Shown one piece after another: positions 1-64,000 of a stretch of DNA of 64,000 nt. Made by a program: the position numbers and the translations under genes. This DNA comes from Candidatus Krumholzibacteriia bacterium (GTDB lineage Bacteria > Krumholzibacteriota > Krumholzibacteriia > LZORAL124-64-63), in the NCBI GenBank assembly GCA_016744705.1, contig JADGDU010000014.1:22820-86819 (forward strand). The letters are read 5' to 3'. How positions within the stretch are numbered: position 1 is the first letter of the stretch; each line of letters begins with the position of its first letter. The notes beneath the pieces were generated by a model. The model saw only the letters and a list, made by a program, of their open reading frames with translations. It searched no databases and had not been told where the DNA came from.

Positions 1-2
1 AT

Positions 3-161
3 GGGGTGCTAAACGACGATTGCTCGGCGAATTTCTATTGCTGTGATCTTGCGCTTGGGAATTGGCTGCTCTATGGCTCTCATGTCATTGACGATTCCGA
101 CTGTGATCCGGTGAGTACGGAAAGGCACAGCTTGGGGTCGCTGAAAGCCTTATTTCGTTAA
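3..161 (+). CDS. 3' end of an upstream gene, truncated by the window edge (frame 3 is open from nt 3 to a TAA at 159-161)
   Basis: This is the only frame without stops from the window edge. It is followed about 25 nt later by the hairpin at 183-202. There is no recognisable domain in the 52 aa. Confidence 0.25.
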   Translation, partial: GVLNDDCSANFYCCDLALGNWLLYGSHVIDDSDCDPVSTERHSLGSLKALFR

Positions 162-182
162 ATCCGAGTAAGTGATCCGAAA

Positions 183-210
183 GCCCGGCGATGAGGCCGG
201 GCACAATTTA
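183..210 (+). terminator. Putative hairpin terminator (GCCCGGC, 6-nt loop, GCCGGGC) with a weak A/T tail
   Basis: Perfect 7-bp GC-rich inverted repeat read directly in the sequence, immediately upstream of the RBS of the 227 gene. Confidence 0.35.
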
Positions 211-226
211 AAGGGGAAATAGGATT

Positions 227-1267
227 TTGAAACGCATACCAGCGCCAATACTCTTGGTCGCTCTTTTAATTCTGAGTGCTTGCACCGGCGAGCCACAAGA
301 AACTGCCGACAATGCTTCGCAGCCAGCCCCGGAGAAGGCGCAAGTGGATCCGTACTTTAGGGAACCGCCAAGCGTGTCCAGTGATAAAAGCCCTCAGGTC
401 ATTACGCGCAAAATTCTGCAGGCTAGCCAAGGCGATATTTGGCTTGCGACATGGAACGGCCTCATACGCTACGATGGAACTACCTTTACTAACGTCACCA
501 TTGAAAAGGATTTGAATAGATTCCGCGCATTTTCCTTGTTGGAGGATGACCAGGAAAATATCTGGATGGGGACCATTGGGTCTGGCGTGTATCGATACGA
601 TGGAAGCACATTCACCAATCTCACCACGGCAGATGGTTTAGTCAATAATGACATAATTTCGATGATGCAGGACAGTGACAAAAACATCTGGTTTGGGACC
701 ATGGGAGTGACAAAGTACGATGGCAATACTTTCACTTCGTTCACCAAAAAAGATGGTTTTACCAACTCCGATGTGAATTCCATATCAGAGGCACCTGATG
801 GCAGCATTTGGTTTGGCACAAGAGGGGCACTGTTTCATTACGATGGCGAAACGTTTGTAAACTTCACCGAGGAACATGGCCTGAACATCACAAGCTATAT
901 TTCGACATTGGTTGATCGCAAAGGTCATTTGTGGTTCGGTGGCGAGAATGGACTTTTTCATTTCGATGGCGAAAAATTAAGGCATCCTATTCAGTTGAGT
1001 AGCTTCTACCTTTTGGAAGATTCTCAGGGCAATATTTGGTATAGTGGAAATTCGCTCCAGGGTGAGGACCCTGTCCCTGGTAAAAGTGTCCTCAACCGGT
1101 TTGATCCGGCAGCCGGCCTTGAAAACATTCTGGTGGCGAGTGAACAATTCGAAGTTGAGGACAGTGGCATGATTTTCGAACTTACTGAGGGCAAGGACGG
1201 TAGCATTTGGTTTGGCACCTTAAAGGGCGTTGGCCGGCTTGAGGGAGATACTGTTCAGTACTATTGA
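227..1267 (+). CDS. Lipoprotein with repeated two-component-regulator-propeller (Reg_prop-like) blades
   Basis: Signal peptide with a lipobox (LILSAC|TG). Six or more repeats of the form NIWFGT..G(L/V)xxYDG.TF.NFT. TTG start preceded by AAAGGGGAAATAGGA. Confidence 0.7.
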   Translation: MKRIPAPILLVALLILSACTGEPQETADNASQPAPEKAQVDPYFREPPSVSSDKSPQVITRKILQASQGDIWLATWNGLIRYDGTTFTNVTIEKDLNRFRAFSLLEDDQENIWMGTIGSGVYRYDGSTFTNLTTADGLVNNDIISMMQDSDKNIWFGTMGVTKYDGNTFTSFTKKDGFTNSDVNSISEAPDGSIWFGTRGALFHYDGETFVNFTEEHGLNITSYISTLVDRKGHLWFGGENGLFHFDGEKLRHPIQLSSFYLLEDSQGNIWYSGNSLQGEDPVPGKSVLNRFDPAAGLENILVASEQFEVEDSGMIFELTEGKDGSIWFGTLKGVGRLEGDTVQYY

Positions 1268-1302
1268 CCAGCAGGCAATCCGATGGAAGGAAAGGTGAGC
1301 AA

Positions 1303-1644
1303 ATGCCCGTGGCTAAGGAACCAATAACGGATTTGAAGAAAGCCGCATCATCATTGCCCGGTGCTGTTGAGGGGATGTCTTGCAATCAGGCCTCCTATAA
1401 GGTGAAGAAGAAGGCGTTTTTGTATGTGGGGCCTGGTGTAAAAGGAGTCGGATACAAGGCCATGTTCAAACTGAAGGCCTCCTTGTTTGAGGCCAATAAA
1501 CTAGCGATAAGTGATCCAAGGCGATACGAGATAGGATCGGGTGGCTGGGTTACCACACGGTTCACAGTCGAAGAGCCATTGCCGGAAATAATATGGAGTC
1601 GGTGGCTCCAAGAGTCATACTCGTGCGTTGTTGAGTGTGCTTAA
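1303..1644 (+). CDS. MmcQ/YjbR-family putative DNA-binding protein
   Basis: The C-terminal stretch GWVTTRF..EEPLPEIIWSRWLQESYSCVV and the internal LPGAVEG...YKVKKKAF block resemble the YjbR/MmcQ family. The start at MPVAKEP is chosen to avoid overlapping the upstream gene. Confidence 0.5.
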   Translation: MPVAKEPITDLKKAASSLPGAVEGMSCNQASYKVKKKAFLYVGPGVKGVGYKAMFKLKASLFEANKLAISDPRRYEIGSGGWVTTRFTVEEPLPEIIWSRWLQESYSCVVECA

Positions 1645-1721
1645 TGGCTGAAGCGAAAGACTGCGATCACAATAATACCCTTGACAATTTTTTCTAGATT
1701 ACGCATTCTGCGTTACACGAG

Positions 1722-2864
1722 GTGCGTATTATGTCAAATCCGTTCAAATATGGTGGAATCGTAAATAAGGGGTCCTTCTGCAATCGAAAGCAGGAGTTAA
1801 AAGATCTATCCCGGGCAATGGAGAACGGGGATCGGTTATTTCTGTATTCCGAAAGGCGCTTGGGGAAAACATCATTAGTTAAACTGGCACTTTCACGGCT
1901 CCCCAAAAAAGAATACCTGTATGCCTACGTTGACTTGTGGCCAACCGATGGGGAAGCTTCCTTTGCTGTGGCCGTTGCCAAAGCTGTGACCGAAAGCCTG
2001 GCCAGTACTGCCGACAAAATGTTGGCTGTGGGGAAAAGTTTTTTTGGTGGCTTGATCCCAACGATCACAGCAGATTCATCAGGGGACCCTCAAATAAGTT
2101 TTACCCTGCGAGGTGATGGAAAGAATGCTCCTGAACTGTTGGATGTTCTAAAGGCGCCTGGGGAAATTGCAAAGCGTCGAAATCGAAAAGTTGTCATGGT
2201 CTTTGATGAGTTCCAGCGGATTTTGGAATATGGATCAGACAAAACAGAGCGAACCCTGAGAAGCGCCATTCAAGACCAGGAAAATGTTTCTTTTGTTTTT
2301 CTTGGCAGCCGCAAACACCTCATTCAAAAAATGTTTCTGGACCAAAACCGACCCTTGTATCGGGCCGGTGGACATTACCCTCTAGGTCCCATCGAAACAC
2401 GGGCTTGGCTTCCCTTTATCAAGTCCCGATTCAACAAAACAGGCAAGACCATAAATTCGGACATCATCACCCGTTTGTGTGAAATATCAGGGGGGCATCC
2501 CTTTTATACGCAGCACTTATGCCATGCGGTGTGGGAGATATGCGAACCAGGAGCCGAGGTCACTGGCGAAACCCTTGATGAGGCCATCAGTTTATTGCTG
2601 GAACGCGAGAGTTATGCGTATACTGGGTTGTGGGAGTCATTTGCGGTAAACCAGAGACGGTTTTTATCAGGTCTTGTTCAGGAGACCAGCGGAGCGCAGG
2701 TTTTTGGCGGGGCGTTTGTTCAAAAAAACAATCTCAATTCAGCTTCTTCAGTGCAGAGGGTTGTAGAAAATCTCCTCGACCGGGACGTTATCGACCGTGA
2801 AGACGGATCCTTTTTTATTGCAGATCGATTCTTTCAATTATGGGTGAAAAAGCGTGTCCTTTAA
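1722..2864 (+). CDS. AAA-family ATPase (archaeal ATPase_2 / DUF234 type)
   Basis: The N-terminus FLYSERRLGKTSLV is P-loop-like. A Walker-B-like VVMVFDEFQRI follows. Length about 380 aa. Confidence 0.8.
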   Translation: MRIMSNPFKYGGIVNKGSFCNRKQELKDLSRAMENGDRLFLYSERRLGKTSLVKLALSRLPKKEYLYAYVDLWPTDGEASFAVAVAKAVTESLASTADKMLAVGKSFFGGLIPTITADSSGDPQISFTLRGDGKNAPELLDVLKAPGEIAKRRNRKVVMVFDEFQRILEYGSDKTERTLRSAIQDQENVSFVFLGSRKHLIQKMFLDQNRPLYRAGGHYPLGPIETRAWLPFIKSRFNKTGKTINSDIITRLCEISGGHPFYTQHLCHAVWEICEPGAEVTGETLDEAISLLLERESYAYTGLWESFAVNQRRFLSGLVQETSGAQVFGGAFVQKNNLNSASSVQRVVENLLDRDVIDREDGSFFIADRFFQLWVKKRVL

Positions 2865-2896
2865 CTCCAAATCTCGATTTGGAAGGGAAATAATTA

Positions 2897-3559
2897 ATGA
2901 GCAAAATCATAAATTTTGGTGAAACTGTTGAGGGATTTGACATCCCTGTTTTGAATGAGCGAGAGATTAGAGCAGGGGCAGGCATACTCTTCGTCCTTAT
3001 GTTCGTGGCGATTATGATCACCATACTTAAGGGTGATTTCACGCTTCTGAAATACGCGGTGACGATTTTCTTGACCGACATTTCCATTCGTGTCCTGATC
3101 AATCCCCGATTCGCGCCTTCGCTGATTTTGGGTCGCTGGATCGTTCGAAACCAGACGCCGGAATACGTTGGCGCTGCACAGAAAAAGTTCGCATGGATCA
3201 TCGGGATTGTCCTGGCAGTGGTCATGTTTGCCTTGCAGGTTGTTGTCAATTCCTTCAGCCCCATCACCGGTCTCATTTGCATGATCTGCCTCATTTTTCT
3301 CTTCTTTGAATCCTCTTTCGGAATATGCATTGGCTGCAAGGCCTACTCGCTAATCTACAAAGAGAAGGCGCAATATTGCCCTGGCGAAGTTTGTGATGTG
3401 AAAGAGAAGCATGAGATCCAGAAGAGCTCACCGGCCCAATTGGTCATCGTCCTAGGTTTCGCCGCCTACATTGTTTTTGTGGCCTTCATGTTCGACGATA
3501 ATTTCAAACAGCCTCCATATGATTTGTTTGGCTTAACGACCGAGGTTCATGGGGATTAG
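2897..3559 (+). CDS. Integral membrane protein, DUF4395-like
   Basis: Four to five predicted TM helices. The N-terminal FGETVEGFDIPVLNEREIRAGAGILF block is remembered as DUF4395-like. A CIGCKAY pair is also present. Confidence 0.45.
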   Translation: MSKIINFGETVEGFDIPVLNEREIRAGAGILFVLMFVAIMITILKGDFTLLKYAVTIFLTDISIRVLINPRFAPSLILGRWIVRNQTPEYVGAAQKKFAWIIGIVLAVVMFALQVVVNSFSPITGLICMICLIFLFFESSFGICIGCKAYSLIYKEKAQYCPGEVCDVKEKHEIQKSSPAQLVIVLGFAAYIVFVAFMFDDNFKQPPYDLFGLTTEVHGD

Positions 3560-3603
3560 AAGTCGTCAATTTACTAAATGATTGACTGAGGAAGGATGAG
3601 GCT

Positions 3604-4164
3604 TTGCCCTACCAGGAAACCGGACGTTTTGGGCGCATCACCAAGCATTTACGGAAGCTGGGTTTTGAAACTGAGATGGAGCCCATCCTTCATGATTCCG
3701 GCGGGTTCAATAAGCTAAAAAAAGCCGACCAAACGAAGTATGTTGAAGTTGTGGTGGATAGAATGGTAAAGCACGTTGGACTGGAGAATACAGAACGTGT
3801 TTTGTACGAATGCGGTGCTCAATGTTGCGGTAAATCCTGGTCTCAGTTCGCCAAGCGTATTTGGGAAGACTCGGTCTCAATGGAAGAGTTTGTCGAAAAG
3901 CTCAACAAGGAAGAGGAAAAATACAACACGCATATTGAACATTGTGTGTCTGATAACACCCTTGTCGTCGAACGATCGAAATGCATATGTGGCATGATCA
4001 ACAAGGGCCTGCCCTTTGAATCGAGTGGAGACTTTTGCTCATGTAGCATTGGTCATATGGCGGCCTTCTTTGGCGCCGTATTGCCAGTCAGCAGGGTTGA
4101 GCTGGAGGAAACGATATCCGTTGGTGATGACAGGTGCAGGTGGAAGGTTTTTTTACAGGTGTGA
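3604..4164 (+). CDS. Hypothetical cysteine-rich cytoplasmic protein
   Basis: 186-aa ORF with a TTG start after GAGGAAGGA. It has at least 10 Cys (CGAQCCGKSW, CICGM, CSCSIGH) and no recognised family. Confidence 0.45.
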   Translation: MPYQETGRFGRITKHLRKLGFETEMEPILHDSGGFNKLKKADQTKYVEVVVDRMVKHVGLENTERVLYECGAQCCGKSWSQFAKRIWEDSVSMEEFVEKLNKEEEKYNTHIEHCVSDNTLVVERSKCICGMINKGLPFESSGDFCSCSIGHMAAFFGAVLPVSRVELEETISVGDDRCRWKVFLQV

Positions 4165-4173
4165 AAGGTTCAT

Positions 4174-4560
4174 ATGAAACGCGTTACGGGTATCGGCGGT
4201 ATTTTTTTCAAGGCAAAGGATGCACCTGCGCTGCAGGCCTGGTACAAACGTCATCTTGGCATCGATGTTCAGGATTGGGGCGGCGCGGCGTTCACCTGGA
4301 CCGACTCTGATGGCAAGCCCACTGGGGGCAGCACCATCTGGTCTGTTGGTTCGCTGGAGAGCGAGCAGTTCGCTCCCAGCCAATCTTCTTTTATGATCAA
4401 CTACCGGGTTGAGGACCTTCACGCGCTGGTTGCAGTGCTCAAAGCGGAAGGCTGTAATGTCCTCGACAAGATTGACGATTCGGAGTACGGCAAGTTTGCC
4501 TGGGTCATCGACCCTGAGGGAAACAAAGTCGAATTGTGGCAACCACCGGTTGGTCAATGA
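4174..4560 (+). CDS. VOC (glyoxalase/bleomycin-resistance-fold) family protein
   Basis: 128 aa. The GIGGIFFKAKD...LGIDV and WVIDPEGNKVELWQP blocks are typical of VOC/glyoxalase-like proteins. Confidence 0.8.
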   Translation: MKRVTGIGGIFFKAKDAPALQAWYKRHLGIDVQDWGGAAFTWTDSDGKPTGGSTIWSVGSLESEQFAPSQSSFMINYRVEDLHALVAVLKAEGCNVLDKIDDSEYGKFAWVIDPEGNKVELWQPPVGQ

Positions 4561-4679
4561 GCATGACAAACAAGGTTTTGAATTTATTACCCAAGGGTAG
4601 TTGTATACCCTATACTCAAATGGGGTAGTGTCGAATACTGGAGCGCCATTCTATTATCAAACTTATTGGAGTTGGGAAA

Positions 4680-5804
4680 ATGACCTCCAAAAGATTCACC
4701 CAGCCTTTGAATAAATTGTTATTTACCGTTTTTTTGGTCACCGTTTTGACGGTTACTGGCTGTTCCGAAAAAGATGAACCCAATGATATCACCGGACCTG
4801 CAGCGACGTTATCCGGATGGCATGAGCACGAGTCTTTCATTTATTCGAATAAAATCCTACTTTCCGCCCATGTGTCTGGTGAGATGTTATTAATGCCTGG
4901 GTGGTCTACATTTAATACAATCACACGCTCTGGGGAAGTGGAGCACTTCTCTAACGGGGGCGCGGGTGACCCGAATTACCCAATCCGGCCTTCGGATAAC
5001 CTCCATGTTTTGGTTGGCCCCATGGCTATAAAAGTCCGGCCCAATGCTAATCCTGTGTACAATGTTTCCGGCTTGTGGGTCTCAAACTCAGACCTGGTTC
5101 CGGAATTCATGAGCTGGGAAACGGGCCTTGGCGAAACAGGCTGTTTCAACGATTCCGACCAACTGCTGATGACTGCTCATTATCTCAATGATTCCGGTAG
5201 TTATAGAACAGGATTTTCCCTTCTGAACCTGGGAGTGGAATCCAATACCAGCGGAATTGATAATGTGGTGATGATTGGAAACCAATTCATTGAGTTGCCA
5301 GAGCCTAATGCTTATTTGCCATTTAGGGCCATGACGCCTCTTGGTGATGGGTTTCTATTCAGTACTGACGGGCATATTTGGAAGCTGAGTCATGATGGAA
5401 CTCTTGATTCGGTCCACGACCAATCGGCCTACAGTCTCTTTGTCGATGGTGATCGGTGTTATGGTATTAGCGATACGCACCGAGTTTTGCAATCGTTGGA
5501 CGAAGGTTCTACCTGGCAAGAGGTCGGCTCCATAAGCCACTCTACGGTCAGCATAGAAAAAATTGGACAGCAAACGGTGATCTATCTGGCTGATCGTATT
5601 TATCAGGTGGATTTTGAAACCTTTGAATTTACAGAGTTGGAGGCAGAGAATCTGGACGGCAACCAAATCACTTCAATTGTGGAATTCGAGGATGAGGTTT
5701 GGGTTACCACTCTGAGTGGTTTGTTTCACCGCTCAATCGAAACTTTCTTTTCTGAGGCGGCGGACCAAAACAAGGCTGAACGTTTGATTCTGGAACGTAA
5801 ATAA
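4680..5804 (+). CDS. Hypothetical lipoprotein
   Basis: Signal peptide with a lipobox (LTVTGC|SEKD). No recognised domain. Confidence 0.55.
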   Translation: MTSKRFTQPLNKLLFTVFLVTVLTVTGCSEKDEPNDITGPAATLSGWHEHESFIYSNKILLSAHVSGEMLLMPGWSTFNTITRSGEVEHFSNGGAGDPNYPIRPSDNLHVLVGPMAIKVRPNANPVYNVSGLWVSNSDLVPEFMSWETGLGETGCFNDSDQLLMTAHYLNDSGSYRTGFSLLNLGVESNTSGIDNVVMIGNQFIELPEPNAYLPFRAMTPLGDGFLFSTDGHIWKLSHDGTLDSVHDQSAYSLFVDGDRCYGISDTHRVLQSLDEGSTWQEVGSISHSTVSIEKIGQQTVIYLADRIYQVDFETFEFTELEAENLDGNQITSIVEFEDEVWVTTLSGLFHRSIETFFSEAADQNKAERLILERK

Positions 5805-5823
5805 AGGGAAAAAACAGGGAAAG

Positions 5824-6477
5824 GTGCACTGCATGAAAAAGTTGTCCCGATTCTTAATAATGGCAAGCATGGTGACGACTGTGCTGGGGTGTTCCCCCCA
5901 TATTGCCAATTACACTGTTGAGTTAACTGAAGTTATGATTCTCAATGAATCTACCACTCGGTTTGCTGAGGTCATTATTGGGGAATCGAAAATGGGGTGC
6001 GAAAACGACCTCTTCTTTATTGAATGGGACCTTGATTGGAGCGGAGCCGGTTTTATTCTGGAAAACAGGTCGGAGCAAAGTCTTTCCATTGTTTGGGATC
6101 AATGTGTCTTTGTTGATCCAGAGGGATATTGCCACGATGTGCTAACTTCGGATAATAACTATATAGGCAAAAAAGGACTCAAAAAGTCGTCGAAAGTTAC
6201 TCCTAAAAAAAGAATATCCAAAAGAATATTACCAGAAGAATTGGTGACATTTGAAACCAATGTTGGTTGGGTGGAAACCCCCTATGTTCCCAAATCGTCC
6301 CATGGGAATTATTCACACTTTTCCCAGAGAGTGTCAGCATATAAGGGAAAAGATATAAGTATTTTGCTGGCTGTTGAGCAGGACTCCCAAATTTACGAGT
6401 ATACGTTTGTCTTTGAAATTATTGGTACAGAGGTTTTCCGTGGATATTCAGGAAGCGCTGAAGGGGGAATGAGGTAG
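5824..6477 (+). CDS. Hypothetical lipoprotein
   Basis: Signal peptide with a lipobox (TTVLGC|SPH). No recognised domain. Confidence 0.5.
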   Translation: MHCMKKLSRFLIMASMVTTVLGCSPHIANYTVELTEVMILNESTTRFAEVIIGESKMGCENDLFFIEWDLDWSGAGFILENRSEQSLSIVWDQCVFVDPEGYCHDVLTSDNNYIGKKGLKKSSKVTPKKRISKRILPEELVTFETNVGWVETPYVPKSSHGNYSHFSQRVSAYKGKDISILLAVEQDSQIYEYTFVFEIIGTEVFRGYSGSAEGGMR

Positions 6478-6543
6478 ACTTGACCTCACAACCAAAATTT
6501 ATTGACTCAGGAAGACCCCCTTGAACCCACGCCCGGAGAAATA

Positions 6544-7290
6544 ATGAAGCTTCTGAAGTTAGCCAAAGAGAACATAGTGGATGAACACATTTGCTGTGCC
6601 ATAAGTGACAAAAAGTGCCGCGATGGCTATCAAATGAAAAAAGACTGGCTTACGGCAGAATTTAAGGGAGGGTATACCTTCCAAAAAATGGATGTTCGAG
6701 GCAAGGTCTTCATCGAATATGTCCCGATCGAGAACTCCTGGCTTCCTTTAAAAGGGAAGAATTTCATGGTTATCAACTGCTTCTGGGTCTCCGGTCAGTT
6801 CAAAGGCAAAGGCAGCGGAAAAGAACTATTCCAGGAATGTTTGGAAGATACGAAAAGCATGGATGGGATTGTCGCCATTTCCAGTGATAAAAAACGCCCA
6901 TTCATGAGCGACCCAAAATTTTTAAAGCACCTGGGTTTTGAAATTGTCGATGAAGCGCCTCCCTTTTTCAAATTATGGGGGCTAAAAACCAATCCCAAAG
7001 CCACTTTTCCTACGATTATGGCCAATGCAAAATCAGGAACTTGCCCTGATGATAAAGGGATTACTGCATATTACTCAAATACTTGCCCTTTTACGGAATA
7101 TTACACAAATGATTTGCTCCGAGAGTATGCCAAAAGCAAAGGTGTTCCCCTTACTATTCACCACATTAAGAGCCAAAAGCAAGGTCATAAAATGCCTATT
7201 CCCTGGATCATCAACAGTGTGTTTTATAAGGGAGAGTTGGTAACTCTAGAACTAAAAGCGCAGAGGCATTTGGACAAAATAATCACTTGA
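6544..7290 (+). CDS. GNAT N-acetyltransferase with a YoaP-like C-terminal domain
   Basis: ATG at 6544 after GGAGAAATA. The N-terminus MKLLKLAKENI..HICC is followed by a GNAT core (FWVSGQFKGKGSGKELF) and a YoaP-like tail (TCPFTEYY...FYKGELVT). Confidence 0.65.
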   Translation: MKLLKLAKENIVDEHICCAISDKKCRDGYQMKKDWLTAEFKGGYTFQKMDVRGKVFIEYVPIENSWLPLKGKNFMVINCFWVSGQFKGKGSGKELFQECLEDTKSMDGIVAISSDKKRPFMSDPKFLKHLGFEIVDEAPPFFKLWGLKTNPKATFPTIMANAKSGTCPDDKGITAYYSNTCPFTEYYTNDLLREYAKSKGVPLTIHHIKSQKQGHKMPIPWIINSVFYKGELVTLELKAQRHLDKIIT

Positions 7291-7366
7291 GGTGAAAACA
7301 GTCGCCTCAACCTGACCGCCAACCGGCTTCGTTTTATCCAATCAGGTATTTAAGAAAGAATAGAAT

Positions 7367-7984
7367 GTGAATAGAAATAGCTTTGCACTTGCTGTGTTAA
7401 TGATTCTTGCGGTGGCTATTAATGTAGCCGGACAAACGCCTGCTGAATCCGAGGACCTTGTTCGCGCGGCCATCGAACGGACAACACACGAAGTCAGATA
7501 CGACGGAAGTTATCGCCGGTTGGACTATCCAGGTGGCGATGTTCCTGACCATTTGGGAGTATGCACCGATGTTGTGATACGGGCGTACCGGGTTATTGGT
7601 GTGGACTTACAACGCCTGGTACACGAAGACATGGTTGCCAATTTCCAGAGTTACCCACAACTGTGGGGACTGCAAAAACCAGACTCTAATATTGATCACC
7701 GGCGAGTTCCTAACCTGCAGAGATTCCTGAGTAGACAGGGTGCAGAGTTACCTGCATCTGATCTGGCGATCGATTATCAGGAGGGGGATTTGGTGACATG
7801 GATGTTAGCAGGAAACCTCCCGCATATCGGCATTGTAATAGACCAGCGATCGAGTGATGGAATGCGCCTACTGGTGGTTCACAATGTCGGTGCTGGTCCA
7901 AAGATGGAAGACGCACTTTTCCGGTATCAGGTAACGGGACATTATCGTTATTTGGGTCCGGGACAGAGTGTAGAGGCTGACTAA
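7367..7984 (+). CDS. DUF1287 domain-containing secreted protein
   Basis: Signal peptide. The YDGSYRRLDYPGGDVPDHLGVCTDVVIRAYR block is the DUF1287 signature. Confidence 0.75.
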   Translation: MNRNSFALAVLMILAVAINVAGQTPAESEDLVRAAIERTTHEVRYDGSYRRLDYPGGDVPDHLGVCTDVVIRAYRVIGVDLQRLVHEDMVANFQSYPQLWGLQKPDSNIDHRRVPNLQRFLSRQGAELPASDLAIDYQEGDLVTWMLAGNLPHIGIVIDQRSSDGMRLLVVHNVGAGPKMEDALFRYQVTGHYRYLGPGQSVEAD

Positions 7985-8120
7985 AGCAGGCAGCTGACGA
8001 AGTTAAATGTAAAATCTAAAAAGGAGCAACCCCTTGAATTTGGCATGGCCCTCTGTCATACTCAATGCAGGCGTCAACCACGCCAAAAGACTGATAAACT
8101 AAGTATAGGGAGGAGCCACC

Positions 8121-9161
8121 ATGAGGATCCTATCCATCACGCTTCTGATCCTGGTCATTGCTCTTGAGGCACCTGCGGGTGACTTGGGGAATCGCGCATC
8201 ACAAAAGCCAACCGCCGCACCCACCCCCTTGCCAACACCTCTGCTCGAAATTCTCCGACAGGGCGGCGATACCATTGCCGATGCCACACCCATTGTGGTA
8301 AATACCCTTGATCTTGCAGGCAGCACCACGGGCTACACAGATGACTACGATGTGGCGTGTCCCTACTGGGAGGGGCCTCCCGCTCCTGATGTGGTCTATT
8401 CGCTGCTCTCTGAGAGCGACCAGCTCGTTGATGTGGACATGTTCGGGTCCCAGTTCGATACCAAAATCTGGGTGTGGGACGAAAGCCTCTCCTGGCCCAT
8501 CGCCTGCAACGACGATTATTATGAAGATTACACCTCCCGGATTAAGAACATGGCCCTATCCGCAGGCGAACTTTATTACATTGTCGTTGATGGGTATGGT
8601 GAGCATGGTGGGTACCTCATTGATGTGGTGCCGAGCGACAATTGCAATATTGATTGCCCCGCCGGTGCAGCAATTGAAGGCGAACCTTCGCTTCAGGCTG
8701 ACTACGTCGACTTGCACAATGGAGGCTGCAACACAGACGGAGTCGATCCCCCGTTACAGGAGATCAACAGCACAACATTTTGTGGAGTGAGTGGCTGGTA
8801 CCTCAACGGTGGAGACCTGTATCGCGACACGGATTGGCTGACCATCCCAATCCCTTCCGGTGGAATACTGGAAGTAACGCTAGAGGCGAAGGCGGATACC
8901 CGGCTGCTCGAAATTGGTCCCCAGGAGTGCGGTGCGGTGGACATTTTGCAGGAAGTGACCAGTGTGGATTGTGAAACCCCAACTCTCACCGTGGCCGGAG
9001 AAGCCGGCACCACTGTGTGGTTGTGGGTTGGGCCGGCCGGTTATTATCCCAGTAATATGCCCTTTGATGCTTTCGAATACGACTATGTCCTAACAACCAA
9101 TCTGGGGACAGTGGCTACCGATGAGCAAACCTGGTCGGGAGTGAAGGCCATGTACCGTTGA
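8121..9161 (+). CDS. Secreted protein with two pre-peptidase-C-terminal (PPC)-like domains and a C-terminal ...TDEQTWSGVKAMYR tail
   Basis: Signal peptide (LEAPAG). PPC-like signature DTKIWVWDE..IACNDDYY..GELYYIVVDGYG..GGYLIDV. The protein ends KAMYR. Confidence 0.75.
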   Translation: MRILSITLLILVIALEAPAGDLGNRASQKPTAAPTPLPTPLLEILRQGGDTIADATPIVVNTLDLAGSTTGYTDDYDVACPYWEGPPAPDVVYSLLSESDQLVDVDMFGSQFDTKIWVWDESLSWPIACNDDYYEDYTSRIKNMALSAGELYYIVVDGYGEHGGYLIDVVPSDNCNIDCPAGAAIEGEPSLQADYVDLHNGGCNTDGVDPPLQEINSTTFCGVSGWYLNGGDLYRDTDWLTIPIPSGGILEVTLEAKADTRLLEIGPQECGAVDILQEVTSVDCETPTLTVAGEAGTTVWLWVGPAGYYPSNMPFDAFEYDYVLTTNLGTVATDEQTWSGVKAMYR

Positions 9162-9239
9162 TCTGTGGTTTGCGATTCATCCACTGCTTGGGTAAAGCTA
9201 ACTGGCCCCCAAAAAACTAACCAACAGAAATGGTCCCCA

Positions 9240-9896
9240 TTGAAGACCCGAGTTAAGATTTGTTGTATTGCCAATTTTGCTGAGGCCCAGGAGGCTATGG
9301 GGTCAGGAGCAGACGCCATTGGGCTGGTGGCAAAAATGCCCAGTGGTCCAGGCCCCATTTCTGACGAATCCATACGGGAAATAGCCAGTATCGTACCCCC
9401 AGGTGTGGACTCGTTCCTGCTAACTAGTGAAACGGAACCCAGCGCCGTTGTCAGCCATGTCACCCGGTGCAGAACTTCCGTTGTACAGCTGGTTGATTCA
9501 GTGTCGAGCTTAGTCTACCAGGCTTTGCGTGAAGCTTGCTCAGGAGTTCGAATAGTTCAAGTGCTGCATGTGGAAAATGAGAGCGCCCTCACTGAAGCCC
9601 ACAGAATTTCGAGCCTTGTGGATGCCATTCTTTTAGACTCGGGTCGTCCCAAGGCTTCGGTTCCTACTCTGGGAGGAACCGGTGATGTTCATGACTGGAG
9701 CATCAGTACCAGGATTGTCAAAGAAGTTCGGCTTCCCGTTTTTCTTGCTGGTGGTCTTAACCCAGAAAATGTAGGAGCTGCTATTTCTCAAGTGCAGCCT
9801 TACGCGGTGGATCTTTGTTCGGGAGTGAGAACCAACGGGGTGTTGGATTCTGGCCTGCTAAAGAGCTTTTGCCGTACTGTTGGCCGCCTGGGATAA
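9240..9896 (+). CDS. trpF: Phosphoribosylanthranilate isomerase (TrpF family)
   Basis: KICCIANFAEAQEA...GADAIGLV, LGGTGxxHDW, LAGGLNPENV and VDLCSGVRTNG match TrpF blocks. An in-frame TTG at 9240 gives the canonical MKTRVKIC N-terminus. The ORF track's GTG at 9165 would add a 25-aa non-homologous extension. Confidence 0.7.
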   Translation: MKTRVKICCIANFAEAQEAMGSGADAIGLVAKMPSGPGPISDESIREIASIVPPGVDSFLLTSETEPSAVVSHVTRCRTSVVQLVDSVSSLVYQALREACSGVRIVQVLHVENESALTEAHRISSLVDAILLDSGRPKASVPTLGGTGDVHDWSISTRIVKEVRLPVFLAGGLNPENVGAAISQVQPYAVDLCSGVRTNGVLDSGLLKSFCRTVGRLG

Positions 9897-9966
9897 ATTG
9901 GGCAGGGCGAAGAAAGCATGAGAAGACGATCACACAAAAATCAACAAAAGATAGGTTACGAATACC

Positions 9967-10779
9967 ATGGATGTTTTAAAATACAATCAAGAGTCCTGGG
10001 ACGGACAAGTTGAAAAAGGCAATGAATGGACTCTTCCTGTGGACGAATTGACCATTGCCGCGGCTCGCGAAGGTAACTGGCAAATTGTATTAACTCCCAC
10101 GAAGCCGGTTCCCCGCCATTGGTTCCCGTCTGATCTCAAAGGCCAATCCATTCTTTGTCTTGCTTCGGGTGGTGGGCAGCAGGCTCCAGTACTCGCAGCG
10201 GCGGGGGCAAAGGTGGTGGTCTTCGACGCCTCAGCAAAACAGCTCCAACAGGATGATTTTGTTGCCAAGAGGGAGGGACTGGAGATCGTCACAGAGTTGG
10301 GCGACATGAGGGACCTCTCACGTTTCGACGACGCCTCCTTTGATCTGATTTTCCATCCGTGCTCCAACGTTTTCATCGAGTCTGTGTTGCCGGTGTGGCA
10401 GGAGTCGGCTCGTGTTCTGCGGCCCGGTGGAGTATTGCTGTCCGGACTTACGAACCCCATTGAATACATCTTCGACCTCAAGGCTTGGAATGAGGGCAGA
10501 TTAGAGGTGAGGCATAGTATCCCCTATTCTGATGTCAAAGATTTGGCCCAGGAGGAATTGCAGGAATTAGTTCTGGATCAAGGGGAGCCCGTCTGCTTCG
10601 GGCACTCCTTACAGGACCTAATTCAAGGACAGATTGATGCTGGTTTTGTTATTGCAGGATTCTACGAGGACAAATGGAGTGAAAATCCGTTAAGTGCATT
10701 CATTGACAGTTATTTCGCCACAAAAGCCATCAATGGAACTAAGAATAAGGTAGGCAGTGAACAAAAAGTTGAACCTTAG
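9967..10779 (+). CDS. Class I SAM-dependent methyltransferase
   Basis: Motif I CLASGGGQQAPVLAAAGAKVVVFD. Post-I acidic residue and motif II FDLIF. RPGGVLL present. Confidence 0.85.
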   Translation: MDVLKYNQESWDGQVEKGNEWTLPVDELTIAAAREGNWQIVLTPTKPVPRHWFPSDLKGQSILCLASGGGQQAPVLAAAGAKVVVFDASAKQLQQDDFVAKREGLEIVTELGDMRDLSRFDDASFDLIFHPCSNVFIESVLPVWQESARVLRPGGVLLSGLTNPIEYIFDLKAWNEGRLEVRHSIPYSDVKDLAQEELQELVLDQGEPVCFGHSLQDLIQGQIDAGFVIAGFYEDKWSENPLSAFIDSYFATKAINGTKNKVGSEQKVEP

Positions 10780-10836
10780 GCTTCTATCTGTCACTGTCTT
10801 GGGTGACTGAAAAAAACTCTAAATTTACAGGGCTAT

Positions 10837-11592
10837 ATGAAAGGTTCCATGATGCGGATGCACGCGCTGATCATCGGTCTATTAGTTCTCTTGGTTTTTG
10901 GTGCCGCCTGTGAAAGCGATGAAACCACTACCTGTAATCCGGAAGTGGAAAACAACCCCTTGGTTCTCCATTCAGGACCGGGAGCAGAGGATACTGTCAC
11001 AGCTATCTGGGGCAGTCTTGAGGATGGAAGTGTGTATGCGCAGTTTGGTGATCCCCAGGGGTTTGCGGATCTGAGCACTGCCCAACTGTCCATCGAACAG
11101 GTCCGTGTGGTGAGCGTGCTTGGTCGTGACTATTTCGGTTATGACGACATGGGCGGGACCTGTAATAACACAGGTGCCGATTATGAGACAGAGCTTCCTT
11201 TTGATGTCTTAGGGATGCTCCCCAGCGAATTGGGTGGTTTTTCAAACATGGTCGTAAGCCATCATGATGGTTTCGTCGATTTTTCGAGACTGTTCTGCTT
11301 CAGTGAATGGTGCAATACAGGTTTTCTCCATGTGGAACTTTTGACAACTTCAGCGGATGAATTTGGTCCTTCGGTGGAAGGTGGTTGCACCACATCCATG
11401 GCGCTCGTTGGTGTGTACCCACCTCTTCGGGAACCAGCATCAGATATAATCATCACCAAGCTCCTGCTTGAGTTTATCAATGTGGAATTGATGATTTTTG
11501 ATTCATCAGGAAATTCGGTTTCGGCTATTTGGCCATCCCTGAAAGTTCAGTACGCACACCCCCATGAAATTGAGAGTGTTCGAAATATTTGA
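10837..11592 (+). CDS. Hypothetical lipoprotein
   Basis: Signal peptide with a lipobox (VFGAAC|ESD). Acidic and Gly-rich. No recognised domain. Confidence 0.5.
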   Translation: MKGSMMRMHALIIGLLVLLVFGAACESDETTTCNPEVENNPLVLHSGPGAEDTVTAIWGSLEDGSVYAQFGDPQGFADLSTAQLSIEQVRVVSVLGRDYFGYDDMGGTCNNTGADYETELPFDVLGMLPSELGGFSNMVVSHHDGFVDFSRLFCFSEWCNTGFLHVELLTTSADEFGPSVEGGCTTSMALVGVYPPLREPASDIIITKLLLEFINVELMIFDSSGNSVSAIWPSLKVQYAHPHEIESVRNI

Positions 11593-11641
11593 TCAACCCG
11601 TAATTTTTCAAGGGTTGGCTACAAGGAAAAGAGGAGAGAAA

Positions 11642-12220
11642 ATGTCGAAGAGTATCAAAGGCACGCAAACTGAAAAAAACCTGCTCATCGCCTTTGCTGG
11701 TGAGTCTCAGGCCCGAAACAGGTATTCCTACTACTCGGGTGCTGCCAAAAAAGAAGGACTGGTTCAGATTTCGGCAATTTTTGAAGAAACAGCCAATCAG
11801 GAAAAAGAACATGCCAAAAGGTTTTTCAAATTCCTGGAAGGTGGCGACCTGGAAATAACCGAAACGTTTCCAGCGGGAGTCATTGGAACTACATTGGATA
11901 ACCTGAAAGCCGCTGCAGCTGGTGAGGAACATGAATGGCAGGAGATGTATCCTGGATTTGCTGCCATCGCCAGAGAAGAGGGCTTTGAGAAAATTGCAGA
12001 AGCCTTTGACGCCATTTCCATTGCAGAAAAGCAACATGGGAAACGGTATAGAGATCTGGCCAAAAATCTGGAAGACGGCAAGGTCTTCAAAAGAAACGGC
12101 AAGGTTGTATGGCGTTGCAGAAATTGCGGATACCTTCATGAAGGTGAAGACGCTCCTGATCTCTGTCCAGCCTGCATTCACCCTCGGGCTCATTTCGAAT
12201 TGCTTGGGGAAAACTGGTAA
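11642..12220 (+). CDS. rbr: Rubrerythrin
   Basis: ATG at 11642 after AAAAGAGGAGAGAAA. N-terminus MSKSIKGTQTEKNLLIAFAGESQARNRY. Ferritin-like ExxH pairs. C-terminal rubredoxin-like CRNCGY...CPAC. Confidence 0.9.
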   Translation: MSKSIKGTQTEKNLLIAFAGESQARNRYSYYSGAAKKEGLVQISAIFEETANQEKEHAKRFFKFLEGGDLEITETFPAGVIGTTLDNLKAAAAGEEHEWQEMYPGFAAIAREEGFEKIAEAFDAISIAEKQHGKRYRDLAKNLEDGKVFKRNGKVVWRCRNCGYLHEGEDAPDLCPACIHPRAHFELLGENW

Positions 12221-12247
12221 ACAAGGACCATAGGAGTTTGTTGGATC

Positions 12248-12661
12248 ATGAATCCTATTTTAAGAAATATTTTGGCGGTCGTCGCCGGATTTATCGTAGG
12301 CAGTGTCGTCAATATGGGGTTGGTAAACATTGGGAGTTCCGTTGTTGCTCTTCCTGAGGGTGCTGACATCTCCACCATGGAGGGCCTGCGCGAGAGCATG
12401 AAATTGTTTGCCCCTGTAAACTTCCTGTTCCCGTTTTTGGCTCATGCTCTTGGAACGCTTGTTGGGGCTTTTGTGGCAGCCAAACTTGCGGTTAGCCACC
12501 ACCTTAGATTTGCCCTGGCCGTGGGGGTGTTTTTTCTGCTCGGTGGCATCTACATGGTCTATCTGTGCGGTGGTCCCATGTGGTTCGTCGCCTCGGATCT
12601 GCTGTTGGCCTACATCCCTATGGGGTTCCTGGGTGGCACCCTTGCAGGTGGAAAAAGGTGA
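12248..12661 (+). CDS. Hypothetical small membrane protein
   Basis: 137 aa with four hydrophobic helices and Gly-rich segments. No family recognised. Confidence 0.5.
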   Translation: MNPILRNILAVVAGFIVGSVVNMGLVNIGSSVVALPEGADISTMEGLRESMKLFAPVNFLFPFLAHALGTLVGAFVAAKLAVSHHLRFALAVGVFFLLGGIYMVYLCGGPMWFVASDLLLAYIPMGFLGGTLAGGKR

Positions 12662-12681
12662 GTTAAGGTTTTGGTTATGAA

Positions 12682-13230
12682 ATGAAAACCTATGTTGCCC
12701 TTTTCAGAGGTATCAATGTGGGCGGGAAAAACATCCTGCCCATGAACGAGCTTGTGGCCTTGTTGGAGGGTTTAGGGTTGAGCCATGTTCAAACCTATAT
12801 CCAAAGTGGAAATGCAATTTTCAGGGCCCAAACGGCAGAGCCCAATGATCTGGCCCGGATCATTGGGGATGCTGTTAACAAGAGCCACTCATTCGCGCCG
12901 AAGGTACTTGTTCTATCCTTTCAGGATTTTCATCATGCCATCGACGCCAATCCTTTCCCTGCGGGTGAAAGCCAGCCTAAATCGTTGCATCTCTTCTTTC
13001 TGAAAACTACGGCGGCAAATCCGGATGAAAAGAAGCTGGCCACTCTGTGCAAAACGAGTGAAAAGTACCAATTGGCTGGAAGGGTTTTTTACCTTTATAC
13101 CCCAGAAGGATTTGGTCCCTCAAAATTGGCGGCAAATGTAGAAAAAGCACTCGGTGTGGCCGTAACAGCCCGGAATTGGCGATCGGCAAAGGCCATTTTA
13201 TCATTGGCTGAAAAAGCAGAAGAGAAATAA
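12682..13230 (+). CDS. DUF1697 domain-containing protein
   Basis: The N-terminus MKTYVALFRGINVGGKNILPMNEL...VQTYIQSGNAIF is the DUF1697 signature. Confidence 0.8.
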   Translation: MKTYVALFRGINVGGKNILPMNELVALLEGLGLSHVQTYIQSGNAIFRAQTAEPNDLARIIGDAVNKSHSFAPKVLVLSFQDFHHAIDANPFPAGESQPKSLHLFFLKTTAANPDEKKLATLCKTSEKYQLAGRVFYLYTPEGFGPSKLAANVEKALGVAVTARNWRSAKAILSLAEKAEEK

Positions 13231-13249
13231 GGATAAGGAGAGGGAAGCC

Positions 13250-13627
13250 ATGCAGTACGATGTAGAAACCCCCGAAGAGTATATGAATTGCCTGGAGCCA
13301 GGCTGGAAGCTCGACAAGCTTGAGGAATTGAGACAGATCATCAAGGCCGGTGTCCCCTCTGTGGAAGAAGGGATCGGTTACAAGATGTTGTCCTACGCTT
13401 ACAAGGGCCAAGTGCTCTTTCACCTCAATGCCCAAAAGGCCTTTGTAGGGTTTTATGTTGGTGACGCAAAGCTACTGGACCCCAGTGGCGAATTGCTAAA
13501 AGGAATTGACAAAGGCAAGAGTTGCGTCCGTTTTAAAAAATCTACGGAAGTAGTGGAAGAAAATATCCAAAAAATCATTCAGGCTGCGGTAATAATGAGT
13601 GACAATGGAAAAGGCTCCCAGTGCTAG
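13250..13627 (+). CDS. DUF1801 (YdhG-like) domain protein
   Basis: LDKLEELRQIIKAGVPSVEEGIGYKMLSY...FVGFY resembles YdhG/DUF1801. Confidence 0.65.
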   Translation: MQYDVETPEEYMNCLEPGWKLDKLEELRQIIKAGVPSVEEGIGYKMLSYAYKGQVLFHLNAQKAFVGFYVGDAKLLDPSGELLKGIDKGKSCVRFKKSTEVVEENIQKIIQAAVIMSDNGKGSQC

Positions 13628-13668
13628 GGTTTAGAGCTGCGCATCTGGATTAAACACAAGGAGAACTC

Positions 13669-14001
13669 ATGGCAGAGAAAACAAATATCGATATTGCACA
13701 CAGCGATTCCTATTTTGACGGCGGACTCTTCCAATTGATTGGTTGGAACATTCTGGGCTGGTTTGTGACTGTCCTTACTCTGGGCATTTGCTTTCCGTGG
13801 TCGTACACCATGATCTATCGCTGGGAAGCGGAACACACGGTGATCAACGGGCGGCGGTTGAAGTTTGATGGAACAGCAGTCCAGCTCTTTGGGTTGTGGA
13901 TCAAATGGTTGCTTTTGATCATCATCACTCTTGGTATTTATAGCTTTTGGGTGAGCATCTCCCTGAAAAAATGGCGAGTCTCCCACACACGTTTGACATA
14001 A
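13669..14001 (+). CDS. DUF898 (YjgN-like) small membrane protein
   Basis: Two TM hairpins, each carrying TLGI(C/Y)xPW-type blocks (TLGICFPWSYTMIYRW and TLGIYSFWVSISL). Confidence 0.5.
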   Translation: MAEKTNIDIAHSDSYFDGGLFQLIGWNILGWFVTVLTLGICFPWSYTMIYRWEAEHTVINGRRLKFDGTAVQLFGLWIKWLLLIIITLGIYSFWVSISLKKWRVSHTRLT

Positions 14002-14036
14002 GAGACCTGGGCAAACACGAGAAGGTAAACTGACTA

Positions 14037-14618
14037 ATGAATCTGGAAAAAGAACTGCAGGAACGAAGCGAATCAAAATGTGAATTGTGCAGCGCAGCCG
14101 AAGGCCTGGGAGTGTATGAGGTGCCCCCCAGCCCAGATGGCACCAAGGAGACCAGCCTCTATCTGTGTGAGACATGCCGCTTGCAACTGACCGACTCTCA
14201 GGCTGTCGATCCCAACCACTGGCGCTGCCTGAACGATAGCATGTGGAGCCCGGTGTCTGCGGTGCAGGTTGTGGCGTGGCGCATGCTCCAAAAGCTCAGC
14301 TCTGAAGGTTGGCCCCGGGATTTGCTGGAAATGCTCTATCTGGATGATGAGGTGCGGTCCTGGGCTGAGGCCATGGGATCCGATGATTCGGCGGATCAAA
14401 CGGTCAAACATGTGGATGGAAACGGGGCGGCTTTGGAGGCTGGGGATTCCGTTACGCTGACTAAAGACCTGAATGTCAAAGGCGCCAACTTCACGGCCAA
14501 GCGAGGCACAGTGGTGCGCGGAATTTCTCTTGTCTCCGACAATGCAGAGCACATTGAAGGCAAGCTCAATGGCCAGCGCATCGTCATTCTGACCAAATTC
14601 GTAAAGAAGGCAAACTGA
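14037..14618 (+). CDS. PhnA-family protein (zinc-ribbon plus PhnA C-terminal domain)
   Basis: N-terminal CELC...CETC zinc ribbon. The C-terminal GDSVTLTKDLNVKGANFTAKRGTVVRGISLV..EHIEGKLNGQRIVILTKFVKK matches the PhnA domain. Confidence 0.7.
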   Translation: MNLEKELQERSESKCELCSAAEGLGVYEVPPSPDGTKETSLYLCETCRLQLTDSQAVDPNHWRCLNDSMWSPVSAVQVVAWRMLQKLSSEGWPRDLLEMLYLDDEVRSWAEAMGSDDSADQTVKHVDGNGAALEAGDSVTLTKDLNVKGANFTAKRGTVVRGISLVSDNAEHIEGKLNGQRIVILTKFVKKAN

Positions 14619-14956
14619 TGGCGTCAGATTTGAACAATGTGGAATTCATGGCTGACCAGATGAGTGGAGCCGGCGAGATTACCTTCAAAAGAATGTTTGG
14701 AGAATTTGGTCTCTACTGTGATGGGAAAATCATTGGTTCTGTGTGTGATAACAATCTTTTTATCAAGCAAACAGAGGCCGGCAGAGCGTTCATTGGTGAC
14801 TTTAAGGAAGCCTCACCCTACCCGGGGGCTAAGCCTCAGTTGTTGATTGAAGACAAGATTGAAGATGGGCCCTGGCTGAGCAAACTGGTCCGCCTTACAG
14901 CCGACGAGTTGCCCGAGCCAAAGCCAAAACGGAAACGCAAACCCTCAGCAAAATGA
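14618..14956 (+). CDS. TfoX/Sxy N-terminal-domain protein
   Basis: FKRMFGEFGLYCDGKIIGSVCDNNLFIK is TfoX_N-like. Lys-rich tail. The start overlaps the PhnA stop (ATGA). Confidence 0.6.
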   Translation: MASDLNNVEFMADQMSGAGEITFKRMFGEFGLYCDGKIIGSVCDNNLFIKQTEAGRAFIGDFKEASPYPGAKPQLLIEDKIEDGPWLSKLVRLTADELPEPKPKRKRKPSAK

Positions 14957-14960
14957 TCCC

Positions 14961-16322
14961 TTAAAACCTGTAGGATAAGAACGTTCGCAGTTCAATGTTC
15001 TTCAGGTGCAACTCGTCATAATCATCGAAATAAGAATCCCGCAGATAATAGGTATACTGCAATCCCAGTCCCCATTTTTTGTACAGGCGAGGGTTCAAGG
15101 TGGCCTGGGCCCAATGGACAAATTCATCGCCATCGACTCCACTGAGGGTGTGGAACCAGTATAGCCAATACCGCACAGCGAAGGATCCGTATTTCTGGTG
15201 ATCCAACATCCCGAACAGCTTTAATTTGGAGCCGGTGGTGTAATTGTATTCCCGACCGGCCGAGGTTTCAAAACCCACATTGGAGCCACCGAGGACCACC
15301 CAGTTGAGTTGGGCCCCTGTAAGAACCACCATGGGAGACTGGGTGTTGAACCGGGAGAAAATTCCGGCTCCGATGCTTTGGGCGCCAAATTGATAGACCC
15401 GTGAATCGAAGTAGTCGTAGTCTTGAGAGACGCCAATAAGGCTTCGGCTGTCTTGACCATGATCAAATTTGCGGCCATAGAGAAAACCTGTGCCGGTGAC
15501 TTCGTGAATCAGGGGGAAGTGGCCATGAACGGTGAGAGCGGCCCGCAGACTGAAATACTCAAAGGGTTCCGGGTTGGATAGATCTTCAAATGGATCGCCG
15601 TAAAGGAATTTTCCCCCCACCAGATAAGCAGGCATGCTATTGCTGAGGTCGGTTCCGTCGGCTACATGGTTGGTTCCGGCAGAGAGTTGGCCACCCAGAT
15701 AGGAGGGCATCCAGTCATCAGGATTTTGGCCGTATTTTGCGGTTTTGCCGGTGACTAAACGGTTAAATCCCCGCACGGGGTTGACGAAAAATGCGCCTAA
15801 CTCTCTAAAGGTACGTTCGGAACCGGTGGAAGAATTGTCCAGGATCATGGAAGAAAGCCGGTATGCGGTTTCACCCATGTAGGCGCCACCTAGAACCGTG
15901 GTGACCAGATCGTTGGTGGCGGGAGGTTCGGCCTCAAAGAACATTTCCCAGGCCAGGCTGCCGCACATGGTGAACGGCATGGAGCCCCAAAAGTCATATC
16001 CGTTGGTGCGAGCGGCGTTAAAGAATTGGCCGCCATGAATGGGATGGCCCCATTGGTTCATGGACCACTCATCGTGGTCCCACACAAAGCCGGTTCTCAT
16101 ATTTTGTTCGATGGTGTTGAAACCGATATAGGCCCAGTCAGTGCCCAAAATGCGGCTGGGGGCCCAAACGCCCACAGTGAGAATGCCAAGGTTAGCAGCC
16201 AGAAGAGCATTGTTTTTTGGTTCTTCAATTTTTAGCGAGTCGGGGGTATCGGTTTGTTCGGACTGTGAGATTCCAGGTATAAGAAGAGCCACGGCCAACA
16301 GGGTGTAAATTAAGATTTTCAT
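14961..16322 (-). CDS. Outer-membrane beta-barrel protein (hypothetical)
   Basis: Signal peptide. Rich in Gly, Tyr and aromatic residues. The C-terminal ...LRTFLSYRF has an alternating hydrophobic beta-signal with a terminal Phe. Confidence 0.6.
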   Translation of the reverse strand: MKILIYTLLAVALLIPGISQSEQTDTPDSLKIEEPKNNALLAANLGILTVGVWAPSRILGTDWAYIGFNTIEQNMRTGFVWDHDEWSMNQWGHPIHGGQFFNAARTNGYDFWGSMPFTMCGSLAWEMFFEAEPPATNDLVTTVLGGAYMGETAYRLSSMILDNSSTGSERTFRELGAFFVNPVRGFNRLVTGKTAKYGQNPDDWMPSYLGGQLSAGTNHVADGTDLSNSMPAYLVGGKFLYGDPFEDLSNPEPFEYFSLRAALTVHGHFPLIHEVTGTGFLYGRKFDHGQDSRSLIGVSQDYDYFDSRVYQFGAQSIGAGIFSRFNTQSPMVVLTGAQLNWVVLGGSNVGFETSAGREYNYTTGSKLKLFGMLDHQKYGSFAVRYWLYWFHTLSGVDGDEFVHWAQATLNPRLYKKWGLGLQYTYYLRDSYFDDYDELHLKNIELRTFLSYRF

Positions 16323-16834
16323 TATATCAACCCCACTCCCAGGAAGACGGAACCTTTGTTGATGTTATCCGATCCGAAGGATTCGTCTTCATAAAAATTG
16401 GTTGTGGATACACCAACGAAACATGACATGTACCGCCCTAAAACGACTTCTAGCCGGAGGCGAGCATCGAGGGTGTAGAATTTATCGGTGTTGATAATGG
16501 GGTTGTCGGTACCACTGGGTAGAACATGGCGCAGGCCCACATCAGCGGCCACAAAAAGCCAGGGTTTGAGGGGAAAGCGGCGGCCAACATTCAACCCCAG
16601 AAAAAACGAAGCTTCACGGTCTTCAAACGCACTGAGTCCACCACAGGTGAGCTCGGTGTACCAAAGGTTGTGCGAAAATTGAAACCCTGTGGTGTATTGG
16701 GTGATTCCGCTCCAGTGGGTGACCCATTGGAAATCAGTCACGAAAGACAGGGACTCTTCTTCGGCCAGGCAGGCTGGGGGAAGATAGATAGAAAGTAAGA
16801 TCACGAGCACAAGGAAGTGACGACATCTGACCAT
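16322..16834 (-). CDS. Hypothetical secreted protein, probably OM-associated, translationally coupled to the 14961-16322 OMP
   Basis: Start taken at MVRCRHFLVLVILL (a signal peptide). Its stop overlaps the downstream ATG by 1 nt (TAATG). Confidence 0.5.
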   Translation of the reverse strand: MVRCRHFLVLVILLSIYLPPACLAEEESLSFVTDFQWVTHWSGITQYTTGFQFSHNLWYTELTCGGLSAFEDREASFFLGLNVGRRFPLKPWLFVAADVGLRHVLPSGTDNPIINTDKFYTLDARLRLEVVLGRYMSCFVGVSTTNFYEDESFGSDNINKGSVFLGVGLI

Positions 16835-16915
16835 GATCAGTTTTCCCCGCAAAAAGGGTGAATACAAAGACTATAAAGCAGAGAATACGATCAGCAAGAC
16901 ACGCTGGTCAAGGCT

Positions 16916-19900
16916 TTAACGAACAAGTGTAATTTTCTGTTCTGCAGTGGTTTGCCCTGATTTTGCTTTAACCAAATACACACCGCTTGCCATATTTCTG
17001 CCCTCATCATTTTGTCCATTCCAAGTCAGCCCGTGGCGTTTTCCGGTGGGAAGAATGCCTTGGAAAAGAGTCCGGATCTTGTGGCCACGAATATCAAAAA
17101 TTTCTATGAGAGACTGGCCGGAGGAAGTTTGAGGCAAGTTTAATTCGATGGTCACCCGAGGATTGAACGGGTTGGGGAAACAGCGCAAGTTGAGGTTTTG
17201 GGGAGCCGGGACATCGTCGGAGACGGCACTGATATGGGTGCTTCCGTAGTTGGTTTCAGTGTAGGAAACAGTGGCCTGCATAGCAGAGGTATCTGCATTG
17301 CGAATTTGCAGGAAACGGTAATTGTTGGGCGAGGGAATGGGCAGTGCAGAATCGCCGGGTTTCCAGCTTTCCCATTCGATAAATGACAGGTCATCGTACC
17401 AGCTGTAGCCGGTGTTGGAGGCTGGTGGTTCGTGTCCGCAACGCATTTCAAAATACACGGCGTTGTCAGGGGTTTCGAAATCTCGCCATTGGCGAACCCA
17501 ATCGGTGGATCCGTCCAAGGGGGAAGCCAGATCATATCCGGCTATGGGTGTTTCGGAATACCGGTCGCCATAAAAGCGAACCATGGTGCGGGCCTGGTAG
17601 GCATTGTCGGTGCGCAGCCAGGCCACGGCTGAATGTTGTTTGCTCGGGTCGCATGGCAGGTGTTTTTCAAGGTCGGTCCCGGTTTGGTCTGAAGCGTTGT
17701 CAAAGCGGCGCAAGCGCAGGCTTCTGTCTCCGCTGTGCACGATATCGGTGACTAAGGTTTCATCGTCGGTGTTCACATCCCAGGGGTCGGCTCCTTCGTC
17801 TTCAAAGCCACCGTGCCAAAGAATCTCTCGTCCCCAACGCACTTCCACAGCGCTGCTGATATCCATGGCTGATAAGTTGCCCATGCCTTCCAGTTTCAGA
17901 GGAGCTGAAATGGCGTACCCGTCGATATCTGTAAGAGAGACAGTGGTTTCTGTCGTGGTTAAGGTGGAGTCGATGCCCGCGCGACTGAGGTGAATGCGAG
18001 CTTCTTTCTCTTCCTGCATGGGGACCACGAGAGCATTCATGGGGCGGGAGTAATCGGCCAATCGCCCAATGATCTCACGGCTCAGGTTGCCGCTGACAGG
18101 TTCGGGGATGAAATGATTGATCCAGCCCGGAGTGAAACGGTAGCCGGTGATGCCGGTTTTTTCAATTTCGAGGGTCAGCACCATGGAAGGCATGGTTTCG
18201 GGATAATAAAGATCGAAAATGAAATTGCCCAAACTGTGGGCGATGAGTTTGCCGTTGTAAGATTCGAAGCCTTGCAGGACGTGGGGATGGTGGTTGATCA
18301 AAACATCGGCGCCCAGATCGATGGCTGCTCGGCGCAACTGGCGTTCGCCTGGAGAGGGTTCGTTGCGAAACTTGAATTGGGGGTCCCCTTCATGGATGGC
18401 GGCCGCTTCGGTGGGCAATGGGGAAGACGGTAATCCGGTAACAAATCCATCGGGGGTGGGAGCAGTTTCGTATTCGTCACCGCTGTGGGTTTGCACAATG
18501 ACCACATCGGAGAGAGGCCGTGTGTAATTGATGGAGCTTTCCAGATTTTCAGGCAGAAGGTAGGCGAAACCAGGCTTGTCGTATCCGGCGTCCAGAAATG
18601 GTTGAAAATTCCAAAGCCGGCCGGTGCGGTTGGACAGACCGAGGAAGCCAAGGCGCACTCCTTTTTCAGTCCAGAACGTGGGTAGCAGGGCCATGTATTC
18701 GGTGCTGCCTGCGCCGCTGTAAAGGATGTTCAGATTGTCCAAACTATCCATGGTGTCGAGCATGCCAATTTCACCATAGTCGACGATGTGGTTGTTGCCC
18801 AGGGTGACGACATCCACACCGGCGTAACTGATGCCGGTGATATTTTGGGGCTCGCTGCGGAAGACAACACTCTTGGTGGGGTGGGGCACACCGCGGTCGG
18901 TATACGGCACTTCGAGGTTGGCTACGTTGACGTCTGCCGCCTGGCCAAAGATTTCCAGAGTGGGGGTGTAGAGGGCTTCGATACCATAAGTGTCGATGAG
19001 CCCGCCGTTGTCTTCATAGCGGCGGCCGGTGAAAATGTCGCCTACAAAATTCACTGTCAGGGGGCCCTCTGGATCACCGGGGGAGACGGCAATCTGGCAG
19101 GTGTCGCCTGCGGCCATGAAGGTGGAATCGAGAACTTCCAGACCCACGGTGTAGGGGTGGTCGGCGTGGACTAGAAACTCGTGCATGGGATTTTGTTCGC
19201 GGGAAACGGTGCTGTCACCAAAATCCCAGGCCCAGGTGTGAGAGTCGGAATCCGGGTCAAAAACTTCACCGTGAAATTGCACTGAGAGGCGGTAGAGTTT
19301 GTCGGAAACCTTCTCCTGATCTTCCACGGTATACAGTATACGCGCCATGGGGGCTCGGGGTTGGTCTTCGGTCACATCGGCTATGGCATCAAAAAATGTG
19401 ACACCAGGGGAACTCGAATCGGCATCATTGACATAAATCAGTTGGTTCAGGTCGGGTTGGTATCCAAAAACCGTCTCCCAGTCACGACCGATAGGTAAAA
19501 GGTATAAGTGCCATTCATTACGCGAGTAAGCTCCCTGGTATACTGTATACCAGTTGGTGTTTTCGGGTAAATCACGACCAAAGAAGGTATAAAAGAGCTG
19601 ATTTTGTCCATCACTGATGCCAAAGGCCTGCATCTCTCCCAAATTCTCACCTGAGACGGCGATTTGCCAGACGGTGGTATCTGCCACGGACACTGATGAG
19701 ATGGTTTGGGTTTTCCAGGTATTGCCAAAAAGACGCAGGCTGGATCCGCTACCACCATAAGCATTATCGGTGGTGATCTGCCAATCGTCAGGTTCGATAT
19801 CCTGGTCAGAGTAAGACTTCAGAGTGGGTTCCAGGGTATCAAAGTTCTCGATGATGAGCCCACGGTTTTGGGCTAAAGCCGGGGTGCTAAACACCCAGGA

Positions 19901-19945
19901 AAAGCATCCCAGAAGAATCAACAAAGGGAGAAAAATTTTAGCCAT
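16916..19945 (-). CDS. CapA/PGA-capsule-type metallophosphoesterase-domain protein with a T9SS type-A C-terminal sorting domain
   Basis: Signal peptide. The central GDIFTGRRYE...TLGNNHIVDYG...ADVLINHHPHVLQGFE...HSLGNFIFD block is CapA-like. The last ~85 aa (FPNPFNP.VTIELNL...IFDIRGHKIRTL...SGVYLVKAK...KITLVR) form a T9SS CTD. Confidence 0.8.
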   Translation of the reverse strand: MAKIFLPLLILLGCFSWVFSTPALAQNRGLIIENFDTLEPTLKSYSDQDIEPDDWQITTDNAYGGSGSSLRLFGNTWKTQTISSVSVADTTVWQIAVSGENLGEMQAFGISDGQNQLFYTFFGRDLPENTNWYTVYQGAYSRNEWHLYLLPIGRDWETVFGYQPDLNQLIYVNDADSSSPGVTFFDAIADVTEDQPRAPMARILYTVEDQEKVSDKLYRLSVQFHGEVFDPDSDSHTWAWDFGDSTVSREQNPMHEFLVHADHPYTVGLEVLDSTFMAAGDTCQIAVSPGDPEGPLTVNFVGDIFTGRRYEDNGGLIDTYGIEALYTPTLEIFGQAADVNVANLEVPYTDRGVPHPTKSVVFRSEPQNITGISYAGVDVVTLGNNHIVDYGEIGMLDTMDSLDNLNILYSGAGSTEYMALLPTFWTEKGVRLGFLGLSNRTGRLWNFQPFLDAGYDKPGFAYLLPENLESSINYTRPLSDVVIVQTHSGDEYETAPTPDGFVTGLPSSPLPTEAAAIHEGDPQFKFRNEPSPGERQLRRAAIDLGADVLINHHPHVLQGFESYNGKLIAHSLGNFIFDLYYPETMPSMVLTLEIEKTGITGYRFTPGWINHFIPEPVSGNLSREIIGRLADYSRPMNALVVPMQEEKEARIHLSRAGIDSTLTTTETTVSLTDIDGYAISAPLKLEGMGNLSAMDISSAVEVRWGREILWHGGFEDEGADPWDVNTDDETLVTDIVHSGDRSLRLRRFDNASDQTGTDLEKHLPCDPSKQHSAVAWLRTDNAYQARTMVRFYGDRYSETPIAGYDLASPLDGSTDWVRQWRDFETPDNAVYFEMRCGHEPPASNTGYSWYDDLSFIEWESWKPGDSALPIPSPNNYRFLQIRNADTSAMQATVSYTETNYGSTHISAVSDDVPAPQNLNLRCFPNPFNPRVTIELNLPQTSSGQSLIEIFDIRGHKIRTLFQGILPTGKRHGLTWNGQNDEGRNMASGVYLVKAKSGQTTAEQKITLVR

Positions 19946-20004
19946 GTGGAGGTCAACATCCTTCTAAAAATGGAGCAGTGTGATTTCACATTACCATAAA
20001 ACGA

Positions 20005-20715
20005 TCACGAAATGGTCCCTTTTAGATATTTCAATCTCAGCTCTTCAGGGAACTTTTCAATGGCGTATCGAAGCATGGTGCGGGGCATGGTGTGGAGGTG
20101 ATCCCGCAAAAAAACTTCTTCCGCTTCCCGGTTGCGGTTGCCAATTTCGCGCAACATCCAGCCGGTGATTTTGTGGATCAGATCATGTTCGTCATTTTTA
20201 AGGATGAGAGCAATGGACAAAGCATCAGCAAAATCATGCTGACGGATGAAGTGAAGAGTGGCCATCATAGCGATGCGTTTTTCCCACAATGAATCTGAAA
20301 CAGCCAATTGGTGAAGCAGGTCTCGGGGCCGATCCTGAAGCCAGGGGCCCACAATTAAATAAGCGGAAGAATCCACTAAATCCCAGTTGTTGATGTACTC
20401 GGTATTTTCCAAATACAAGTTGAAGATGGCTTGCTGGTGCTTCTCGTCGCTACGGGGAAATTGCCAAACAAGAACAAAGAGAGCCAGCAGGCGTTCTTCA
20501 TGAAAACGTGAATGCAGGAGGCTGGTGATTTGTTTCAGGGTCAGTTCACGGCACTGTCTGGCCATTTTTCTGGTTTCAGGAACGCGGATACCGAGGAAAA
20601 TATCTCCCTCGCCATATTGCCCAGGTGCGGTTTTAAAAAATCCCTGGGCGTGAGCTGCTTTATGAGGATCGCCAAGAGAGATCATCTCTTGGCGAATATC
20701 CTTTAAATTGGCCAT
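20005..20715 (-). CDS. DNA alkylation repair protein (AlkD-like, HEAT-repeat)
   Basis: About 236 aa. NNWDLVDSSA and WEKRIAMMATLHFIR blocks are typical of the DNA_alkylation family. Confidence 0.8.
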   Translation of the reverse strand: MANLKDIRQEMISLGDPHKAAHAQGFFKTAPGQYGEGDIFLGIRVPETRKMARQCRELTLKQITSLLHSRFHEERLLALFVLVWQFPRSDEKHQQAIFNLYLENTEYINNWDLVDSSAYLIVGPWLQDRPRDLLHQLAVSDSLWEKRIAMMATLHFIRQHDFADALSIALILKNDEHDLIHKITGWMLREIGNRNREAEEVFLRDHLHTMPRTMLRYAIEKFPEELRLKYLKGTIS

Positions 20716-20721
20716 AACTAT

Positions 20722-21300
20722 CTATCGGTAAAGGCTTTTGATGCCACCCAAGGTGGACCCTGTGGTGGGAACAGTGCAATCTCCATAAATGGTAGAGGAG
20801 GGGCCATCGCTTCGACTGACTCCAGCTATCATCAATTCTTCGTTTTCCAGTAATAAAGTGGGGAAATCTGGGTTAATGGAGCTTGGAGTGGTGCCGTGCA
20901 TGTAGAAATCCACAGGGTCGCAGCCATCATCATCCATGTACAAAACAGTGAGAGTAGCCAGAATATTGGCTTGCGTCATGGACGTGGGTTCGCCAAACCC
21001 GACGATGTTGTTACCAATAATACCAACATCGATGACTTGCGGGTTAGTATAAATCATGGATGTAAACAGAGCCGTGCCATCCATGTGGAAGCCCACCTCG
21101 AAGCCGTACAAAAATTCAAAGGTCGGGTTCACGAGAGTCAGGTACATGGTGACGCTGGAGAAGGGGGGAACATTATAGATGGAATAAACATCCGCGTCTT
21201 GATCGAAGTAGAATCCCATCATGTTGTCGCCTGGTTCCACAACGGCAGAAGAAGATGAAGCGATCAGCAGGAACGATAAAATTATGAACAGTTTTTTCAT
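20722..21300 (-). CDS. Small secreted protein ending ...TTGSTLGGIKSLYR
   Basis: ATG at 21300 after GGAGAAAATC. Signal peptide MKKLFIILSFLLIASSSSA. No known domain. The C-terminus shares the K-x-[ML]-Y-R tail. Confidence 0.65.
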   Translation of the reverse strand: MKKLFIILSFLLIASSSSAVVEPGDNMMGFYFDQDADVYSIYNVPPFSSVTMYLTLVNPTFEFLYGFEVGFHMDGTALFTSMIYTNPQVIDVGIIGNNIVGFGEPTSMTQANILATLTVLYMDDDGCDPVDFYMHGTTPSSINPDFPTLLLENEELMIAGVSRSDGPSSTIYGDCTVPTTGSTLGGIKSLYR

Positions 21301-21533
21301 GATTTTCTCCCTAAAAATGATGAATGTCCCATGAGGCTCCATTCCAGATGAATGTCTGAAAACACTATCCCCCAAGCCTCAAGCTCTAGAGTTTTGCACA
21401 ATTGAGATATTAGGTCAATGATGACGCCTCAAACCAGGGAGGACTTTCGGGCTGGATTGGTGAGGTGAGTTGCCATACCATAGTTGGGAACACACAATTT
21501 AATCAGATCTTTCACAATTCAGGAGTTCTTTCC

Positions 21534-21827
21534 ATGACGAAACCCTTGACCATCGTAGCGACCATCCAGGCCTTGCCAGGCCATGAAAATGACGTCGAAA
21601 AAGCCCTTTTAGAGGTAATTCCACCCACTTTAGCTGAACCCGGCTGCATCCAGTATGATTTGCACCGTGATCTTCAAAAAACGGGCCTTTTCCTGTTCTT
21701 TGAGAACTGGTCTACCAGGGAAGAATGGGATGCACATATGGAATCGAGTCATTTGGCTGCCATGAAAAAAGCGACCGACGGAAAATTGGAAGAAACGATC
21801 ATTTTCCAGATGGCCAAAGTTGATTAA
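21534..21827 (+). CDS. Antibiotic-biosynthesis-monooxygenase (ABM)-fold protein
   Basis: ATG at 21534 after AGGAG. LTIVATIQALPGHENDVEKAL...FFENWSTREEWDAHMESSHL is the typical ABM/YgiN pattern. Confidence 0.75.
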   Translation: MTKPLTIVATIQALPGHENDVEKALLEVIPPTLAEPGCIQYDLHRDLQKTGLFLFFENWSTREEWDAHMESSHLAAMKKATDGKLEETIIFQMAKVD

Positions 21828-21850
21828 TAGTAGAATTGAGGATGGTGTTT

Positions 21851-24190
21851 ATGAAAAGACCCTGGCTTGGCAGTATCGCCACAACCCGCCTGTCCCTGTG
21901 GATCGGGTATGGTTTGCTGGGTTTGGTGGTCATTTCGGCGCCGGTGCTTGCTGCAAAGTTGGCGACCGTCCTACAAACGTCCCACTGGAGGCAGGTCACC
22001 GATCCGGTTTACCCTTTGCCTCCAGAAGAAGATGGTAGCCATGTGGTTTCGCTCACGGGCAGCCGGCCTATCAGTTTGGCCTCACCCCACCCGGATTTTG
22101 TACGTGTGGATGAATACACATTTAGCACACGCTTCCCCTGGAATTGGGATGGCGCCCGCACCGTCGTCTTTGCTGATGACCTGGGCGAAGAAACCACAGT
22201 GGAGGTGGCCCCTGGTTTAACGGTGCCCTTCGCACCTCTGGATCACGAAATCCCTGTGTTGCACATCTCTTGCGACTCCACCGCTCTCTGGGATCCCGCT
22301 GTTGGTATTTATTGCACCGGAAATTCCGAAAACTTCCTCCAGCGTGGATCCGACTGGGAACGCTCGGCCCGTTTTGAGTATTATTTACCCGGCTCAGGAA
22401 AAGTCATTGATGAGCCCATCGGTTTACGCATTCATGGGGGTTATGGGCGGTATTATTATCAAAAAGGTCTGCGCTTCTATTTCGATGATTATGGTAGCAG
22501 CGACCTTCTCAATTTTCCCTTCTTTGAGAGTGGCCCCACTCTTTTCGAACGTCTGATCGTTCGGGCCAGCCGTTATGACGACGCCTGCATCAATAGCAAT
22601 TTGGCGGAAACACTCTTCGCCGATTTGGGCCATCTGGCCAGTCGATACCAATTTGTGGCCCTCTACCTCAATCAGGAGTATTGGGGCGCCTACAGTTTGC
22701 GCGAACGTCTGGATGACGAATTTTTTCGAAGCACCTGGCAGCTGGGTTTTGGTGGTTTGAACATCATCAAGGATGGAGAAACCAAATATGGCAATGGTGA
22801 TAGTTGGTGGGATTTTCTGGAGAGCTTTTCCCAGGTTAACAACCCCAACAATGATCAGTGGTTTGATTCAGTCAGGACCAACCTTGATCTAGCCAGCTAT
22901 ATAGACTGGCAAATCATCAACATGTTCTGTGTAGCGGGAGACAATGGCTTTGCCTGGAATTTAGCCTTGTTCCAAACGGGTCAGGAACCCTGGCGTTTTG
23001 TAATGTGGGATGAAGATCTTTTGTTTGATTCCGACGATCTGAATACCAACATGTTTCGCTTTTTCACCAGCCGGAACGAAGAGGAGTGGAACCAGTATCG
23101 CGCCCCATCGGATCTGCGGGGTTGGAGCGCAGAAGACCAGCAATGGATGACCATGTTCCGCACTCTTTTGGGCAACGAAGATTTCCGCGATCTCTTCCGT
23201 GGGCGCCTGGAGCATCTGCTGGATGGGGCCATGAGCACGGACAACCTCATAGGCCGGGTCAACGGCCTGGCTGAAGACCAAATCCCCGAAATTCCAGGCC
23301 ATGCCCAGCGTTGGGAAGGCTTTGAAAGCCATTGGTACGAAAGTAACTTAGAGCGTACCCGTGGGTGGATAACGGAAAGACGCCCCCTATTCCTGGCCCA
23401 GGCCGATTCCTTTTATTCTGAATTTTCCATGCCCTCCCGATCCACGGATTTCACCGGCCTTTTCATCAATGAATTCTTAGCCAGCAACAACTCTTACGGT
23501 CAGGACGAAACCGGAGAATATGCCGGTTGGGTAGAGGTCTACAACGGTGGCTCTGCCGCCTTAAATCTGACGGGGTTGCACCTGACCAACGACCCAAATC
23601 AAACCACCAAATGGGAGTTTCCTGCGGTCATCCTGCCGGTGGGTGAGAGGTTGATTGTCTGGTGCGACGAAGATGCCGGCCAGGGTCCCTTGCACGCCAA
23701 TTTTGGGCTCAACAATATGGGTGGTTCCATTGGTTTGTATGGCCCTTTGGTCTTTGGCAATGAGGCCATTGATACCCGTGAATACGGACTGCAAACAACG
23801 GACGTGAGCGAAGGCCTGACCAATGATGGCGGCCACCTGTGGGCGGCTCTGGATCCCCCTACGTTCAACCGGGCTAACGGCGATTCCACCGATGTTCCGC
23901 CCTATGTGCCAGGAGGTGTGGTGTTCAATCAGAATTTCCCCAACCCGTTTAACGGGGGCACAACTCTGGAGTTTGGTCTTCCCCAGAGCGGTCATGTGCG
24001 CGTCAGTGTGTATGATGTTCGTGGCAGATTAGTCGGGACGATGGTGGATGAAAACCGGGCTGCGGGAATTCATTTGGTGCAGTGGGCGGGAGAGGATCAT
24101 TCTGGCCGGCCCCTGCCTTCAGGGCTGTATGTGGCTCGAATGCAATTTGGCGGAATAGAGAAGACCCGAAACATGACCTTGGTGCGTTAA
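21851..24190 (+). CDS. CotH-kinase-family protein with a lamin-tail domain and a T9SS type-A C-terminal sorting domain
   Basis: Signal-anchor at the N-terminus. CotH-like core (HGGYGRYYYQKGLRFYFDD...YLNQEYWGAYSLRERLDDEFF). LTD (INEFLASNNSYGQDETGEYAGWVEVYNGG...LHLTND). CTD (FPNPFNGGTTLEF...VSVYDVRGRLV...SGLYVARMQ...NMTLVR). Confidence 0.8.
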   Translation: MKRPWLGSIATTRLSLWIGYGLLGLVVISAPVLAAKLATVLQTSHWRQVTDPVYPLPPEEDGSHVVSLTGSRPISLASPHPDFVRVDEYTFSTRFPWNWDGARTVVFADDLGEETTVEVAPGLTVPFAPLDHEIPVLHISCDSTALWDPAVGIYCTGNSENFLQRGSDWERSARFEYYLPGSGKVIDEPIGLRIHGGYGRYYYQKGLRFYFDDYGSSDLLNFPFFESGPTLFERLIVRASRYDDACINSNLAETLFADLGHLASRYQFVALYLNQEYWGAYSLRERLDDEFFRSTWQLGFGGLNIIKDGETKYGNGDSWWDFLESFSQVNNPNNDQWFDSVRTNLDLASYIDWQIINMFCVAGDNGFAWNLALFQTGQEPWRFVMWDEDLLFDSDDLNTNMFRFFTSRNEEEWNQYRAPSDLRGWSAEDQQWMTMFRTLLGNEDFRDLFRGRLEHLLDGAMSTDNLIGRVNGLAEDQIPEIPGHAQRWEGFESHWYESNLERTRGWITERRPLFLAQADSFYSEFSMPSRSTDFTGLFINEFLASNNSYGQDETGEYAGWVEVYNGGSAALNLTGLHLTNDPNQTTKWEFPAVILPVGERLIVWCDEDAGQGPLHANFGLNNMGGSIGLYGPLVFGNEAIDTREYGLQTTDVSEGLTNDGGHLWAALDPPTFNRANGDSTDVPPYVPGGVVFNQNFPNPFNGGTTLEFGLPQSGHVRVSVYDVRGRLVGTMVDENRAAGIHLVQWAGEDHSGRPLPSGLYVARMQFGGIEKTRNMTLVR

Positions 24191-24196
24191 AAAAAA

Positions 24197-24241
24197 CCTG
24201 CCAGTTTCAAATTGCCAAATTGAGCAATCCACACTGGCAGG
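24197..24241. terminator. Possible bidirectional terminator between convergent genes (9-bp stem CCTGCCAGT/ACTGGCAGG, long loop)
   Basis: Inverted repeat read in the sequence, flanked by an A8 run on the left. It lies between the stops at 24190 (+) and 24255 (-). Confidence 0.3.
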
Positions 24242-24254
24242 GTCCCATCTCTTC

Positions 24255-25700
24255 TTAGAACCGATTCCATAACATTTGGTTGGTCACTTCATGGTGGAAC
24301 ATGATCTCCGCCCGTTTGATGCGGTTGCCCAGTTCGCGGGGGCATCTGTGAGCGGCCATTTCCTTCAGTTCCAGATATTTGATATGACTGTCCTCGCCCA
24401 TGACCTTTTTGAGCCAGGCGCTGCGCCGGTGTTCAACCATGGCATCGTTAATGTTGCTGGGCAGCAAACGTTTGCGGATGCGTTTGGGTTTTGGTGCATT
24501 GGCGTCAGGTTCAGGGCCTTCCAGGCCGGTTCGCAACAGGGAATAGATCAACAGGTAGGGATTCGAGTCCGGGCCTACAGAGCGCACTTCCAGGCGCTGG
24601 CCTGCGGGGCTGGCGTAGGGAATGCGGATCATGGAGGTGCGATCCACAGCACTGGAATTGATCTCATTGGGAGCTTCAAAGTTGGGGTCCAGGCGACGGT
24701 AGGCATTCACGCTGGCGTTGAGAATGAGGCAAAGATCTTCGGCGCTGTGCAAGATTCGCCGGATGAACTGTTGGCCACTGTCGGACATGCAATTTTCGCC
24801 ATCAGCATCGTAAAAAGTATTCTTTCCATTTTGGGAAATGCTGATGTTGGTGTGCATACCGCTGCCATTGATGCCGGTGATGGGCTTGGGCAGGAAAGAG
24901 GCGGTCATGTCCATGGTTTGGGCTACCTGACGGCACAGGAGTTTATAAAGCTGGATGCGGTCGGCGGCAATTAAGGCCGGAGCATATTTGTAGTTCATTT
25001 CGAATTGAGAAGGCCCCACTTCGGGGTGATCTTTTTCATTCTCAAAACCCATGGCACGTTGCACTTCGGCGGCGGCATCGATGAATTTGCGCAGGGGATC
25101 CTGGGGCAGGCTGTTGAAATACCCGCCCGAAGAAATAAGCTCGAAGTTTCCGGTGCGGTAGAATGTACGTTCAGCATCCCGCTGGTTAAAAAGAAAGCCT
25201 TCGGTTTCGGTGGCGAAGTTGGCCACGATGCCTTCGTTGCGGTACAAGTCACGAGTATAGGCCAGCAAACGACCCCGGAAATCGGACTCGTAGGGCTGGC
25301 CATCACGGCCCAACACATGCCCAAAAACAAGCACCTTGCCAGGGCCAAAAATATCTGCAGGCATCCAATAAAAAGCCCGCCAGTCGATTTCCAGCTGCAG
25401 GTCACTTTCGGCAATTTTTGTGAAGCCGCGGATGGATGATCCATCAAAAGTCAGCTGGTCAGAGGACAGTAGGTATTTTTTGTCATAATCCAGCATATGA
25501 AGACGGCCCTCAAGGTCGGTAAAGGCTACGGTCACCGCCTTAATACGCTTTTCGCTCTCCAGATAGCTGCGCCGCTCCGCTTCCACTTTATCCATGGGGA
25601 TCCATTGTTCCTGGTATTCTTTGGACTGAAGATTGAGTTCTTCCAACCGTTCATAAGGGATTTCCAAAAATTCACGCAATGGGGCATTGGACATATTCAT
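24255..25700 (-). CDS. Glutamine synthetase family protein (catalytic domain intact)
   Basis: The KPITGINGSGMHTNISI motif, a beta-grasp N-domain and a ~480 aa length. The N-terminus differs from canonical GSI, so the subtype is left open. Confidence 0.8.
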   Translation of the reverse strand: MNMSNAPLREFLEIPYERLEELNLQSKEYQEQWIPMDKVEAERRSYLESEKRIKAVTVAFTDLEGRLHMLDYDKKYLLSSDQLTFDGSSIRGFTKIAESDLQLEIDWRAFYWMPADIFGPGKVLVFGHVLGRDGQPYESDFRGRLLAYTRDLYRNEGIVANFATETEGFLFNQRDAERTFYRTGNFELISSGGYFNSLPQDPLRKFIDAAAEVQRAMGFENEKDHPEVGPSQFEMNYKYAPALIAADRIQLYKLLCRQVAQTMDMTASFLPKPITGINGSGMHTNISISQNGKNTFYDADGENCMSDSGQQFIRRILHSAEDLCLILNASVNAYRRLDPNFEAPNEINSSAVDRTSMIRIPYASPAGQRLEVRSVGPDSNPYLLIYSLLRTGLEGPEPDANAPKPKRIRKRLLPSNINDAMVEHRRSAWLKKVMGEDSHIKYLELKEMAAHRCPRELGNRIKRAEIMFHHEVTNQMLWNRF

Positions 25701-25992
25701 GGGAAGGGCTTCTTTCGGGATAGTTGGACATGTGTAGTTTTGGTTGATTGGCTATTATAACACAATTGTCGACAGAAATAACGCTAAACTTAAATAAAAA
25801 ACCTAGTTTTGCCGTAAAAGCCTTAGCGGAACGCCAGACGGGCCCCGTTTTAAGCATAGTTCCCATTGCAAAATGCATGAAGTGAATGGCTAATTAAAAC
25901 TAGAACTTCAAAATTGTGGAGAAAAATGGTATGATATGTAGCTTCCGCAGCCTCATTTCTCCATTTGGAGAGGATTTCCTGAAGGGACAAGA

Positions 25993-27900
25993 ATGTCTTC
26001 CATCACCAAGCCGGTCATAGCAATTTGCCTTCTATTGACAGCCTCTCTGGCTGGCGCCCAGAGCCTTCCCGATGATGAATCAAGCATGTTCACTGGCTCG
26101 GGAAATTGTGCCATGTGCCATTCCAGCGATGGTTCGTCTAACACTGAAAACGGCGTCGACATCTCCATGCCCACCCAATGGCGGAGCACCATGATGGCAA
26201 ATTCTGCCAGGGACCCTCTGTGGCGTGCCAAGGTTTCAGCTGAAATTGACGAATTTCCCCATTTGCAGGAACACATTGAAGCCACTTGCACCCGGTGTCA
26301 TGCCCCCATGGCTCACGAACAAGCTATGCATGACGGCCAAGCCAATTATTCCCTGGCAGAAATGGAGAGCAACCCGCTGGCTCTTGATGGAGTCAGTTGC
26401 ACTCTTTGCCACCAGATAGAGCCGGATAATTTTGGCTTACCCCAGAGTTATTCAGGAAACTTTGAGCTTGATGAAGTGCGTCAGATTTACGGGCCATACA
26501 CCAGTCCCTTAACTGGCCCCATGATGAACAATTCCAATTTCACTCCGGAGTATGCCCAACACCTGGGAGAGTCGGAACTTTGCGCCACCTGCCACACTCT
26601 GTTCACGGAATCAGTGGACGATGATGCCCAACTGCGGGGTGCCTTCCCTGAACAGACTCCGTATTTGGAATGGAAGAACAGCACCTTTGGGCAGAACAAT
26701 GTAGCTTGCCAGGCTTGCCATATGCCCGTGGCCAATACGGCCCAGGATATTGCCACCCGACCTGGTTGGCACAACGTCACTCGTGAACCCTATGCCAAAC
26801 ACGAATTTGTGGGGGCTAATGAGTTCATGTTGAATATTTTGAAAAGCAACATCAGCGAGTTAGGCCTTTCGGCTTCAGAGGCCCAATTCGAAGCCACCTT
26901 GGACCGTACCCGGGATATGCTGGAAAATCAGACTGTGGGTTTGTCGGCCATGCACAATCTGGTGGGCGATACCTTAGCTATTGATTTGAGGGTGGAAAAT
27001 TTCTGTGGCCACAAACTGCCTACGGGTATTCCTTTGCGCCGCATGTGGGTGCATTTGAAAGTTGTGAGTGGTGAAGAAGAACTCGTTTTTGAATCGGGAA
27101 ATTGGGATGAAAACGGAGAAGTAGTCGGCCTTGATGAGGGATACGAGCCCCACCACAACATGATCAATGACCCGGACCAGGTTCAGATTTACGAACCGAT
27201 CATGATGGATGCCAACGGTGACCAGACGCACACTCTTCTGCGAGCTTCGGCTTACCTCAAAGACAATCGTTTGCCCCCCATGGGATTCACTTCCAGTCAC
27301 ACCGCTTACGATAGCACCGCCATTGAAGGGCTGGCCCTTCAGGATCCTGATTATAATATCAGCAACGGTGCCGAGGGCAGTGGTTCGGATATCGTCCACT
27401 ACCGTATTCCTGTCACTTCGCAGGGGCCGTTCAGGGTTGAAGTTCAAGCGTGTTATCAAACTCTTTCGCCCCGGATGTTTGCGGACATCGCTTCTCATGA
27501 TACTCCTGAAGTGCATGTCTTTGCTCCCATGTATGAATCGGCGGACAAGGCCCCTTCCATACTGGGCAATCTGACTCTCACAATCGACACTGTTTCAGGG
27601 GTGGAGCACGGCAGCTTGCCCCTTCCGCTTCGCCTGAACCAGAACGTACCCAATCCCTTTAATCCGGCCACCCTGATTTCCTATGATCTGAGAAGCCAAC
27701 AAGCAGTGCGGTTGGATATTTTTGACATGTCCGGCCAGTTGGTACGGCACCTGGTTTCAGAAACCCAAGCGGCCGGGTCATACAGCACGCTTTGGAATGG
27801 CGCCGATGATCACGGTGGGGCCGTGGCCTCGGGTCTGTACCTTTACCGGCTTAGTGCGGGGGAGCATCAGGAAAGCCGGCGCATGACGTTGGTGCGTTGA
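25993..27900 (+). CDS. Pentaheme c-type cytochrome with a T9SS type-A C-terminal sorting domain
   Basis: Signal peptide. Five CxxCH motifs in the first ~260 aa (CAMCH, CTRCH, CTLCH, CATCH, CQACH). C-terminal CTD NVPNPFNPATLISYDL...IFDMSGQLV...SGLYLYRL...RMTLVR. Confidence 0.8.
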   Translation: MSSITKPVIAICLLLTASLAGAQSLPDDESSMFTGSGNCAMCHSSDGSSNTENGVDISMPTQWRSTMMANSARDPLWRAKVSAEIDEFPHLQEHIEATCTRCHAPMAHEQAMHDGQANYSLAEMESNPLALDGVSCTLCHQIEPDNFGLPQSYSGNFELDEVRQIYGPYTSPLTGPMMNNSNFTPEYAQHLGESELCATCHTLFTESVDDDAQLRGAFPEQTPYLEWKNSTFGQNNVACQACHMPVANTAQDIATRPGWHNVTREPYAKHEFVGANEFMLNILKSNISELGLSASEAQFEATLDRTRDMLENQTVGLSAMHNLVGDTLAIDLRVENFCGHKLPTGIPLRRMWVHLKVVSGEEELVFESGNWDENGEVVGLDEGYEPHHNMINDPDQVQIYEPIMMDANGDQTHTLLRASAYLKDNRLPPMGFTSSHTAYDSTAIEGLALQDPDYNISNGAEGSGSDIVHYRIPVTSQGPFRVEVQACYQTLSPRMFADIASHDTPEVHVFAPMYESADKAPSILGNLTLTIDTVSGVEHGSLPLPLRLNQNVPNPFNPATLISYDLRSQQAVRLDIFDMSGQLVRHLVSETQAAGSYSTLWNGADDHGGAVASGLYLYRLSAGEHQESRRMTLVR

Positions 27901-27927
27901 GTCTTTTCGCATTCAAGGAGGACAATC

Positions 27928-28143
27928 ATGCCTTATGTGAACATCAAGGTGACCAAAGAAGGAATCACCTCAGAACAAAAAGCCGAATTGATCAAAGGAG
28001 CCACTGATCTACTGGCGCGGGTTTTGGGAAAAAACCCAGCCACCACGGTGGTTGTTATCGATGAAGTGGAAACTGACAACTGGGGTATTGGGGGGGAAGC
28101 GGTCACAGTGCTGCGCCAGCGATCCAGGCAAAATCGGAACTAA
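27928..28143 (+). CDS. 4-oxalocrotonate tautomerase family protein
   Basis: MPYVNIKVTKEGITSEQKAELIKGATDLLARVLGK (Pro1 tautomerase) after an AGGAGGACAATC RBS. Confidence 0.8.
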   Translation: MPYVNIKVTKEGITSEQKAELIKGATDLLARVLGKNPATTVVVIDEVETDNWGIGGEAVTVLRQRSRQNRN

Positions 28144-28362
28144 ATGGTGAACAAATGGTGTTTTGGGTGGCCCAGCCCCTTGGTGGTGGCATTCCGGTTG
28201 TGCCACCTTAGCCATACTGCAAGGGTTGGACGCTGAAAATTCCTGGCCACCCTGGGCGGCAAACATTGGGTGATTTGGTAATCTCCCTTGCTTCACCCCT
28301 CCTTTGGTGGCTTTATTGGGGTGAAACAGCGTCCAGGGCCCACGTGAAAAGAGTTTTCCCAA

Positions 28363-29115
28363 ATGAAGAAAATGATCGCCAAAAACGGGAAACGCTTCCT
28401 TGAGAAGTTGATCTTTCAAGCTCGTAAAACGTTGGTGGAACCGGGTCTGAACCCCAAGCGGGATTCTCTGATCATGCCCTGGGCTACCTACAGTCCCTGG
28501 TTACTGGATCAGAATTTTCAGACCTGCCACGCCATCATCAAAGATTACACACTGGTGGACCTATATCGTTGTTATGAATTGTGGCATTTGCTGAAACAGG
28601 TGTCCGGCCTTCCTGGCGACGTTCTGGAAGTTGGCACCTGGCGCGGGGGCACTGGCGGGCTTTTGGGCCGACGAGCCAAAGAACTGAATCTGGATTGCGA
28701 AGTTTTCCTGTGCGACACCTTTGAGGGTGTTGTGAAAACCGGAGCCAAGGACGAGACCTACAGTGGTGGCGAACATGCCGATACATCTCTGCCCACTGTG
28801 GAAGAATTGACCGGAAAACTGGAGCTTTCCAATATTAAAATTCTCCAGGGGATTTTTCCCGAAGACACCGCCCACCATATTGAAGATCGCAAATTCCGGT
28901 TCTGCCATATCGATGTGGATGTGTACCAATCTGGTAAAGATATTCTGGATTGGGTGTGGTCCCGAATGGACGTAGGCGCGGTCGTGGTCTTTGATGATTT
29001 TGGCTTTGCGAGCACCACCGGCATCACCAAGTTGGTGCACGAAGAAGAAACCCGTGACGATTTGATTTGCGTGCAAAATGTTAACGGGCATGCCGTTTTT
29101 ATTAAGACCCGGTAG
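28363..29115 (+). CDS. TylF/MycF/NovP-type class I SAM-dependent O-methyltransferase
   Basis: GDVLEVGTWRGGTG..., DTFEG, and CHIDVDVYQSGKDILDWVWSRMDVGAVVVFDD resemble the macrocin O-methyltransferase family. Confidence 0.8.
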   Translation: MKKMIAKNGKRFLEKLIFQARKTLVEPGLNPKRDSLIMPWATYSPWLLDQNFQTCHAIIKDYTLVDLYRCYELWHLLKQVSGLPGDVLEVGTWRGGTGGLLGRRAKELNLDCEVFLCDTFEGVVKTGAKDETYSGGEHADTSLPTVEELTGKLELSNIKILQGIFPEDTAHHIEDRKFRFCHIDVDVYQSGKDILDWVWSRMDVGAVVVFDDFGFASTTGITKLVHEEETRDDLICVQNVNGHAVFIKTR

Positions 29116-29123
29116 AGACCGCC

Positions 29124-30236
29124 TTATTGCTCGGCAGTCCTGGTCTGCTGGACTACAATTTTAAAGAAACCAAAGCCAGGGTAAAAGAGAGACAGTGTTT
29201 CAGGGTCGTAGAGTTCTGGAGCTTGGTTTTCCTGAAGAAATGTCCCCTCCCATTGGAAGTTATCATCGTTGGCATAGTCTGCGTAGATGTCTTCACTGGC
29301 GTTGAATGGCTGCGGGAATATCAAGGGGAAAAACAACAATCCCCTTTCCAGGTCAAAGGTAAAATCAACCATAAAATCTGCAAATCCATCGGGCCCTAGA
29401 GAACCATCCTGGCCCAGTTTGTCCAGTCCAAAAAGTTGAATATAGGGAATGGCGTTTTCATCCAATTCGGGAGATGAGCTGTTATCGTTCCGTTCAATTT
29501 TTAAACTGACTGAGTCGATATCGATATGGGAAAACCCCAAAGAATAGATATTCCTTACAACGTAGAAGAAGGTAAAGGGCTCTTGCCTGTCCTCTGGGGC
29601 CTTCAGGATTTTCATGCGGTAATAGGGACCCTCTTCGTTGGGCAGGTGGATACGGTCATCATCATCCCATCCGGGGCGGTCACCAATTTTATAGTGTATT
29701 TGGCCGTCCTGGCTTATTACGTCGTAAGTCACCGCAAAAACGTCTTGGGGCGCCATTTGTCGACCAAGGTCCACCGCAACAATTCCGCCATCAATGTCCA
29801 AAATAAATTCAAAATCAACTTCCCTCCAACGCGGGCCGTATAGATACGGATCGGAAAAGTCAGGTGCAGGGCTCTCTCCTGTGCTCCAAAACACTCCAGT
29901 TGAATCAATATAGGCCGCCACGTTTTGCACATCATTTGGTCCCCATACTCCTGCTCCCATCAATTGGAAAATTGCGATGGAGGAGGGGTCAATAATGAGG
30001 GCCGAGGGGTCACGGCCAGGTACGTCATGGACAGGGACACCAAAATAGGGTGGCAGGTCTAAAAAGAAGAACTGATTGTTCAGATAATTGCTGGAGAGGA
30101 TGGAGTGTTCTTCGATGACGATAGTTTGGCCCGGGAGGTCTTCAGGTGAGGCGCAATCATCATCACATCCATTGAGTAGAAACATTGCCAGTACCAAAAA
30201 TATGGCAGTGGAAAAATAAGTGTATCTTTTTTGCAT
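29124..30236 (-). CDS. Hypothetical lipoprotein
   Basis: ATG at 30236 after AAGGAGA. Lipobox LLNGC|DDDC. No recognised domain. Confidence 0.55.
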   Translation of the reverse strand: MQKRYTYFSTAIFLVLAMFLLNGCDDDCASPEDLPGQTIVIEEHSILSSNYLNNQFFFLDLPPYFGVPVHDVPGRDPSALIIDPSSIAIFQLMGAGVWGPNDVQNVAAYIDSTGVFWSTGESPAPDFSDPYLYGPRWREVDFEFILDIDGGIVAVDLGRQMAPQDVFAVTYDVISQDGQIHYKIGDRPGWDDDDRIHLPNEEGPYYRMKILKAPEDRQEPFTFFYVVRNIYSLGFSHIDIDSVSLKIERNDNSSSPELDENAIPYIQLFGLDKLGQDGSLGPDGFADFMVDFTFDLERGLLFFPLIFPQPFNASEDIYADYANDDNFQWEGTFLQENQAPELYDPETLSLFYPGFGFFKIVVQQTRTAEQ

Positions 30237-30250
30237 GCTTTTTCTCCTTG

Positions 30251-30877
30251 TTACCATTCATCGATCCAGAGAATGCCATCCGTGCAGACGAAATCCAATT
30301 TCTGTGTGGGAAGATAGAAACCGGGCTCGCAGGAAAGGTTGTAGTATTCATCGTACTCGGGAGTGCCTGGTCCCAAGTTTCCGTTGATGGTGTGGAGGCT
30401 ATCCGAACAGACATAATTCATTTGTTCTTCAATGAGAATGTGGCCATTTCCGGAAAAGGAATTTTCGGTGGTGGTGATTGATTCCCAGACAATGACAAAA
30501 GGCAGGGGCTCGGTACCAATGAAAGTCAGATTGGTTTCCTCTACCAGGACTCCAGCCAGACTCAAGTTGTTCCCAGTGGCACGGTGCTCGCCTGGAGTTA
30601 ACAGTTCGTGGAAATCATCTCCGGAACTCCACAAATAGAATGATACACGAGGACTATTGAAATCCGCAGCACCCGAAAGCCTAATTTCCATGATGTAGAG
30701 TTCACTGCCATAAGTGTCAGTCTGTTTAATAATTGAGACTTTGGAGTATTCATAAGAGTACGATTCACCGTAGAACTTAAAGGCATTGCCATCTGGCGCG
30801 GAGGGTTTGGTGCTGTCGCTACAGGAACCTAAAAACAAGAGAACAGAAATCAGAACCAGGGCTGGCGTATTTCGCAT
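30251..30877 (-). CDS. Hypothetical lipoprotein
   Basis: Signal peptide with a lipobox (LFLGSC|SDS). No recognised domain. Confidence 0.55.
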   Translation of the reverse strand: MRNTPALVLISVLLFLGSCSDSTKPSAPDGNAFKFYGESYSYEYSKVSIIKQTDTYGSELYIMEIRLSGAADFNSPRVSFYLWSSGDDFHELLTPGEHRATGNNLSLAGVLVEETNLTFIGTEPLPFVIVWESITTTENSFSGNGHILIEEQMNYVCSDSLHTINGNLGPGTPEYDEYYNLSCEPGFYLPTQKLDFVCTDGILWIDEW

Positions 30878-31049
30878 AAGCGCTTTCCTTTATGAGGTTT
30901 AACAGTAACAAGATAAATAAAAACAGGGTTTATGTTTTCACCGATGACCGTATCCCAACGTCCTTGGTCGGTGAGTTTTCTTCTCTCTCCGACAATACAG
31001 TTGCAAAATCCACTCCGGTTGGGGCGGTTGGTCAGAAAAAATGAGAAAC

Positions 31050-32132
31050 TCAGCGATACAACGTTTTAATCCGATTCAAAGTCTGCTGCTGGGAAGTCAC
31101 AGGCCCGCAATCGGTGCATCCTTCTCCCAAGGCTCCCATGGGTCCACAATCGTTGTTGTGCTCCAGAGCGGTGGAGAGTTCACAAAGTGTGAATACAGAT
31201 AAGGGGTGGTCGCAATAAAGAGGATCCCCTACAAATTCATGAGTTCCCAGTTCAGAACCATCCACCGGGCCACTCTCGTTGTTGAAATATAGATTACAGG
31301 AGCGCAATTCCGGATATTCGGAAACCAGGCCGGGACCGCCCTTTGTATCGGTGATAATGTTGTTTTCAAAAATGGTGTTGGCGTTGATGCGCACCGCACC
31401 CAACCCGGAATTCACGTGAAAAGTATTGTTGGTGATGCTGCCGGTGGCATCTCCCTGAATGACCAGGGCCCCTTCTCCAAAACCAGTATTGTCCAGGAAG
31501 AGGTTGCCCCGGAAATCAAATTCACCCGAGTTGCAGTTCACGGCACCAGCAACACCATGGGATCTATTGTGGGCAAAAAAGCAATCCTCAACCAGTAGCC
31601 GGGCCCCAAAACCCATGCCGAGGGCGGCGCTGTGCTTGTCGCACTCATTTTGGATGAAGTCGCAACGAAAAAATGAACCGGTTGTCCCTTGGTGACGCAC
31701 ATGCACGGCATTGGAGCCGGATGCGTGGTTGTTCACAAAAGAGCAATCTTCCAGGGTGACATTGGCCTGTTGCCAAATGAGAAGAGCAGCGGCATCTTCG
31801 GCAAAACCATTGGAAAAAGTCAGTCCGCGCAAAACAACATCCACATCACCCTGGACCCGCATGATCAGTTGAGAATGGCCGCCATCAAGAGATGTGAGGG
31901 GGTGGCTGCAGGTGGCTTCGATGGTGATGCTTTTTTCAATCACAAGGCTTTCGGGGTAGGAGCCAGGCCCCAGAAGAATCAAGTCACCGGGTTGAGCAGC
32001 AGAGAGAGCGTCACCTAGGGTGGAAAACTGGCCAGAATTATTTTGACAGACGGTGACAGTGGCTGCTTGTAGGCCTGAAGTGAGGAAAAAGCAGACCGTA
32101 AGGAACAGTGTCCCTTTCCTGAGCATGGTCAA
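31050..32132 (-). CDS. Secreted right-handed beta-helix (pectin-lyase-fold) protein ending ...TSQQQTLNRIKTLYR
   Basis: Signal peptide. Repeated N-x-F/I-x-x-N beta-helix rungs (NNTFHVNSGLGAVRINANTIFENNIITD). Cys-rich cap. The C-terminus shares the K-x-[ML]-Y-R tail. Confidence 0.7.
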   Translation of the reverse strand: MTMLRKGTLFLTVCFFLTSGLQAATVTVCQNNSGQFSTLGDALSAAQPGDLILLGPGSYPESLVIEKSITIEATCSHPLTSLDGGHSQLIMRVQGDVDVVLRGLTFSNGFAEDAAALLIWQQANVTLEDCSFVNNHASGSNAVHVRHQGTTGSFFRCDFIQNECDKHSAALGMGFGARLLVEDCFFAHNRSHGVAGAVNCNSGEFDFRGNLFLDNTGFGEGALVIQGDATGSITNNTFHVNSGLGAVRINANTIFENNIITDTKGGPGLVSEYPELRSCNLYFNNESGPVDGSELGTHEFVGDPLYCDHPLSVFTLCELSTALEHNNDCGPMGALGEGCTDCGPVTSQQQTLNRIKTLYR

Positions 32133-32202
32133 TCTCCCGAGAAAGGAAAGGGAAAACTGGGCAAGGTCTAGATAGCAATTCTACCACGGGGAAGCATCGA
32201 TT

Positions 32203-35200
32203 TCAAGATGTGAAAGACTCAGGGCCCAACAATGATGCGAGTACTCTCCGCAAGTCATCCTGGGCAAATGGCTTGTTTAAAATTCCTGAAAAACCAAATT
32301 TCTGAAAATGGGCCATCACCGGGTCATCTGAATAACCACTGGCCACAATCACTTTCACCTTGGGGTTGATTTTCCGCAACTCAGCGAGAGTTTCCAGGCC
32401 ACCCATGGCTCCGGGAATGGTCAGATCCAGAATGACCAGATCAAAAGGTCGGCCTTGTTGTTGGGCTTGAAGGTAAGCGGCATGGGCCGATTCACCATGA
32501 GGCACGCCAGTCCAGTGGTGGCCCAGGTGGTCCAGCATTTGGGACATCAGAAACCGAATTTCGTCTTCATCATCCATAAACAAAATATTGAGGCCAGAGG
32601 TAACCTGGTCCGTTTGATCCAGCGTACTATTGGGGGAGGTCTGACGAGATCCGTCACAGGCCGGCAGAATCAATTGGAAGACACTGCCTTGGCCCAAGGT
32701 CGATTCCACGGTCAAGCGGCCATCATGCTTTTCGGCAATGGAGTGTGCAATGGCCAGACCCAGGCCAGTCCCTTTTTCCCGGGTGGTGAAATAAGGGTCG
32801 AAAATGCGAGCTTGGTCTGATTCCGATATTCCTTTGCCATGGTCCTGGATTGTGATCACTACAAAAGCATGGTCAGATTTTATCCCGGGCCAGGTGTCGC
32901 TGTTCTGGGCAGACACTTCCAACTGGCCCCCCCCACTCATGGCTTGACGGGCATTGATCACCAAATTGCCAATGATCTGGGAAATTTGGACTGCATCAAC
33001 TTCGGCCCAAGACAGGTCTTCAGGGATGTCCATTTGGCATTGCACATTGGATCCGCTGAGATTGAAGGAAACAGAATCCTGGATGATGGGGATCAGGTTT
33101 GTGGATTCCCGCATCGGGCCACCACCCTTGGCAAAAGTCAACAATTGGCGGGTCAGGTTTTGGGCCCTTCTGGAGGCTAGACGAATTTTTTCCAATTGAA
33201 CATTTTCCACTGCCGTGGTTATCAGAGTGCTCTCGGCGAGGCTCAGGTTTCCCATCATAATGGTCAGCAGGTTGTTGAAATCGTGGGCAATGCCACCGGC
33301 CAAAAGGCCCAGTGATTCAAGCTTTTGGCTGCGGTGTTTGTTCTGTTCAGTTTGGAGACGGCTGGTGATGTCACGAAAAGCGAAGACCTGGCCACCGGAA
33401 GGACCGGTGATTGGTACCCCGGATAATTCAATCCATCGCGTCTTATTTTGACCAGAATACAGGGCCAATTGCTGAGATTTCAGCCGAACAGAAGACGGGT
33501 CCTTCAAAAGTTGCTTGTATTGCTTTTTCTGATCGGGGTTGAGCAAGGCCCGAACAGGAAGAATGTCTTCCAGGTAGTCGCCAATTTTAGGGGGCAGAGA
33601 GCCTAAAAATATTCCCTCAGCAGCCTTATTGAAAAGGACAACCTGGTTGTTGCCATCGATTACAACAACACCATCAGAAATACTTTCGAGGGTACTCTTC
33701 AAGCGTTCCGATTCCAGCCTTGCGGTTTCTTCACTCTTGCGTAGGTCTCGTGTTTGAATCCGGACTTCATTTTCGAGGCGTTGCGCATATTGGCGGCCCG
33801 AAAAATAAGCAAAGAGTAGCCATAGCATTAGGGCTATGGCCAATCCAGAGAGGGCCTTGATGAACCAGCGTTCCATCAGGGGGGGGATGATGGTAATCAA
33901 GGGAGTGGTGACGATATTTGATTCCAGGCCCTCAGGTGTGCGGGCGACAACATGCACCTGGAAGCGGCCAGGTGGTACGTTGGTCATAGGCAATACGCCA
34001 GGCCAATGCATAATATATGAGGGCAGATCAATGTCCGATTGGGATGTGATTTCGGCCACAAATTCCAAATGCTCTTCGCTGGAAAAATACGGGGCGTCAA
34101 ACTTAAAAACCAGAGAAGCCAGAGGGCCAGTAATTTGTACCGGATGACGGGGTGGGTACTGTACACCATTGATCATCATGCTGGACAGGCTGAGGACAGG
34201 GGGATTGGTGCTCGGGATGTCTAATTCCGGTCTAAAAATAGAAAGGCCACTGTCAGTGCCAATCCAGATGTTTCCATCCCGGGTTATCATGAAGGCGTCT
34301 CGGTTGATTTCTGATCCGAGCAATCCTTCATTAGCGGTGAGGCGGGTTTGTTGGTTTCCGTCCCAGATGATGGCGCCATTGTCGGTACCAAACCAAAGCT
34401 GCCCCGATTGGTCTTGAACCATTCCGTAAATGGGGCGGCGAATTACTGGATCCGGGGCGGTTGTTCTGACCAAATTGTTGTCCTGAACCCGGAACAACCC
34501 ACTGTTGGTGCAAACCAGGAGCCCTCCTTCAGGGCGTTCGAACACGGTGTAAACATTGTTGCTTCCATCTTGCATCTTGCCGGGCAGGGAAGTGAAGGCC
34601 CCGTCCTTCCAGAGAAACAAACCAAAGCTTCTGGTGGCAATGGCAAAACCACCCGTACTCAGTGGAACGAGGCGACGGATGTTCAGATTATGGGCATTCT
34701 CGAGCCCAGGCAGAGGGACTCGTTCAAACCGGTCACCTATTTGACGGTAAAGGCCATCAAGAGTACCAACAAAGAGGCCATATTCCGGATGTGGCATGAT
34801 GGCATATACGGCGTCGGTCAGTCCGTGCTCCCGGTTGAACCACTGGATGGATTCGTCATTCTGCAAGAGGCCGAGACCTTTATGATTTGCTGCAATCCAC
34901 AAACGGCCCTGGCTGTCTTCGGCAAGATCTGTGACCCGGCTGTAAATAGGGAGATTGTCGTCGAAAGAAATGGTGTGGGGGATGGAGTCCAGAAAAGTCA
35001 ATCCTCCTCGCTGTCCGAGGACCATAGCGCCAGAAGCCCTTTCGATCACTGAGCCCACTTCGCCATTGAGCAATCCATGGTCACTGTTGTAGCAGGCCAG
35101 GCTTCGGCTCATGATTTTGCTGATTCCACGAGTGCTACTAATCCAGATGTTGTTTTCCCGGTCCATCATGACATGGTTGCCACTGTCGGTGGCCAAGCCG

Positions 35201-36096
35201 CTTGTGGTTGTAAAGGTTTCAAAACCCGAGTGGGGATGGAAATGAACGACCTGGGTGGAGTCTGAAAAATAGATCCCTCCACTGGGTCCCATGCAAAGGG
35301 AAAGGCCTTGTTTTGTTTTGTCGAAAAACAAATGAGAAACAGAAAATCGTTCCGCCAGTTTCCGGCCTTGGTATCGAACCAGCCATTGGTCGCTGATGAC
35401 CCACAAGCTTCCACTGGAGTTGTCAGAACAGGCGCCCATGATTTGTCCATCCGGCAGTTCCAGGTCCAACTGGTAGGGCTTGTGGAGAGACTTCAAGTCA
35501 AGGGTGAACAATCCGGTTTTGGTGGATAACAGAAGGTGGGATCCATCCAGGGACAAGGAATGGGGGTGTAAATGAGGTTGGTCAAAGGAGAAGGTACTCC
35601 AAACCTCATTTTGCCATATCTGCAGGGGGCCATTATTGGAGGCGATGATCAAAGTTGTATGGCCTTTTTCATCGACCCAGGTTTTGAGTTCAACATTGGT
35701 GGAAAATCGACTGAAAGTATCAGGTTTGGGTAGTTTTTGCCAATTCCCGTCAACCAGTCGGGAAGCCTTGAAAGGCCAATGGATGTTGATCCACCAGACA
35801 CCCCCGCCATCATCGATGGATACCAAGCCGTCGCCGTTGGGGGCTGCGGGGTTCCTGGACGTGATTGTTTGCCATTTGATTCCATCGAAAACGCTCATGC
35901 CATTTCTAGTGCCAAACCACATCTTTCCCAAGGCATCCTGAGCCGCATTGTTGACCTTGTTGGATGCCAGACCATCTTGTTCGCGGAATGTTTGGATATG
36001 GTACCGCTGAGCCTGGACGGGGGCTGGTAAAATGGCTGCCAGGGTGGAGAGTAGGCAGCAAAGTATGGTTAGATTTTTAAGAGGTCCGAAAGGCAT
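32203..36096 (-). CDS. Hybrid sensor histidine kinase/response regulator with a very large periplasmic propeller-type sensor
   Basis: Signal peptide. About 700 aa of Reg_prop-type blades plus a Y_Y_Y-like region. One TM helix. PAS. HisKA (AHDFNNLL). HATPase_c (GTGLGLAIAHSI). C-terminal REC (DLVILDLTIPG). No DNA-binding output. Confidence 0.9.
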   Translation of the reverse strand: MPFGPLKNLTILCCLLSTLAAILPAPVQAQRYHIQTFREQDGLASNKVNNAAQDALGKMWFGTRNGMSVFDGIKWQTITSRNPAAPNGDGLVSIDDGGGVWWINIHWPFKASRLVDGNWQKLPKPDTFSRFSTNVELKTWVDEKGHTTLIIASNNGPLQIWQNEVWSTFSFDQPHLHPHSLSLDGSHLLLSTKTGLFTLDLKSLHKPYQLDLELPDGQIMGACSDNSSGSLWVISDQWLVRYQGRKLAERFSVSHLFFDKTKQGLSLCMGPSGGIYFSDSTQVVHFHPHSGFETFTTTSGLATDSGNHVMMDRENNIWISSTRGISKIMSRSLACYNSDHGLLNGEVGSVIERASGAMVLGQRGGLTFLDSIPHTISFDDNLPIYSRVTDLAEDSQGRLWIAANHKGLGLLQNDESIQWFNREHGLTDAVYAIMPHPEYGLFVGTLDGLYRQIGDRFERVPLPGLENAHNLNIRRLVPLSTGGFAIATRSFGLFLWKDGAFTSLPGKMQDGSNNVYTVFERPEGGLLVCTNSGLFRVQDNNLVRTTAPDPVIRRPIYGMVQDQSGQLWFGTDNGAIIWDGNQQTRLTANEGLLGSEINRDAFMITRDGNIWIGTDSGLSIFRPELDIPSTNPPVLSLSSMMINGVQYPPRHPVQITGPLASLVFKFDAPYFSSEEHLEFVAEITSQSDIDLPSYIMHWPGVLPMTNVPPGRFQVHVVARTPEGLESNIVTTPLITIIPPLMERWFIKALSGLAIALMLWLLFAYFSGRQYAQRLENEVRIQTRDLRKSEETARLESERLKSTLESISDGVVVIDGNNQVVLFNKAAEGIFLGSLPPKIGDYLEDILPVRALLNPDQKKQYKQLLKDPSSVRLKSQQLALYSGQNKTRWIELSGVPITGPSGGQVFAFRDITSRLQTEQNKHRSQKLESLGLLAGGIAHDFNNLLTIMMGNLSLAESTLITTAVENVQLEKIRLASRRAQNLTRQLLTFAKGGGPMRESTNLIPIIQDSVSFNLSGSNVQCQMDIPEDLSWAEVDAVQISQIIGNLVINARQAMSGGGQLEVSAQNSDTWPGIKSDHAFVVITIQDHGKGISESDQARIFDPYFTTREKGTGLGLAIAHSIAEKHDGRLTVESTLGQGSVFQLILPACDGSRQTSPNSTLDQTDQVTSGLNILFMDDEDEIRFLMSQMLDHLGHHWTGVPHGESAHAAYLQAQQQGRPFDLVILDLTIPGAMGGLETLAELRKINPKVKVIVASGYSDDPVMAHFQKFGFSGILNKPFAQDDLRRVLASLLGPESFTS

Positions 36097-36184
36097 GAAA
36101 ATACCAGCGTGTTGAAAGCGTAAAGTCGACTGACTTTACCAAACTACCGTTTTTGTAATGCTATATCAAGAGGGCTTGTGATAA

Positions 36185-36709
36185 TTATTTTTGGCGAGAT
36201 TGGTGAAGGGCCATGACCTTGGCTTGGAATTCTGCTTGTACCAAGGGGTCTTCCAGGCGCAATTCATCCTCAACGGGGATTTCCGGGTTGGCCCGCATGT
36301 AGGCCTGGGCAAATAGGCCACGACCTTCGGGCAGGGATTCTCCATTTTCCTGAATGACGGGGACGCGGTACACACCACAACTGGGGCTGCCTTTTTTCAT
36401 AACAAAGCCACAGAGGGCCAGGGGAGCAAGGTCCTGAATTTTGTTCAGAGCCCAGCAATTCATGGATTGGGTCCAGTCTTTGCGGGTGTGGGTTCCGATC
36501 ATCTGGGGAGCGCTTATATCACCTTCCAGGTCTACTGTTTCGCGGGGAACTCCCATGCCCAATTCGCTTTCAGGGCAAACCGGGACCAACTCAAAATGCT
36601 CAGCCAGAGTTTCAGTCACATAACTGTTGCGCCGGTGGCCCCCATCGTACCGGACATTTTCACCCAACAGACAAGCACTGACACCGATGCGGATGATGGG
36701 TTTGCTCAC
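36185..36709 (-). CDS. DUF523 domain-containing protein
   Basis: IGVSACLLGENVRYDGGH...SPSCG is the DUF523 signature. Confidence 0.8.
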   Translation of the reverse strand: MSKPIIRIGVSACLLGENVRYDGGHRRNSYVTETLAEHFELVPVCPESELGMGVPRETVDLEGDISAPQMIGTHTRKDWTQSMNCWALNKIQDLAPLALCGFVMKKGSPSCGVYRVPVIQENGESLPEGRGLFAQAYMRANPEIPVEDELRLEDPLVQAEFQAKVMALHQSRQK

Positions 36710-37563
36710 GGTGAGTGGATCCTTTGCAGATGGTCATTGATGGTGGTGACTTGGTCCTCGCGCCCCAGGGATTGCCAGGCCAGCTTGGCACGACGAAGAT
36801 AGTCTCCCGCTTCATCATTTTCACCAAGGGAAAGAGAAAGAATACCCAACAGTGTCAAATCCTGAGCAATAGAAGAAGGTTTTTGGGTCTTTTTGTCGTG
36901 ATTCAGGGCTCTGCGGGCCTTTTGCAGGGCCATGTCCAGATGGCCTTCGTCTTGATAAAGCAGCGCCAGGGAATAGCAATCGGTGGCTATTCCTTTCAAG
37001 TCTCGGAGGGGCTCGTGCATTTCCAAAGCCTGCAAATAATATGATTCGGCTGTGGCGTTATCCCCCTGCTTTCGGTGAGCCGAGCCCAGGTCGTGAAGCA
37101 AGGTGGCCCGGGTGTTTCCTGGATTTTCCAAAGGCAATTCCAGGGCTGATTTTAGGTAGGTTTGGGCTTCTTGGGGGTGGTTACGGTGTAGTTGAACAGC
37201 ACCCAACCCCCCCAGGGTCTGGGCCAGCAGTTCGGTTTGATTCACACCTGAGGCCGCTTGGTAAGCTTGCTGAAAACAAGCTTCGGCCTGAGGTATTTCA
37301 CCAGTGGCGAGATGGACACGGCCCAGGCTGGAAAGGGCGCGGGCCACTGTAAGTTCGTCATCCACAGAAGCACCGAGGGAGAGGGCCTTGTTCAGGGAAG
37401 CAGCGGCCTTTTTATACTGGCTTGAGTGGTAATATTGGTGACCCTTTTCTAAAAACATGTGAGCCTGGCTGCTTTGTTCCGTGGTTTGCAACGCGTCTTT
37501 AGGCAAGGAAGAGCAACCGGTAATAAGTACAAGGCAGCAGATGGAAATCAGGAGCAGGCGCAT
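36706..37563 (-). CDS. Tetratricopeptide-repeat lipoprotein
   Basis: Start at MRLLLISICCLVLITGC (lipobox). At least six TPR-like A/L/Y-rich repeats. It overlaps the DUF523 start by 4 nt. Confidence 0.75.
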   Translation of the reverse strand: MRLLLISICCLVLITGCSSLPKDALQTTEQSSQAHMFLEKGHQYYHSSQYKKAAASLNKALSLGASVDDELTVARALSSLGRVHLATGEIPQAEACFQQAYQAASGVNQTELLAQTLGGLGAVQLHRNHPQEAQTYLKSALELPLENPGNTRATLLHDLGSAHRKQGDNATAESYYLQALEMHEPLRDLKGIATDCYSLALLYQDEGHLDMALQKARRALNHDKKTQKPSSIAQDLTLLGILSLSLGENDEAGDYLRRAKLAWQSLGREDQVTTINDHLQRIHSP

Positions 37564-37564
37564 G

Positions 37565-38608
37565 TTAGTTTCTCCCGTCCCGATAGCCATCAAATGATCC
37601 GCTGCTTTCCACTTTCGCTGGAATGCCGCCACGCAGCAAGGGGTTGTTCTGAAGGCCCTGCATTACTTTTTCACTCTCTTGCAGAGCCGTGGTTGTCTCT
37701 TCCATGAGGACGGTGATTTCTGGGGTGGATTCACTCATGAAGGTCATCAGGTTTTGAAGTTCTGCCAGGGTTTCGGTGAGATGTTTGTAGAGTTTGGCGT
37801 CATCGTGGAAGAGCTGGGCGGCGCTGCCTTCGGAGCCCAGAAGAGTGGGAACCAAGCCATCAGGATCTTCGAAATTTTGGGACATGACAGTGAGACTTTG
37901 CAGCAGAGGCTTCATTCCTGCAGCCGTGCTATCCAACTGGGAAGCCAAATTTCCAATTTCCAAAACGGCTACATCCAGACCCTGGAATGAGCCGTCCACA
38001 GTGCGCAGCAGTCCGCTGTTCGGCTGGCTTGAATCACCGTTGAGTCTTTGGTCCAATCCCGTCAGGAGCTGGTTCAAGGTATTGATGACGGTACCAACCT
38101 GCGTGACTAAGGGAGGAACCGAAGCCAGAATGGTGGTCATTTCATCTCTTCGCTTGGGTTTGAGGACTTTACCCTGGGTCATCAGCGCCAATCCGGCTGG
38201 CATATCTGTGGAGGGGATAAGAGAACCTTCAGGCAAGCGGTCGCCGCCGTTGATTCCGGGATAGAGCACCAAACTGGAACCAAACCCCAGAGGCTGTACG
38301 GCCAACTCCACAACAGATCCGTCTACAATGCGGTCGGAAAATTCATGATAAATGGAGAAGATGACTGCGACTTTATTGTCTTCTTCAAGGGAAAGACTTT
38401 TGACTCGGCCGATGGCAAAACCGTGCAGCTTCAAATCGAGACCTGCGTTTAATCCTTCGGCGGTGCAAAACACACTTTTGTACTCAAGATCACTTTGGAA
38501 CCACCGCTTGTTGATGCCCACAAAACCCAGGGCTCCAACCAAAAAAAGTGTTCCGGCAAGCACAAACACTCCGACCATTTTATCGGAATGACGAAGCATG
38601 AATTTCAT
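37565..38608 (-). CDS. MlaD/MCE-family periplasmic substrate-binding protein
   Basis: N-terminal TM anchor. MCE core (FCTAEGLNAGLDLKLHGFAIGRVKSL...GSVVEL). Long coiled C-terminus. Confidence 0.8.
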   Translation of the reverse strand: MKFMLRHSDKMVGVFVLAGTLFLVGALGFVGINKRWFQSDLEYKSVFCTAEGLNAGLDLKLHGFAIGRVKSLSLEEDNKVAVIFSIYHEFSDRIVDGSVVELAVQPLGFGSSLVLYPGINGGDRLPEGSLIPSTDMPAGLALMTQGKVLKPKRRDEMTTILASVPPLVTQVGTVINTLNQLLTGLDQRLNGDSSQPNSGLLRTVDGSFQGLDVAVLEIGNLASQLDSTAAGMKPLLQSLTVMSQNFEDPDGLVPTLLGSEGSAAQLFHDDAKLYKHLTETLAELQNLMTFMSESTPEITVLMEETTTALQESEKVMQGLQNNPLLRGGIPAKVESSGSFDGYRDGRN

Positions 38609-38623
38609 GGCGGTGGCGGCTCC

Positions 38624-39364
38624 TTATTCAACAGGTCGACAGGCCAATAGAGATTGGATGTCGGGATGGGGAGAAAGCAGCATCTTATCGCTTTCACCCT
38701 GATCCAAAATTCGACCGTTGTGGAGAATCACCAGATGATCAGCCAGTTCGAAAATGGGCTGGTATTGGTTGCCTGCCAGGATCAAAGTGGTTCCCTTGGC
38801 ACGCAGAGAAACCAATTCATCCTTAATTTTCCGGGCCCAGGAGTTGTCCATGGTAGATGTGGGTTCATCCATGAACAAGGCTTCAGGCTCAGGAATGGTG
38901 GCACGCAGGAAAGAAACAAACTTTTTCTGCCCCTGAGAGATGTCCACCGGTCTCTTTTTGGTATCGACAGAAAAGTCGTACCGCTGTAGCGCTGCTTCAA
39001 TTCTCTGTTTTCTCTCTTGGGGGCGCAGGTGGGGAAATTTGGCGGTTAATGGAAGGTCCAAGTTGGTGGCCAGGTCCATGTTGGCCCATAGGGCTGCATC
39101 CTGGAAAACAAAGCCAGTGCGGGTTTGCATTTGGCGTAACTGCCTCTCAGAGAACGAATCGAGATTGCAATCATCATACAAAACCTGTCCTCTGGTGGCG
39201 GGGATGAGCCCGGCGGCTGTCTTCAGTAAAACACTTAGGCCAGAGCCAGAATTCCCAAGGATGGCGGTGATTTTCCCGGGTTGCAGTTCCAGGTTGATGT
39301 CCTGAAGAACGGGCTGTCCGCCCAACTCTACGGCTACATTTTGCAATTCGATGAACACGCTCAC
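38624..39364 (-). CDS. ABC transporter ATP-binding protein (MlaF-like)
   Basis: Walker A GNSGSGLS. Signature SQGQKKFVS. Walker B LFMDEPTS. The GTG start overlaps the MlaE-like stop (GTGA). Confidence 0.85.
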   Translation of the reverse strand: MSVFIELQNVAVELGGQPVLQDINLELQPGKITAILGNSGSGLSVLLKTAAGLIPATRGQVLYDDCNLDSFSERQLRQMQTRTGFVFQDAALWANMDLATNLDLPLTAKFPHLRPQERKQRIEAALQRYDFSVDTKKRPVDISQGQKKFVSFLRATIPEPEALFMDEPTSTMDNSWARKIKDELVSLRAKGTTLILAGNQYQPIFELADHLVILHNGRILDQGESDKMLLSPHPDIQSLLACRPVE

Positions 39365-40140
39365 CCCAGAAGGAAAAGAACAGTGATGACGGTGCTGGCC
39401 AGAATGCACAGAGTCATGCTGATGCCCAGAGATTGGATGGTTTTTTGAGGCACTTCAGTGACGGCGCGCTGGACTTGAAAGCCGTAATAAGTGGCCACGG
39501 TGGATAGGATTATTCCAAACACAAAACTTTTCAGGAGAGAAGATAGCACATCGCCGGCGCTCATGACCATAACCAGATTTCCCAGGTAATCGCCAATGGG
39601 AAGGCCGTGAATGAGGGAGGCAATCCAGCAGGATCCCAACAACCCGAAGAGGTTGAAATAGAGATTGAGAAAGACCATGGCCACGGTCACGCCAATGACC
39701 CGGGGCGCAGCCAGGTGGTACAGGGGATTGATGCCGGCAGCCACGTAAGCTTCCACTTCGTGATCGACTACCATGTTGCCCAGTTCGGTTGTGATGGCAC
39801 TGCCTGAGCGGGCGGCAATAATCAGGGCGGTCAGCAACGGTCCCAATTCCCGGGTTATTACCAGAATCAGGATTTTGTAGGTGAGTTCGCTCTGGCCAAA
39901 TTTGGGCAAAAGAGAAACACCCTGGATGATGACAGCCGCACCAATGCCCAAAGAAATAACGGCCAGAATGGGTAAAGCTTCCACGCCGGTGAAATAAACT
40001 TGGGAGATGAGGACCGGTGAAGTGATTTTTCGACGAAACAATAAAGAGAGAGATTCTCGATGGAGTACGATGGCGTAGCCCAAGGCAGAGAGGATGTTGT
40101 TCGTGGCATGCCGCATGTTTCGGCCCAGTGTGTTTAACAT
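39361..40140 (-). CDS. ABC transporter permease (MlaE-like)
   Basis: About 259 aa. Five TM helices. RELGPLLTALIIAARSGSAITTELGNM is the MlaE family block. Confidence 0.85.
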   Translation of the reverse strand: MLNTLGRNMRHATNNILSALGYAIVLHRESLSLLFRRKITSPVLISQVYFTGVEALPILAVISLGIGAAVIIQGVSLLPKFGQSELTYKILILVITRELGPLLTALIIAARSGSAITTELGNMVVDHEVEAYVAAGINPLYHLAAPRVIGVTVAMVFLNLYFNLFGLLGSCWIASLIHGLPIGDYLGNLVMVMSAGDVLSSLLKSFVFGIILSTVATYYGFQVQRAVTEVPQKTIQSLGISMTLCILASTVITVLFLLG

Positions 40141-40205
40141 GGGAGAAACTATAAGGGATATCTGGGGGGCGGTCCAGTGGTGAAGAGGGCCAATGGCTGG
40201 GTATT

Positions 40206-41303
40206 TTAGGCTTTGGGAGCCCTCTTTTTAAACCGAGGAGAATTCCCCCACAATCCGTACCCAATTTTCTCGCCAATTCCAGCGATGCGTTTTTCCAGGC
40301 CCATGCGACTCTGCTCTGAGTTTTCGTCGAGACTGGGTTTACCGTCGTACAACTGATACGCTCGCCGGTGCTTGGGGTCCGTCACGTTGGGCATGATGAT
40401 GTTGGCTCCGGCCTGCAGCCCCAACTCCCGGCCCGTATCGCTTAAAGCCTGCAGGGCGGTGGTGGCGGCCATGTTGGCGTCGGGCAGAAGCAGGCGGGCG
40501 CAAGCCAGCATTTTGAGGCCCAATTGAAGTTGAGCGTCTTTGTTGAAGGTGTCCAGGTGGTGGGCTAACGGAGTGTCGCCGTGGGGAATGAAGGGGCCCA
40601 TGCCGATCATATCCACATCCAGTTCTTTGATGTAAAGCAAGTCGTCGGCAAGGTCGGCGTTGGTCTGGTCGGGTAAACCGATCATCACTCCTGTGCCCAC
40701 CTGGTAACCTTCGTTGCGCAAATCATCGAGGCATTGCAGGCGGGGGGCCCAAAGATGGTCTTCAGGATGATACTGGCGGTACAAATCCTGACGACTGGTT
40801 TCAAGCCGCAGCAAGTAGCGGTGGGCACCGGCTTGTCGCCACTGGCGAAGCACCTGGGGGCTTTGTTCACCAAGGGAAAGAGTGACGCCCAATTCACCAT
40901 TGGTGGCTTCGTGCAACTGGTTCAGGGCATCAGTGATATATTGGCTGTGGTTGTCGTTTTGGATCTCGCCCCCTTGCAACACCAATGAGCCATAATGGTT
41001 GTCGTGGGCCCAACGGGCGGCTTGCACAATCTCCTCTATGGAGAGGCGGAACCGGGGAACCTTGGGGTTTGATTTTCGGATGCCGCAGTAAAGGCAATCC
41101 TTTTGGCAGATGTTTGAAATTTCGATCAGGCCACGAAAGTAAACTACTGGCCCGACGTTTTTCTTTTTCACTTCATAGGCGGCGTGAAAAAGGGCTTCGT
41201 ATTCGTTTTCCTCGCTGATGTCCAGAAGGCGGATCAAATCGTCACGCTCGAGAGTCTGGCCCTGGGCAACATGTCCCAAAATGTCTTTGACCTGTTGGGT
41301 CAT
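40206..41303 (-). CDS. hydE: [FeFe]-hydrogenase H-cluster radical-SAM maturase HydE
   Basis: Cx3Cx2C radical-SAM motif CQKDCLYCG. Biotin-synthase-like architecture of about 365 aa. Operonic with hydF and hydG. Confidence 0.85.
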   Translation of the reverse strand: MTQQVKDILGHVAQGQTLERDDLIRLLDISEENEYEALFHAAYEVKKKNVGPVVYFRGLIEISNICQKDCLYCGIRKSNPKVPRFRLSIEEIVQAARWAHDNHYGSLVLQGGEIQNDNHSQYITDALNQLHEATNGELGVTLSLGEQSPQVLRQWRQAGAHRYLLRLETSRQDLYRQYHPEDHLWAPRLQCLDDLRNEGYQVGTGVMIGLPDQTNADLADDLLYIKELDVDMIGMGPFIPHGDTPLAHHLDTFNKDAQLQLGLKMLACARLLLPDANMAATTALQALSDTGRELGLQAGANIIMPNVTDPKHRRAYQLYDGKPSLDENSEQSRMGLEKRIAGIGEKIGYGLWGNSPRFKKRAPKA

Positions 41304-42523
41304 GATACCACCGAGGGCGATTCAAACGGAGCCATGGCCCGAGGCAGAATACCCAAACAAAAGGCAATGGCCAGTCCATAGTTGGTAGCCGGCACACCGG
41401 CTCGTCGGCAATGTCCCAGACGGCTTTGGATTTCCTGACGGTTCATGGTGCAGCCGCCGCAGTGGACCACCAGTTTATAAGGGGAAAGGTCGGTGGCAAA
41501 ATCGTGTCCCTGAACGGTGTCGAAGACCAAGGATCCGCCCACCGCTTCATTCAGCCAACGGGGGAGCTTGACGCGGCCGATGTCATCAGTCTCCACCGGG
41601 TGATGGCTACAGCTTTCGGCCACCAGGACCCGGTCGCCAGGTTGCAGGTTGGCAATGGCGCGAGCGCCGGCTACCTGAGATTCGAAATCGCCACGATGCC
41701 GAGCCATCAAGACCGAAAACCCAGTCATGGGGATGTCCTCGGGGACCATGGCGCTCACCTGAGCAAAAGCCTGGCTGTCGGTCACCACCAGAGCGGGCTT
41801 TTTCCGGAGATTGGCCAAAGCAGATTCCAGCTGAGTTTCTTTGACCACAAGGCAGCAGGAATCACCATCCAACAGATCGCGGATAGCGTTAACCTGGGGC
41901 AGAATGATTCGGCCCACCGGGGCTTCTTTGTCAATGGGAACCACCAAAATGGCTGTTTCTCCGGCGGGTACAAGGTCCCGTACCAGGGGCGGGGTTTTGG
42001 AGCGGCTCTGGGTGGCTGTATCGATAATGGCCAGCCGCAGATCATCAATGCCAGTGCCCCCCGTCACGGACGTGGCCACCCATTTCACTCCCAGCTCATC
42101 AAGCATTTTGGTCATGGCATCTGATGGTAATTCTTTGTCAGCCTGGTTGAGAACCACAATGACCGGGATGCGTCTTTCTTTCATTTCCTCCAGCAATTGC
42201 TCTTCGTGAGAGCCCCAGGCGTTGGTGGTCGTCACCAGCAACACCAACTCGCAACGATCAAGCATGGCCCGGGTTCGGTCCATGCGCAGTTTGCCCAGAT
42301 CACCGGTGTCATCAAGGCCTGCGGTGTCGATCAAAACCACAGGCCCGATGGGCTGCAACTCCATGGGCTTGCTCACCGGATCGGTGGTGGTGCCTGGAGT
42401 ATCGGAAACAATGGCTACATCCTGACGGGTCAGGGCGTTGACAAGGCTGCTTTTACCCACATTGCGCCGGCCATAAAGGCCAATGTGCAGGCGGAACCCG
42501 CGGGTTGCTGTTTGGCGTTTCAT
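41300..42523 (-). CDS. hydF: [FeFe]-hydrogenase H-cluster maturation GTPase HydF
   Basis: N-terminal GTPase (GRRNVGKSSL, DTAG). C-terminal cluster-binding CSHHP...HCGGC motif. Confidence 0.85.
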   Translation of the reverse strand: MKRQTATRGFRLHIGLYGRRNVGKSSLVNALTRQDVAIVSDTPGTTTDPVSKPMELQPIGPVVLIDTAGLDDTGDLGKLRMDRTRAMLDRCELVLLVTTTNAWGSHEEQLLEEMKERRIPVIVVLNQADKELPSDAMTKMLDELGVKWVATSVTGGTGIDDLRLAIIDTATQSRSKTPPLVRDLVPAGETAILVVPIDKEAPVGRIILPQVNAIRDLLDGDSCCLVVKETQLESALANLRKKPALVVTDSQAFAQVSAMVPEDIPMTGFSVLMARHRGDFESQVAGARAIANLQPGDRVLVAESCSHHPVETDDIGRVKLPRWLNEAVGGSLVFDTVQGHDFATDLSPYKLVVHCGGCTMNRQEIQSRLGHCRRAGVPATNYGLAIAFCLGILPRAMAPFESPSVVS

Positions 42524-42532
42524 GCATCGCTC

Positions 42533-43909
42533 CTAGCAGAAAACATCGCGACGGCCGGCACGGATCTTCTCCAGCATGACCTGAGCGCGGCGGCGAGGTT
42601 CGGGGTCCATGGTTTCCAGGGCGTTGGCGATGCTGAGCATACCGGCTTCCTGGGTTTCGGGTTGGGCGTAATCCATCAGATATTCCAGAAAACTGCTCAG
42701 GCCGTTGGGAGCGCAATGGGCTTTGATGTCGCCGGGTTTGGCCAGATCCATGAAGTCGGCTCCGGTGCGCCCGAGACGGTAGCAACCGGTGCAGAATGAT
42801 GGGATGTAACCCAGGCGGGCCACATCGGCCACCACTTCATCGAGAGAACGCACATCACCCAAGCTGAATTGTTCGGCGGTGTGTTTATCGGACGCAGAAT
42901 AGGCACCAGGATTGGTGCGGCTGCCGGCAGAAATTTGAGAGACACCGAGGGCAAAGGTTTCACGCCGAATGTCTGCGGTTTCCCGGGTGGACATGATGAT
43001 ACCTGTGTAGGGGACCATCAGCCGGAGAATGGCTACGATTTTGCGAAAGGCCAAATCAGACACCGGGTTGGGTGGGTTGCTGGCCAAATCGGCTCCGGTT
43101 GCGGGCTCCAGGCGCGGTACGCTGATGGTGTGTGGACCAAAACCGAATTCTTTTTCCAGGTGGCGAATGTGCTGGTGCAGGGCCAGCAGTTCAAATCGCC
43201 AATCAGCCAAGCCGAACAAGACACCAATGCCCACGTCATCAATACCTGCGGAGATGGCCCGATCCATGGCTTGCAGTCGCCAATCATAATCTGTTTTGGC
43301 CCCGCGCAGGTGCACCTTTGAATAAGTTTCACGATGGTAGGTTTCCTGGAAGATTTGGTAGGTGCCGATGTCGTGCTCTTTGAGCCGTTTGAAATCGGCT
43401 TCTTCCAGAGGAGCGACGTTTACGTTCACTCGGCGAATTTCTCCGCTGCCCCGTTTGACGGAGTACACGGTGTCGATGGCGCGTAAAATGTAATCGAAAC
43501 CATCGCGGGGGTAAGCTTCGCCCGCCACCAGAAGAATGCGTTTGTGACCTTCATCAACCAGAGCTGCGGTTTCGGAGGCAATCTCTTCCATGCTCAGGGC
43601 ACGGCGATTGAGGCCTCGGTTGCTGCTACGGAATGCACAGTAAGCGCAGTCATTTTTACAGAGATTGGAAACGTAAAGGGGGGTAAATAAGACCAAACGG
43701 TGGCCATAAATTTCCGCTTTGACATCGCGCGCTGCCCGGAAGAGTTCGCCCAGCAATTCAGGGTCACTAATATTGCAAAGAGCCGCTACGTCGTCGGCCT
43801 CCAGGCCTTCAAGCTTTCGGGCCCTGGCCAGGATTTCAGTAATATCGGATTCGCTCTTCTGTCCACCCCGTTGTAGGGATTTCTCGATGTTTCCTTCGTC
43901 GATTTTCAT
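42533..43909 (-). CDS. hydG: [FeFe]-hydrogenase H-cluster radical-SAM maturase HydG
   Basis: CKNDCAYCAF (Cx3Cx2C). ThiH-like core. C-terminal Cx2Cx22C (CTGC...KAHC). About 458 aa. Confidence 0.85.
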   Translation of the reverse strand: MKIDEGNIEKSLQRGGQKSESDITEILARARKLEGLEADDVAALCNISDPELLGELFRAARDVKAEIYGHRLVLFTPLYVSNLCKNDCAYCAFRSSNRGLNRRALSMEEIASETAALVDEGHKRILLVAGEAYPRDGFDYILRAIDTVYSVKRGSGEIRRVNVNVAPLEEADFKRLKEHDIGTYQIFQETYHRETYSKVHLRGAKTDYDWRLQAMDRAISAGIDDVGIGVLFGLADWRFELLALHQHIRHLEKEFGFGPHTISVPRLEPATGADLASNPPNPVSDLAFRKIVAILRLMVPYTGIIMSTRETADIRRETFALGVSQISAGSRTNPGAYSASDKHTAEQFSLGDVRSLDEVVADVARLGYIPSFCTGCYRLGRTGADFMDLAKPGDIKAHCAPNGLSSFLEYLMDYAQPETQEAGMLSIANALETMDPEPRRRAQVMLEKIRAGRRDVFC

Positions 43910-45075
43910 GAACTCTCTCCGCTGGGAACAGGTTTGTTTGAATGTCCGGTTCGGGACAAGGTGGCTGTGAAGGTTGTGCCCTGGTTTTCTTGGCTGGACA
44001 CGGTGACCCGGCCGCCGTTCAGATGCACCAGGCGCTGCATAATACTCAAACCCAGGCCACTGCCTTCAATGAGCCGGGTTTTGTCATTCTTTATACGTAC
44101 AAATTCGCCAAACAGGCGACCCACTTCTTCTTCGGTCATACCGATGCCGGTATCGCTGACACTGATAGTGACGTATTCCTCGTCGCTGTCCAACTTGATG
44201 AAAACCTGCCCACCATCGCTGTTGTATTTCACTGCGTTGGAAACCAGATTGTTGAGGATGATTTCGAGTTCGGAATAGACACCCTGCATGATAGTGCTGT
44301 TTGTGCATTCCGCTTCCAGGGAAATATTTCGACTTTGTGCTTGAGGTTGAAATGTTTCCATAACTTTTTCTACCAATTGAGCAGGGTCAACCTCAGTCAA
44401 AACCCGTTCTTTTTGGCGAGATTCAATGCGGGTCAAATCCAGCATATCGTAGATGAGTTTGCGCATGCCCTCGAGCCGTACCAGGCTGCGGCCGATGATG
44501 CGAGCGGTGGCCTCGGGGTTGTTGGCGGTGATGCCTTCATCAAGCAAACGAAGGTAGCCCTCCACGGCCCCCAGGGGCGCCTTCAATTCATGAGCCAAAA
44601 TCGAGAGGAACTCAAAACGCACCCGGTGTTTTTCCCCGGCCAGTTTGCGGGCCGTACGCTCCACCATCAAATGGCGGGACGCTTTCACCACCACTTCCTT
44701 CAACTCTTTGGGCGTGAAGGGCTTGGCCAGGAAGTCATAGGCGCCTTTTTTGGTGGCCTTGACGGCCATTTCCAGAGAGGCATAAGCCGTGATCATCACC
44801 ACCATGGTGGTGGATTTCTGGGCCTGCAACTCAGTCAGAATTTCCATACCTGTAACCCGGGGCATGCCATGGTCCAAAAGCACCAGATCAAAGTGATCCT
44901 GGGCCAAAATCTCTCTGGCCTCGAACCCATCTGTAGCCAACCGTATGTTCAAGGTGAAGGTGCCTTGGCCATGAGGTTCCGTGACAGTGAGGCCTTCCAG
45001 GGCCCGGGCCATGCCCGTGCGCATACCGACCTCATCGTCGGCAATTAAAACCTGTAGAACATGGTTGTCAGTCAT
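43906..45075 (-). CDS. REC-domain / histidine-kinase hybrid (receiver at the N-terminus, HisKA plus HATPase_c at the C-terminus), no output domain
   Basis: Start at the second ATG after AGGAGA. REC (LIADDE...LLDHGMP...AKPF). HisKA (LSILAHELKAPL). HATPase_c (GSGLGLSI). It overlaps hydG by 4 nt and the upstream sensor kinase stop by 8 nt. Confidence 0.8.
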   Translation of the reverse strand: MTDNHVLQVLIADDEVGMRTGMARALEGLTVTEPHGQGTFTLNIRLATDGFEAREILAQDHFDLVLLDHGMPRVTGMEILTELQAQKSTTMVVMITAYASLEMAVKATKKGAYDFLAKPFTPKELKEVVVKASRHLMVERTARKLAGEKHRVRFEFLSILAHELKAPLGAVEGYLRLLDEGITANNPEATARIIGRSLVRLEGMRKLIYDMLDLTRIESRQKERVLTEVDPAQLVEKVMETFQPQAQSRNISLEAECTNSTIMQGVYSELEIILNNLVSNAVKYNSDGGQVFIKLDSDEEYVTISVSDTGIGMTEEEVGRLFGEFVRIKNDKTRLIEGSGLGLSIMQRLVHLNGGRVTVSSQENQGTTFTATLSRTGHSNKPVPSGESS

Positions 45076-47095
45076 GACCATTCTCCTGTGCTTCCGGGTG
45101 CACATACTGAGGCAGAACAATGCTGAAAATGGTTCCCGTGGGACCACTCTTTTCATCGGTATTGGACTGCACGTTGATTTGGCCGCGATGCATTTTTACG
45201 ATGCCGTAACTGACGGCCAACCCCAAGCCAGTGCCTTTGCCTTGGCCTTTGGTGGTGAAGAAGGGTTCGAAAATTCGGCTCAGAATTTCTTCGGCTATAC
45301 CGCAGCCGGTATCAGCCACTTCGATCACCAAGGAATCTTCACTGGGGACGGTGACACTGATGCAGGTAGTGCCACCCTCTGGCATGGCGGCCTGGGCATT
45401 GTTCACGAGGTTGATGATAACCTGTTGCATCTGGGCCTGGTCCAGGTCGGCGCTGAGGTTTTCGTCATCCACTTTTAAGCAGATATTTTGGGTTGCCGGT
45501 GTGATGACACCGCGCAGACATTCCCGCAGAAAAGTCCCAATTTTTACCCGCTGCAATTCCGTTTTGTTCTCTCTGGAGAAATCAAGCAAACCGGAGACAA
45601 TGCCTTTGCAACGGTTGGCTTGTTCGGCGATGAGGGACAAATCGATGCCCAGCTTGGATTCGTGTCCGAATTCATCCTGAAGCAAGTGAGTGTAGAGCAG
45701 CACCACGCCCAGGGGGTTGTTCACTTCGTGAGCTATGCCGGCGGCCAACTGGCCCATGCTGGCCAGCCTTTCCGAGTGCATGAGCTGTTCCTGGGTTGTG
45801 GCCAATTCGGCGTTGGACGAATGAAGGTCGCCCACGGTGTTGCGCAGTTCGTCGATGACAAAGGGCAGACACATTTCGCTTTCGGCCATGCCCTTGTAGA
45901 TGGCCACGGCGTGTTGCCGGCAGGTGTCGTAACCGCAGGCGCGGCAATTCAATTCATCAGATGCCGTGATTTTTCCCAGACGGCGCAAGATGGCGTCAAT
46001 TTCGGCGTCATCAGGCTCGCGCAGTTTCAATTGGTCGGGTTCAAAGGACCGGCTCAGGTCCAGGTCATCAAGTTGGTTCATGTATTTGTACCAACTGCCT
46101 TTATTGCCAATGCGCTGGCGGTTGCCCGCATAGCGACTGATACGGGCACGGCGCCGGAAGAGGGGCTCGTCGGTGGTCATGCCCGCGCCCATGATGCAAC
46201 CTTTGCAGCATAGAATATCAAGCAATTCTGCATCCATATCACCAGAAGAAAATTCGCGCAGGGCTTCCGGGAAATCCTGACGGCCATCGGCAGTGACTAC
46301 ACTGCCGGTGGCCAGGTCTTCACTTAAGCCGGCAACCTGGACCATGCCTCGACTGAGGGGAAAAACGGCCCCCAGATTGGCGCGGGGGGCATCAAAATCT
46401 GCGGGTTTCACTTTGTTGGGATCCAGTTTCCTCCGTCGAATCAATTCATCCAGCTCATTGAAGGTGATGACGCAATCAATACGGCCATCTCCACTGGTGA
46501 ATGCAGCTTCGCCTTTTTTGGCCAGGCAAGGTCCGATAAATATAAGTTTGAGATCGGGACCATGCAGGTTACGCAGGGCACGGGCACTGGCGACCATGGG
46601 TGAGACCAGAGGCAACAGAGAAGAGCAAAGCTCAGGATGGTACCGTTGGACAAAAGTGACGATGGCAGGACACGAGGTGGCAATCCAGCGTTTGAGCGGG
46701 CCGTCTTCCACTAATTCGCGGGTGCGCTGGGCCACTAAATCTGCTCCAAAACCCACTTCGTGAAGAATGTGGAAGCCCAATTCTCTCAGCAGGCCGCCCA
46801 ATACTTTTTCATCAAAGTTGGTGAATTCGGCGGCAAAAGATGGGGCAATGGCCGCGGCCACCATGGTGTCGCCTGCTAAAAGGGTTTCAGCCATCTCCAG
46901 GGAATCGGCAGCCACTTTGGCTCCCTGGCTGCAAACCTGAACGCAGTTGCCGCAACCGATGCAGCGCTCGTGCATGACCATGGCCTGGCCATCTTCAATG
47001 CGAATGGCTTTGGCTGGGCATTCGCGTACACAGGTGAAACAGGTCCGGCATCGTTCGCCAATGGTCTGAACCAGAGTCACTTCTGAAGCTTTCAT
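45068..47095 (-). CDS. Sensory [FeFe]-hydrogenase-like H-cluster protein fused to a histidine kinase (2x[4Fe-4S] Fd, H-domain, Cx2Cx4Cx16C, HisKA, HATPase_c)
   Basis: Fd motifs [12 protein letters not shown] and [12 protein letters not shown]-cluster L1 (ATSCPAIV), L2 ([10 protein letters not shown]) and L3 ([12 protein letters not shown]). C384-x2-C-x4-C-x16-C409. H-box AHEVNNPL. N box NLVNNA. G boxes DTGCGI and GTGLGLA. Confidence 0.8.
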
Positions 47096-47748
47096 GCGCG
47101 GGCTTTCTCTTCAGTTTTAGCCGATGCGTAGAAGGCAACTCTCTCCAAAGACATCTGGATATCGTTGTTTTCTACGAAAACATGATTGGGTACCTGCAAA
47201 CGGATGGGAGTGAAGTTAAGGATGCTGCACACACCGGCGGCAACCAAACGTTCCGCTGCGGCTTGGGCTTCTTCAGGGGGCAGAGCCAGGATGGCAATAC
47301 AGACATGGGCTTCCCGCACCTGTTCTTCAAGGTTGGCGGCATCCAAAACCGGAACATCGTTGAGGTGTTTGCCAACCATATGTGGGTTGACTTCAAAAAC
47401 AGCCTTCATGTTCAGGTGGGGTTGGGTGGACTGAAAGTAGTGCAAAAGAGCTTGTCCCAAATGTCCGGCTCCCAACAGAACCACAGAAGTGGCCTGGGCG
47501 GTGCCCAGACAATTGACCACAGCCTGGGCCAATTCGGTGATGGAATAACCATGCTGGGGAGTACCGCTGGTGGGCACATTCATAAGGTCTTGTCGCACTT
47601 GAGATGCAGAAACACCAGCCATGACGGCCAGATCTCGTGAAAAAATCCGCTGGATTCCTTCTACACTCAATTGCTTGAGAACCCGGCGGTAAATGCTCAA
47701 ACGACCCACGGTGCGGGGATTGATCATGTATTTGGAATGTGTAACCAT
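47092..47748 (-). CDS. rex: Redox-sensing transcriptional repressor Rex
   Basis: ATG at 47748 after AGGAG. Winged helix (RLSIYRRVL). Rossmann fold (VVLLGAGHLGQALL). Its stop overlaps the downstream start (ATGA). Confidence 0.85.
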   Translation of the reverse strand: MVTHSKYMINPRTVGRLSIYRRVLKQLSVEGIQRIFSRDLAVMAGVSASQVRQDLMNVPTSGTPQHGYSITELAQAVVNCLGTAQATSVVLLGAGHLGQALLHYFQSTQPHLNMKAVFEVNPHMVGKHLNDVPVLDAANLEEQVREAHVCIAILALPPEEAQAAAERLVAAGVCSILNFTPIRLQVPNHVFVENNDIQMSLERVAFYASAKTEEKARA

Positions 47749-47771
47749 GGTGGACTCCTGTTTACCACTGA

Positions 47772-47788
47772 TGTTAATAAAATAACAA
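47772..47788. promoter_or_regulatory. Candidate Rex operator (TGTTAATAAAATAACAA, one mismatch from the inner 16 positions of the Rex-box consensus TTGTTAA-N4-TTAACAA) 24-40 nt upstream of the rex start
   Basis: Inverted repeat TGTTA-N6-TAACA read in the sequence just upstream of the rex operon. Confidence 0.35.
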
Positions 47789-48149
47789 GCATTCAACGCC
47801 ACAAAGGTAATCATTGAATTTTGAGGGTCAAGAATATTTTGTTATTTTTTTGACAGCCAAGATGCAAAGATTTTCAAGTTGTGTATTCCATTGTCAAATA
47901 GCCAGTTATGCAATTGTTTTGAAGTAATGCTAAAAATTGAAATCCGAGAAGCGTAATAATTTAATTGCACAATGGAAAGATGGTTTGGAGGCCAAATGGC
48001 CAAGGGTCTGGAGTCATGATTTATAGGGATGAATGTGCGGATGAGGGCAAGATTAACGCTAAGGACTCTGGGAAAAACCAAAGAACTGTCGTATTATTAA
48101 CGGGATATTTTTTTTTATTACAGGTCACTTAAAGAAGGGATCCTATTCC

Positions 48150-50261
48150 ATGTCTTCCAGCCTCATGCCAACTCCAAGACTGGATCAGGGCAGCCCTGAA
48201 ACCATGCGCCAAAATATCCGCAAATATTTCACTGAAACCTGGGAAATTTATGAAGAGTTATTTGAGGTTTTGGACTGTGACGAGGCATATTTTGCCAAAG
48301 CGGATCCACTGAGGCATCCCCTTATCTTCTATTTGGGGCATACAGCCACTTTTTTCATCAATAAAATGGTCTTGGCCAAGGTCATCAGTGAGCGGGTCAA
48401 CCCTCTGTTAGAATCAATCTTTGCCGTGGGCGTGGATGAAATGAGCTGGGATGATCTCAGCGATAAGAACTACGAGTGGCCAACCGTAGCCGAAGCCTGG
48501 GAATACCGAAAACAAGCCAGAGCGGTGGTGGAACAAGCCATTGACGAGATTCCTTTGAATATGCCCATCCAATGGAATGACCCCTTTTGGGTGATCATTA
48601 TGGGTATTGAGCATGAACGCATCCATTTGGAGACCAGTTCGGTTCTGATGCGCCAATTGCCCTTGGAAATGGTCCGCTCGGTGGAGAGATTTCCCTTGTG
48701 CGAAAACTCAGGGGATGCTCCCGCCAATGAAATGCTGGTTGTGGAGGAGGGCGTGGTTGTCCAGGGGCTGCCAGATAACCACTCGTTTTATGGGTGGGAT
48801 AATGAATATGGGCATTTGAAATCAGAGGTTTCTGCATTCAAGGCTACTCGCTATCTGGTCAGTAATGATGAATTTGAGGGCTTTGTGAAGGCCGGCGGAT
48901 ACCAAACGGAAAAATATTGGACGGAAGAGGGGTGGGCCTGGAAAATTTACAGTAAGGCAGAATTTCCCACCTTTTGGGTCAAAACCGGCGAAAAATCCTA
49001 TAAATTGCGTTGTTTGGCAGAAGAAATCGATATGCCTAAGGATTGGCCTGCCGAGGTCAACTATCTGGAAGCCAAGGCTTTCTGTAGTTGGAAAGCAGAA
49101 ACGACTGGCCAACCGGTGCGTTTACCGACGGAAGCAGAATGGTACCGCATCCTGGAATCGTCAACTCTGGATGGGAAGGAGCATTGGACAGGCCACAAGG
49201 CCAACATCAATTTGGCTCAAGGAGCTTCATCCTGCCCAGTGAACGAAAACAAGCAGGGCGATTTTTTCGACGTGGTGGGCAATGTCTGGCAATGGACTGA
49301 AACACCGATCAGCGGATTCCCCGGCTTCAAGGTTCACCCTCTGTATGATGACTTTTCCACTCCCACTTTTGATACCAGGCATAACATTCTCAAGGGTGGG
49401 TCCTGGATCAGCGCAGGCAATGAAGCCAATCCTTTTTCCCGTTACGCCTTCAGAAGGCATTTTTTCCAGCATGCGGGATTTCGTTATATCGAATCGGAGG
49501 CAGAAGTGACCATCAGCGATGACATCTATGAAACTGACGAATTAGTCGGGCAGTATTGTGAGTTCCATTTCGGCCAGGAATATTACGGAGTCCCTAATTT
49601 CCCCAAAGCAACAGCAGAAATTTGTGGGGAATTGATGAAGGGCAGAAGCTTCAAGCGGGCTTTGGATCTGGGCTGCGCCACCGGTAGAAGCACCTTTGAG
49701 TTGGCTCGGTTCTTTGACCATGTCACGGGCATCGATTTCTCCGCCCGCTTTATCCGCGTGGGGCATGACATGCAGAATAAAGGGCGTATCAAGTATGCCA
49801 TCCCCAGTGAAGGCCAACTGGTTTCCTATCATGAAAAAAACCTGGAGGAATTTGGCCTGGTGGGCACCGAAAATAAGGTGGAATTCTGGCAAGGCGATGC
49901 TCACAATTTGAAGCCGCAGTTTGATAATTACGACTTGGTTCTGGCCTGTAATTTGGTGGACCGGCTTTATAGCCCTGCCAAATTTCTGGAGCACATCGCG
50001 GGCCGCATCAACAAGGGTGGCCTGTTGGTTCTGATGTCCCCTTACACTTGGTTGGAAGAATTCACTCCCCTGGAAAACTGGCTGGGCGGGCGAAAAGTTG
50101 ATGGTGAAAACCGTACCACCCTTGATGGTTTTCACAGAGAACTGGAACCAGAATTTCGCTTATTGGGCGAGCCTCGGGATGTGCCCTTTGTCATCCGTGA
50201 AACCGCCCGAAAATTCCAGCACACCCTCAGTCAAATGACGGTATGGGAGAAACTGAAGTGA
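48150..50261 (+). CDS. ovoA: 5-histidylcysteine sulfoxide synthase OvoA (ovothiol biosynthesis): DinB-like, FGE-sulfatase and methyltransferase domains
   Basis: 703 aa. HxxxHxE iron motif (HERIHLE). FGE-sulfatase-like middle domain. C-terminal SAM methyltransferase motif I LDLGCATGRS. Confidence 0.85.
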   Translation: MSSSLMPTPRLDQGSPETMRQNIRKYFTETWEIYEELFEVLDCDEAYFAKADPLRHPLIFYLGHTATFFINKMVLAKVISERVNPLLESIFAVGVDEMSWDDLSDKNYEWPTVAEAWEYRKQARAVVEQAIDEIPLNMPIQWNDPFWVIIMGIEHERIHLETSSVLMRQLPLEMVRSVERFPLCENSGDAPANEMLVVEEGVVVQGLPDNHSFYGWDNEYGHLKSEVSAFKATRYLVSNDEFEGFVKAGGYQTEKYWTEEGWAWKIYSKAEFPTFWVKTGEKSYKLRCLAEEIDMPKDWPAEVNYLEAKAFCSWKAETTGQPVRLPTEAEWYRILESSTLDGKEHWTGHKANINLAQGASSCPVNENKQGDFFDVVGNVWQWTETPISGFPGFKVHPLYDDFSTPTFDTRHNILKGGSWISAGNEANPFSRYAFRRHFFQHAGFRYIESEAEVTISDDIYETDELVGQYCEFHFGQEYYGVPNFPKATAEICGELMKGRSFKRALDLGCATGRSTFELARFFDHVTGIDFSARFIRVGHDMQNKGRIKYAIPSEGQLVSYHEKNLEEFGLVGTENKVEFWQGDAHNLKPQFDNYDLVLACNLVDRLYSPAKFLEHIAGRINKGGLLVLMSPYTWLEEFTPLENWLGGRKVDGENRTTLDGFHRELEPEFRLLGEPRDVPFVIRETARKFQHTLSQMTVWEKLK

Positions 50262-52123
50262 TGTATACTGTATACAGGGCTTTTTTGCTGGTCCTTCTTC
50301 TCTCTCTAATAGGTTGTGGTGAAAGAGTTTTAGAGGGAACTCGTGAAATCAGTGAAGTCATGTCCCGTGCAGAAGATGGCTGGAACGCCGGTGACTTGAA
50401 CGAATACATGCAGTGTTATCTGCATTCTGAGAATCTGCGTTTTGCAAGCGATGACGGCTTCAGTTTTGGTTGGCATCAGGTGTTGGAGAACTACCAAAGC
50501 TCCTATCCTGACCAGCGATCCATGGGACATTTGTCCTTCTATGATCTGGACATTGAATTGTTATCCGAGGACGCAGCCCTGGTGGTGGGGCGCTGGCGTT
50601 TGGACCGAAAATCAGATCAGCCCCACGGTGTTTTCACTTTGGTGATGCGCAGGGGGGCTGCCGGTTGGCGCATCGTCCATGATCACACCAGTGTTGGTGA
50701 TGGCACCCTGAGTGCCGCCGAAGCGTCCATCACAAAAGCAGGATTGCTGGACCAGGTGGAGGCCCTGACCAGTGGGGCCATGAACGGTCGTTTGCCGGGC
50801 ACCGAAGGTTACCGATTGGCGGCGGAGTTAGCCGCTGAGCACTTTGCGGATCTGGGTCTGCAGCCGGGTGGGGATAAGGGCTTTTTTCAAACCCTGCCCA
50901 TTGAAGCCAACGAAGTCATTGGCCAACCAAATTTTGGAATTTCCGGCGCTCCGGACTCATACACTTTGGGTGAAGATTATGTCTTCCGGGGATTCACCGG
51001 CGGGGGCGATTATTCTGCACCGGTGGTCTTCTGTGGTTACGGCCTCAGCTTCCCCGACCGCGGCTATGATGACTATGCGGATGTGGATGTGGAGGGCAAA
51101 ATCGTTCTGGTCTTAAAACAGGGCCCAGGTTGGGCGCTGCCAGATGATGGAGGCTGGCAGGGCATGTCCAACCCACGCCCCAAGGCTCGCACGGCTGCTG
51201 CTCATGGGGCACTTGCCGTTCTGATGATTGCCAAGCCCAATGATAAAAATCCGCAACCTCTCATTGGCAGCGTCATGCATGGCGAAGGCCAGCACTTGAA
51301 GGATGTTCCCCAGCTGCAGATCAGCCAGGCTGTGGCGGCCGAACTTCTGAAAAATTCAGACTTGAGCCTTTCGGAGCTCCAGTCCCGCATCGATGAAACG
51401 CAATCCCCTTCCTCACGACCTCTGGAATTGACTGTGGATCTGAAAGTGGAAACCCGCTACCAGCCAGCAGCAGAAACCTGGAATGTGGTGGGTATTTTGC
51501 CGGGCAGTGATCCGGACCTCAGCACTGAGTTCCTGGTTCTGGGGGCCCACCTGGATCACGTAGGGGGCCAGGCTGAGAAGGCACTTTTTCCGGGTGCCAA
51601 CGACAATGCCTCCGGATCGGCAGCAGTTATGGAAATTGCGGAAGCTTTTGTGCGGGCGGGGCAAGCGCCTCCCAGGACTCTGGTCTTTGTGCTGTTCGCG
51701 GGTGAGGAGCAGGGTTTGATTGGCAGTCAATATTATGCAGATAATCCCGTACGCCCTCTGGAGTCCACCGTGGCCATGATGAACTTTGACTGCATCGCCC
51801 ACGGCGACAGTATTCGGGTGGGGGGCGGTAAGTCGGCACCTCTGCTTTGGGGACGCACTCTGCAGTTGGATGCGGTGGCTGAGAACCTTATGATTCCCGG
51901 GACCTGGAGAGGGGGCGGCGCCGATGCGACACCCTTTTTTAACCAGGGATTACCCACCTTGTATTTTGTGACCACCAATACCTATACCCATTTGCATCGT
52001 ACAAGCGACAGGGTGCAAACTCTCAATGGCGATTTATTTCAAGCCATCACTCGGTTGGGATACCGGACAGCCTCCTGGATAGCTGATGGAGGGTACCAGA
52101 GGGAAATGTTGATCCGCCAATAG
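50261..52123 (+). CDS. Lipoprotein: SnoaL/NTF2-like N-domain fused to an M28-family aminopeptidase (PA domain plus M28)
   Basis: Lipobox LSLIGC|GER. DUF4440/SnoaL-like segment (AEDGWNAGDLNEYMQCY...WRIVHDH). M28 motifs HLDHVG, NDNASGSAAVMEIAE and FAGEEQGLIGSQYY. Confidence 0.8.
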   Translation: MYTVYRAFLLVLLLSLIGCGERVLEGTREISEVMSRAEDGWNAGDLNEYMQCYLHSENLRFASDDGFSFGWHQVLENYQSSYPDQRSMGHLSFYDLDIELLSEDAALVVGRWRLDRKSDQPHGVFTLVMRRGAAGWRIVHDHTSVGDGTLSAAEASITKAGLLDQVEALTSGAMNGRLPGTEGYRLAAELAAEHFADLGLQPGGDKGFFQTLPIEANEVIGQPNFGISGAPDSYTLGEDYVFRGFTGGGDYSAPVVFCGYGLSFPDRGYDDYADVDVEGKIVLVLKQGPGWALPDDGGWQGMSNPRPKARTAAAHGALAVLMIAKPNDKNPQPLIGSVMHGEGQHLKDVPQLQISQAVAAELLKNSDLSLSELQSRIDETQSPSSRPLELTVDLKVETRYQPAAETWNVVGILPGSDPDLSTEFLVLGAHLDHVGGQAEKALFPGANDNASGSAAVMEIAEAFVRAGQAPPRTLVFVLFAGEEQGLIGSQYYADNPVRPLESTVAMMNFDCIAHGDSIRVGGGKSAPLLWGRTLQLDAVAENLMIPGTWRGGGADATPFFNQGLPTLYFVTTNTYTHLHRTSDRVQTLNGDLFQAITRLGYRTASWIADGGYQREMLIRQ

Positions 52124-52136
52124 TGGGGATATAAAA

Positions 52137-52166
52137 AGCGGAAGGCACCTCTAGTGCCTTCCGCTC
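52137..52166. terminator. Bidirectional hairpin terminator between convergent genes (12-bp stem AGCGGAAGGCAC/GTGCCTTCCGCT, 6-nt loop)
   Basis: Perfect inverted repeat flanked by an A5 run, lying between the stops at 52123 (+) and 52184 (-). Confidence 0.55.
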
Positions 52167-52183
52167 ATTCATTCTGAAGAGAG

Positions 52184-52849
52184 CTATTTGCTTTCAATAC
52201 TCCCCATACCGCTGACCTTGGTATCTTTATCTTCGGGATCCCCATAGTAGGTAAGGTTGCCCACGCCAGAGACCCGGCCGCGGATGCTGTCTTTGGCATA
52301 CACTTCGGCGTTGCCGGCTCCCGAAATGCTAACCTTTACATCCTTGGCTTTCAGATCGGTGGTATCGGCTTCTCCGGCACCACTGATATTGATCTCCAGT
52401 TGATCCACTTTGCCGTCCATCTTCAAATTGCCGGCACCACTCAGTTTGTAAGCAAATTCATGGCCACTGAAACCGGAAATGTCCAGATCACACGCACCGT
52501 GAATGCTGACTTCTTCCAGTTTTTTAACCACAATTTTCACATGGCAGTCGTTGCTGGGTTGGCAGTTTCGGCCCCAACCCAGATTGAGCCATTGCCCTTT
52601 GACCTTAGCATCAAAATGCTCCCAGAGATTGTCGTCAATGGTCACTTCCACCTTCTGCTTGCTGCCGAAGCTGACTTCAACATCAAAAGCTCCCCCCACA
52701 TCCAGAGCGTGAAATTCATCCAGATTGAGTTGCCGGGTTTCCATATGGCCAGAGCCTTCTTTGCCATTGCCAAAGGAAAAGGCCACAGCCTGGCTGGCTG
52801 CAAAAAGGAGAATGAGGACGAGGGATATGGACCATAACTTTCTATACAT
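52184..52849 (-). CDS. DUF2807 (head-GIN-like) domain-containing secreted protein
   Basis: Signal peptide. Repeated V/I-x-ISGAG-x-D/A-x beta-rungs (INISGAGEAD, VSISGAGNAE, KLSGAGNLK). Confidence 0.7.
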   Translation of the reverse strand: MYRKLWSISLVLILLFAASQAVAFSFGNGKEGSGHMETRQLNLDEFHALDVGGAFDVEVSFGSKQKVEVTIDDNLWEHFDAKVKGQWLNLGWGRNCQPSNDCHVKIVVKKLEEVSIHGACDLDISGFSGHEFAYKLSGAGNLKMDGKVDQLEINISGAGEADTTDLKAKDVKVSISGAGNAEVYAKDSIRGRVSGVGNLTYYGDPEDKDTKVSGMGSIESK

Positions 52850-53018
52850 GGGCAGCCTCCTGGGCATGTTTGTGCATCGGGGTTGCTATAGAGACGTTGT
52901 TCGGCAGGAAAAGGTTGGAATGAATGGGATTATTTTTTGTGGTAGATATGGAAAACCCCGAGCCAAGGCCCGGGGTTTTCCAAGGAGGAAATCCTTATCC
53001 TGGAGGATAAAGTATAAC

Positions 53019-54098
53019 CTAGAACTTCGTGACCATACCCCAGCTGATGCCCATGGGGCTTTCGCCGGCAGCAGAAGCGCCAATGCTGGAACCGTGACCA
53101 TTGCCGCCACCACTCAAGCCGTGCATGGATGCATCACCGTTCATGACGGTGGCATACTGCAGGTAGGTGTAAGTCTTCTGGCCCAGCTGACGGTCTACAC
53201 CGAGAGCCAAGAGAGCATAGTCGTCGTCGTCAGTATCGGTGTCAGGATCAGCCATGAAGTAGGCAGCCTTAACTGCGTAAACTTCGGCGAAGTCAAATTT
53301 GGCTTCCAGGCCGAAGGTCTGAGCTGTCATGTCATCAAAGCCGTCGAAGGTCTCGTTGAGGGCTTGACCGGAAAGGGTCTGGAACAGACCGGCAACTGCG
53401 AAAGTACCAAAGTCGTACTTGGCAGTGGCGCGGATACCGTTGGACGAATCGCCATACATCATGACATCGTCAGCATCGGCGTAGGTCTCGGAGAAACCCT
53501 TGCTCAGCATTTCATAAGCAACACCCACGTACAGGGCGTCTTTGCTATAAGCAGCAGAGCCACTGAAGGCAGTCATAGCTTCGTCGGCGCCAAGAACGCC
53601 CTGGTCCAACATGTAGCCCAGCACAACGCCGAAGCCGCTCATGTCAGGAGAAGCGTAAACAACCACGTCTTGCAGACGACGATCCCAGCCCATGGTGGTC
53701 TGGCGGTTGTCACCCAATTCGTCGTAGAAGAAGGTAGCTTTGCGACCGATGGTCTTGAAGGGGGTGTCATGGATACCATAAAGGAAGGTACCCCAGTCAC
53801 CATTCAGGCCCAGGTAACTGTTGCGAGTCACGAGGGTGTTGGAACCCTTCTGGGCCAAGTTGATGGCACTTTCGAATTGCCAGATGAAGGTCAGTTTTTC
53901 GGTGAGTTCTTTGGAACCTTTGAATCCGAAACGAGAAGTGTTGTTGGCCATCATGATCTGGCTGTCTTCACTGTCGCTCATGTAGTCGAGGGACGTGTGC
54001 AGTTTGCCATAAATCTTGTAGGCGTCTTCAGCAAGAGCAGCGCCGGAAACCAGAATGGTCGCCAGAACGAGCAGAGCAATCATTTTCTTAGTAAACAA
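53019..54098 (-). CDS. General porin (Gram-negative porin family)
   Basis: Signal peptide ending ALA|ED. Alternating amphipathic beta-strands. Asp-rich loop. C-terminal ...GMVTKF. Confidence 0.75.
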   Translation of the reverse strand: MFTKKMIALLVLATILVSGAALAEDAYKIYGKLHTSLDYMSDSEDSQIMMANNTSRFGFKGSKELTEKLTFIWQFESAINLAQKGSNTLVTRNSYLGLNGDWGTFLYGIHDTPFKTIGRKATFFYDELGDNRQTTMGWDRRLQDVVVYASPDMSGFGVVLGYMLDQGVLGADEAMTAFSGSAAYSKDALYVGVAYEMLSKGFSETYADADDVMMYGDSSNGIRATAKYDFGTFAVAGLFQTLSGQALNETFDGFDDMTAQTFGLEAKFDFAEVYAVKAAYFMADPDTDTDDDDYALLALGVDRQLGQKTYTYLQYATVMNGDASMHGLSGGGNGHGSSIGASAAGESPMGISWGMVTKF

Positions 54099-54766
54099 AG
54101 TCGGACCTCCTTGAAATCCACTGGGGTGTTATCGAAAGGCAAGCCTTTCGAAACTTCAATGTCCCCGTATGGGGGCACCGAATCTCTTGTTGCAACAGAC
54201 CGTAATGCCCGATGCAACAAATCTTAGCCACACAGTGATGGCATCTCTATCCATGAGTTCAGGTCGTGTGGATATCCTCGGTGCGTTTACAAAACCTGAA
54301 CCATACGCAAATAAACCCATGAGACCTTTTACCTGATCGAGTTGATCATTTAAAAAGGCCCGGGGGGCTTGCTGCGATTTTAAGTTCAGCCTGCATTCGC
54401 TCTTCCCCTGGTCTGCCTCTTTCCTTATTCTCATAAGGGTGGAAGCTACCAGGTTGGATCGAGGGTCGCCCAATTGCTCGGAGATTTTCCCAGAACAATC
54501 TGCCACAACCAGTGCCTGACCGCATTTTCAGTGGATGTGGACAAGTCTGTCAACATATTATTTCCACTGCAAATTTAGCTGTATAAAAAAACGGTCATCT
54601 TCCGAGGGGCAAAGATTATGTCCTTTTGGGGATAGTTCAACTAATTTCTTGCCTGTTTTGATAAGCCATGTTCGTTTAGCTTCTGGAAAGAAAAAGTGTT
54701 CGCTCTGATTTTCTGGCGTTAGTGTGAGCTGGAATAAGAAAACTGAATGGCACCAAACGTATCGGG

Positions 54767-56563
54767 ATGGTCAAACCAAAAATGAAAATACTCACTGTCG
54801 TTTTCCTGCTGCTTCTTTGGGCCACCGGAATTTCGGGTGCTTCGTTGGAGACGATTTATGAATTTTCGGCGGGCACCAAGACACCCAGTTATGACGAAAC
54901 GCTGGCCTGGTTTGATGACCTGGTAGCGGCCAGTGATTATCTGAAGCTGGAGTCATTTGGAACCAGCCCTCAGGGGCGCAAACTTCCTCTCATCATTGCC
55001 GACAGCCAGCAACGGTTTCGTGCGGACCAACATCGGAACCGTCAGGACGAAGTGGTGCTTCTGGTGCAGGCCTGTATTCACGCGGGAGAAAGTTGTGGGA
55101 AAGATGCAGGGATGTTGTTGCTTCGCCAGCTGGCCACCGACCCTGAATTGCGGGCAGAACTCCTGGACCAGATAACCTTGCTGTTCATTCCCATTTTCAA
55201 TGTGGATGGGCACGAACGGTTTGGGCCCTACGGTCGCATCAACCAGAACGGTCCTGATGAAATGGGCTGGCGAGTCACGGCGACCAACCAGAATCTCAAC
55301 CGGGATTTTTTAAAGGCCGATACTTTGGAAATGCGCCATTGGTTGGAGATGTACCAGCAGTGGCAGCCCGATTTTATGATCGACATCCACAGCACCGATG
55401 GGGCCGACTATCAGTACGCTATTACATATGGTCTCGAAACTCACGGCAATATGGATGTTGGCCTGACCCAATGGACCAATCAATATAGTGACGAGATGAA
55501 TGCCGTTATGAGCCAGGCAGATTTTCCCATGGCGCCATATGTCTCTTTCCGTCAGTGGCATGATCCGCGCAGTGGCTTGATCACCTGGGTGGCTGGTCCT
55601 CGTTATAGCCAAGGTTATACGGCGCTCCAGAACCGGCCGGGCCTGCTGATCGAAACCCACATGTTGAAAGATTATCCCACACGGGTTGAGGCGGCTTATC
55701 AATTGGTGGTGGAAACCATGGGGCACCTGAATGAAGAGGCGGGTGCGTTGCGAGAACTGGTGCTGAATGCCGATGCCCACACCGCCAGTGCGGCTTTTCG
55801 TGAGGAGCCCTTTGCTCTCAGTTTTAAATCCACCGAGAAGCATCGTCCTTTTAAATTTCTGGGGGTTTCCTATGAAAAAGTAAAAAGCGATATCACCGGT
55901 GGCGATTGGTTCCGCTTCAGTGGCGAACCAGAAACCATGATGATTGAGATGTATGATGATATGGAGCCCGACCAGACGAGCCACTTGCCCGAGGCCTATC
56001 TGATACCTCCGGAGTGGACGGTTATTATAGACCGTTTGTCATTGCATGGGATCCAGTTCCAGCGTCTGGCCAAAGAGGCGGAAGTGGAAGTGCGCAGCTG
56101 GCGTTTCCGAGATGCCAAGTGGCAGGAAAAACCCTATGAGGGGCATCACCCCGTGCGCTTTGAGATGGATCCGTTGCTGGAGAAGCGGATTTATCCTGCG
56201 GGAACGGTGGTGGTTGATATGAACCAAAGGGCGGCCAGGGTGGCGGCCCACATGCTCCAGCCCCAAGGGGCCGATTCTCTGGTGCGTTGGGGGTACCTGG
56301 ATGCCATCTTTGAACGGGTGGAATATGTGGAGTCTTATGTCATTGAAAATATGATTAGGGAAATGGTGGTTGAACAACCGGAATTACTAGTGGAGCTGGA
56401 GCAGCGAAAACTGGAGGATCCGGAATTTGCCAAAGACGCCTGGGCTATTCGGTATTGGTTTTACGAAAAAACGCCATATTACGACCAACGGGTAGGGGTC
56501 TATCCTGTGGGCTTGCTTGATGATAGAGAGTTCATACAGAAACAGATTGTTTTTGAAAAATAA
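54767..56563 (+). CDS. M14-family zinc metallopeptidase (carboxypeptidase-like) with a C-terminal extension
   Basis: Signal peptide. HAGE (HxxE). NVDGHE. IDIHS. About 600 aa. Confidence 0.7.
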   Translation: MVKPKMKILTVVFLLLLWATGISGASLETIYEFSAGTKTPSYDETLAWFDDLVAASDYLKLESFGTSPQGRKLPLIIADSQQRFRADQHRNRQDEVVLLVQACIHAGESCGKDAGMLLLRQLATDPELRAELLDQITLLFIPIFNVDGHERFGPYGRINQNGPDEMGWRVTATNQNLNRDFLKADTLEMRHWLEMYQQWQPDFMIDIHSTDGADYQYAITYGLETHGNMDVGLTQWTNQYSDEMNAVMSQADFPMAPYVSFRQWHDPRSGLITWVAGPRYSQGYTALQNRPGLLIETHMLKDYPTRVEAAYQLVVETMGHLNEEAGALRELVLNADAHTASAAFREEPFALSFKSTEKHRPFKFLGVSYEKVKSDITGGDWFRFSGEPETMMIEMYDDMEPDQTSHLPEAYLIPPEWTVIIDRLSLHGIQFQRLAKEAEVEVRSWRFRDAKWQEKPYEGHHPVRFEMDPLLEKRIYPAGTVVVDMNQRAARVAAHMLQPQGADSLVRWGYLDAIFERVEYVESYVIENMIREMVVEQPELLVELEQRKLEDPEFAKDAWAIRYWFYEKTPYYDQRVGVYPVGLLDDREFIQKQIVFEK

Positions 56564-56722
56564 TGATGAATTCTTTAGTCTGTGGCGGTTTCCGGAACAA
56601 ACAGAATGACTTTTGACTTTTTTATTGCAGGATAAGACTGAAACATGATAGAGTCGTCCATTCTGCAGTAACGGGATTCTCCTGTTGCGTCTTGATGTTC
56701 ATTACCCTTTGGAGGGAAACCT

Positions 56723-57643
56723 ATGAGAAAATTTGTTATCGCTTTGTTGGCTGTCATGATGGTCACCGGTGCTGTATATGCATCTGACAAACCCGCCCTT
56801 GAGAAACCTGTTTTGCCTGTAGACATTAATGTTGATATCACCGAGAACGAACCCAACGACGATTGCACTATAGCCGACTATTTGACCGTAGATGACAACT
56901 ATATGGCTGCCATCGATCCTGCTGGTGATGAAGACTGGTTTGAAGTGTTTTACCCCGCTGGTGGCGAAGTGGCTTTCCAGACACATCCCGGTGATGTTAA
57001 TGATACCAAGTTGTACCTGTATGCTGATGACTGCGAAACTGAACTTGCATATAACGATGATGGTGGCGGACAGGGTTATTACAGCCTCATCGAGTATACT
57101 ATTGATCCCAATACCACATATTTTGTCAAAGTGACTGGTTTCAGCGGAACCACTCAGGGATCTTACTTCCTGACTATGGCTCTGGCCGATCCTCCTCCTC
57201 CTGCTCCTGAAAATGACACCTGCGAGGGCGCCCTGCCACTTCCTTTCGGAACTTTCGAGATTGATAACACCGGTGCTGCCGATGATTACAATCCTGGATC
57301 CGATGGTTGCACGGGATTCAACGCTCCTGGTCTTGACATTGTTTATTACATCGATCTGGTCGAAAACCAGCAAATTGAAGTCACTGCCGAATCCACTTTT
57401 GATACCTCCCTGTATCTGGTGACGGATTGTGCTGATGTTGAAAATAGCTGTGTTGTCGGAGCCGACGTTTATGGCGAACCTGAGCACATCATCTTTGATG
57501 CTGGTAGCAATCCCGGCCGTTATTATGTCATTTTTGATGGATTCAGTTCCACTGGTCAGGGAGTCTGGACCGTTTCAGTTCCCGAAGGCGTTGTGGCCAC
57601 TCAGGAGACCACTTTTGACAGCCTGAAGAGCATGTACCGGTAA
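56723..57643 (+). CDS. Secreted protein with two PPC (pre-peptidase C-terminal) domains ending ...TQETTFDSLKSMYR
   Basis: Signal peptide. First PPC (ENEPNDDCTIADYL...DEDWFEVF...DTKLYLYADDCETELAYNDDGGGQGYYSLI...YFVKVTGFSGTTQGSYFLTMAL). Second PPC (APENDTCEGA...DTSLYLVTDC...GRYYVIFDGFSSTGQGVWTVSV). Confidence 0.8.
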   Translation: MRKFVIALLAVMMVTGAVYASDKPALEKPVLPVDINVDITENEPNDDCTIADYLTVDDNYMAAIDPAGDEDWFEVFYPAGGEVAFQTHPGDVNDTKLYLYADDCETELAYNDDGGGQGYYSLIEYTIDPNTTYFVKVTGFSGTTQGSYFLTMALADPPPPAPENDTCEGALPLPFGTFEIDNTGAADDYNPGSDGCTGFNAPGLDIVYYIDLVENQQIEVTAESTFDTSLYLVTDCADVENSCVVGADVYGEPEHIIFDAGSNPGRYYVIFDGFSSTGQGVWTVSVPEGVVATQETTFDSLKSMYR

Positions 57644-57680
57644 TTTTTCGGTAAACTAAAAACTCTTTTATGAGTGATCC

Positions 57681-57716
57681 GCGGCCGCATCTTCAGTGAT
57701 GCGGCCGCTTTTTTTT
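57681..57716 (+). terminator. Rho-independent terminator (11-bp stem GCGGCCGCATC/GATGCGGCCGC, 6-nt loop, T8 tail)
   Basis: Perfect GC-rich inverted repeat immediately followed by TTTTTTTT, 38 nt after the stop at 57643. Confidence 0.85.
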
Positions 57717-57878
57717 GAGTTCAAAATGGGACTGCCTATTTCTTTTTTGAGTTGGAGACAATAGAATTAGTAAACTTGGTTAGTTGTAGTGATCGATATC
57801 GTGAAAATCCGAGGTATGGGGATTGCAGATTTTGGCTCGTGTTTGTCTTGGATATCTTTCAAACAAAGGGGAAAGAGC

Positions 57879-58556
57879 ATGGTCTGGAATTCCAGAATAA
57901 GAGTTTTGCTGGTGGGCCTCATTTTTTCGAGCCTGACTTTCTTGGTGGGATGCAGTGACGATTCCCCCGAAGCTCCCGAGGTGAGCGATCCACGTATTCT
58001 TCCGCCAACCGAAGATATTCTCATGCAAAACTACCTTACATCGGTGGTGGATATGTCCTATGACGACTTGGATTTCATCCTCCACGAAGAATTCAGGCTG
58101 GGGCTATTGCCGTCCACCATTGAGGATTGGGACGGATCAGGTAACCCCTTAGTGGGAGACCATTTCGACAAAGCAGCCATGCTGTCTATCCATGAAAACC
58201 TATTTGGCGAAATCGAGGGGATGGACGAACACGGTTTGGTTGTGTCGTATGTGGAGTCCATTTCCTTTGATGTTTTTGACAAGGTGAGGGACTGGGAACC
58301 GATTGCTGCGGGAAATGTTTTTTTTGAGGATTACCCCGAAGCGTATAGGGCCCGATACAGCGTCCTTATTCATTTCAACAATCCCGATTATCATCGCTGG
58401 GAAGTGGATCATATGCTGGATATCATTGTGCTGCCAGTGACCTTGGATGAGACCACGGGCTATCAATTGCTGGGAATTTACGGATATTCGCCATTTTCAG
58501 CCGCGGGAACGGAAGAGATTTCTTATGACGGTGTTCTGGCCATGTACAGGTTCTAA
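57879..58556 (+). CDS. Lipoprotein ending ...GTEEISYDGVLAMYRF
   Basis: ATG at 57879 after AAGGGG. Lipobox FLVGC|SDDS. No known domain. The C-terminus shares the x-[ML]-Y-R tail plus a terminal F. Confidence 0.65.
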   Translation: MVWNSRIRVLLVGLIFSSLTFLVGCSDDSPEAPEVSDPRILPPTEDILMQNYLTSVVDMSYDDLDFILHEEFRLGLLPSTIEDWDGSGNPLVGDHFDKAAMLSIHENLFGEIEGMDEHGLVVSYVESISFDVFDKVRDWEPIAAGNVFFEDYPEAYRARYSVLIHFNNPDYHRWEVDHMLDIIVLPVTLDETTGYQLLGIYGYSPFSAAGTEEISYDGVLAMYRF

Positions 58557-59053
58557 ACTGTTGCAAGTGCAATGCTGTGATAAATGGCCATGGCGATAAA
58601 ACCCAGCAAAGGCATAGCCAGGGTTATGGTCAAACGGGGGTGCCGAAAAAAGAAATGGGTTCGGGAAGATGGGAAGATCTTCCAGGGCTTAAGCTGCCCT
58701 CGTTCAATTTTCTCCAGGCGCCAGCCTTCCATGATGCAAAGCAGAGCGACCACCAGATAGGGGATAGCCATTTCCCAGCCCATGCGGTTGCTTGAAGCTT
58801 GACCCCAGAAGAGAGCGAAGGCAAGACCCACGGCTCCCAAAAAATACCCGCCAGGCCGAGGCCAGCGCACAGCAATGGCCGCCAAAAATGTGGCCACAAT
58901 TCCTGGCACCATATAAATAAAGCGGTGGGGCATTGAGCCCCACCACCCTTCTTGAAACATTTCACCACTGCACCAAATGGTAGCCCCAACGGCCATGGCC
59001 GTGATCAGGATCCATGCAAGCAGGCCCGGCACAAGAACCAGGTAGCGCCCCAC
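58553..59053 (-). CDS. Hypothetical integral membrane protein
   Basis: 166 aa with 4-5 TM helices. Trp-rich. No family recognised. Confidence 0.5.
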   Translation of the reverse strand: MGRYLVLVPGLLAWILITAMAVGATIWCSGEMFQEGWWGSMPHRFIYMVPGIVATFLAAIAVRWPRPGGYFLGAVGLAFALFWGQASSNRMGWEMAIPYLVVALLCIMEGWRLEKIERGQLKPWKIFPSSRTHFFFRHPRLTITLAMPLLGFIAMAIYHSIALATV

Positions 59054-59054
59054 A

Positions 59055-60734
59055 TTAACCCCGCGTCAGTTTGCGGTACTTGATGCGGTGAGGCTGGTCG
59101 GCATCTTCACCCAGGCGTTTGCGACGGTCGGCTTCGTATTCGCTATAGCTGCCTTCGTACCAGAAGACGTTACTGTCGCCTTCAAAAGCCAGGGTATGAG
59201 TGCAGATCCGGTCCAGGAACCAGCGATCATGGCTGACCACAACGAGGCAGCCGCCAAAGTCTACCAGCCCATCTTCCAGAGCGCGCAAAGTATCTACATC
59301 CAGATCGTTGGTGGGCTCATCCAGAAGGATGAGGTTGGCGCCGCTTTTCAGCAGCCGGGCCAGGTGCACCCGGTTGCGCTCGCCACCACTGAGGGTGCCG
59401 ACGGTGCGCTGTTGTTCGTGGCCTTTGAAATTGAAGCCGGAGCAATAGGCGCGGCTGTTGACCTTCACGCCACCCAGATCCAGTTCTTCGGCCCCATCGC
59501 TGATGTTTTCGTAGACGGTTTTTTCGGCGTCCAGGTCATCGCGGCCCTGATCAACGTAGGACATTTGCACCGTATCACCGATGGTCAAGGTGCCGCTGTC
59601 CGGAGTTTCTTTGCCAGTGATCATATTCATGAGGGTGGTTTTACCGGCGCCGTTAGGCCCGACAACACCCACAATGCCACCGCGGGGGAGTTGAAAGTTT
59701 AGGTCATCGAACAAAAGAATATCGCCATAGGCTTTTCTTACGTGTTCAGCCTTCACCACAACATTACCCAGACGCTCACCGGCGGGGATGCGGATCTGGT
59801 GGGCTTGCTTTGACATCTGGCGCTCTTCACTGACCAGCTCTTCATACTTTGAGACACGAGCCTTGCTCTTTTTCTGGCGGGCCTTTTGGGATGCATTCAC
59901 CCATTCCAGCTCTCGCTCCAGAGTTTTGGCCCGGCGGCTGTCTTTCTTTTCTTTTTCCACCAGTTGTTTCTGCTTTTGTTCCAGCCAACTGGAGTAGTTT
60001 CCTTCCCAGGGAATACCGTGGCCATTGTCCAGCTCCAGAATCCAGCCGGTGACGTTGTCCAGGAAGTAACGATCATGGGTGACAAGAATGACGGTGCCTT
60101 CGTATTCGCGCAGATGTCGCTCCAGCCAGGAAACGGATTCGGCATCAAGGTGGTTAGTGGGCTCATCCAGCAACAGAAGGTCAGGCTTGGACAGCAACAA
60201 CTGGGTCAAAGCCACCCGGCGGATTTCACCACCGGAGAGCTTGCTCACGTCGGCATCACCGGGAGGACAGCGCATGGCATCCATGGCTACTTCCACGTGG
60301 TTGTCCAGATCCCAGCCATTCAAGAGGTCGATACGGTCCTGCAGCTTGCCCATGTCTTCCATGAGCTTGGCCATGGCGTCGTCGTCCATAGGTTCGCACA
60401 TCTGCATGCTGATGGCGTTGAATTTGTCGAGCATGCCTTTGAGCTCACTGACGCCCAATTCGATATTACCGCGCACATCAAGGGAGGCGTCCAGCTGAGG
60501 TTCCTGGGCTAGGTAACCAACTTTGATGGAAGGGTCTGGTTTGGCCACACCGAGGAAGTCATCATCCAGGCCGGCCATGATTTTCAAGAGAGTGGATTTA
60601 CCGGAACCGTTCAAGCCGATGACGCCAATTTTGGCTCCGGGGTAAAAGGAAAGCCAGATACCCTTGAGGATTTCGCGGTTGGGGGGAACAATCTTTTTCA
60701 GATCGGTCATAGTGAAAATGTATTGCTGAGCCAT
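59055..60734 (-). CDS. ettA: Energy-dependent translational throttle ABC-F protein EttA
   Basis: The N-terminus MAQQYIFTMTDLKKIVPPNREILKGIWLSFYPGAKIGVIGLNGSGKSTLL aligns almost residue for residue with E. coli EttA. Two ABC domains, arm and linker. ATG at 60734. Confidence 0.9.
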   Translation of the reverse strand: MAQQYIFTMTDLKKIVPPNREILKGIWLSFYPGAKIGVIGLNGSGKSTLLKIMAGLDDDFLGVAKPDPSIKVGYLAQEPQLDASLDVRGNIELGVSELKGMLDKFNAISMQMCEPMDDDAMAKLMEDMGKLQDRIDLLNGWDLDNHVEVAMDAMRCPPGDADVSKLSGGEIRRVALTQLLLSKPDLLLLDEPTNHLDAESVSWLERHLREYEGTVILVTHDRYFLDNVTGWILELDNGHGIPWEGNYSSWLEQKQKQLVEKEKKDSRRAKTLERELEWVNASQKARQKKSKARVSKYEELVSEERQMSKQAHQIRIPAGERLGNVVVKAEHVRKAYGDILLFDDLNFQLPRGGIVGVVGPNGAGKTTLMNMITGKETPDSGTLTIGDTVQMSYVDQGRDDLDAEKTVYENISDGAEELDLGGVKVNSRAYCSGFNFKGHEQQRTVGTLSGGERNRVHLARLLKSGANLILLDEPTNDLDVDTLRALEDGLVDFGGCLVVVSHDRWFLDRICTHTLAFEGDSNVFWYEGSYSEYEADRRKRLGEDADQPHRIKYRKLTRG

Positions 60735-60975
60735 GGGATTTGGCCTTTCGGGGGCGGCAGAAAGGCAGCCGTGGTGGCCCTGCCTCTGATTTTTGCCTGT
60801 GGTGCATTGATGGGAGCTTTTGGCTCGATTGTATGGGCGGCAAGGTATCATTATTTAAGGGAAGTGTAAAGGGATGGGTAAAATTGGCCATTCAGGGCAA
60901 AGGCACAGATTCGAAATATCGTTATCTTGAAAGCAGGTTATTGGTTGATTTCATCCCCATGTAAGGAAGAAAAAC

Positions 60976-61977
60976 ATGATTAAAGCTTATGCGGCCACGG
61001 AGGCTGGCGGTCCTTTGAAGCCGTTCGAATACGACCCCGGACCACTGGGCAGGCAAGAGGTGGAATTGGATGTGGAATACTGCGGTATTTGCCACAGCGA
61101 TCTGAGCATGCTGAACAATGAATGGGGAATGTCCCAGTACCCCCTTGTTTTGGGCCATGAAGTGGTGGGTATCATCAATTCCATCGGCGAAGACGTGAAA
61201 CACCTTAAAGTGGGTGACCGGGTAGGCTTGGGCTGGCATTCAGGATATTGCGGCACTTGCTCGCCTTGCCTCACTGGCGATCAGAACCTGTGCCTGACAC
61301 ACCAGGGCACCATTGTGGGGCGCCATGGGGGCTTTGCTGAACAAGTGCGAGCTCAAGCGGCGGCCACCGTCAAATTGCCCGAAGGGTTGGATGTTGCGGG
61401 TGCCGGTCCTCTGCTTTGCGGTGGCATCACTGTCTTTAACCCATTGGTTCAATTTGGCCTGAAGCCCACGGCCCGGGTTGGCGTCATCGGCATTGGCGGG
61501 CTGGGACACATGGCTCTGCAGTTTTTGCGCGCCTGGGGTTGTGAAGTCACGGCCTTCACTTCCAGCGATGCCAAAATCAAAGAAGCCCTGGAGATGGGGG
61601 CTCACCGCACGGTGAATTCCAGAGACTCCAAGGCTCTTGCCGCTGAAGTGGGGCGTTTTGACCTGATTCTCTCTACGGTCAATGTGAAGCTGGACTGGAA
61701 TGCCTATATGGGTGCTTTGAAGCCCAGAGGCCGCCTGCATCTGGTGGGAGCCACCTTGGAACCTCTGGATATTGGTGTGTTTTCTCTTATTGGTGGCCAG
61801 AAGGAAGTCTCGGGGTCACCTGTGGGCAGCCCGGCTGTGATCGCCGAAATGCTGGAATTTGCCGCCAGGCACGGCATCAAGCCTGTGGTCGAAATTTACC
61901 CCATGGACCAAGTGAACGAAGCCATGGACCGGTTGAGAAGCGGGAAGGCCCGTTACCGTATTGTGCTGACTCGATAG
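60976..61977 (+). CDS. Zinc-dependent NAD(P)-alcohol dehydrogenase (YahK/cinnamyl-ADH-like)
   Basis: [15 protein letters not shown]. Structural-zinc CGTCSPC. Rossmann fold [12 protein letters not shown]. Confidence 0.9.
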
Positions 61978-62109
61978 TGATTGGGCCGGGTTCATCCCCG
62001 GCCTTTTCAGAATTTGGTTGTGATGGTCCAGTATTGCTGTTAGGTTCCTTAAAGCAATGAAAGGTTAGAGGTTACGGAGGGGAATACATACGAAAGGGAG
62101 AGGTTTTCC

Positions 62110-63192
62110 ATGAAATCCTCATTTTTTGCCATGGTGTTGGTGGTCTTGCTGGCAAGCGCCCCAACTGTTCAAGCCCAGATGTTCCAATCCGTTCCTGTTG
62201 ATGAAGCCCAACTTCTACAATCCGGACCGGGTAAGCTTTATTGCCCGGCCTGCGGTATGAATCTGGTCAAATTCTATAAAACATCCCATGCCATTGGGGA
62301 CCTCCAATATTGCTCCATGCACTGTTTGGTGGATGCCAATCCCGAGGCCAGCGGAGCCCAGGTGGTGGATGTTACATCATTGAAATTTATCCCTGTGGAA
62401 AAAGCTCATTATGTGGTTGGCAGCGAGGTCAAGGGCACCATGACCATGGCCAGCAAGTACGCCTTTGCCGTGAAAGCTGACGCCGAAGCCTTTGCTGGCA
62501 AAAACGGTGGCCAGGTGATGAACTTTGCTGCTGCCGAGGCTATGGCCCGCAAAGCTCTGGCCAAAGAAAACAAGATGATCAACAAGAAGCGTAGCAAGAT
62601 GGCTGAAAAGGGTGCCAAGATTTTCGCCACCATGTGCGGCGATGCCGATTTGCCCCAATTTTCATCCATCGCCCAGGCCAAAACACATCTGGCCAACAGC
62701 GGCGCCTGTGGCGAGCTCAATGATGGGCAATATCAGGCCGTGGCCATTTACCTGATGAGTGGCGCTGGCGGACATGCGGCCCTCAGCCCCATCCAGGTGC
62801 CGGAAAAAGCCAAGTGCCCCGTGTGCGGAATGTTTGTGGCCAAATATCCCAACTGGGTGGGAGAAATTGAGACCACCGACGGGCAGCATTATTACTTTGA
62901 TGGCGTCAAAGATATGATGAAATTTTACTTTGATCCCGCCCAATATCACGTGGCATTGACCACCGACCAAATGGCAGCGGTGCGGGTCTCTGATTATTAC
63001 AACCTGGGGCCCATGGATGCCCACAAAGCATGGTATGTGATGGGCTCCAATGTCTACGGCCCCATGGGCGATGAGTTGGTCCCATTCCGCACCAAAGAAG
63101 AGGCCGAAACGTTCAGCAATGATCACTTTGGCAAGTCTGTCCTGAGCTTTGAAAAGATTGATGCCAAGCTGGTCCACGGACTGGACAAGTGA
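62110..63192 (+). CDS. Secreted tandem NosL-like copper-chaperone-domain protein
   Basis: Signal peptide. Two CxxCGM motifs (CPACGMNLV and CPVCGMFVAKYPNW). DGQHYYFDGVKDMMKFY resembles the NosL fold. Confidence 0.65.
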   Translation: MKSSFFAMVLVVLLASAPTVQAQMFQSVPVDEAQLLQSGPGKLYCPACGMNLVKFYKTSHAIGDLQYCSMHCLVDANPEASGAQVVDVTSLKFIPVEKAHYVVGSEVKGTMTMASKYAFAVKADAEAFAGKNGGQVMNFAAAEAMARKALAKENKMINKKRSKMAEKGAKIFATMCGDADLPQFSSIAQAKTHLANSGACGELNDGQYQAVAIYLMSGAGGHAALSPIQVPEKAKCPVCGMFVAKYPNWVGEIETTDGQHYYFDGVKDMMKFYFDPAQYHVALTTDQMAAVRVSDYYNLGPMDAHKAWYVMGSNVYGPMGDELVPFRTKEEAETFSNDHFGKSVLSFEKIDAKLVHGLDK

Positions 63193-63443
63193 CCAGACTG
63201 ACACGTTCCTATGTGGCGGTTCTTCTGCTGCTCTCCTTGGGCCTGTTCCTTGTACTGGCCGATACTCTTATTGCCTCCCGCCCCGGTGAAGTCTCCGGGG
63301 CGGTGGCTTTCAGCGCTTTACCCGGCCATGCTCTGGCGGTGCCATATTTTGAGGCTCGCTGGCGGGTTTTGGGTGATGACTCAGGCGCTCTTTTTCCGGG
63401 CATGAGACCCCTCAGCACAATGGACTTTGTTTATGCTCCATAG
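63189..63443 (+). CDS. Small hypothetical membrane protein (GTG start overlapping the upstream stop)
   Basis: 84 aa with one TM helix. GTGA overlap with the NosL-like gene. Weak support. Confidence 0.3.
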   Translation: MTRLTRSYVAVLLLLSLGLFLVLADTLIASRPGEVSGAVAFSALPGHALAVPYFEARWRVLGDDSGALFPGMRPLSTMDFVYAP

Positions 63444-64000
63444 CGCCTTTTGGAATTTCCTTTTTCTATCGCTGCACCGTAACCGGAGCCGCCATGTGGC
63501 CGTGATGCTCATGGCCACTCTGGTGGTGACTTTGTTGTGCTCGGTGATGTTTTTGGCTTCGGCCATCCGCCGGGATGTTGGTCACACCCTGGATCAGCAG
63601 GCCGATATCATTGTGCAGAAAATTCGCGGGGGTAAAGCGGTGGATCTGCCCGCCGGTTGGGCAGCGGAATTCGCGGACATTCCTGGGGTGAGGGCGGCTG
63701 TTCCCCGGGTTTTTGGACGGTACTTCCATGAGCCCAACGGCCGATACTTTACTGTGGTGGGTATCGATCCTTTTGATACCCAAACGGCCACCACTTTTCA
63801 GGAACTGATCGATGGCATCGATTTAAAATCCTTTCTGGCCAGCCCCAGTATGATTGTGGGCCTAGGCGTGCGAGACTTTCTGGACAACAACCATTACGCC
63901 GGAAAATATGACTTCGTCACGCCCAGCCAGGAGCGCGTAGAGGTTCGCATTGCCGAGACTTTTCCCCCGCAGAGCGATCTCTTCACCAACGACATGGTGA
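63433..64000 (+). CDS. FtsX/MacB-like ABC transporter permease, truncated by the window end
   Basis: ATG at 63433. N-terminal TM helix followed by a MacB-periplasmic-domain-like region (IIVQKIRGG...AEFADIPGVRAAVPRVFG). No stop before nt 64000. It is absent from the ORF track because it is open-ended. Confidence 0.6.
   Translation, partial: MLHSAFWNFLFLSLHRNRSRHVAVMLMATLVVTLLCSVMFLASAIRRDVGHTLDQQADIIVQKIRGGKAVDLPAGWAAEFADIPGVRAAVPRVFGRYFHEPNGRYFTVVGIDPFDTQTATTFQELIDGIDLKSFLASPSMIVGLGVRDFLDNNHYAGKYDFVTPSQERVEVRIAETFPPQSDLFTNDMV

Follow-up and report, generated by a model that had tools for sequence, protein, structure and literature searches.

A Rex-led operon with a putative H-cluster sensor kinase and [FeFe] hydrogenase maturases, probably a reduced form of a widespread hydrogenase super-cluster

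Histidine kinases fused to a group C "sensory" [FeFe] hydrogenase domain have already been recorded in HydDB and in a 2024 study of the Hydrogenedentota, the kinase-domain examples in the passages considered here being "BfuT" of the Hydrogenedentota sub-type V clusters, WP_006928132.1 of Caldithrix abyssi and the HydDB C1/C3 proteins (PMC5037454, PMC11406978). In the same passages of the 2024 study, proteins with a kinase domain of the type described below are reported as C3 and HATPase-bearing ones as C1, and the description of BfuT, including the proposed sensing of H2, is bioinformatic (PMC11406978). An H2- or redox-sensing role is the standard, if putative, reading for group C proteins, and according to a 2026 study the interaction partners of sensory [FeFe] hydrogenases remain to be identified (PMC13104023).

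Among the putative sensory enzymes, the characterised HydS of Thermotoga maritima (TmHydS; group C, M2f) carries a PAS domain at its C-terminus and lacks a kinase, and HydS of Thermoanaerobacter mathranii (TamHydS; group D, M2e) has no PAS, its gene being located beside those of a bifurcating group A enzyme and of a kinase-like ATPase (PMC8163306). A functional counterpart exists in the [NiFe] group 2b systems (HupUV/HoxBC, HoxJ, HoxA), in which a slow hydrogenase-type sensor and a histidine kinase control hydrogen metabolism (PMC5037454, in the part considered). There, sensor and kinase are separate proteins joined via a PAS-like region of HoxJ, and an NtrC-type DNA-binding regulator is linked. 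Finally, Rex, an NADH-responsive repressor, acts over [FeFe] hydrogenase and maturase genes in known regulons such as that of Caldicellulosiruptor bescii, for which the passages considered report experimental evidence of the control of hydG (PMC6391272).

Organisation of the operon and its promoter region

The window, i.e. the whole 64 kb stretch of DNA that was analysed, contains at 40206-47748 (minus strand) six co-oriented ORFs:

47092 to 47748, minus strand: rex, redox-sensing NADH/NAD+ repressor, 218 aa counted from the ATG behind AGGAG
45068 to 47095, minus strand: HK1, putative H-cluster sensor histidine kinase, 675 aa, with Pfam domains Fer4, Fe_hyd_lg_C, FeS (PF04060), HisKA and HATPase_c
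43906 to 45075, minus strand: HK2, receiver-histidine kinase hybrid, 389 aa, with Response_reg (REC), HisKA and HATPase_c
42533 to 43909, minus strand: hydG, radical SAM tyrosine lyase making the Fe(CO)2CN synthon (TIGR03955, 492 bits vs cutoff 312)
41300 to 42523, minus strand: hydF, GTPase scaffold for the [2Fe] subcluster (TIGR03918, 530 bits vs cutoff 326)
40206 to 41303, minus strand: hydE, radical SAM maturase (TIGR03956, 334 bits vs cutoff 255)

A preliminary description of this DNA had placed rex in first position and the kinase in a tight array with hydG, hydF and hydE; its coordinates, gene order, junctions and domain content were all confirmed by ORF calls and family models. From rex to hydE, the successive junctions are ATGA, ATGACTGA (the 8-nt overlap of the HK1 and HK2 genes), ATGA, a 9-nt gap (TAG GAGCGATGC ATG) and ATGA. 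Rex was recognised by NCBIfam NF003995 (202 bits vs cutoff 126) and comprises Put_DNA-bind_N (PF06971, the winged-helix N-terminus) and CoA_binding (PF02629), with a GAGHLG Rossmann motif for NAD(H); its start codon is preceded, at 6 nt, by AGGAG. Catalytic motifs are intact in HydG (CX3CX2C at 84-91 and CX2CX22C at 373-399), in HydF (P-loop at 18-25 and CxH...HCxxC at 305-358) and in HydE (CX3CX2C at 66-73). Comparison of the window with three related loci allowed dS to be estimated for 14 of 18 gene-by-locus pairs, and dN/dS was 0.05-0.13 in all of these, values that point to purifying selection on the locus genes, and all six genes look functional.

The region upstream of rex was footprinted across five diverged loci of the same type (the window, L001, L003, L089 and L090) and displays the following elements:

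47839 to 47856, minus strand: distal Rex-like putative operator CTGTCAAAAAAATAACAA, just upstream of the -35-like element, with 3 mismatches to TTGTKAANNNNTTMACAA
47825 to 47832, minus strand: -35-like element CTTGACCC, in which CTTGACC is invariant in the five loci
47802 to 47809, minus strand: candidate -10 region TACCTTTG, TAnnTTTG-like, with TA..TT kept in the five-way alignment
47771 to 47788, minus strand: proximal Rex-like putative operator TTGTTATTTTATTAACAT, between the promoter and the ribosome-binding site

The two Rex-like boxes flank the promoter, of which TACCTTTG may be an element. The proximal box (TGTTAT....TAACA) and the core of the distal box (TGTCAAA...TAACA) are invariant in all five loci, and the sequence farther upstream is not conserved. 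A promoter-like site detected at 47897-47870 by a consensus scan was set aside because it falls in a stretch that is not conserved. The proximal box is the sole match to TTGTKAANNNNTTMACAA with at most two mismatches in the 64 kb, shuffled sequences giving an expectation of 0.67. Like the published Rex box, TTGTGAAW4TTCACAA (PMC2883068), these boxes are inverted repeats with equal spacing of the half sites, but the half sites are TGTTA/TAACA and not TGTGA/TCACA. L087, L088, L084 and L083 have Rex-like boxes as well, ca. 60-80 nt ahead of their hydrogenase operons; both the sensor locus and the HydA operon are preceded by such putative operators, and their occurrence ahead of a HydA operon that is unlinked to the sensor locus suggests a single regulon. 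As in C. bescii, the maturase genes would be under a Rex repressor; the window differs from the known regulons in that rex is itself the first gene of the sensor-maturase operon.

The sensor kinase and the receiver-kinase

HK1 is composed of the following parts:

46910 to 47068, minus strand: 2x[4Fe-4S] ferredoxin domain (Pfam)
46076 to 46873, minus strand: H-domain (Pfam)
45863 to 45964, minus strand: C-terminal Cx2Cx4Cx16C cluster (PF04060, 3.7e-9)
45572 to 45868, minus strand: signalling helix and DHp with H456
45104 to 45454, minus strand: ATPase domain (Pfam)

The H-domain matches PF02906 (Fe_hyd_lg_C) at 3e-39 (135.6 bits vs cutoff 22.1) and, among PDB sequences, HydA of T. maritima at 1.8e-24. 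Foldseek searches with an AF2 model (mean pLDDT 84.9) returned as the top 44 PDB matches only [FeFe] hydrogenases, with a TM of up to 0.68 (target-normalised) over about 370-470 columns. In an alignment to solved hydrogenases, C142, C190, C297 and C300 correspond to C300, C355, C499 and C503 of CpI; these four cysteines are invariant in 76 homologues, in agreement with the H-cluster-type domain proposed in the preliminary description, and so are the Lys and Glu of L2, the L3 loop being one residue shorter (CKGC vs CxxGC). The proton-relay Cys of catalytic enzymes (CpI C299, in TSCCP) is absent from HK1, which has Ser141 there (ATSCP). In the top homologues this position holds S, T, A or N with few exceptions, and C in none. 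Putative sensory enzymes are described as lacking the relay Cys (PMC8924675). In addition, two methionines are replaced in HK1, M353->G and M497->L (CpI numbering); both positions are also substituted in TmHydS and TamHydS (Land 2020, PMC8163306). These features suggest that the H-domain is a putative H-cluster sensor input of non-catalytic type.

HK1 shares with TmHydS the N-terminal 2x[4Fe-4S] domain, the absence of the relay Cys, Gly at M353 (Ser in TamHydS) and a C-terminal four-Cys [4Fe-4S] cluster, whose ligands C384, C387, C392 and C409 display an exact 2/4/16 spacing and are invariant in the 76 homologues. With TamHydS it shares this C-terminal cluster, Leu at M497 (Ser in TmHydS; PMC8163306) and the lack of a PAS, since no PAS domain was found in HK1 at E <= 0.001 (Pfam). 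Unlike in TmHydS, the DHp helix follows directly on the last cluster ligand: the 46 residues between C409 and H456 are all helical in the AF2 model, within a single predicted helix (410-476) that is uninterrupted and would leave no room for a PAS. The kinase part, which corresponds to a separate gene in the case of TamHydS, is fused in HK1; HisKA and HATPase_c score above Pfam cutoffs, and H456 (AHEVNNPL), N562/N566, D595xGxG, F609 and G621-L626 are all invariant.

These data also bear on a reading in which the signal for HK1 is not H2 but the redox state of the ferredoxin pool, or else damage to the clusters of the kinase by oxidation or CO. The H-domain would then be no more than a redox-active module in equilibrium with the N-terminal 2x[4Fe-4S] domain. 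This ferredoxin-like domain indeed has eight conserved Cys (C16 is kept in at least 90% of the 76 homologues, the other seven in all), turnover should be slow in the absence of a relay Cys, the sensory role of groups C and D is called only putative in the literature (PMC8924675; PMC13104023), and the Hydrogenedentota study, in the passages considered, hardly found H-cluster motifs in group C1 and doubted H2 sensing (PMC11406978). A plain redox sensor would, however, have no need of an H-cluster, and yet all four ligands and the L2 Lys/Glu are invariant, and the gene is co-located with hydG, hydF and hydE, whose sole known product is the [2Fe] subcluster. This reading is unlikely overall. It overlaps with H2 sensing, since an H-cluster poised by ferredoxin would report the H2/ferredoxin couple.

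HK2 follows HK1 in 45 of the 49 loci with enough downstream sequence. Its receiver (PF00072, 2.3e-25) has, from sequence, the residues DD 13-14, D68, T96 and K118, and its kinase part has H162 in SILAHELKAPL, the N, G1 and G2 boxes, and HisKA and HATPase_c above cutoffs. The domain order is that of Leptospira LvrB, a REC-HisKA-HATPase kinase acting second in a cascade; this likeness is best regarded as an architectural analogy only, since scores far under the family cutoff indicate that HK2 is not an LvrB orthologue. The NCBIfam LvrB model and the solved LvrB structure 8vc9 match the kinase core of HK1.

Related loci and the catalytic hydrogenase

Within the window, a Pfam scan of 56 of the 61 ORFs delivered by a greedy ORF caller (the other five being of 79-116 aa) detected no Fe_hyd_lg_C outside HK1 and no NiFe hydrogenase, Complex1_51K or 2Fe-2S_thioredx domain. 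Similarly, tblastn with HydA, HydB and HydC of a related locus found nothing else at E <= 1e-6, in line with the preliminary description, which had reported no second hydrogenase and no NuoE/NuoF partner in the 64 kb. The HK1 gene is therefore not beside a group A hydrogenase within the window. From this, the description had taken the maturases to look reserved for a signalling protein. In the full form of that model, the organism would have no catalytic [FeFe] hydrogenase, its maturases would only build the H-cluster of the kinase, and a bacterium that makes no H2 would listen to environmental H2 by a self-contained system.

Many bacteria carry hydE, hydF and hydG unlinked to hydA, so that absence of the latter from 64 kb says little; moreover, the comparative data point the opposite way. 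The H-cluster kinase family occurs in at least 533 species genomes. With neighbour-gene identities checked by Pfam, 61 of the 76 related loci that were informative had a HydA gene immediately in front of the sensor kinase; rex-hydC-hydB-hydA-(REC)-kinase is contiguous in 39 of 80, 18 of which have all three maturases too. The usual cluster order is rex-hydC-hydB-hydA-sensor kinase-REC-(REC-kinase)-hydE-hydG-hydF, and the window is a reduced version without hydCBA and without the single REC, in which rex abuts the kinase.

Other members of the window's clade keep a group-A-type HydA operon next to the sensor module, either co-directional (L084/L085) or divergent (L083, L092). In the sister MAG GCA_053985975.1, a window-type rex-kinase-kinase-hydGFE locus (contig JBMXJK010000126.1) is accompanied by a group-A-type HydA operon with a GltD-like partner on another contig (JBMXJK010000056.1), the two contigs being joined by metagenomic binning. 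The flanks of the latter share 62-90% protein identity with the L083 neighbourhood, and the sensor genes of the two genomes fall within the same range. This comes close, for a sister genome, to the hydA beyond the neighbourhood that the preliminary description had named as evidence against its view. In its L1 motif, TSCSP, the partner HydA is unusual: Ser stands where a Cys of CpI ligates the cubane, and the catalytic status of this HydA is uncertain for this reason.

On the other side, the hydrogenase-free arrangement is found in at least five diverged loci (the window, L001, L003, L089 and L090), under purifying selection, and rex-kinase loci of a similar kind that lack hydCBA have independent origins in Brocadiia (L034) and Lentisphaerae (L019). 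It is nevertheless quite improbable that the kinase is the only H-cluster protein of the organism, the trimeric hydrogenase having been lost and the sensor retained under Rex with a private maturation system, and a hydrogenase-free sensing system as first claimed is probably wrong. In a weaker form of the same idea, kinase-kinase-hydGFE would be a portable cassette for sensing and maturation, able to dock onto catalytic hydrogenase operons of different kinds. Taken together, the HydA operon of the sister MAG, the adjoining operons of the clade and the Rex-like putative operators of a possible common regulon suggest that the maturases probably also serve a catalytic enzyme whose gene lies at another locus; for the window's own genome this is deduced from its relatives, which also make a group-A-type HydA with a GltD-like partner the most probable remaining hydrogenase.

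The neighbourhoods resemble those of BfuT in the passages considered (PMC11406978, PMC5037454), with an H-domain fused to a histidine kinase and relatives of the window gene directly downstream of hydA, including in Hydrogenedentota loci; one related locus compared here (L017) is a contig of the MAG used as the example in PMC11406978. Unlike these clusters, the window has no adjoining hydABC and no single-domain receiver, its rex abuts the kinase and the maturases lie inside the same operon in the order G-F-E. In the main text of that study, as far as searched, none of the terms 'Rex', 'response regulator', 'HydE' and 'maturase' appears, and a REC-kinase goes unmentioned in the passages searched.

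The naming of BfuT as the T subunit of BfuABC clusters (PMC11406978, same passages) also raises the view that the kinase belongs physically to the hydrogenase complex as a regulatory subunit, acting post-translationally and not via gene expression; the tight adjacency of kinase and hydA in most loci and the lack of a DNA-binding regulator in the clusters would fit. Conservation of the phospho-His, the ATP boxes and the downstream receiver-kinase points instead to phosphorelay signalling, and in the window's clade the sensor module occurs beside two kinds of hydrogenase operon, or none, which argues against an obligate structural partnership. We regard this view as very unlikely.

Proposed working of the locus and its significance

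The reading that we favour, and consider probable as a whole, is that of a Rex-led operon encoding a cytoplasmic HK1 with an H-domain input, an HK2 relay, and HydG, HydF and HydE making the [2Fe] subcluster, the locus being a reduced descendant or a recombinant of the widespread hydrogenase super-cluster that, in the window's lineage, no longer holds the trimeric hydCBA genes or the single-domain receiver. At low NADH/NAD+, Rex would sit on the two boxes flanking the promoter, and a build-up of NADH would release it. The three maturases would then serve the sensor and the unlinked hydrogenase alike. The H-cluster of HK1 would react with H2 slowly, given the missing relay Cys and the M353->G and M497->L substitutions. 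The state of the H-domain and of the C-terminal [4Fe-4S] cluster may be transmitted through the single helix from C409 to H456 into the DHp and set autophosphorylation. From there, phosphate would pass to D68 of HK2, which would control an unlinked output regulator that presumably tunes hydrogenase and fermentation genes. The C-terminal [4Fe-4S] cluster of TamHydS is not reduced by H2 (PMC13104023), so a simple model of signalling by redox change for this cluster may be wrong.

The preliminary description had also compared the locus with the H2-sensing Hup systems. As a functional analogy this agrees with the standard reading, in the passages considered of PMC5037454 and PMC11406978, and the components do not correspond: the sensor locus has no NiFe hydrogenase, PAS-kinase partner or sigma-54 activator (Pfam) and no linked DNA-binding response regulator, the metal centre and fold are unrelated, and sensor and kinase are fused. 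The resemblance to HupUV/HoxJ/HoxA would be functional only.

Nothing in the locus is unique to the window. As a trimmed copy of a cluster that is common among uncultured anaerobes, with a hydrogenase elsewhere in a relative, it is a good test bed for hydrogen sensing and not a stand-alone new system. Were the kinase the only H-cluster protein, it would be a pure sensor of H2 (or of H2/ferredoxin) in a bacterium that neither makes nor consumes H2 by an [FeFe] enzyme. Proteins of the HK1 family carry sensor and output in one chain, and on one predicted helix the phospho-His comes 47 residues after the last cluster ligand, so that H2-dependent autophosphorylation could be assayed with one protein, and the proposed cognate first phospho-acceptor, HK2, is the product of the next gene. 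In the window's clade, the sensor-relay-maturase block can stand apart from the catalytic genes and pair with more than one type of hydrogenase. These properties may be of use in reconstructing the regulation of H2 metabolism in uncultured anaerobes of the FCB (Fibrobacteres-Chlorobi-Bacteroidetes) and PVC (Planctomycetes-Verrucomicrobia-Chlamydiae) groups and, further, in building H2 biosensors.

Gene content of the operon and its surroundings

The interval 40206-47748 is filled by six minus-strand ORFs without spare room between them, in the order rex, an H-cluster sensor histidine kinase of 675 aa (kinase 1), a REC-HisKA-HATPase_c kinase of 389 aa (kinase 2), hydG, hydF and hydE. All six assignments were upheld by Pfam and NCBIfam. 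Rex scored above the NF003995 cutoff, and HydG, HydF and HydE scored well over the cutoffs of their equivalog models, with catalytic motifs intact. Pfam recovered Fer4, Fe_hyd_lg_C, FeS (PF04060), HisKA and HATPase_c in kinase 1 and Response_reg, HisKA and HATPase_c in kinase 2, in which both the receiver (DD, D68, T96, K118) and the kinase core (H162; N, G1 and G2 boxes) read as complete. The rex start (47748) is an ATG located six bases 3' of AGGAG, and the gene junctions of the operon are translationally coupled.

Gene junctions of the operon (40206-47748, minus strand; coding-strand sequence)
rex / kinase 1: GCGCATGAAAGC, ATGA overlap
kinase 1 / kinase 2: GGTCATGACTGACAAC, 8-nt overlap ATGACTGA
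kinase 2 / hydG: GTTCATGAAAATC, ATGA overlap
hydG / hydF: TGCTAGGAGCGATGCATGAAA, 9-nt gap
hydF / hydE: ATCATGACCC, ATGA overlap

The array, junctions and gene identities given in the preliminary description were thus confirmed in full by junction reading, Pfam and NCBIfam, and its statement that the 64 kb hold no other hydrogenase or NuoE/NuoF-like partner also stands: Pfam scans of 56 of the 61 called window ORFs (the other five being of 79-116 aa each) detected no further hydrogenase, NuoE-like or NuoF-like protein, and HydA, HydB and HydC of a related locus used as tblastn queries gave no other match in the window.

An OvoA-like gene with DinB_2, FGE-sulfatase and methyltransferase domains (48150-50261, plus strand) diverges from rex across a common intergenic region, and an M28 peptidase gene comes after it. 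This synteny is kept in three related loci (L001, L089 and L090), an odd pairing of an O2-dependent thiol-histidine synthase with an anaerobe-type hydrogenase regulator. On the other side, a 1297-aa Reg_prop-PAS-HisKA-HATPase-REC hybrid kinase (32203-36096, minus strand) occurs ca. 4 kb further on, beyond Mla-like ABC genes and a TPR protein; it directly follows hydE in L003 and L090 and is missing from that place in L001. Elsewhere, a 635-aa protein (25993-27900, plus strand) with MtrC/MtrF-like and cytochrome c7 multihaem domains and a FlgD_ig/T9SS-type C-terminus is possibly an extracellular electron-transfer cytochrome, T9SS sorting tails (Por_Secre_tail) occur on several window proteins, and a 360-aa protein (62110-63192, plus strand) carries two NosL domains, with no further nos genes seen in the scanned part of the window.

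Anatomy of the sensor protein

When kinase 1 is aligned with solved hydrogenases, its residues C142, C190, C297 and C300 coincide with the H-cluster cysteines C300, C355, C499 and C503 of the reference enzyme CpI; the proton-relay cysteine C299 is matched by S141, M353 by G188 and M497 by L295. Across 76 aligned family members (53-85% identity), no variation is seen at the four ligands of the H-cluster, the lysine and glutamate of L2, the phospho-acceptor H456 or the ATP-binding boxes. All four cysteines of the C-terminal Cx2Cx4Cx16C motif (C384, C387, C392, C409) are likewise invariant, and so are seven of the eight in the N-terminal 2x[4Fe-4S] domain; the eighth, C16, is kept in at least 90%. 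Cysteine never occupies the relay position in the best homologues, nearly all of which have S, T, A or N there.

The AlphaFold2 model (mean pLDDT 84.9), which Foldseek matches to [FeFe] hydrogenases across about 370-470 columns, predicts a single unbroken helix (410-476) that begins directly after the last cluster ligand and passes through H456. No PAS domain was found in kinase 1 by Pfam, and one concealed in the linker was ruled out by the linker length and the predicted continuous helix. A reading of the H-domain as a degenerate, Nar1-like relic was likewise ruled out: its ligands are all invariant, maturase genes are co-located, and dN/dS of the window-type genes is low, at 0.05-0.13 against three window-type loci in the 14 of 18 comparisons for which dS could be estimated. 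Taken together, the ligand alignment, the conservation, the helix model and the lack of a Pfam PAS match identify kinase 1 as a sensory-type H-domain joined directly to a competent histidine kinase. Sensory-type H-domains have been described for the putative sensory hydrogenases TmHydS and TamHydS (PMC8163306; PMC13104023).

Related loci and probable location of a hydrogenase

The architecture of kinase 1 is common to its best 120 database matches, of which the best full-length one reaches 85%, besides a 374-aa fragment at 100%. A scan of one genome per species revealed at least 533 carriers of the family in Planctomycetota, Hydrogenedentota, Krumholzibacteriia, Fermentibacteria, Marinimicrobia, Myxococcota, Lentisphaerae, Calditrichota, Acidobacteriota, Caldisericia and others. 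Eighty loci were annotated by tblastn of reference proteins, with neighbour types checked with Pfam. Their typical cluster starts with rex, hydC (NuoE-like), hydB (NuoF-like), hydA (group A, with small-subunit domain) and the sensor kinase, and continues with a single-domain receiver, a REC-kinase, (a TM1266-like regulator), hydE, hydG, (an aspartase-like lyase) and hydF. The rex-hydC-hydB-hydA-(REC)-kinase run is contiguous in 39 of the 80 loci, the REC-kinase comes next after the sensor in 45 of 49, and HydA, sensor and all three maturases occur within 10 kb either side in 18. HydA lies directly upstream of the sensor in 61 of the 76 loci with sufficient upstream sequence, which argues against maturases dedicated to a signalling protein, as the preliminary description had proposed. 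A common hydrogenase super-cluster is therefore present in the window in reduced form.

The window lacks both the small TM1266-like protein (PF21699, described as "iron-only hydrogenase system regulator, putative"), which in some canonical clusters (L020:13768-14046, L055, L072) separates the REC-kinase from hydE, and the lyase, which in many separates hydG from hydF. In two MAGs of unrelated phyla, a Brocadiia (L034) and a Lentisphaerae (L019), rex directly precedes the sensor kinase with hydCBA absent in between, so that the sensor seems to have been uncoupled from the catalytic genes more than once.

Within the window's clade, the reduced arrangement of the window, with rex abutting kinase 1, no single receiver and maturases in the order G-F-E, occurs in L001/L002, L003, L089 and L090 (74-85% identity to the window's kinase 1). 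These loci also have the OvoA-like and M28 peptidase genes as common upstream flanks. In L084/L085, the kinase-kinase-hydGFE block is directly downstream of a different hydrogenase operon, composed of an 88-aa gene, a 661-aa gene (NuoF-C-terminal, Fer4_20, GltD-like) and a 596-aa group-A-type HydA; in L083 and L092 it adjoins this operon divergently, and in L086 and L004 it occurs without a hydrogenase nearby. These arrangements are intermixed in a rough neighbour-joining tree, and the nearest outgroup (L005, a Krumholzibacteriia MAG) has the canonical cluster in full.

In the sister MAG GCA_053985975.1, the window-type locus is on contig JBMXJK010000126.1 and the [88]-[661]-HydA operon on contig JBMXJK010000056.1. 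The latter's flanks (S26 peptidase, saccharopine dehydrogenase, fumarase, Wzz) are those of the L083 sensor module, and the proteins of these contigs are 57-90% identical to those of L083, a range that the sensor genes share, which supports the assignment of both contigs to one genome. In another relative (P0243), the HydA operon stands alone in the part examined of a 1.24-Mb contig. For the two closest window-type loci (assemblies GCA_029940435.1 and GCA_053940925.1), no HydA was tied to the same assembly, the entries P0124 and P0148 being from bulk metagenome assemblies. With HydA encoded on another contig of the sister MAG, it is probably incorrect to propose an organism without hydrogenase whose maturases are dedicated to a signalling protein, and we regard this as quite unlikely; by analogy, the most economical reading would be that the window's organism likewise encodes a hydrogenase elsewhere.

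The group-A-type HydA found with the clade's sensor module (L087:10001-11791; also L083, L084, L088, L092 and L094) has TSCSP, not TSCCP, as its L1 motif, with Ser at the position of the CpI cysteine that ligates the [4Fe-4S]H cubane and the proton-relay Cys retained; L2 (MPCTAK) and L3 (EFMGCPGGCMGG) are canonical. The TSCSP motif is common to 86 of the 120 closest database homologues of this HydA, and its sole mention found in the literature is a remark on Melainabacteria hydrogenases (PMC3787301).

Rex-like sites, proposed signalling and known systems

Upstream of rex, a five-way alignment of otherwise diverged regions displays four conserved blocks.

Conserved blocks upstream of rex
47839-47856, minus strand: distal Rex-like box, TGTCAAA....TAACA
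47825-47832, minus strand: CTTGACC element
47802-47809, minus strand: TAnnTTTG-like element TACCTTTG
47771-47788, minus strand: proximal Rex-like box, TGTTAT....TAACA

The pattern TTGTKAANNNNTTMACAA, with at most 2 mismatches, has a single match in the 64 kb (0.67 in shuffles), namely the proximal box, downstream of the promoter region and ahead of the rex ribosome-binding site. The TAnnTTTG form recalls Bacteroidota-type promoters. A consensus scan of the window was uninformative, with 7 promoter-like sites vs 5.4 expected and 15 terminator-like sites vs 10.3 expected, with no convincing terminator within the operon or just beyond; its best promoter match falls in a non-conserved stretch, and the TTGACA/TATAAT-type site further upstream of rex does not correspond to the conserved elements. 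In the unlinked or adjacent hydrogenase operons of L087, L088, L084/L085 and L083, the 88-aa gene is likewise preceded, at a distance of 60-80 nt, by a Rex-like box behind a conserved CTTGAT or CTTGAC. This footprint-level evidence suggests a single Rex regulon spanning the sensor and hydrogenase operons; in Caldicellulosiruptor bescii, experiments have already established that Rex controls hydrogenase genes and hydG (PMC6391272).

In the mechanism that we propose, derepression of the operon would depend on NADH, and HydGFE would mature both the sensor and an unlinked HydA. Autophosphorylation of kinase 1 would be controlled by H2 or H2/ferredoxin via the C409-H456 helix, with phosphate transfer to D68 of kinase 2, the relay partner, and an output regulator presumably unlinked to the locus. 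H2 does not reduce the C-terminal cluster of TamHydS (PMC13104023), so that the signal of kinase 1 may be conformational, not a redox change of that cluster. The sensing role suggested in the preliminary description is reasonable and, as a putative role, already current for the kinase-fused group C family.

HydDB includes putative histidine-kinase-linked, chemotactic and phosphatase-linked subtypes in group C (PMC5037454), and a 2024 study of Hydrogenedentota reports, downstream of bfuA, group C proteins ("BfuT") that carry a histidine kinase domain, with the same organisation in Caldithrix abyssi (PMC11406978). In the biophysical literature, PAS-type HydS is still the model, and its partners are regarded as unknown (PMC13104023; PMC8924675; PMC8163306). 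The window protein is of the kinase-fused kind, yet its operon differs from the "BfuT" clusters in having no catalytic genes and no single receiver, in rex abutting the kinase and in carrying the maturases in the same operon. No description of a hydrogenase-free rex-kinase-kinase-hydGFE organisation was found in the accessible literature. Overall, the organisation of the locus is a new variation on a known kind, whose sensing role is putative, and the locus is of value as a clean system in which [FeFe]-based sensing of H2 can be tested.

What the first reader, a model, noticed from the sequence alone, without database searches (positions are those of the whole stretch)
45068..47095. H-cluster ([FeFe]-hydrogenase) domain fused directly to a histidine kinase: a putative H2-sensing kinase
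The 675-aa product has four parts in order: two ferredoxin-type 4Fe-4S motifs, a complete H-cluster domain, a four-Cys motif, and a complete kinase. The H-cluster domain carries L1 ATSCPAIV (C142), L2 PCLAKKGE (C190) and L3 [12 protein letters not shown] (C296/C300). These align position for position with TSCCPxW, MPCxxKxxE and ExMACxxGCxxGG of catalytic enzymes. The kinase has H-box AHEVNNPL, the N box, and G1/G2 boxes. There is no PAS domain, no transmembrane segment and no catalytic-hydrogenase accessory domain. From memory, known sensory hydrogenases (HydS, group C) are H-domain-plus-PAS proteins that act through separate signalling partners. A single-polypeptide H-cluster kinase would transduce H2 directly. 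I cannot tell from memory whether this fusion has been described.
Basis: partly seen in the sequence, partly recalled or inferred. Interest (0 to 1): 0.85.

Follow-up and report, generated by a model that had tools for sequence, protein, structure and literature searches.

The report
Hydrogen-sensor domain fused to a histidine kinase
This gene joins a hydrogenase-like sensing domain to a signalling kinase in one protein. It is a genuine but already catalogued, widespread and untested type of putative bacterial hydrogen sensor, and could show how such sensors pass on their signal.

Summary
The ORF is real: 675 aa with no interruption, on the minus strand (45068-47095). Its domain order is two [4Fe-4S] motifs, an [FeFe]-hydrogenase H-domain, a Cx2Cx4Cx16C cluster motif, then a complete HisKA/HATPase_c kinase. 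It has no PAS domain and no membrane segment.

The invariant L3 cysteines are C297 and C300 (CxGC, one residue shorter than in catalytic enzymes), not C296/C300. The proton-relay cysteine is replaced by Ser141.

The gene sits in a tight operon: Rex, sensor kinase, REC-kinase, HydG, HydF, HydE. Full-length relatives occur in at least 590 species genomes across many phyla. Most lie directly after bifurcating hydCBA and are followed by a stand-alone REC and the REC-kinase.

The sensor module is closest to PAS-type group C HydS (37-40% identity) and far from catalytic HydA (25-28%). The last cluster cysteine (C409) begins one continuous predicted helix that carries the phospho-acceptor His456. That spacing is 47 residues in 118 of 120 homologues; the two exceptions differ by exactly 7.

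The fusion is not new. A 2024 Hydrogenedentota study describes group C3 "BfuT" proteins with a histidine-kinase domain in the same gene arrangement. I found no biochemical study of it. Verdict: a new member of a known putative kind, moderately interesting as an experimental handle.

The parts
45068..47095 (-). H-cluster sensor histidine kinase, 675 aa (here HcHK). Its ATG overlaps the rex stop codon (ATGA).
   Evidence: ORF and translation; Pfam domains; 120 collinear homologues.
46919..47059 (-). N-terminal ferredoxin-like domain with two [4Fe-4S] motifs (C16, C19, C22, C26 and C45, C48, C51, C55).
   Evidence: Fer4_10, Fer4_9 and Fer4_7 hits at residues 13-59. Seven of the eight cysteines are invariant and C16 is conserved in at least 90% of 120 homologues.
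46184..46861 (-). H-domain, residues 79-304. Inferred cluster ligands are C142, C190, C297 and C300. Ser141 replaces the proton-relay Cys, G188 replaces CpI M353 and L295 replaces M497.
   Evidence: Fe_hyd_lg_C E 3e-39; residue-by-residue alignments to TmHydA and CpI; family conservation; Foldseek matches to [FeFe] hydrogenases, target-normalised TM-score up to 0.69.
45863..45952 (-). C-terminal four-cysteine motif C384-x2-C387-x4-C392-x16-C409, a putative [4Fe-4S] site.
   Evidence: PF04060 hit at residues 382-411. All four cysteines are invariant. The spacing is the same as reported for M2e and M2f HydS (PMC8163306).
45668..45868 (-). One continuous predicted helix, residues 410-476. It is a coiled-coil linker that runs into DHp helix 1 and carries His456.
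   Evidence: AlphaFold2 model. C409-to-H456 spacing is 47 in 118 of 120 homologues, 40 and 54 in the other two. Leucines recur every 7 residues at 417, 424, 431 and 438.
45569..45757 (-). HisKA (DHp) domain with H-box AHEVNNPL (His456).
   Evidence: Pfam E 8e-13. H456, E457, N459, N460 and P461 are invariant. Best solved matches are FixL-type and ZraS kinase cores.
45107..45442 (-). HATPase_c catalytic domain with N box (N562, N566), G1 box (D595, G597, G599), F box and G2 box (G619-L626).
   Evidence: Pfam E 5e-25; these residues are invariant.
47092..47814 (-). Rex-type redox-sensing (NADH/NAD+) transcriptional repressor, first gene of the operon. The true start may be later; orthologues are called at 218 aa.
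   Evidence: Pfam Put_DNA-bind_N plus CoA_binding; NCBIfam Rex 202 bits against a cutoff of 126. Rex is in the locus in 41 of 60 related loci with room to see it.
43906..45075 (-). REC-HisKA-HATPase_c protein (receiver followed by a second kinase). Its start overlaps the end of HcHK by 8 nt. It is the likely phospho-acceptor of HcHK.
   Evidence: Pfam. The sequence shows the acidic pocket, phospho-Asp, Thr and Lys of a receiver, plus H, N, G1 and G2 boxes. The receiver is most like NtrC1 receivers. An orthologue lies directly downstream in 69 of 72 loci.
42533..43909 (-). HydG, radical-SAM H-cluster maturase.
   Evidence: NCBIfam TIGR03955, 492.5 bits against a cutoff of 312; Pfam Radical_SAM plus BATS.
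41300..42523 (-). HydF, H-cluster maturation GTPase and scaffold.
   Evidence: NCBIfam TIGR03918, 530 bits against a cutoff of 326; Pfam HydF_dimer and HydF_tetramer.
40206..41303 (-). HydE, radical-SAM H-cluster maturase.
   Evidence: NCBIfam TIGR03956, 334 bits against a cutoff of 255.

Best explanation
The gene encodes a soluble cytoplasmic sensor histidine kinase, presumably dimeric like other kinases of this class. Its input module is a putative sensory (group C-type) [FeFe]-hydrogenase.

Shown by sequence and comparison:
- The cassette is two [4Fe-4S] motifs, an H-domain and a Cx2Cx4Cx16C motif, the same as in PAS-type HydS.
- All four H-cluster cysteines and the key second-sphere residues are kept.
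- The fast proton-transfer pathway of catalytic enzymes is dismantled.
- HydG, HydF and HydE are co-transcribed, so the 2Fe subcluster can be installed.
- Where HydS carries a PAS domain, this protein continues from the last cluster cysteine (C409) straight into a coiled-coil helix. That helix becomes DHp helix 1 and carries His456.
- The helix length is fixed in heptad units across the family.

Inferred mechanism:
1. H2 is bound and split slowly at the H-cluster.
2. The resulting redox or conformational change in the H-domain and C-terminal cluster domain is passed along the coiled coil as a rotation or piston movement, as in PAS-linked FixL/NtrB-type kinases.
3. This shifts the balance between kinase and phosphatase activity.
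4. Phosphate passes from His456 to the NtrC-like receiver of the REC-kinase encoded next. In most relatives a stand-alone REC is also present.
5. The REC-kinase relays to an unidentified output.
6. Together with Rex, which senses NADH/NAD+, the system tunes H2 metabolism and fermentative redox balance. In most relatives the regulated target is presumably the adjacent bifurcating HydABC. In this window's lineage hydCBA is not nearby and the operon contains only the sensor genes and the maturases.
For: Domain content and order.

Equivalences to CpI from HMMER alignments:
- C142 = C300, C190 = C355, C297 = C499, C300 = C503
- K193 = K358, P85/S86 = P231/S232, F245 = F417
- All are invariant in 120 homologues, except F245 (119 of 120) and S86 (at least 90%).

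Sensory-type substitutions:
- S141 replaces C299, G188 replaces M353, L295 replaces M497.
- R124 replaces E279, L161 replaces S319, and there is no residue opposite R286.
- This matches what is reported for TmHydS and TamHydS (PMC10055695; PMC8163306).

Other lines of evidence:
- The Cx2Cx4Cx16C spacing is identical to that of M2e and M2f enzymes.
- HydG, HydF, HydE and Rex pass curated NCBIfam cutoffs. The six genes overlap or are 9 nt apart.
- The protein is 37% identical to a PAS-type HydS over residues 3-411, and homology stops at the last cluster cysteine. It is 28% identical to a HydA.
- In a rough NJ tree the kinase-type sensor modules group together (74 of 100 bootstraps), next to PAS-type sequences and away from A3 HydA.
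- The AlphaFold2 model (mean pLDDT 84.6) has a single helix over residues 410-476.
- C409-to-H456 spacing is 47 in 118 of 120 homologues, otherwise 40 or 54.

Synteny over 80 species loci:
- REC-kinase directly downstream: 69 of 72
- HydA within 1 kb upstream: 58 of 68
- Stand-alone REC adjacent: 67 of 80
- Rex in the locus: 41 of 60

The receiver of the REC-kinase is most like NtrC-family receivers, and the HcHK kinase core is AtoS/ZraS/NtrB-like.
Against: - No member of the kinase-fused family has been studied biochemically in the literature I could search. H2 sensing is still only 'putative' even for PAS-type HydS.
[quoted passage not shown] The authors take this as evidence against a redox role for that cluster in signalling (PMC13104023). 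The coupling may therefore be structural rather than redox.
- The L3 loop is one residue shorter than in any enzyme shown to bind an H-cluster. Whether CxGC supports the cubane-2Fe bridge is untested.
- No DNA-binding response regulator and no catalytic hydrogenase were found among the larger ORFs scanned in the 64-kb window. Some ORFs were not scanned. The output and the regulated target in this organism are unknown.
- No Rex operator was found near the operon.
Confidence: 0.7

Rival explanations
1. It is a general redox-poise sensor rather than an H2 sensor. The surface-exposed N-terminal [4Fe-4S] pair exchanges electrons with ferredoxin. The kinase then reports the reduction state of the Fe-S chain, and the H-cluster at most equilibrates that chain with H2/H+.
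For: - The N-terminal dicluster domain is invariant.
- In TamHydS the N-terminal clusters are the main electron route and are indispensable.
- The operon begins with Rex, another redox sensor.
Against: - Conserving an H-cluster site and co-transcribing three dedicated maturases would be needless for a ferredoxin sensor.
- Most relatives sit immediately after hydCBA.
- The two readings are not exclusive. An H-cluster wired to ferredoxin would report H2 relative to the ferredoxin pool.
Confidence: 0.15
2. It is a regulatory subunit ('BfuT') bound to the bifurcating HydABC complex. It modulates the enzyme directly rather than acting as a free-standing two-component sensor.
For: - The 2024 study names it as a T subunit of BfuABC clusters.
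- It lies within 1 kb downstream of hydA in 58 of 68 loci.
Against: - It has a complete kinase with invariant H, N, G1, F and G2 boxes.
- A receiver-containing partner follows in 69 of 72 loci.
- In this window and in L001, L003, L008 and L032 it occurs without adjacent hydCBA.
Confidence: 0.08
3. It is an Fe-S-only protein (Nar1/NARF-like, or an O2/NO-sensitive cluster sensor). The H-domain binds a cubane but never receives the 2Fe subcluster.
For: - L1 and L3 deviate from the published signatures. The 2024 authors could hardly find P1-P3 in some group C proteins that carry a HATPase_c domain.
- The CxGC spacing is ferredoxin-like.
Against: - The residues that hold the 2Fe subcluster's ligands in CpI are retained and invariant or nearly so: K193 for K358, P85/S86 for P231/S232, F245 for F417, and C300 for the bridging C503.
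- hydG, hydF and hydE are in the operon and score above equivalog cutoffs.
- TmHydS and TamHydS, which carry similar substitutions, do bind a functional H-cluster.
Confidence: 0.05

Closest known systems
Kinase-domain group C3 [FeFe]-hydrogenase 'BfuT' of sub-type V BfuABC clusters (Hydrogenedentota; HydDB reference WP_006928132.1; the Caldithrix abyssi cluster is reported to have the same organisation). In silico description only (PMC11406978).
   Same: - Same architecture and same canonical position downstream of hydA.
- My loci from Hydrogenedentota (L005, L017, L020 and others) are 53-54% identical to the window protein.
- Bacteroidales loci show the reported extra PAS-type bfuT upstream.
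   Different: - In this window the gene is not next to hydCBA and has no stand-alone REC. It sits between rex and a REC-kinase, followed by hydG, hydF and hydE.
- The paper treats it as a hydrogenase subunit. In the passages I searched it does not mention response regulators, the heptad-fixed linker or the CxGC motif.
- I could not run the HydDB classifier or obtain WP_006928132.1, so the match rests on architecture and synteny.
Thermotoga maritima HydS (group C, M2f): the characterised putative sensory [FeFe]-hydrogenase.
   Same: - Two N-terminal [4Fe-4S] clusters, an H-domain and a C-terminal Cx2Cx4Cx16C cluster.
- The proton-relay Cys is absent (A131 in TmHydS, S141 here).
- The M353 position is Gly in both.
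- PAS-type relatives from my loci are 37-40% identical over the sensor module.
   Different: - TmHydS ends in a PAS domain and relies on separate partners. Here a coiled coil and a full kinase replace the PAS domain.
- The M497 position is Ser in TmHydS and Leu here.
- L3 is CxGC here, against CxxGC in the PAS-type relatives I could inspect.
Thermoanaerobacter mathranii HydS (group D, M2e).
   Same: - Same three Fe-S and H modules, with no PAS domain.
- The M497 position is Leu in both.
[quoted passage not shown]
   Different: - TamHydS has no fused output domain.
- Its M353 position is Ser, said to be Ser or Thr as a conserved M2e trait, whereas this family has an invariant Gly.
Regulatory [NiFe]-hydrogenase HoxBC with the kinase HoxJ and regulator HoxA of Ralstonia eutropha (HydDB group 2b).
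   Same: Works in the same way in outline: a slow, sensor-grade hydrogenase controls a histidine kinase that governs hydrogenase expression (cited in PMC5707799; PMC5037454).
   Different: - The metal site and fold are unrelated ([NiFe] versus [FeFe]).
- Sensor and kinase are separate proteins coupled through a PAS-like region of HoxJ. Here they are one polypeptide.
FixL/NtrB-type (HPK4) PAS-linked kinases, including the engineered LOV-FixL chimera YF1 (PDB 4gcz).
   Same: These are the best solved matches for residues 417-647 (E 1e-28). A sensor module is joined to the DHp by a coiled coil.
   Different: The input is an H-cluster and Fe-S module instead of a PAS, haem or flavin domain.

Membership tests
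[FeFe]-hydrogenase H-domain (H-cluster-binding) | Fe_hyd_lg_C profile match above the curated threshold, and the hydrogenase fold | tested here: met
   135.6 bits against a cutoff of 22.1, with the full profile covered. Foldseek matches the first ~430 residues to DdH, CpI, CbA5H and HydABC HydA, E down to 3.5e-20 and target-normalised TM-score up to 0.69.
[FeFe]-hydrogenase H-domain (H-cluster-binding) | Four cysteines ligating [4Fe-4S]H and bridging to the 2Fe site (CpI C300, C355, C499, C503) | tested here: met
   C142, C190, C297 and C300 are invariant in 120 homologues and align to the CpI and TmHydA ligands. The last pair is Cx2C instead of Cx3C.
[FeFe]-hydrogenase H-domain (H-cluster-binding) | Canonical L1-L3 signatures TSCCPxW, MPCxxKxxE and ExMACxxGCxxGG | tested here: not met
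   L1 is TSCP (S141 in place of the first Cys). L2 is GPCxAKKxE. L3 is [DE]VL[C/A]CxGCxxG with a one-residue deletion. These deviations are of the kind reported for sensory enzymes.
[FeFe]-hydrogenase H-domain (H-cluster-binding) | HydE, HydF and HydG maturases available | tested here: met
   All three lie in the same operon and score above NCBIfam equivalog cutoffs.
[FeFe]-hydrogenase H-domain (H-cluster-binding) | Bound H-cluster (FTIR CO/CN bands) and H2/H+ turnover | not testable with these tools
   Requires purified, matured protein.
Putative sensory [FeFe]-hydrogenase, group C (HydS, M2f) | Two N-terminal [4Fe-4S] motifs plus a C-terminal Cx2Cx4Cx16C motif | tested here: met
   motif as defined in PMC8163306.
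Putative sensory [FeFe]-hydrogenase, group C (HydS, M2f) | Loss of the proton-relay Cys299 and of other pathway residues; M353 and M497 replaced | tested here: met
   S141, R124 (for E279), L161 (for S319), G188 and L295. The family never has Cys at position 141.
Putative sensory [FeFe]-hydrogenase, group C (HydS, M2f) | PAS domain after the C-terminal cluster | tested here: not met
   No PAS hit. Residues 410-476 form one helix leading into the DHp. PAS-type comparators do give PAS hits. The protein is therefore not M2f in the strict modular sense, but belongs to the kinase-domain subtype that PMC11406978 files under C3.
Putative sensory [FeFe]-hydrogenase, group C (HydS, M2f) | Sensor module clusters with HydS rather than with catalytic group A | tested here: met
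   37% identity (E 2e-84) to a PAS-type HydS, against 28% to HydA. Mean identity is 40% to PAS-type and 25% to A3 HydA. The NJ tree is only rough: bootstrap support is 65-84 for the joint clades.
Putative sensory [FeFe]-hydrogenase, group C (HydS, M2f) | HydDB classifier assignment to C1, C2 or C3 | not tested
The assignment is inferred from PMC11406978.
Putative sensory [FeFe]-hydrogenase, group C (HydS, M2f) | Genomic linkage to a catalytic (bifurcating) hydrogenase and to regulatory genes | tested here: inconclusive
   Across the family, HydA lies within 1 kb upstream in 58 of 68 loci. In this window no hydrogenase structural gene was found among the ORFs scanned. The rest of the genome was not available.
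Group D (M2e, TamHydS-type) | Fer4-H-FeS protein with no further domain; M353 position Ser or Thr | tested here: not met
   A full kinase follows the C-terminal cluster, and the M353 position is an invariant Gly.
Class I HisKA histidine kinase (NtrB/AtoS/ZraS/FixL-like) | H-box His plus N, G1, F and G2 boxes; DHp and CA fold | tested here: met
   H456, N562/N566, D595/G597/G599, F609/P611/F612 and G619-L626 are invariant. Pfam. ZraS cytoplasmic domain, target-normalised TM-score 0.73. NCBIfam AtoS 196 bits over residues 430-663, below that equivalog's cutoff.
Class I HisKA histidine kinase (NtrB/AtoS/ZraS/FixL-like) | Autophosphorylation and phosphotransfer to a cognate receiver | not testable with these tools
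   A receiver-containing gene directly downstream in 69 of 72 loci is circumstantial only.

The most novel reading that the evidence does not exclude
In this lineage the sensor kinase has been separated from hydCBA. It is transcribed only with Rex, a REC-kinase and the three maturases.

If the genome has no catalytic [FeFe]-hydrogenase, the organism would build an H-cluster purely to sense H2. H2 made by neighbours would then act as an external signal rather than a metabolite the cell itself turns over.

Separately, the heptad-locked helix from C409 to His456 would make this protein the first system in which signalling by a sensory [FeFe]-hydrogenase can be read directly, as autophosphorylation.
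Probability: 0.15. Interest if true: 0.7.

Novelty: new member of a known kind. Interest (0 to 1): 0.45.

Why it matters
How putative sensory [FeFe]-hydrogenases (groups C and D) pass on an H2 signal is still open. [quoted passage not shown] It calls for identifying the interaction partners (PMC13104023).

In the kinase-fused form the partner is built in. Output can be measured as autophosphorylation and as phosphotransfer to the receiver-kinase encoded next door. The rigid, heptad-quantised linker also predicts which insertions and deletions should invert or abolish signalling.

The family is widespread in anaerobic lineages that are mostly uncultured. It usually sits beside the bifurcating hydrogenase, so it is probably a common way for fermenters to tune H2 production to H2 partial pressure.

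For this particular window the value is as a clean, compact example, not as a discovery.

Tried and rejected
- **Rex operator.** I searched for TTGTGAAnnnnTTCACAA with up to 3 mismatches. There were only two matches in the window, neither near the operon, and fewer than expected by chance.
- **Promoter and terminator scan of 36000-48300.** Counts were at chance level. One sigma-70-like site at 47897-47870 (minus strand) lies upstream of rex but carries little weight.
- **Reference sequences.** I tried to obtain TmHydS, TamHydS and HydDB sequences from paper supplements for a proper phylogeny. None were held. Greening 2016 and Zheng 2014 were not in the library.
- **First bootstrap tree** timed out. 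I replaced it with a faster NJ tree on Kimura distances, which is only rough.
- **Pfam scan of all 150 representatives** exceeded the size limit. I scanned every second one instead.
Considered and rejected. BLAST's ungapped alignment to one PAS-type HydS suggests it. However, position 296 is Ala in 10 homologues and Phe, Tyr, Leu or Met in the wider kinase- and EBP-fused clade, while C297 is invariant and lies 4 residues after the conserved Asp/Glu, as C499 does in CpI.
- **Two genes or a frameshift:** rejected.
- **NuoG/NarB-type protein:** rejected. No such Pfam hits, and all structural matches are [FeFe]-hydrogenases.

Full report
**Observation**

The window holds a single ATG-started ORF of 675 codons at 45068-47095 on the minus strand. 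Its ATG overlaps the stop codon of the upstream gene (ATGA).

Pfam finds these domains, in order:
- a 4Fe-4S dicluster domain, residues 13-59
- Fe_hyd_lg_C, 79-304 (E 3e-39, full profile)
- the PF04060 'FeS' motif, 382-411
- HisKA, 447-509
- HATPase_c, 552-663

No PAS domain is detected. The most hydrophobic 19-residue stretch averages 1.38 on the Kyte-Doolittle scale, so no membrane helix is predicted. The 120 best homologues are 649-689 aa long and collinear over 95-100% of the query. The fusion is therefore not an assembly or frameshift artefact.

**Is the H-domain an H-cluster site?**

HMMER alignments to TmHydA and CpI give these equivalences:

| Window residue | CpI residue |
|---|---|
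| C142 | C300 |
| C190 | C355 |
| C297 | C499 |
| C300 | C503 |
| K193 | K358 |
| P85/S86 | P231/S232 |
| F245 | F417 |

In a 120-sequence alignment spanning 53-85% identity these residues are invariant, except F245 (119 of 120) and S86 (at least 90%). So are all eight ferredoxin-type cysteines apart from C16, which is conserved in at least 90%.

- Position 296 is C in 108, A in 10, S in 1 and G in 1, whereas C297 is invariant. In the wider clade of kinase- and sigma-54-activator-fused relatives, position 296 is Phe, Tyr, Leu or Met. L3 is therefore [DE]-V-L-x-C-x-G-C, one residue shorter than the ExMACxxGC of catalytic enzymes and of most ~570-590-aa relatives, the length class of the PAS-type forms.
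- L1 keeps only the ligating cysteine.

The proton-relay position (CpI C299) is Ser141 and is never Cys in the family. E279, S319 and R286 of the CpI proton pathway are also replaced or absent. M353 is an invariant Gly and M497 an almost invariant Leu. These are the kinds of changes reported for the putative sensory enzymes TmHydS (A131, G177, S267) and TamHydS (PMC10055695; PMC8163306).

The C-terminal motif is C384-x2-C387-x4-C392-x16-C409, the same spacing given for the M2e and M2f subclasses.

The AlphaFold2 model has mean pLDDT 84.6, above 90 through most of the H-domain. Its first ~430 residues match solved [FeFe]-hydrogenases and its C-terminus matches the ZraS kinase core. No solved structure covers a sensory hydrogenase or this fusion.

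**Surroundings**

Six genes on the minus strand overlap or are separated by at most 9 nt:
1. Rex (NCBIfam 202 bits, cutoff 126)
2. the sensor kinase
3. a REC-HisKA-HATPase_c protein
4. HydG (492 bits, cutoff 312)
5. HydF (530 bits, cutoff 326)
6. HydE (334 bits, cutoff 255)

The REC-kinase has an intact receiver pocket and intact kinase boxes. Its receiver is most like NtrC1 receivers. That fits a phosphodonor with an AtoS/ZraS/NtrB-type core, which the sensor kinase has.

No hydrogenase structural gene and no DNA-binding response regulator turned up among the window ORFs scanned. Not every ORF was scanned.

**Relatives and synteny**

They include Planctomycetota, Hydrogenedentota, Krumholzibacteriia, Fermentibacteria, Lentisphaerae, Myxococcota, Bacteroidales, Marinimicrobia, Acidobacteriota, Thermoleophilia and others.

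Across the best 80 loci:

| Feature | Loci |
|---|---|
| REC-kinase directly downstream | 69 of 72 |
| Stand-alone REC adjacent | 67 of 80 |
| A3-type HydA within 1 kb upstream | 58 of 68 |
| Rex in the locus | 41 of 60 |
| Maturase(s) in the locus | 25 of 54 |

The canonical arrangement is Rex-HydC-HydB-HydA-sensor kinase-REC-REC-kinase, sometimes followed by HydE, HydG and HydF.

The window and its closest relatives (L001 at 82%, L008 at 74%) form a minority variant: Rex-sensor kinase-REC-kinase-HydG-HydF-HydE, with no hydCBA and no stand-alone REC. L003 (64%) is the same but lacks Rex.

**Placement**

The protein is 37% identical (E 2e-84) to a PAS-type HydS over residues 3-411. That HydS is followed by a SpoIIE/PP2C phosphatase gene. 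Homology ends exactly after the last cluster cysteine. Identity to a neighbouring HydA is 28%.

In a rough NJ tree of sensor modules the kinase-type sequences group together (74 of 100 bootstraps). They sit next to the PAS-type sequences and are well separated from A3 HydA.

Against 1.84 billion 50%-identity cluster representatives, the sensor module has 936 relatives at E ≤ 1e-30. Of 75 sampled from the best 150, 20 carry HisKA plus HATPase_c, about 19 carry PAS and 8 carry a sigma-54 activator domain. The same sensor cassette is thus joined to several different outputs. The kinase is one of the common ones.

**Mechanism**

Shown:
- Residues 410-476 are predicted as one helix that starts immediately after C409 and carries His456.
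- The C409-to-H456 distance is 47 residues in 118 of 120 homologues, and 40 or 54 in the other two. It varies only by whole heptads.
- Leu417, 424, 431 and 438 form a continuous heptad stripe.

Inferred: the C-terminal cluster domain takes the place that a PAS domain occupies in FixL/NtrB-type kinases. It transmits a change in the H-domain through the coiled coil to the DHp, switching between kinase and phosphatase activity. Phosphate then goes to the NtrC-like receiver of the REC-kinase and onward to an unknown output. Rex adds an NADH/NAD+ input.

[quoted passage not shown] The authors argue against a redox role for it in signalling. The coupling may therefore be conformational.

The rival readings cannot be excluded without experiments, but fit the data less well. 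They are a ferredoxin-pool redox sensor, a bound regulatory subunit of HydABC, and an Fe-S-only protein.

**Comparison with what is known, and novelty**

- HydDB (2016) lists putative sensory [FeFe] subgroups C1 'histidine kinase-linked', C2 and C3.
- A 2024 Hydrogenedentota study reports group C3 'BfuT' proteins with a histidine-kinase domain downstream of bfuA. It gives a HydDB best hit with the same domain (WP_006928132.1) and says the Caldithrix abyssi cluster has the same organisation. It also notes Bacteroidota clusters with an additional bfuT upstream.
- I see both arrangements in the loci of this family. One locus, L017, comes from a genome used as the example in that paper.
- The fusion has therefore been described in silico, and NCBI annotates it generically.
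- I found no biochemical work on it. Reviews and recent experimental papers still discuss only PAS-type or domain-less sensory enzymes.

This window is a new member of a known, putative kind, in a less common operon context.

**Verdict**

The functional interpretation is well supported by context but untested. The novelty is modest. The main value is as an experimental handle on the open question of how sensory [FeFe]-hydrogenases signal.

Noticed in passing
P0160, P0167, P0174, P0176, P0179, P0202, P0210, P0222, P0225, P0230: The same sensor cassette (two [4Fe-4S] motifs, H-domain, Cx2Cx4Cx16C) also occurs fused directly to a sigma-54 enhancer-binding AAA+ domain. Of 75 sampled representatives, 8 have Sigma54_activat and 6 of these also have HTH_8. 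This would be a one-component H2-responsive transcription activator. One literature search found no description of it.
   Followed up: partly
L007:19777-21369; also L063 near 908-1999 and L074 near 591-1703: A third sensory-type architecture: an N-terminal RsbW-like HATPase_c_2 domain, two [4Fe-4S] motifs, a partial Fe_hyd_lg_C match and the FeS motif. It is only 20-26% identical to the kinase type. It may be the 'group C1 with HATPase_C' of PMC11406978, in which P1-P3 could hardly be found.
   Followed up: partly
L069:3361-5247 (minus strand): A Bacteroidales HydS-like protein with a long C-terminal extension and a SpoIIE phosphatase gene next to it. Pfam gave no PAS hit at E ≤ 0.001. It lies upstream of hydCBA and reads 'FYHGGCIVGPG' at L3. 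It therefore lacks the first L3 cysteine (the CpI C499 equivalent) and may not bind a normal H-cluster.
   Followed up: no
window 48150-50261 (+): Divergently transcribed from the operon is an OvoA-like protein (DinB_2, FGE-sulfatase and a SAM methyltransferase). From memory, this is the architecture of ovothiol 5-histidylcysteine sulfoxide synthase. An M28 peptidase follows at 50243-52123. Both neighbours are conserved in L001.
   Followed up: no
window 25993-27900 (+); also 16916-19945 (-) and 21836-24190 (+): Three large proteins end in FlgD_ig or Por_Secre_tail domains, which suggests type IX secretion and an organism of the FCB group. One is an MtrC/MtrF-like multihaem cytochrome, one a PGA_cap protein with a PKD domain, and one a CotH kinase with a lamin-tail domain. 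A secreted multihaem cytochrome with a T9SS tail is unusual.
   Followed up: no
window 32203-36096 (-); window 227-1267 (+): A 1297-aa hybrid kinase (Reg_prop beta-propellers, PAS, HisKA, HATPase_c, REC) lies 4 kb downstream of the operon. A second Reg_prop ORF sits near the window start. No link to the hydrogen sensor was found.
   Followed up: no
window 36185-40140 (-): Directly downstream of hydE are genes for MlaE, an ABC ATPase, an MlaD-like protein, a TPR protein and a 2-thiouracil desulfurase. The order is conserved in L001. It is unclear whether they belong to the same transcript; the gap after hydE is about 66 nt.
   Followed up: no
P0036: A 374-aa fragment 100% identical to the C-terminal 55% of the window protein exists on a 1.8-kb ENA metagenome contig. 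No full-length identical sequence appeared among the listed hits; the closest is 85% identical.
   Followed up: no

Follow-up and report, generated by a model that had tools for sequence, protein, structure and literature searches.

A histidine kinase with an [FeFe]-hydrogenase domain carries a single Cys in L1

The window, a 64-kb stretch of DNA from an uncultured lineage, encodes on its minus strand a 675-aa protein that joins an [FeFe]-hydrogenase H-domain to a histidine kinase, and the L1 motif of this protein, TSCCPxW in group A enzymes, has only one Cys. The question is which Cys is gone, the ligand of the [4Fe-4S]H subcluster or the proton relay, and whether the gene encodes an enzyme or a sensor. 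The initial annotation of this DNA read L1 as TSCP, with the cluster ligand kept and the proton-transfer Cys lost, and took the protein for a slow sensor. The gene, hereafter the sensor gene, and its domains are as follows.

45068..47095, minus strand: sensor gene (ORF, 675 aa), two-[4Fe-4S] ferredoxin domain, [FeFe]-hydrogenase H-domain, C-terminal four-Cys motif, HisKA, and HATPase_c
46919..47059, minus strand: N-terminal two-[4Fe-4S] (F-cluster) ferredoxin domain, aa 13-59 (Pfam Fer4_10/Fer4_9/Fer4_7)
45869..45946, minus strand: C384-x2-C387-x4-C392-x16-C409, a putative extra [4Fe-4S] site directly N-terminal of the kinase dimerisation helices (Pfam PF04060)
45569..45757, minus strand: HisKA domain with the H-box H456-E-V-N-N-P-L (Pfam)
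45107..45442, minus strand: HATPase_c catalytic ATP-binding domain (Pfam)

Pfam placed Fer4 at aa 13-59, Fe_hyd_lg_C at 79-304 (E = 3e-39), the PF04060 FeS domain at 382-411, HisKA at 447-509 (8e-13), and HATPase_c at 552-663 (5e-25). It found no PAS domain in the protein, whose C-terminal Cys motif runs straight into HisKA and HATPase_c. The AF2 model has a mean pLDDT of 84.6 with a confident H-domain, and Foldseek matched it to [FeFe] hydrogenases at E ~1e-20 with TM scores up to 0.68, which is agreement at the fold level only. Conservation was assessed in an alignment of the window protein with 119 homologues at 53-86% identity (A1, 120 sequences). In A1, C19, C22, C26, C45, C48, C51, and C55 of the ferredoxin domain never vary, and C16 is kept in at least 90% of the sequences; C384, C387, C392, and C409 are all invariant, as is H456 of the H-box (codon 45728..45730). 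The fusion to HisKA and HATPase_c is universal among these 120 nearest homologues and occurs in 52 of 150 diverse representatives that share 29-53% identity with the window protein (the distant set); Cx2Cx4Cx16C is present in 130 of 144 sequences from the latter. An identical Cx2Cx4Cx16C motif has been described in M2e and M2f sensory hydrogenases (PMC8163306).

The relay Cys is replaced by Ser and the cluster ligand is kept

The L1 motif and its two central codons are located as follows.

46658..46678, minus strand: L1 motif T140-S141-C142-P143-A144-I145-V146 (translation; the coordinates are exactly these codons)
46673..46675, minus strand: Ser141 codon, at the CpI C299 position
46670..46672, minus strand: Cys142 codon, at the position of CpI C300, the [4Fe-4S]H ligand

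Translation of 46649-46690 on the minus strand confirmed a single Cys followed by Pro, with no CCP. We aligned the H-domain with four solved hydrogenases (CpI, TmHydA, TkHydA1, and HDCR HydA2) and the family profile with CpI and TmHydA. The alignments are gap-free within and after L1 and place A139-T140-S141-C142-P143 on CpI T297-S298-C299-C300-P301. Because they all run through the motif without a gap, the L1 difference is, by alignment, a Cys-to-Ser substitution at the C299 position and no deletion. The initial annotation was thus right about the retained ligand and the absent relay Cys, but the latter has been replaced by Ser141 rather than dropped. The CpI Trp303 position is Ile in the sensor, which therefore lacks the TSCCPxW signature of group A.

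The literal T-S-C match to TSCCP invites another reading, the one that an observer with the sequence alone would make, in which one Cys codon was deleted from TSCCP (a gapped TSC-P) and T140-S141 correspond to CpI T297-S298. We give it practically no credence, as the pairwise, profile, and intra-family alignments rule it out. The pairwise and profile alignments stay gap-free for at least 25 residues beyond the motif, and the only indels nearby are a single-residue gap before A139 (pairwise with CpI, absent against TmHydA) and a deletion of 3-4 residues at R286 further upstream. Relatives that do carry CC, with ITSCCPAI (e.g., P0165), VSTCCPAV, or ISSCCPTI, likewise align with IATSCPAI without a gap, each column on its counterpart. 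In the family consensus, [AS]-[TS]-x-C-P, x is variable, so that the string TSC appears only where x is Ser; its identity with part of TSCCP is best read as a one-residue register coincidence.

Cys142 is invariant, stands directly before an invariant Pro, and is flanked on both sides by gap-free alignment to CpI, TmHydA, TkHydA1, and HDCR HydA2, and we therefore assign it as the predicted cluster ligand, equivalent to C300; the single Cys does not occupy the relay position. Cys142-Pro143 is kept in 120 of 120 sequences of A1, where position 141 is Ser in 61, Thr in 38, Ala in 15, Asn in five, Pro in one, and Cys in none, so the L1 observation is neither a sequencing quirk nor a chance match, and no close homologue has TSCCP. 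In the distant set the same column holds Ala (42), Pro (26), Ser (25), Thr (24), Cys (10), Asn (6), and others. Among 50 diverse kinase-fused representatives, all scorable at this column, it is Pro in 16, Thr in 11, Ala in 10, Ser in five, and otherwise N, H, F, W, or L, never Cys. This spread contradicts the idea, which we considered, that Ser or Thr at the relay position is a functional feature conserved across all kinase-fused sensors.

The effect of such a substitution is known from group A enzymes, whose Cys-to-Ser variants retain the H-cluster while their H2 evolution falls by 98.7-99.998% and their activity moves toward H2 oxidation; the Hox/Hred potential of CrHydA1 C169S is -283 mV, up from -400 mV (PMC9563086). 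The variants CrHydA1 C169S, CaI C298S, CpI C299S, and CpII C169S have the same residue as the window protein at the same position beside the adt amine, and the potential rise and build-up of reduced states shown for the CrHydA1 (and CaI) variants (PMC9563086) are properties expected of a sensor. In these variants the remainder of the proton pathway, M353, and M497 are still in place, whereas the whole environment differs in the window protein, which makes the analogy only suggestive. Within the subclade of at least 53% identity, where 99 of 120 sequences have Ser or Thr at position 141, one could speculate, although we think it rather unlikely, that this residue was selected as a proton gate that is poor by design, instead of being a neutral substitute, and that, together with the clade-specific C-x2-C spacing of L3 (see below), it biases the H-cluster to H2 uptake, raises its potential, and prolongs the reduced state. 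Such a gate would determine how long the kinase signal lasts and what its threshold is, and the protein would be a natural equivalent of the C169S variant made by engineering.

The group A proton pathway is missing

The replacement of C299 is accompanied by losses among the other residues of the pathway, which is the outcome predicted for the check that the initial annotation proposed. CpI E279 corresponds to R124 in the sensor (R, E, or A in A1) and S319 to L161 (A81/L35), and R286 falls in the 3-4 residue deletion. Only E282 has a match, E127, in a column that is not conserved in the family (R43/E29/K29). Across the family, the equivalents of the group A pathway appear variable and mostly non-protonatable. 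The annotation also stated, correctly, that pathway loss is reported for HydS-type sensory enzymes: in groups C and D neither C299 nor the group A proton pathway is conserved, the relay residue being A131 in TmHydS and A137 in TamHydS, both of which are slow (PMC8163306, PMC10055695, PMC10407848). In sensory enzymes, the relay position is Cys in 17%, Ala in ~43%, Pro in ~10%, and Ser in ~10%, and the M353 position is Gly in ~51%, Ser in ~32%, and Thr in ~17% (PMC10055695). The missing relay Cys and pathway are the published signature of sensory [FeFe] hydrogenases in groups C and D. The finding is correct but ordinary, and its discovery value is small, Ser at the relay position having already been counted in about a tenth of these enzymes.

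Could the protein still be a genuinely catalytic hydrogenase that moves protons through Ser141 or an alternative pathway, with the kinase domain as an add-on? Ser is still able to hydrogen-bond the adt amine, the CaI and CpII Cys-to-Ser variants keep 14-16% of their H2-oxidation activity (PMC9563086), and TmHydS and TamHydS are measurably active through alternative pathways (PMC10055695, PMC10407848). We nonetheless regard a catalytic role as very unlikely. Position 141 is Ala, Asn, or Pro in 21 of the 120 aligned sequences, and kinase-fused proteins at greater distance have Pro, Ala, Phe, Trp, or Leu there, so there is no conserved relay at this site. Beyond the loss of the whole group A pathway, the protein has no partner electron-transfer subunit, its kinase fusion is shared by all 120 nearest homologues and 52 of the 150 diverse representatives, and it scores far under the NCBIfam cut-offs for group A (TIGR02512, 88.9 bits against 406) and B1 (TIGR04105, 172 bits against 450).

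The sensor gene lies between rex and the H-cluster maturase genes

The neighbours of the sensor gene, all on the same strand, are listed below in order of transcription.

47092..47814, minus strand: rex, redox-sensing repressor Rex (Pfam; NCBIfam NF003995, 202 bits against a cut-off of 126)
43906..45156, minus strand: REC-HisKA-HATPase_c hybrid kinase, hereafter REC-HK (Pfam)
42533..43909, minus strand: hydG, H-cluster radical SAM maturase (NCBIfam TIGR03955, 492 bits against 312)
41300..42523, minus strand: hydF, H-cluster maturation GTPase/scaffold (NCBIfam TIGR03918, 530 bits against 326; Pfam HydF_dimer, HydF_tetramer)
40206..41303, minus strand: hydE, H-cluster radical SAM maturase (NCBIfam TIGR03956, 334 bits against 255)

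The stop codon of rex overlaps the start of the sensor gene (ATGA), and the likely start of the REC-HK hybrid, near 45075-45081, overlaps the sensor stop. The genes form a tight operon in the order rex–sensor–REC/HK–hydG–hydF–hydE, with hydG, hydF, and hydE translationally coupled to the sensor operon. A Pfam search of the large ORFs across the 64-kb window found no second Fe_hyd_lg_C protein, i.e., no catalytic hydrogenase for the sensor to regulate, and the operon contains no DNA-binding response regulator. The Rex operator TTGTGAAnnnnTTCACAA, searched with up to 3 mismatches, has only two matches in the window, both far from the operon (4.25 expected by chance), and none in the upstream region 47815-48149; there is therefore no evidence for Rex autoregulation with a Firmicute-type box.

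Of 82 related loci, 69 have a HydA/BfuA-type gene beside the sensor gene and 72 have a REC-HK hybrid there; rex is a neighbour in 46 and hydG in 31. The REC-HK orthologue comes after the sensor gene in 72 of the 82. The window and its nearest genome relative (L003) are without an adjacent hydA/bfuABC, the sensor gene standing directly between rex and REC-HK-hydGFE. The TSCSP motif of the neighbouring HydA genes in related loci looks unusual, but it is already documented and was set aside as a novelty.

The cofactor pocket retains the anchors of the [2Fe] subcluster

The remaining H-cluster motifs were located by alignment to CpI.

46508..46534, minus strand: L2 motif G188-P189-C190-L-A-K193-K194-G-E196, aligned to CpI M353-P-C355-x-x-K358-x-x-E361
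46181..46213, minus strand: L3 motif L295-C296-C297-K-G-C300-I-M-G-A-G305

CpI M353 corresponds to G188, which is invariant in A1 along with C190, K193, K194, and E196, and M497 corresponds to L295 (Leu in 119 of 120). L3 has the spacing C297-x2-C300, both Cys being invariant, where CpI has C499-x3-C503, so that M353, M497, and the C-x3-C spacing of group A are all absent from the sensor. The four H-cluster Cys, C142, C190, C297, and C300, are all invariant. The residues that in group A enzymes anchor the CN ligands of [2Fe] are invariant or nearly so: A84, P85, S165, P166, K193, and E196 are invariant, and S86 and F245 are each kept in 119 of 120. Their CpI equivalents are K358/E361 for K193/E196, P231/S232 for P85/S86, S323/P324 for S165/P166, and F417 for F245.

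Kinase-bearing forms have been labelled both C1 and C3 (PMC11406978), and the same paper explicitly doubts that group C1 has an H-cluster or responds to H2, since it had difficulty in locating the canonical P1-P3 motifs. This doubt, the shortened L3, and the replaced M353 and M497 would suit a domain that holds [4Fe-4S] clusters only and no [2Fe], like eukaryotic Nar1/NARFL-type proteins, so that the kinase senses O2 or a redox state (the ferredoxin or NAD(P)H pool) rather than H2 and the lost relay Cys is a symptom of a degenerate site. A relay position that distant kinase-fused proteins can fill with Pro, Phe, Trp, or Leu, a window without a catalytic hydrogenase, and the co-transcribed NADH sensor Rex point the same way. 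We consider this improbable, however, for three reasons. K193/E196, P85/S86, S165/P166, and F245, for which no role is known other than holding the CN ligands of [2Fe], vary little or not at all in 120 sequences; hydG, hydF, and hydE are coupled downstream and recur beside homologues; and TmHydS and TamHydS, with the same kinds of substitution, bind a functional H-cluster (PMC8163306, PMC10055695). From the invariance of the [2Fe] anchors and from the coupled hydGFE genes, we argue that the kinase-fused proteins probably do carry an H-cluster, which runs counter to the doubt of one recent paper (PMC11406978).

A putative H2-sensing kinase of the group C type

Taken together, the sensor gene most probably encodes an H2-sensing histidine kinase with a group-C-type sensory [FeFe]-hydrogenase input module. 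Like sensory group C and D proteins, it keeps the four Cys ligands and the CN anchors, lacks C299 and the group A pathway, has a two-[4Fe-4S] domain and Cx2Cx4Cx16C, and carries a small residue (Gly) at M353. Its HisKA and HATPase_c domains are a C-terminally fused signal-transduction module as in group C, where this is PAS in TmHydS and a kinase in the C1/BfuT type. An adjacent group A hydrogenase for the sensor to regulate, presumably another group C feature, was not found among the large ORFs of the 64-kb window and is present in 69 of 82 homologous loci. The "slow sensor" of the initial annotation fits the kinase fusion, the Cx2Cx4Cx16C motif, and the operon context; a sensor rather than an enzyme is what we infer, since the literature that we found describes no kinase-fused member with biochemical characterisation, a demonstrated H-cluster, or an H2 response. 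Counting against H2 sensing are the C-x2-C spacing of L3 in place of C-x3-C, the window without a catalytic hydrogenase, the operon without a DNA-binding response regulator, and the published doubt about group C1 (PMC11406978).

Among the closest known systems is TmHydS of Thermotoga maritima, a putative sensory hydrogenase of group C (M2f; PMC8163306, PMC10055695). Like the window protein, it has an N-terminal domain for two [4Fe-4S] clusters, all four Cys ligands in its H-domain, and Cx2Cx4Cx16C on the C-terminal side; in both, the relay Cys299 is replaced (Ala131 in TmHydS, Ser141 in the window protein), the group A pathway is absent, and M353 is Gly. They also share a genomic link to bifurcating-type hydrogenase genes, seen for the window sensor in its homologues only. 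TmHydS ends in a PAS domain, whereas the window protein has HisKA and HATPase_c and no PAS; the M497 position is Ser267 there and Leu here; and in our alignment L3 reads C-x2-C in the window protein but C-x3-C in relatives of the PAS-bearing length.

TamHydS of Thermoanaerobacter mathranii, a putative sensory hydrogenase of group D (M2e), likewise has C299 replaced (Ala137), no group A pathway, and Leu at M497, with the same N- and C-terminal cluster motifs and E282 retained. Group D differs in having Ser or Thr at M353, in lacking a signalling domain as a fusion, and in an alternative pathway of its own with conserved E252/E289; the window protein, with Gly at M353 and a kinase, departs from group D on the first two points.

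The HydDB C1 "histidine-kinase-linked" proteins and BfuT (group C3; sub-type V Bfu clusters of Hydrogenedentota and Calditrichota; PMC11406978) share the fusion of an H-domain to histidine-kinase domains and the departure from canonical P1-P3 motifs noted in that paper. In most genomes the gene is directly downstream of bfuA/hydA (69 of 82 related loci), and it is here that the window and L003 differ. Several related loci come from Hydrogenedentota MAGs, including CSSed162cmA_463 (L012), which is named in PMC11406978, and the two bfuT copies described in Bacteroidota clusters (PMC11406978) are reproduced in L064, L073, L074, L076, L077, and L081.

A functional parallel exists among regulatory [NiFe] hydrogenases. 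HoxBC/HupUV with the kinase HoxJ/HupT is a slow, hydrogenase-derived H2 sensor whose coupled kinase controls hydrogenase expression. Its metal site and fold are unrelated, and its sensor and kinase are separate polypeptides, in contrast to the fused window protein. The comparison with regulatory [NiFe] hydrogenase has also been made in PMC8163306.

In the mechanism that we propose, HydE, HydF, and HydG from the same operon would install the [2Fe] subcluster, and H2 would bind and be slowly split at the sensor H-cluster. With no fast proton exit and a more positive cluster potential, turnover would be minimal and the reduced state persistent. Electrons could then reach the accessory clusters, among them the Cx2Cx4Cx16C cluster directly before the kinase helices, whose redox change would switch autophosphorylation of H456. 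The signal may pass to the adjacent REC-HK hybrid and in the end adjust how strongly hydrogenase or maturase genes are expressed, in parallel with the NADH sensor Rex.

In annotation, the name hydrogenase should be avoided in favour of hydrogenase-like H2/redox sensor kinase, and metabolic reconstructions of this uncultured lineage should therefore leave the gene out of their H2-producing capacity. The fused sensor kinase would also be a convenient system for showing signal transmission by an [FeFe] H-cluster, and the kinase-fused subgroup is spread over at least 590 species-level genomes in many phyla.

Domain organization and operon of the sensor gene

The L1 motif under study lies in the second gene of a compact run of six on the minus strand, in which start and stop codons overlap at four junctions and the fifth is a 9-nt gap. 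The operon reads in this order:

47092..47814 (-), rex, above the curated NCBIfam cut-off
45068..47095 (-), sensor ORF of 675 aa, containing L1 at 46658..46678
43906..45156 (-), REC-HisKA-HATPase_c hybrid (REC-HK)
genes 4 to 6 (-), hydG, hydF, and hydE, each above the curated NCBIfam cut-off

Pfam assigned the following domains to the sensor:

aa 13-59, two-[4Fe-4S] ferredoxin domain
aa 79-304, [FeFe]-hydrogenase large-subunit H-domain (Fe_hyd_lg_C, E = 3e-39)
aa 382-411, small 'FeS' domain, C384-x2-C387-x4-C392-x16-C409
aa 447-509, HisKA
aa 552-663, HATPase_c

The Cx2Cx4Cx16C motif has been described for the sensory M2e/M2f subclasses, with exactly the spacing found here (PMC8163306). An AlphaFold2 model, built with an alignment of the window protein and its homologues as input (A1; 120 sequences of 53-86% identity and one architecture), had a mean pLDDT of 84.6, with the bulk of residues 50-350 above 90. 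In Foldseek searches its N-terminal half matched CbA5H, DdH, TmHydA, TkHydA1, and CpI (E ~1e-18 to 1e-20; best TM 0.68, normalised to DdH); the histidine kinase ZraS was the match for the C-terminal part. Scores against the catalytic NCBIfam models were far under the cut-offs (group A, 89 bits vs 406; B1, 172 bits vs 450). The sequence is new, its nearest database entries being 85-86% identical, and it belongs to an already known kind of protein, the kinase-bearing, putatively sensory form. Such forms are catalogued as group C1, in which canonical P1-P3 motifs are difficult to recognise and H2 sensing has been doubted for that reason; the gene of another, 'BfuT' (group C3), adjoins bfuA in Hydrogenedentota and Calditrichota (PMC11406978).

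The sensor family was found in at least 590 species-level genomes, every one a MAG, and its phyla include Planctomycetota, Hydrogenedentota, Krumholzibacteriia, Fermentibacteria, Myxococcota, Bacteroidales, Lentisphaerae, Neomarinimicrobiota, and Thermoleophilia. Among 82 related loci, a HydA/BfuA-type gene adjoins the sensor in 69, mostly directly upstream, and the REC-HK hybrid comes after it in 72; companions also include rex (46), hydG (31), hydE (22), and hydF (18). One locus, L012, is from the same MAG that PMC11406978 takes as its example, and the two bfuT copies reported there for Bacteroidota were seen again. Unusually, the window and L003, the closest relative at genome level ('bacterium Bsp_15', 74% identity), have no hydA between rex and the sensor and share the order rex-sensor-RECHK-hydGFE (40206..47814 (-) in the window). 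A scan of the large ORFs across the 64-kb window turned up no catalytic hydrogenase; given this and the lack of hydA in the operon, the maturase genes here cluster with the sensor alone.

The REC-HK hybrid overlaps the sensor stop codon in the window (45068..45081) and in two related loci (L001 and L003), and starts 450-590 nt further downstream in many others. In L002 a separate 129-aa receiver gene lies in this gap (L002:4408-4797), suggesting that one relay component was lost in the clade to which the window belongs. We also extracted L1 motifs from the HydA-type genes of more than 60 related loci, including L001:5276-7066 (-). Those adjoining sensors mostly read [MLFI]TSCSPGW, not TSCCP (63 of 71 motif matches), which by position puts Ser at the cubane ligand C300; their L2 and L3 are canonical. 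The TSCSP variant is mentioned in eLife 2013 (PMC3787301) and mSystems 2024 (PMC11406978).

Serine at the position of the proton-relay cysteine

The initial annotation had noted a single Cys followed by Pro in L1, and translation of the 14 codons at 46649..46690 (-) confirmed this:

46658..46678 (-), L1 codons T140-S141-C142-P143-A144-I145-V146

It had also proposed that the relay Cys is missing and the cluster ligand kept. In phmmer alignments with four different solved hydrogenases (TmHydA 7P5H, TkHydA1 8A6T, HDCR HydA2 7QV7, and the CpI variants 6GLY/6GLZ), no gaps occurred from A139 to at least 25 residues past the motif, and A139-T140-S141-C142-P143 fell on T297-S298-C299-C300-P301 of CpI. 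An HMM built from the sensor family aligned with CpI and TmHydA fragments in this register too, and two-Cys relatives in the wider superfamily (P0165, ITSCCPAI; P0198, VSTCCPAV; P0214, ISSCCPTI) match IATSCPAI column for column. These three lines of evidence indicate that, as aligned, Ser141 replaces the relay Cys299 and Cys142 corresponds to the cubane ligand Cys300. Both parts of the proposal thus stand, as a substitution with nothing deleted; the alternative that L1 arose by deletion of one Cys, against which the gap-free alignments and the register of the two-Cys relatives speak, is hardly credible. In no alignment did the single Cys occupy the relay position with another residue as cluster ligand. 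Read in this register, the 'TSC' likeness to canonical TSCCP is a coincidence; x varies in the family pattern [AS]-[TS]-x-C-P.

In A1, C142 and P143 are invariant (n=120) and position 141 is S61/T38/A15/N5/P1; no homologue carries TSCCP, Cys at 141 being found in 0/120. An exhaustive search (3191 matches at E up to 1e-3) supplied 150 distant representatives of 29-53% identity, whose relay column reads A42/P26/S25/T24/C10/N6 and others. The 50 scorable kinase-fused representatives have P16/T11/A10/S5 plus N, H, F, W, and L, with Cys in 0/50.

The rest of the active site

We mapped further residues by CpI numbering from the phmmer alignments, with family counts from A1 columns:

CpI E279: R124; family R50/E38/A18
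CpI E282: E127; family R43/E29/K29
CpI R286: within a 3-4 residue deletion; no family count
CpI S319: L161; family A81/L35

The initial annotation had asked whether these residues are also substituted: E279 and S319 are, R286 is deleted, and E282 is kept at a position variable in the family. These states indicate that the group A proton pathway as a whole is absent. The ligands C190 (C355), C297 (C499), and C300 (C503) are invariant in A1 (n=120), as are the cofactor-binding A84-P85 (A230-P231), S165-P166 (S323-P324), K193 (K358), and E196 (E361); S86 (S232) and F245 (F417) are present in 119/120. CpI M353 corresponds to an invariant Gly188, and M497 to Leu295 (119/120). L3 departs from the CpI spacing:

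46181..46213 (-), L3 motif LCCKGC, aa 295-305, C297-x2-C300 (canonical in CpI, C-x3-C)

C-x2-C occurs in 51 of 52 kinase-fused representatives, and C-x3-C is nearly confined to non-kinase, PAS-length relatives (53/54 cases). We found no description of the C-x2-C deviation in the cited literature on these hydrogenases. An additional Cys296, adjoining C297, is present in 113/120 of A1.

The main alternative is a redox sensor bearing only [4Fe-4S] clusters, as in Nar1; the altered L3 spacing and the lack of a local hydrogenase among the large ORFs of the window would suit it, but the invariance of the residues that anchor [2Fe] and the coupling to hydGFE make it unlikely.

Comparison with sensory hydrogenases and a proposed mechanism

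In groups C and D, which are putatively sensory, neither C299 nor the group A pathway is conserved (PMC8163306, PMC10407848), in agreement with the initial annotation, which had linked HydS-type enzymes to a lost catalytic proton pathway. The relay position is Ala131 in TmHydS and Ala137 in TamHydS, in contrast to Ser141 here; of the HydDB sensory sequences, only 17% have Cys there, ~43% Ala, ~10% Pro, and ~10% Ser, and the M353 position is Gly, Ser, or Thr (PMC10055695). Ser at the relay position, the absent group A pathway, and the fused HisKA/HATPase_c support the earlier interpretation of a slow, putative sensor rather than an enzyme; a catalytic role finds poor support and is very improbable.

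For this putative H2 sensor, HydE, HydF, and HydG of the operon would presumably equip the H-domain with its [2Fe] subcluster, and H2 would be split slowly at the H-cluster. With no route for protons to leave, the reduced state may persist and come into equilibrium with the accessory clusters, among which the Cx2Cx4Cx16C cluster would be the obvious transmitter to H456; in the AlphaFold2 model it directly precedes the kinase helices (helix 410-431, then DHp helices from 444). Engineered Cys-to-Ser variants on a group A scaffold keep the H-cluster, evolve H2 at 0.002-1.3% of wild type, and have their bias moved toward H2 oxidation; reduced states build up in the CrHydA1 and CaI serine variants, and the Hox/Hred potential of CrHydA1 C169S is up from -400 to -283 mV (PMC9563086). 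By analogy, such properties would fit a sensor role. Since many relatives have Ala, Pro, or a bulky hydrophobic residue at this position, a tuned relay is, judged from sequence, a less likely role for Ser141 than a tolerated filler.

Other genes in the window

The true rex start is probably an internal Met around residue 23 of the annotated ORF, because alignments to the NCBIfam Rex models begin at residues 21-31. The 335 bp upstream (47815..48149) are AT-rich and contain no match to the Firmicute Rex box with up to 3 mismatches allowed. Further genes are:

48150..50261 (+), 703-aa DinB_2 + FGE-sulfatase + SAM-methyltransferase protein, divergent from the rex-sensor operon
37565..40140, Mla-like ABC transporter cluster, between hydE and the hybrid sensor listed next
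32203..36096 (-), 1297-aa hybrid sensor with Reg_prop beta-propeller repeats, PAS, HisKA, HATPase_c, and a C-terminal receiver
16916..19945 (-), 21836..24190 (+), and 25993..27900 (+), three large secreted-type proteins with C-terminal FlgD_ig or Por_Secre_tail (T9SS-like sorting)
62110..63192 (+), 360-aa protein with two NosL-domain stretches, at the window edge

The architecture at 48150..50261 (+) is one that we take to be OvoA (ovothiol biosynthesis), which would place an oxidative-stress thiol pathway beside an anaerobic, predicted H2-sensing operon. The 1297-aa hybrid sensor, 4 kb past hydE, is a further large signalling protein of the orphan type. NosL is the copper chaperone of N2O reductase. 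The T9SS-like tails of the secreted-type proteins fit an FCB-type or related uncultured lineage; one of these proteins has PGA_cap, one has CotH kinase and LTD, and the third gave weak MtrC/cytochrome c7-like multihaem matches, each under its Pfam cut-off.
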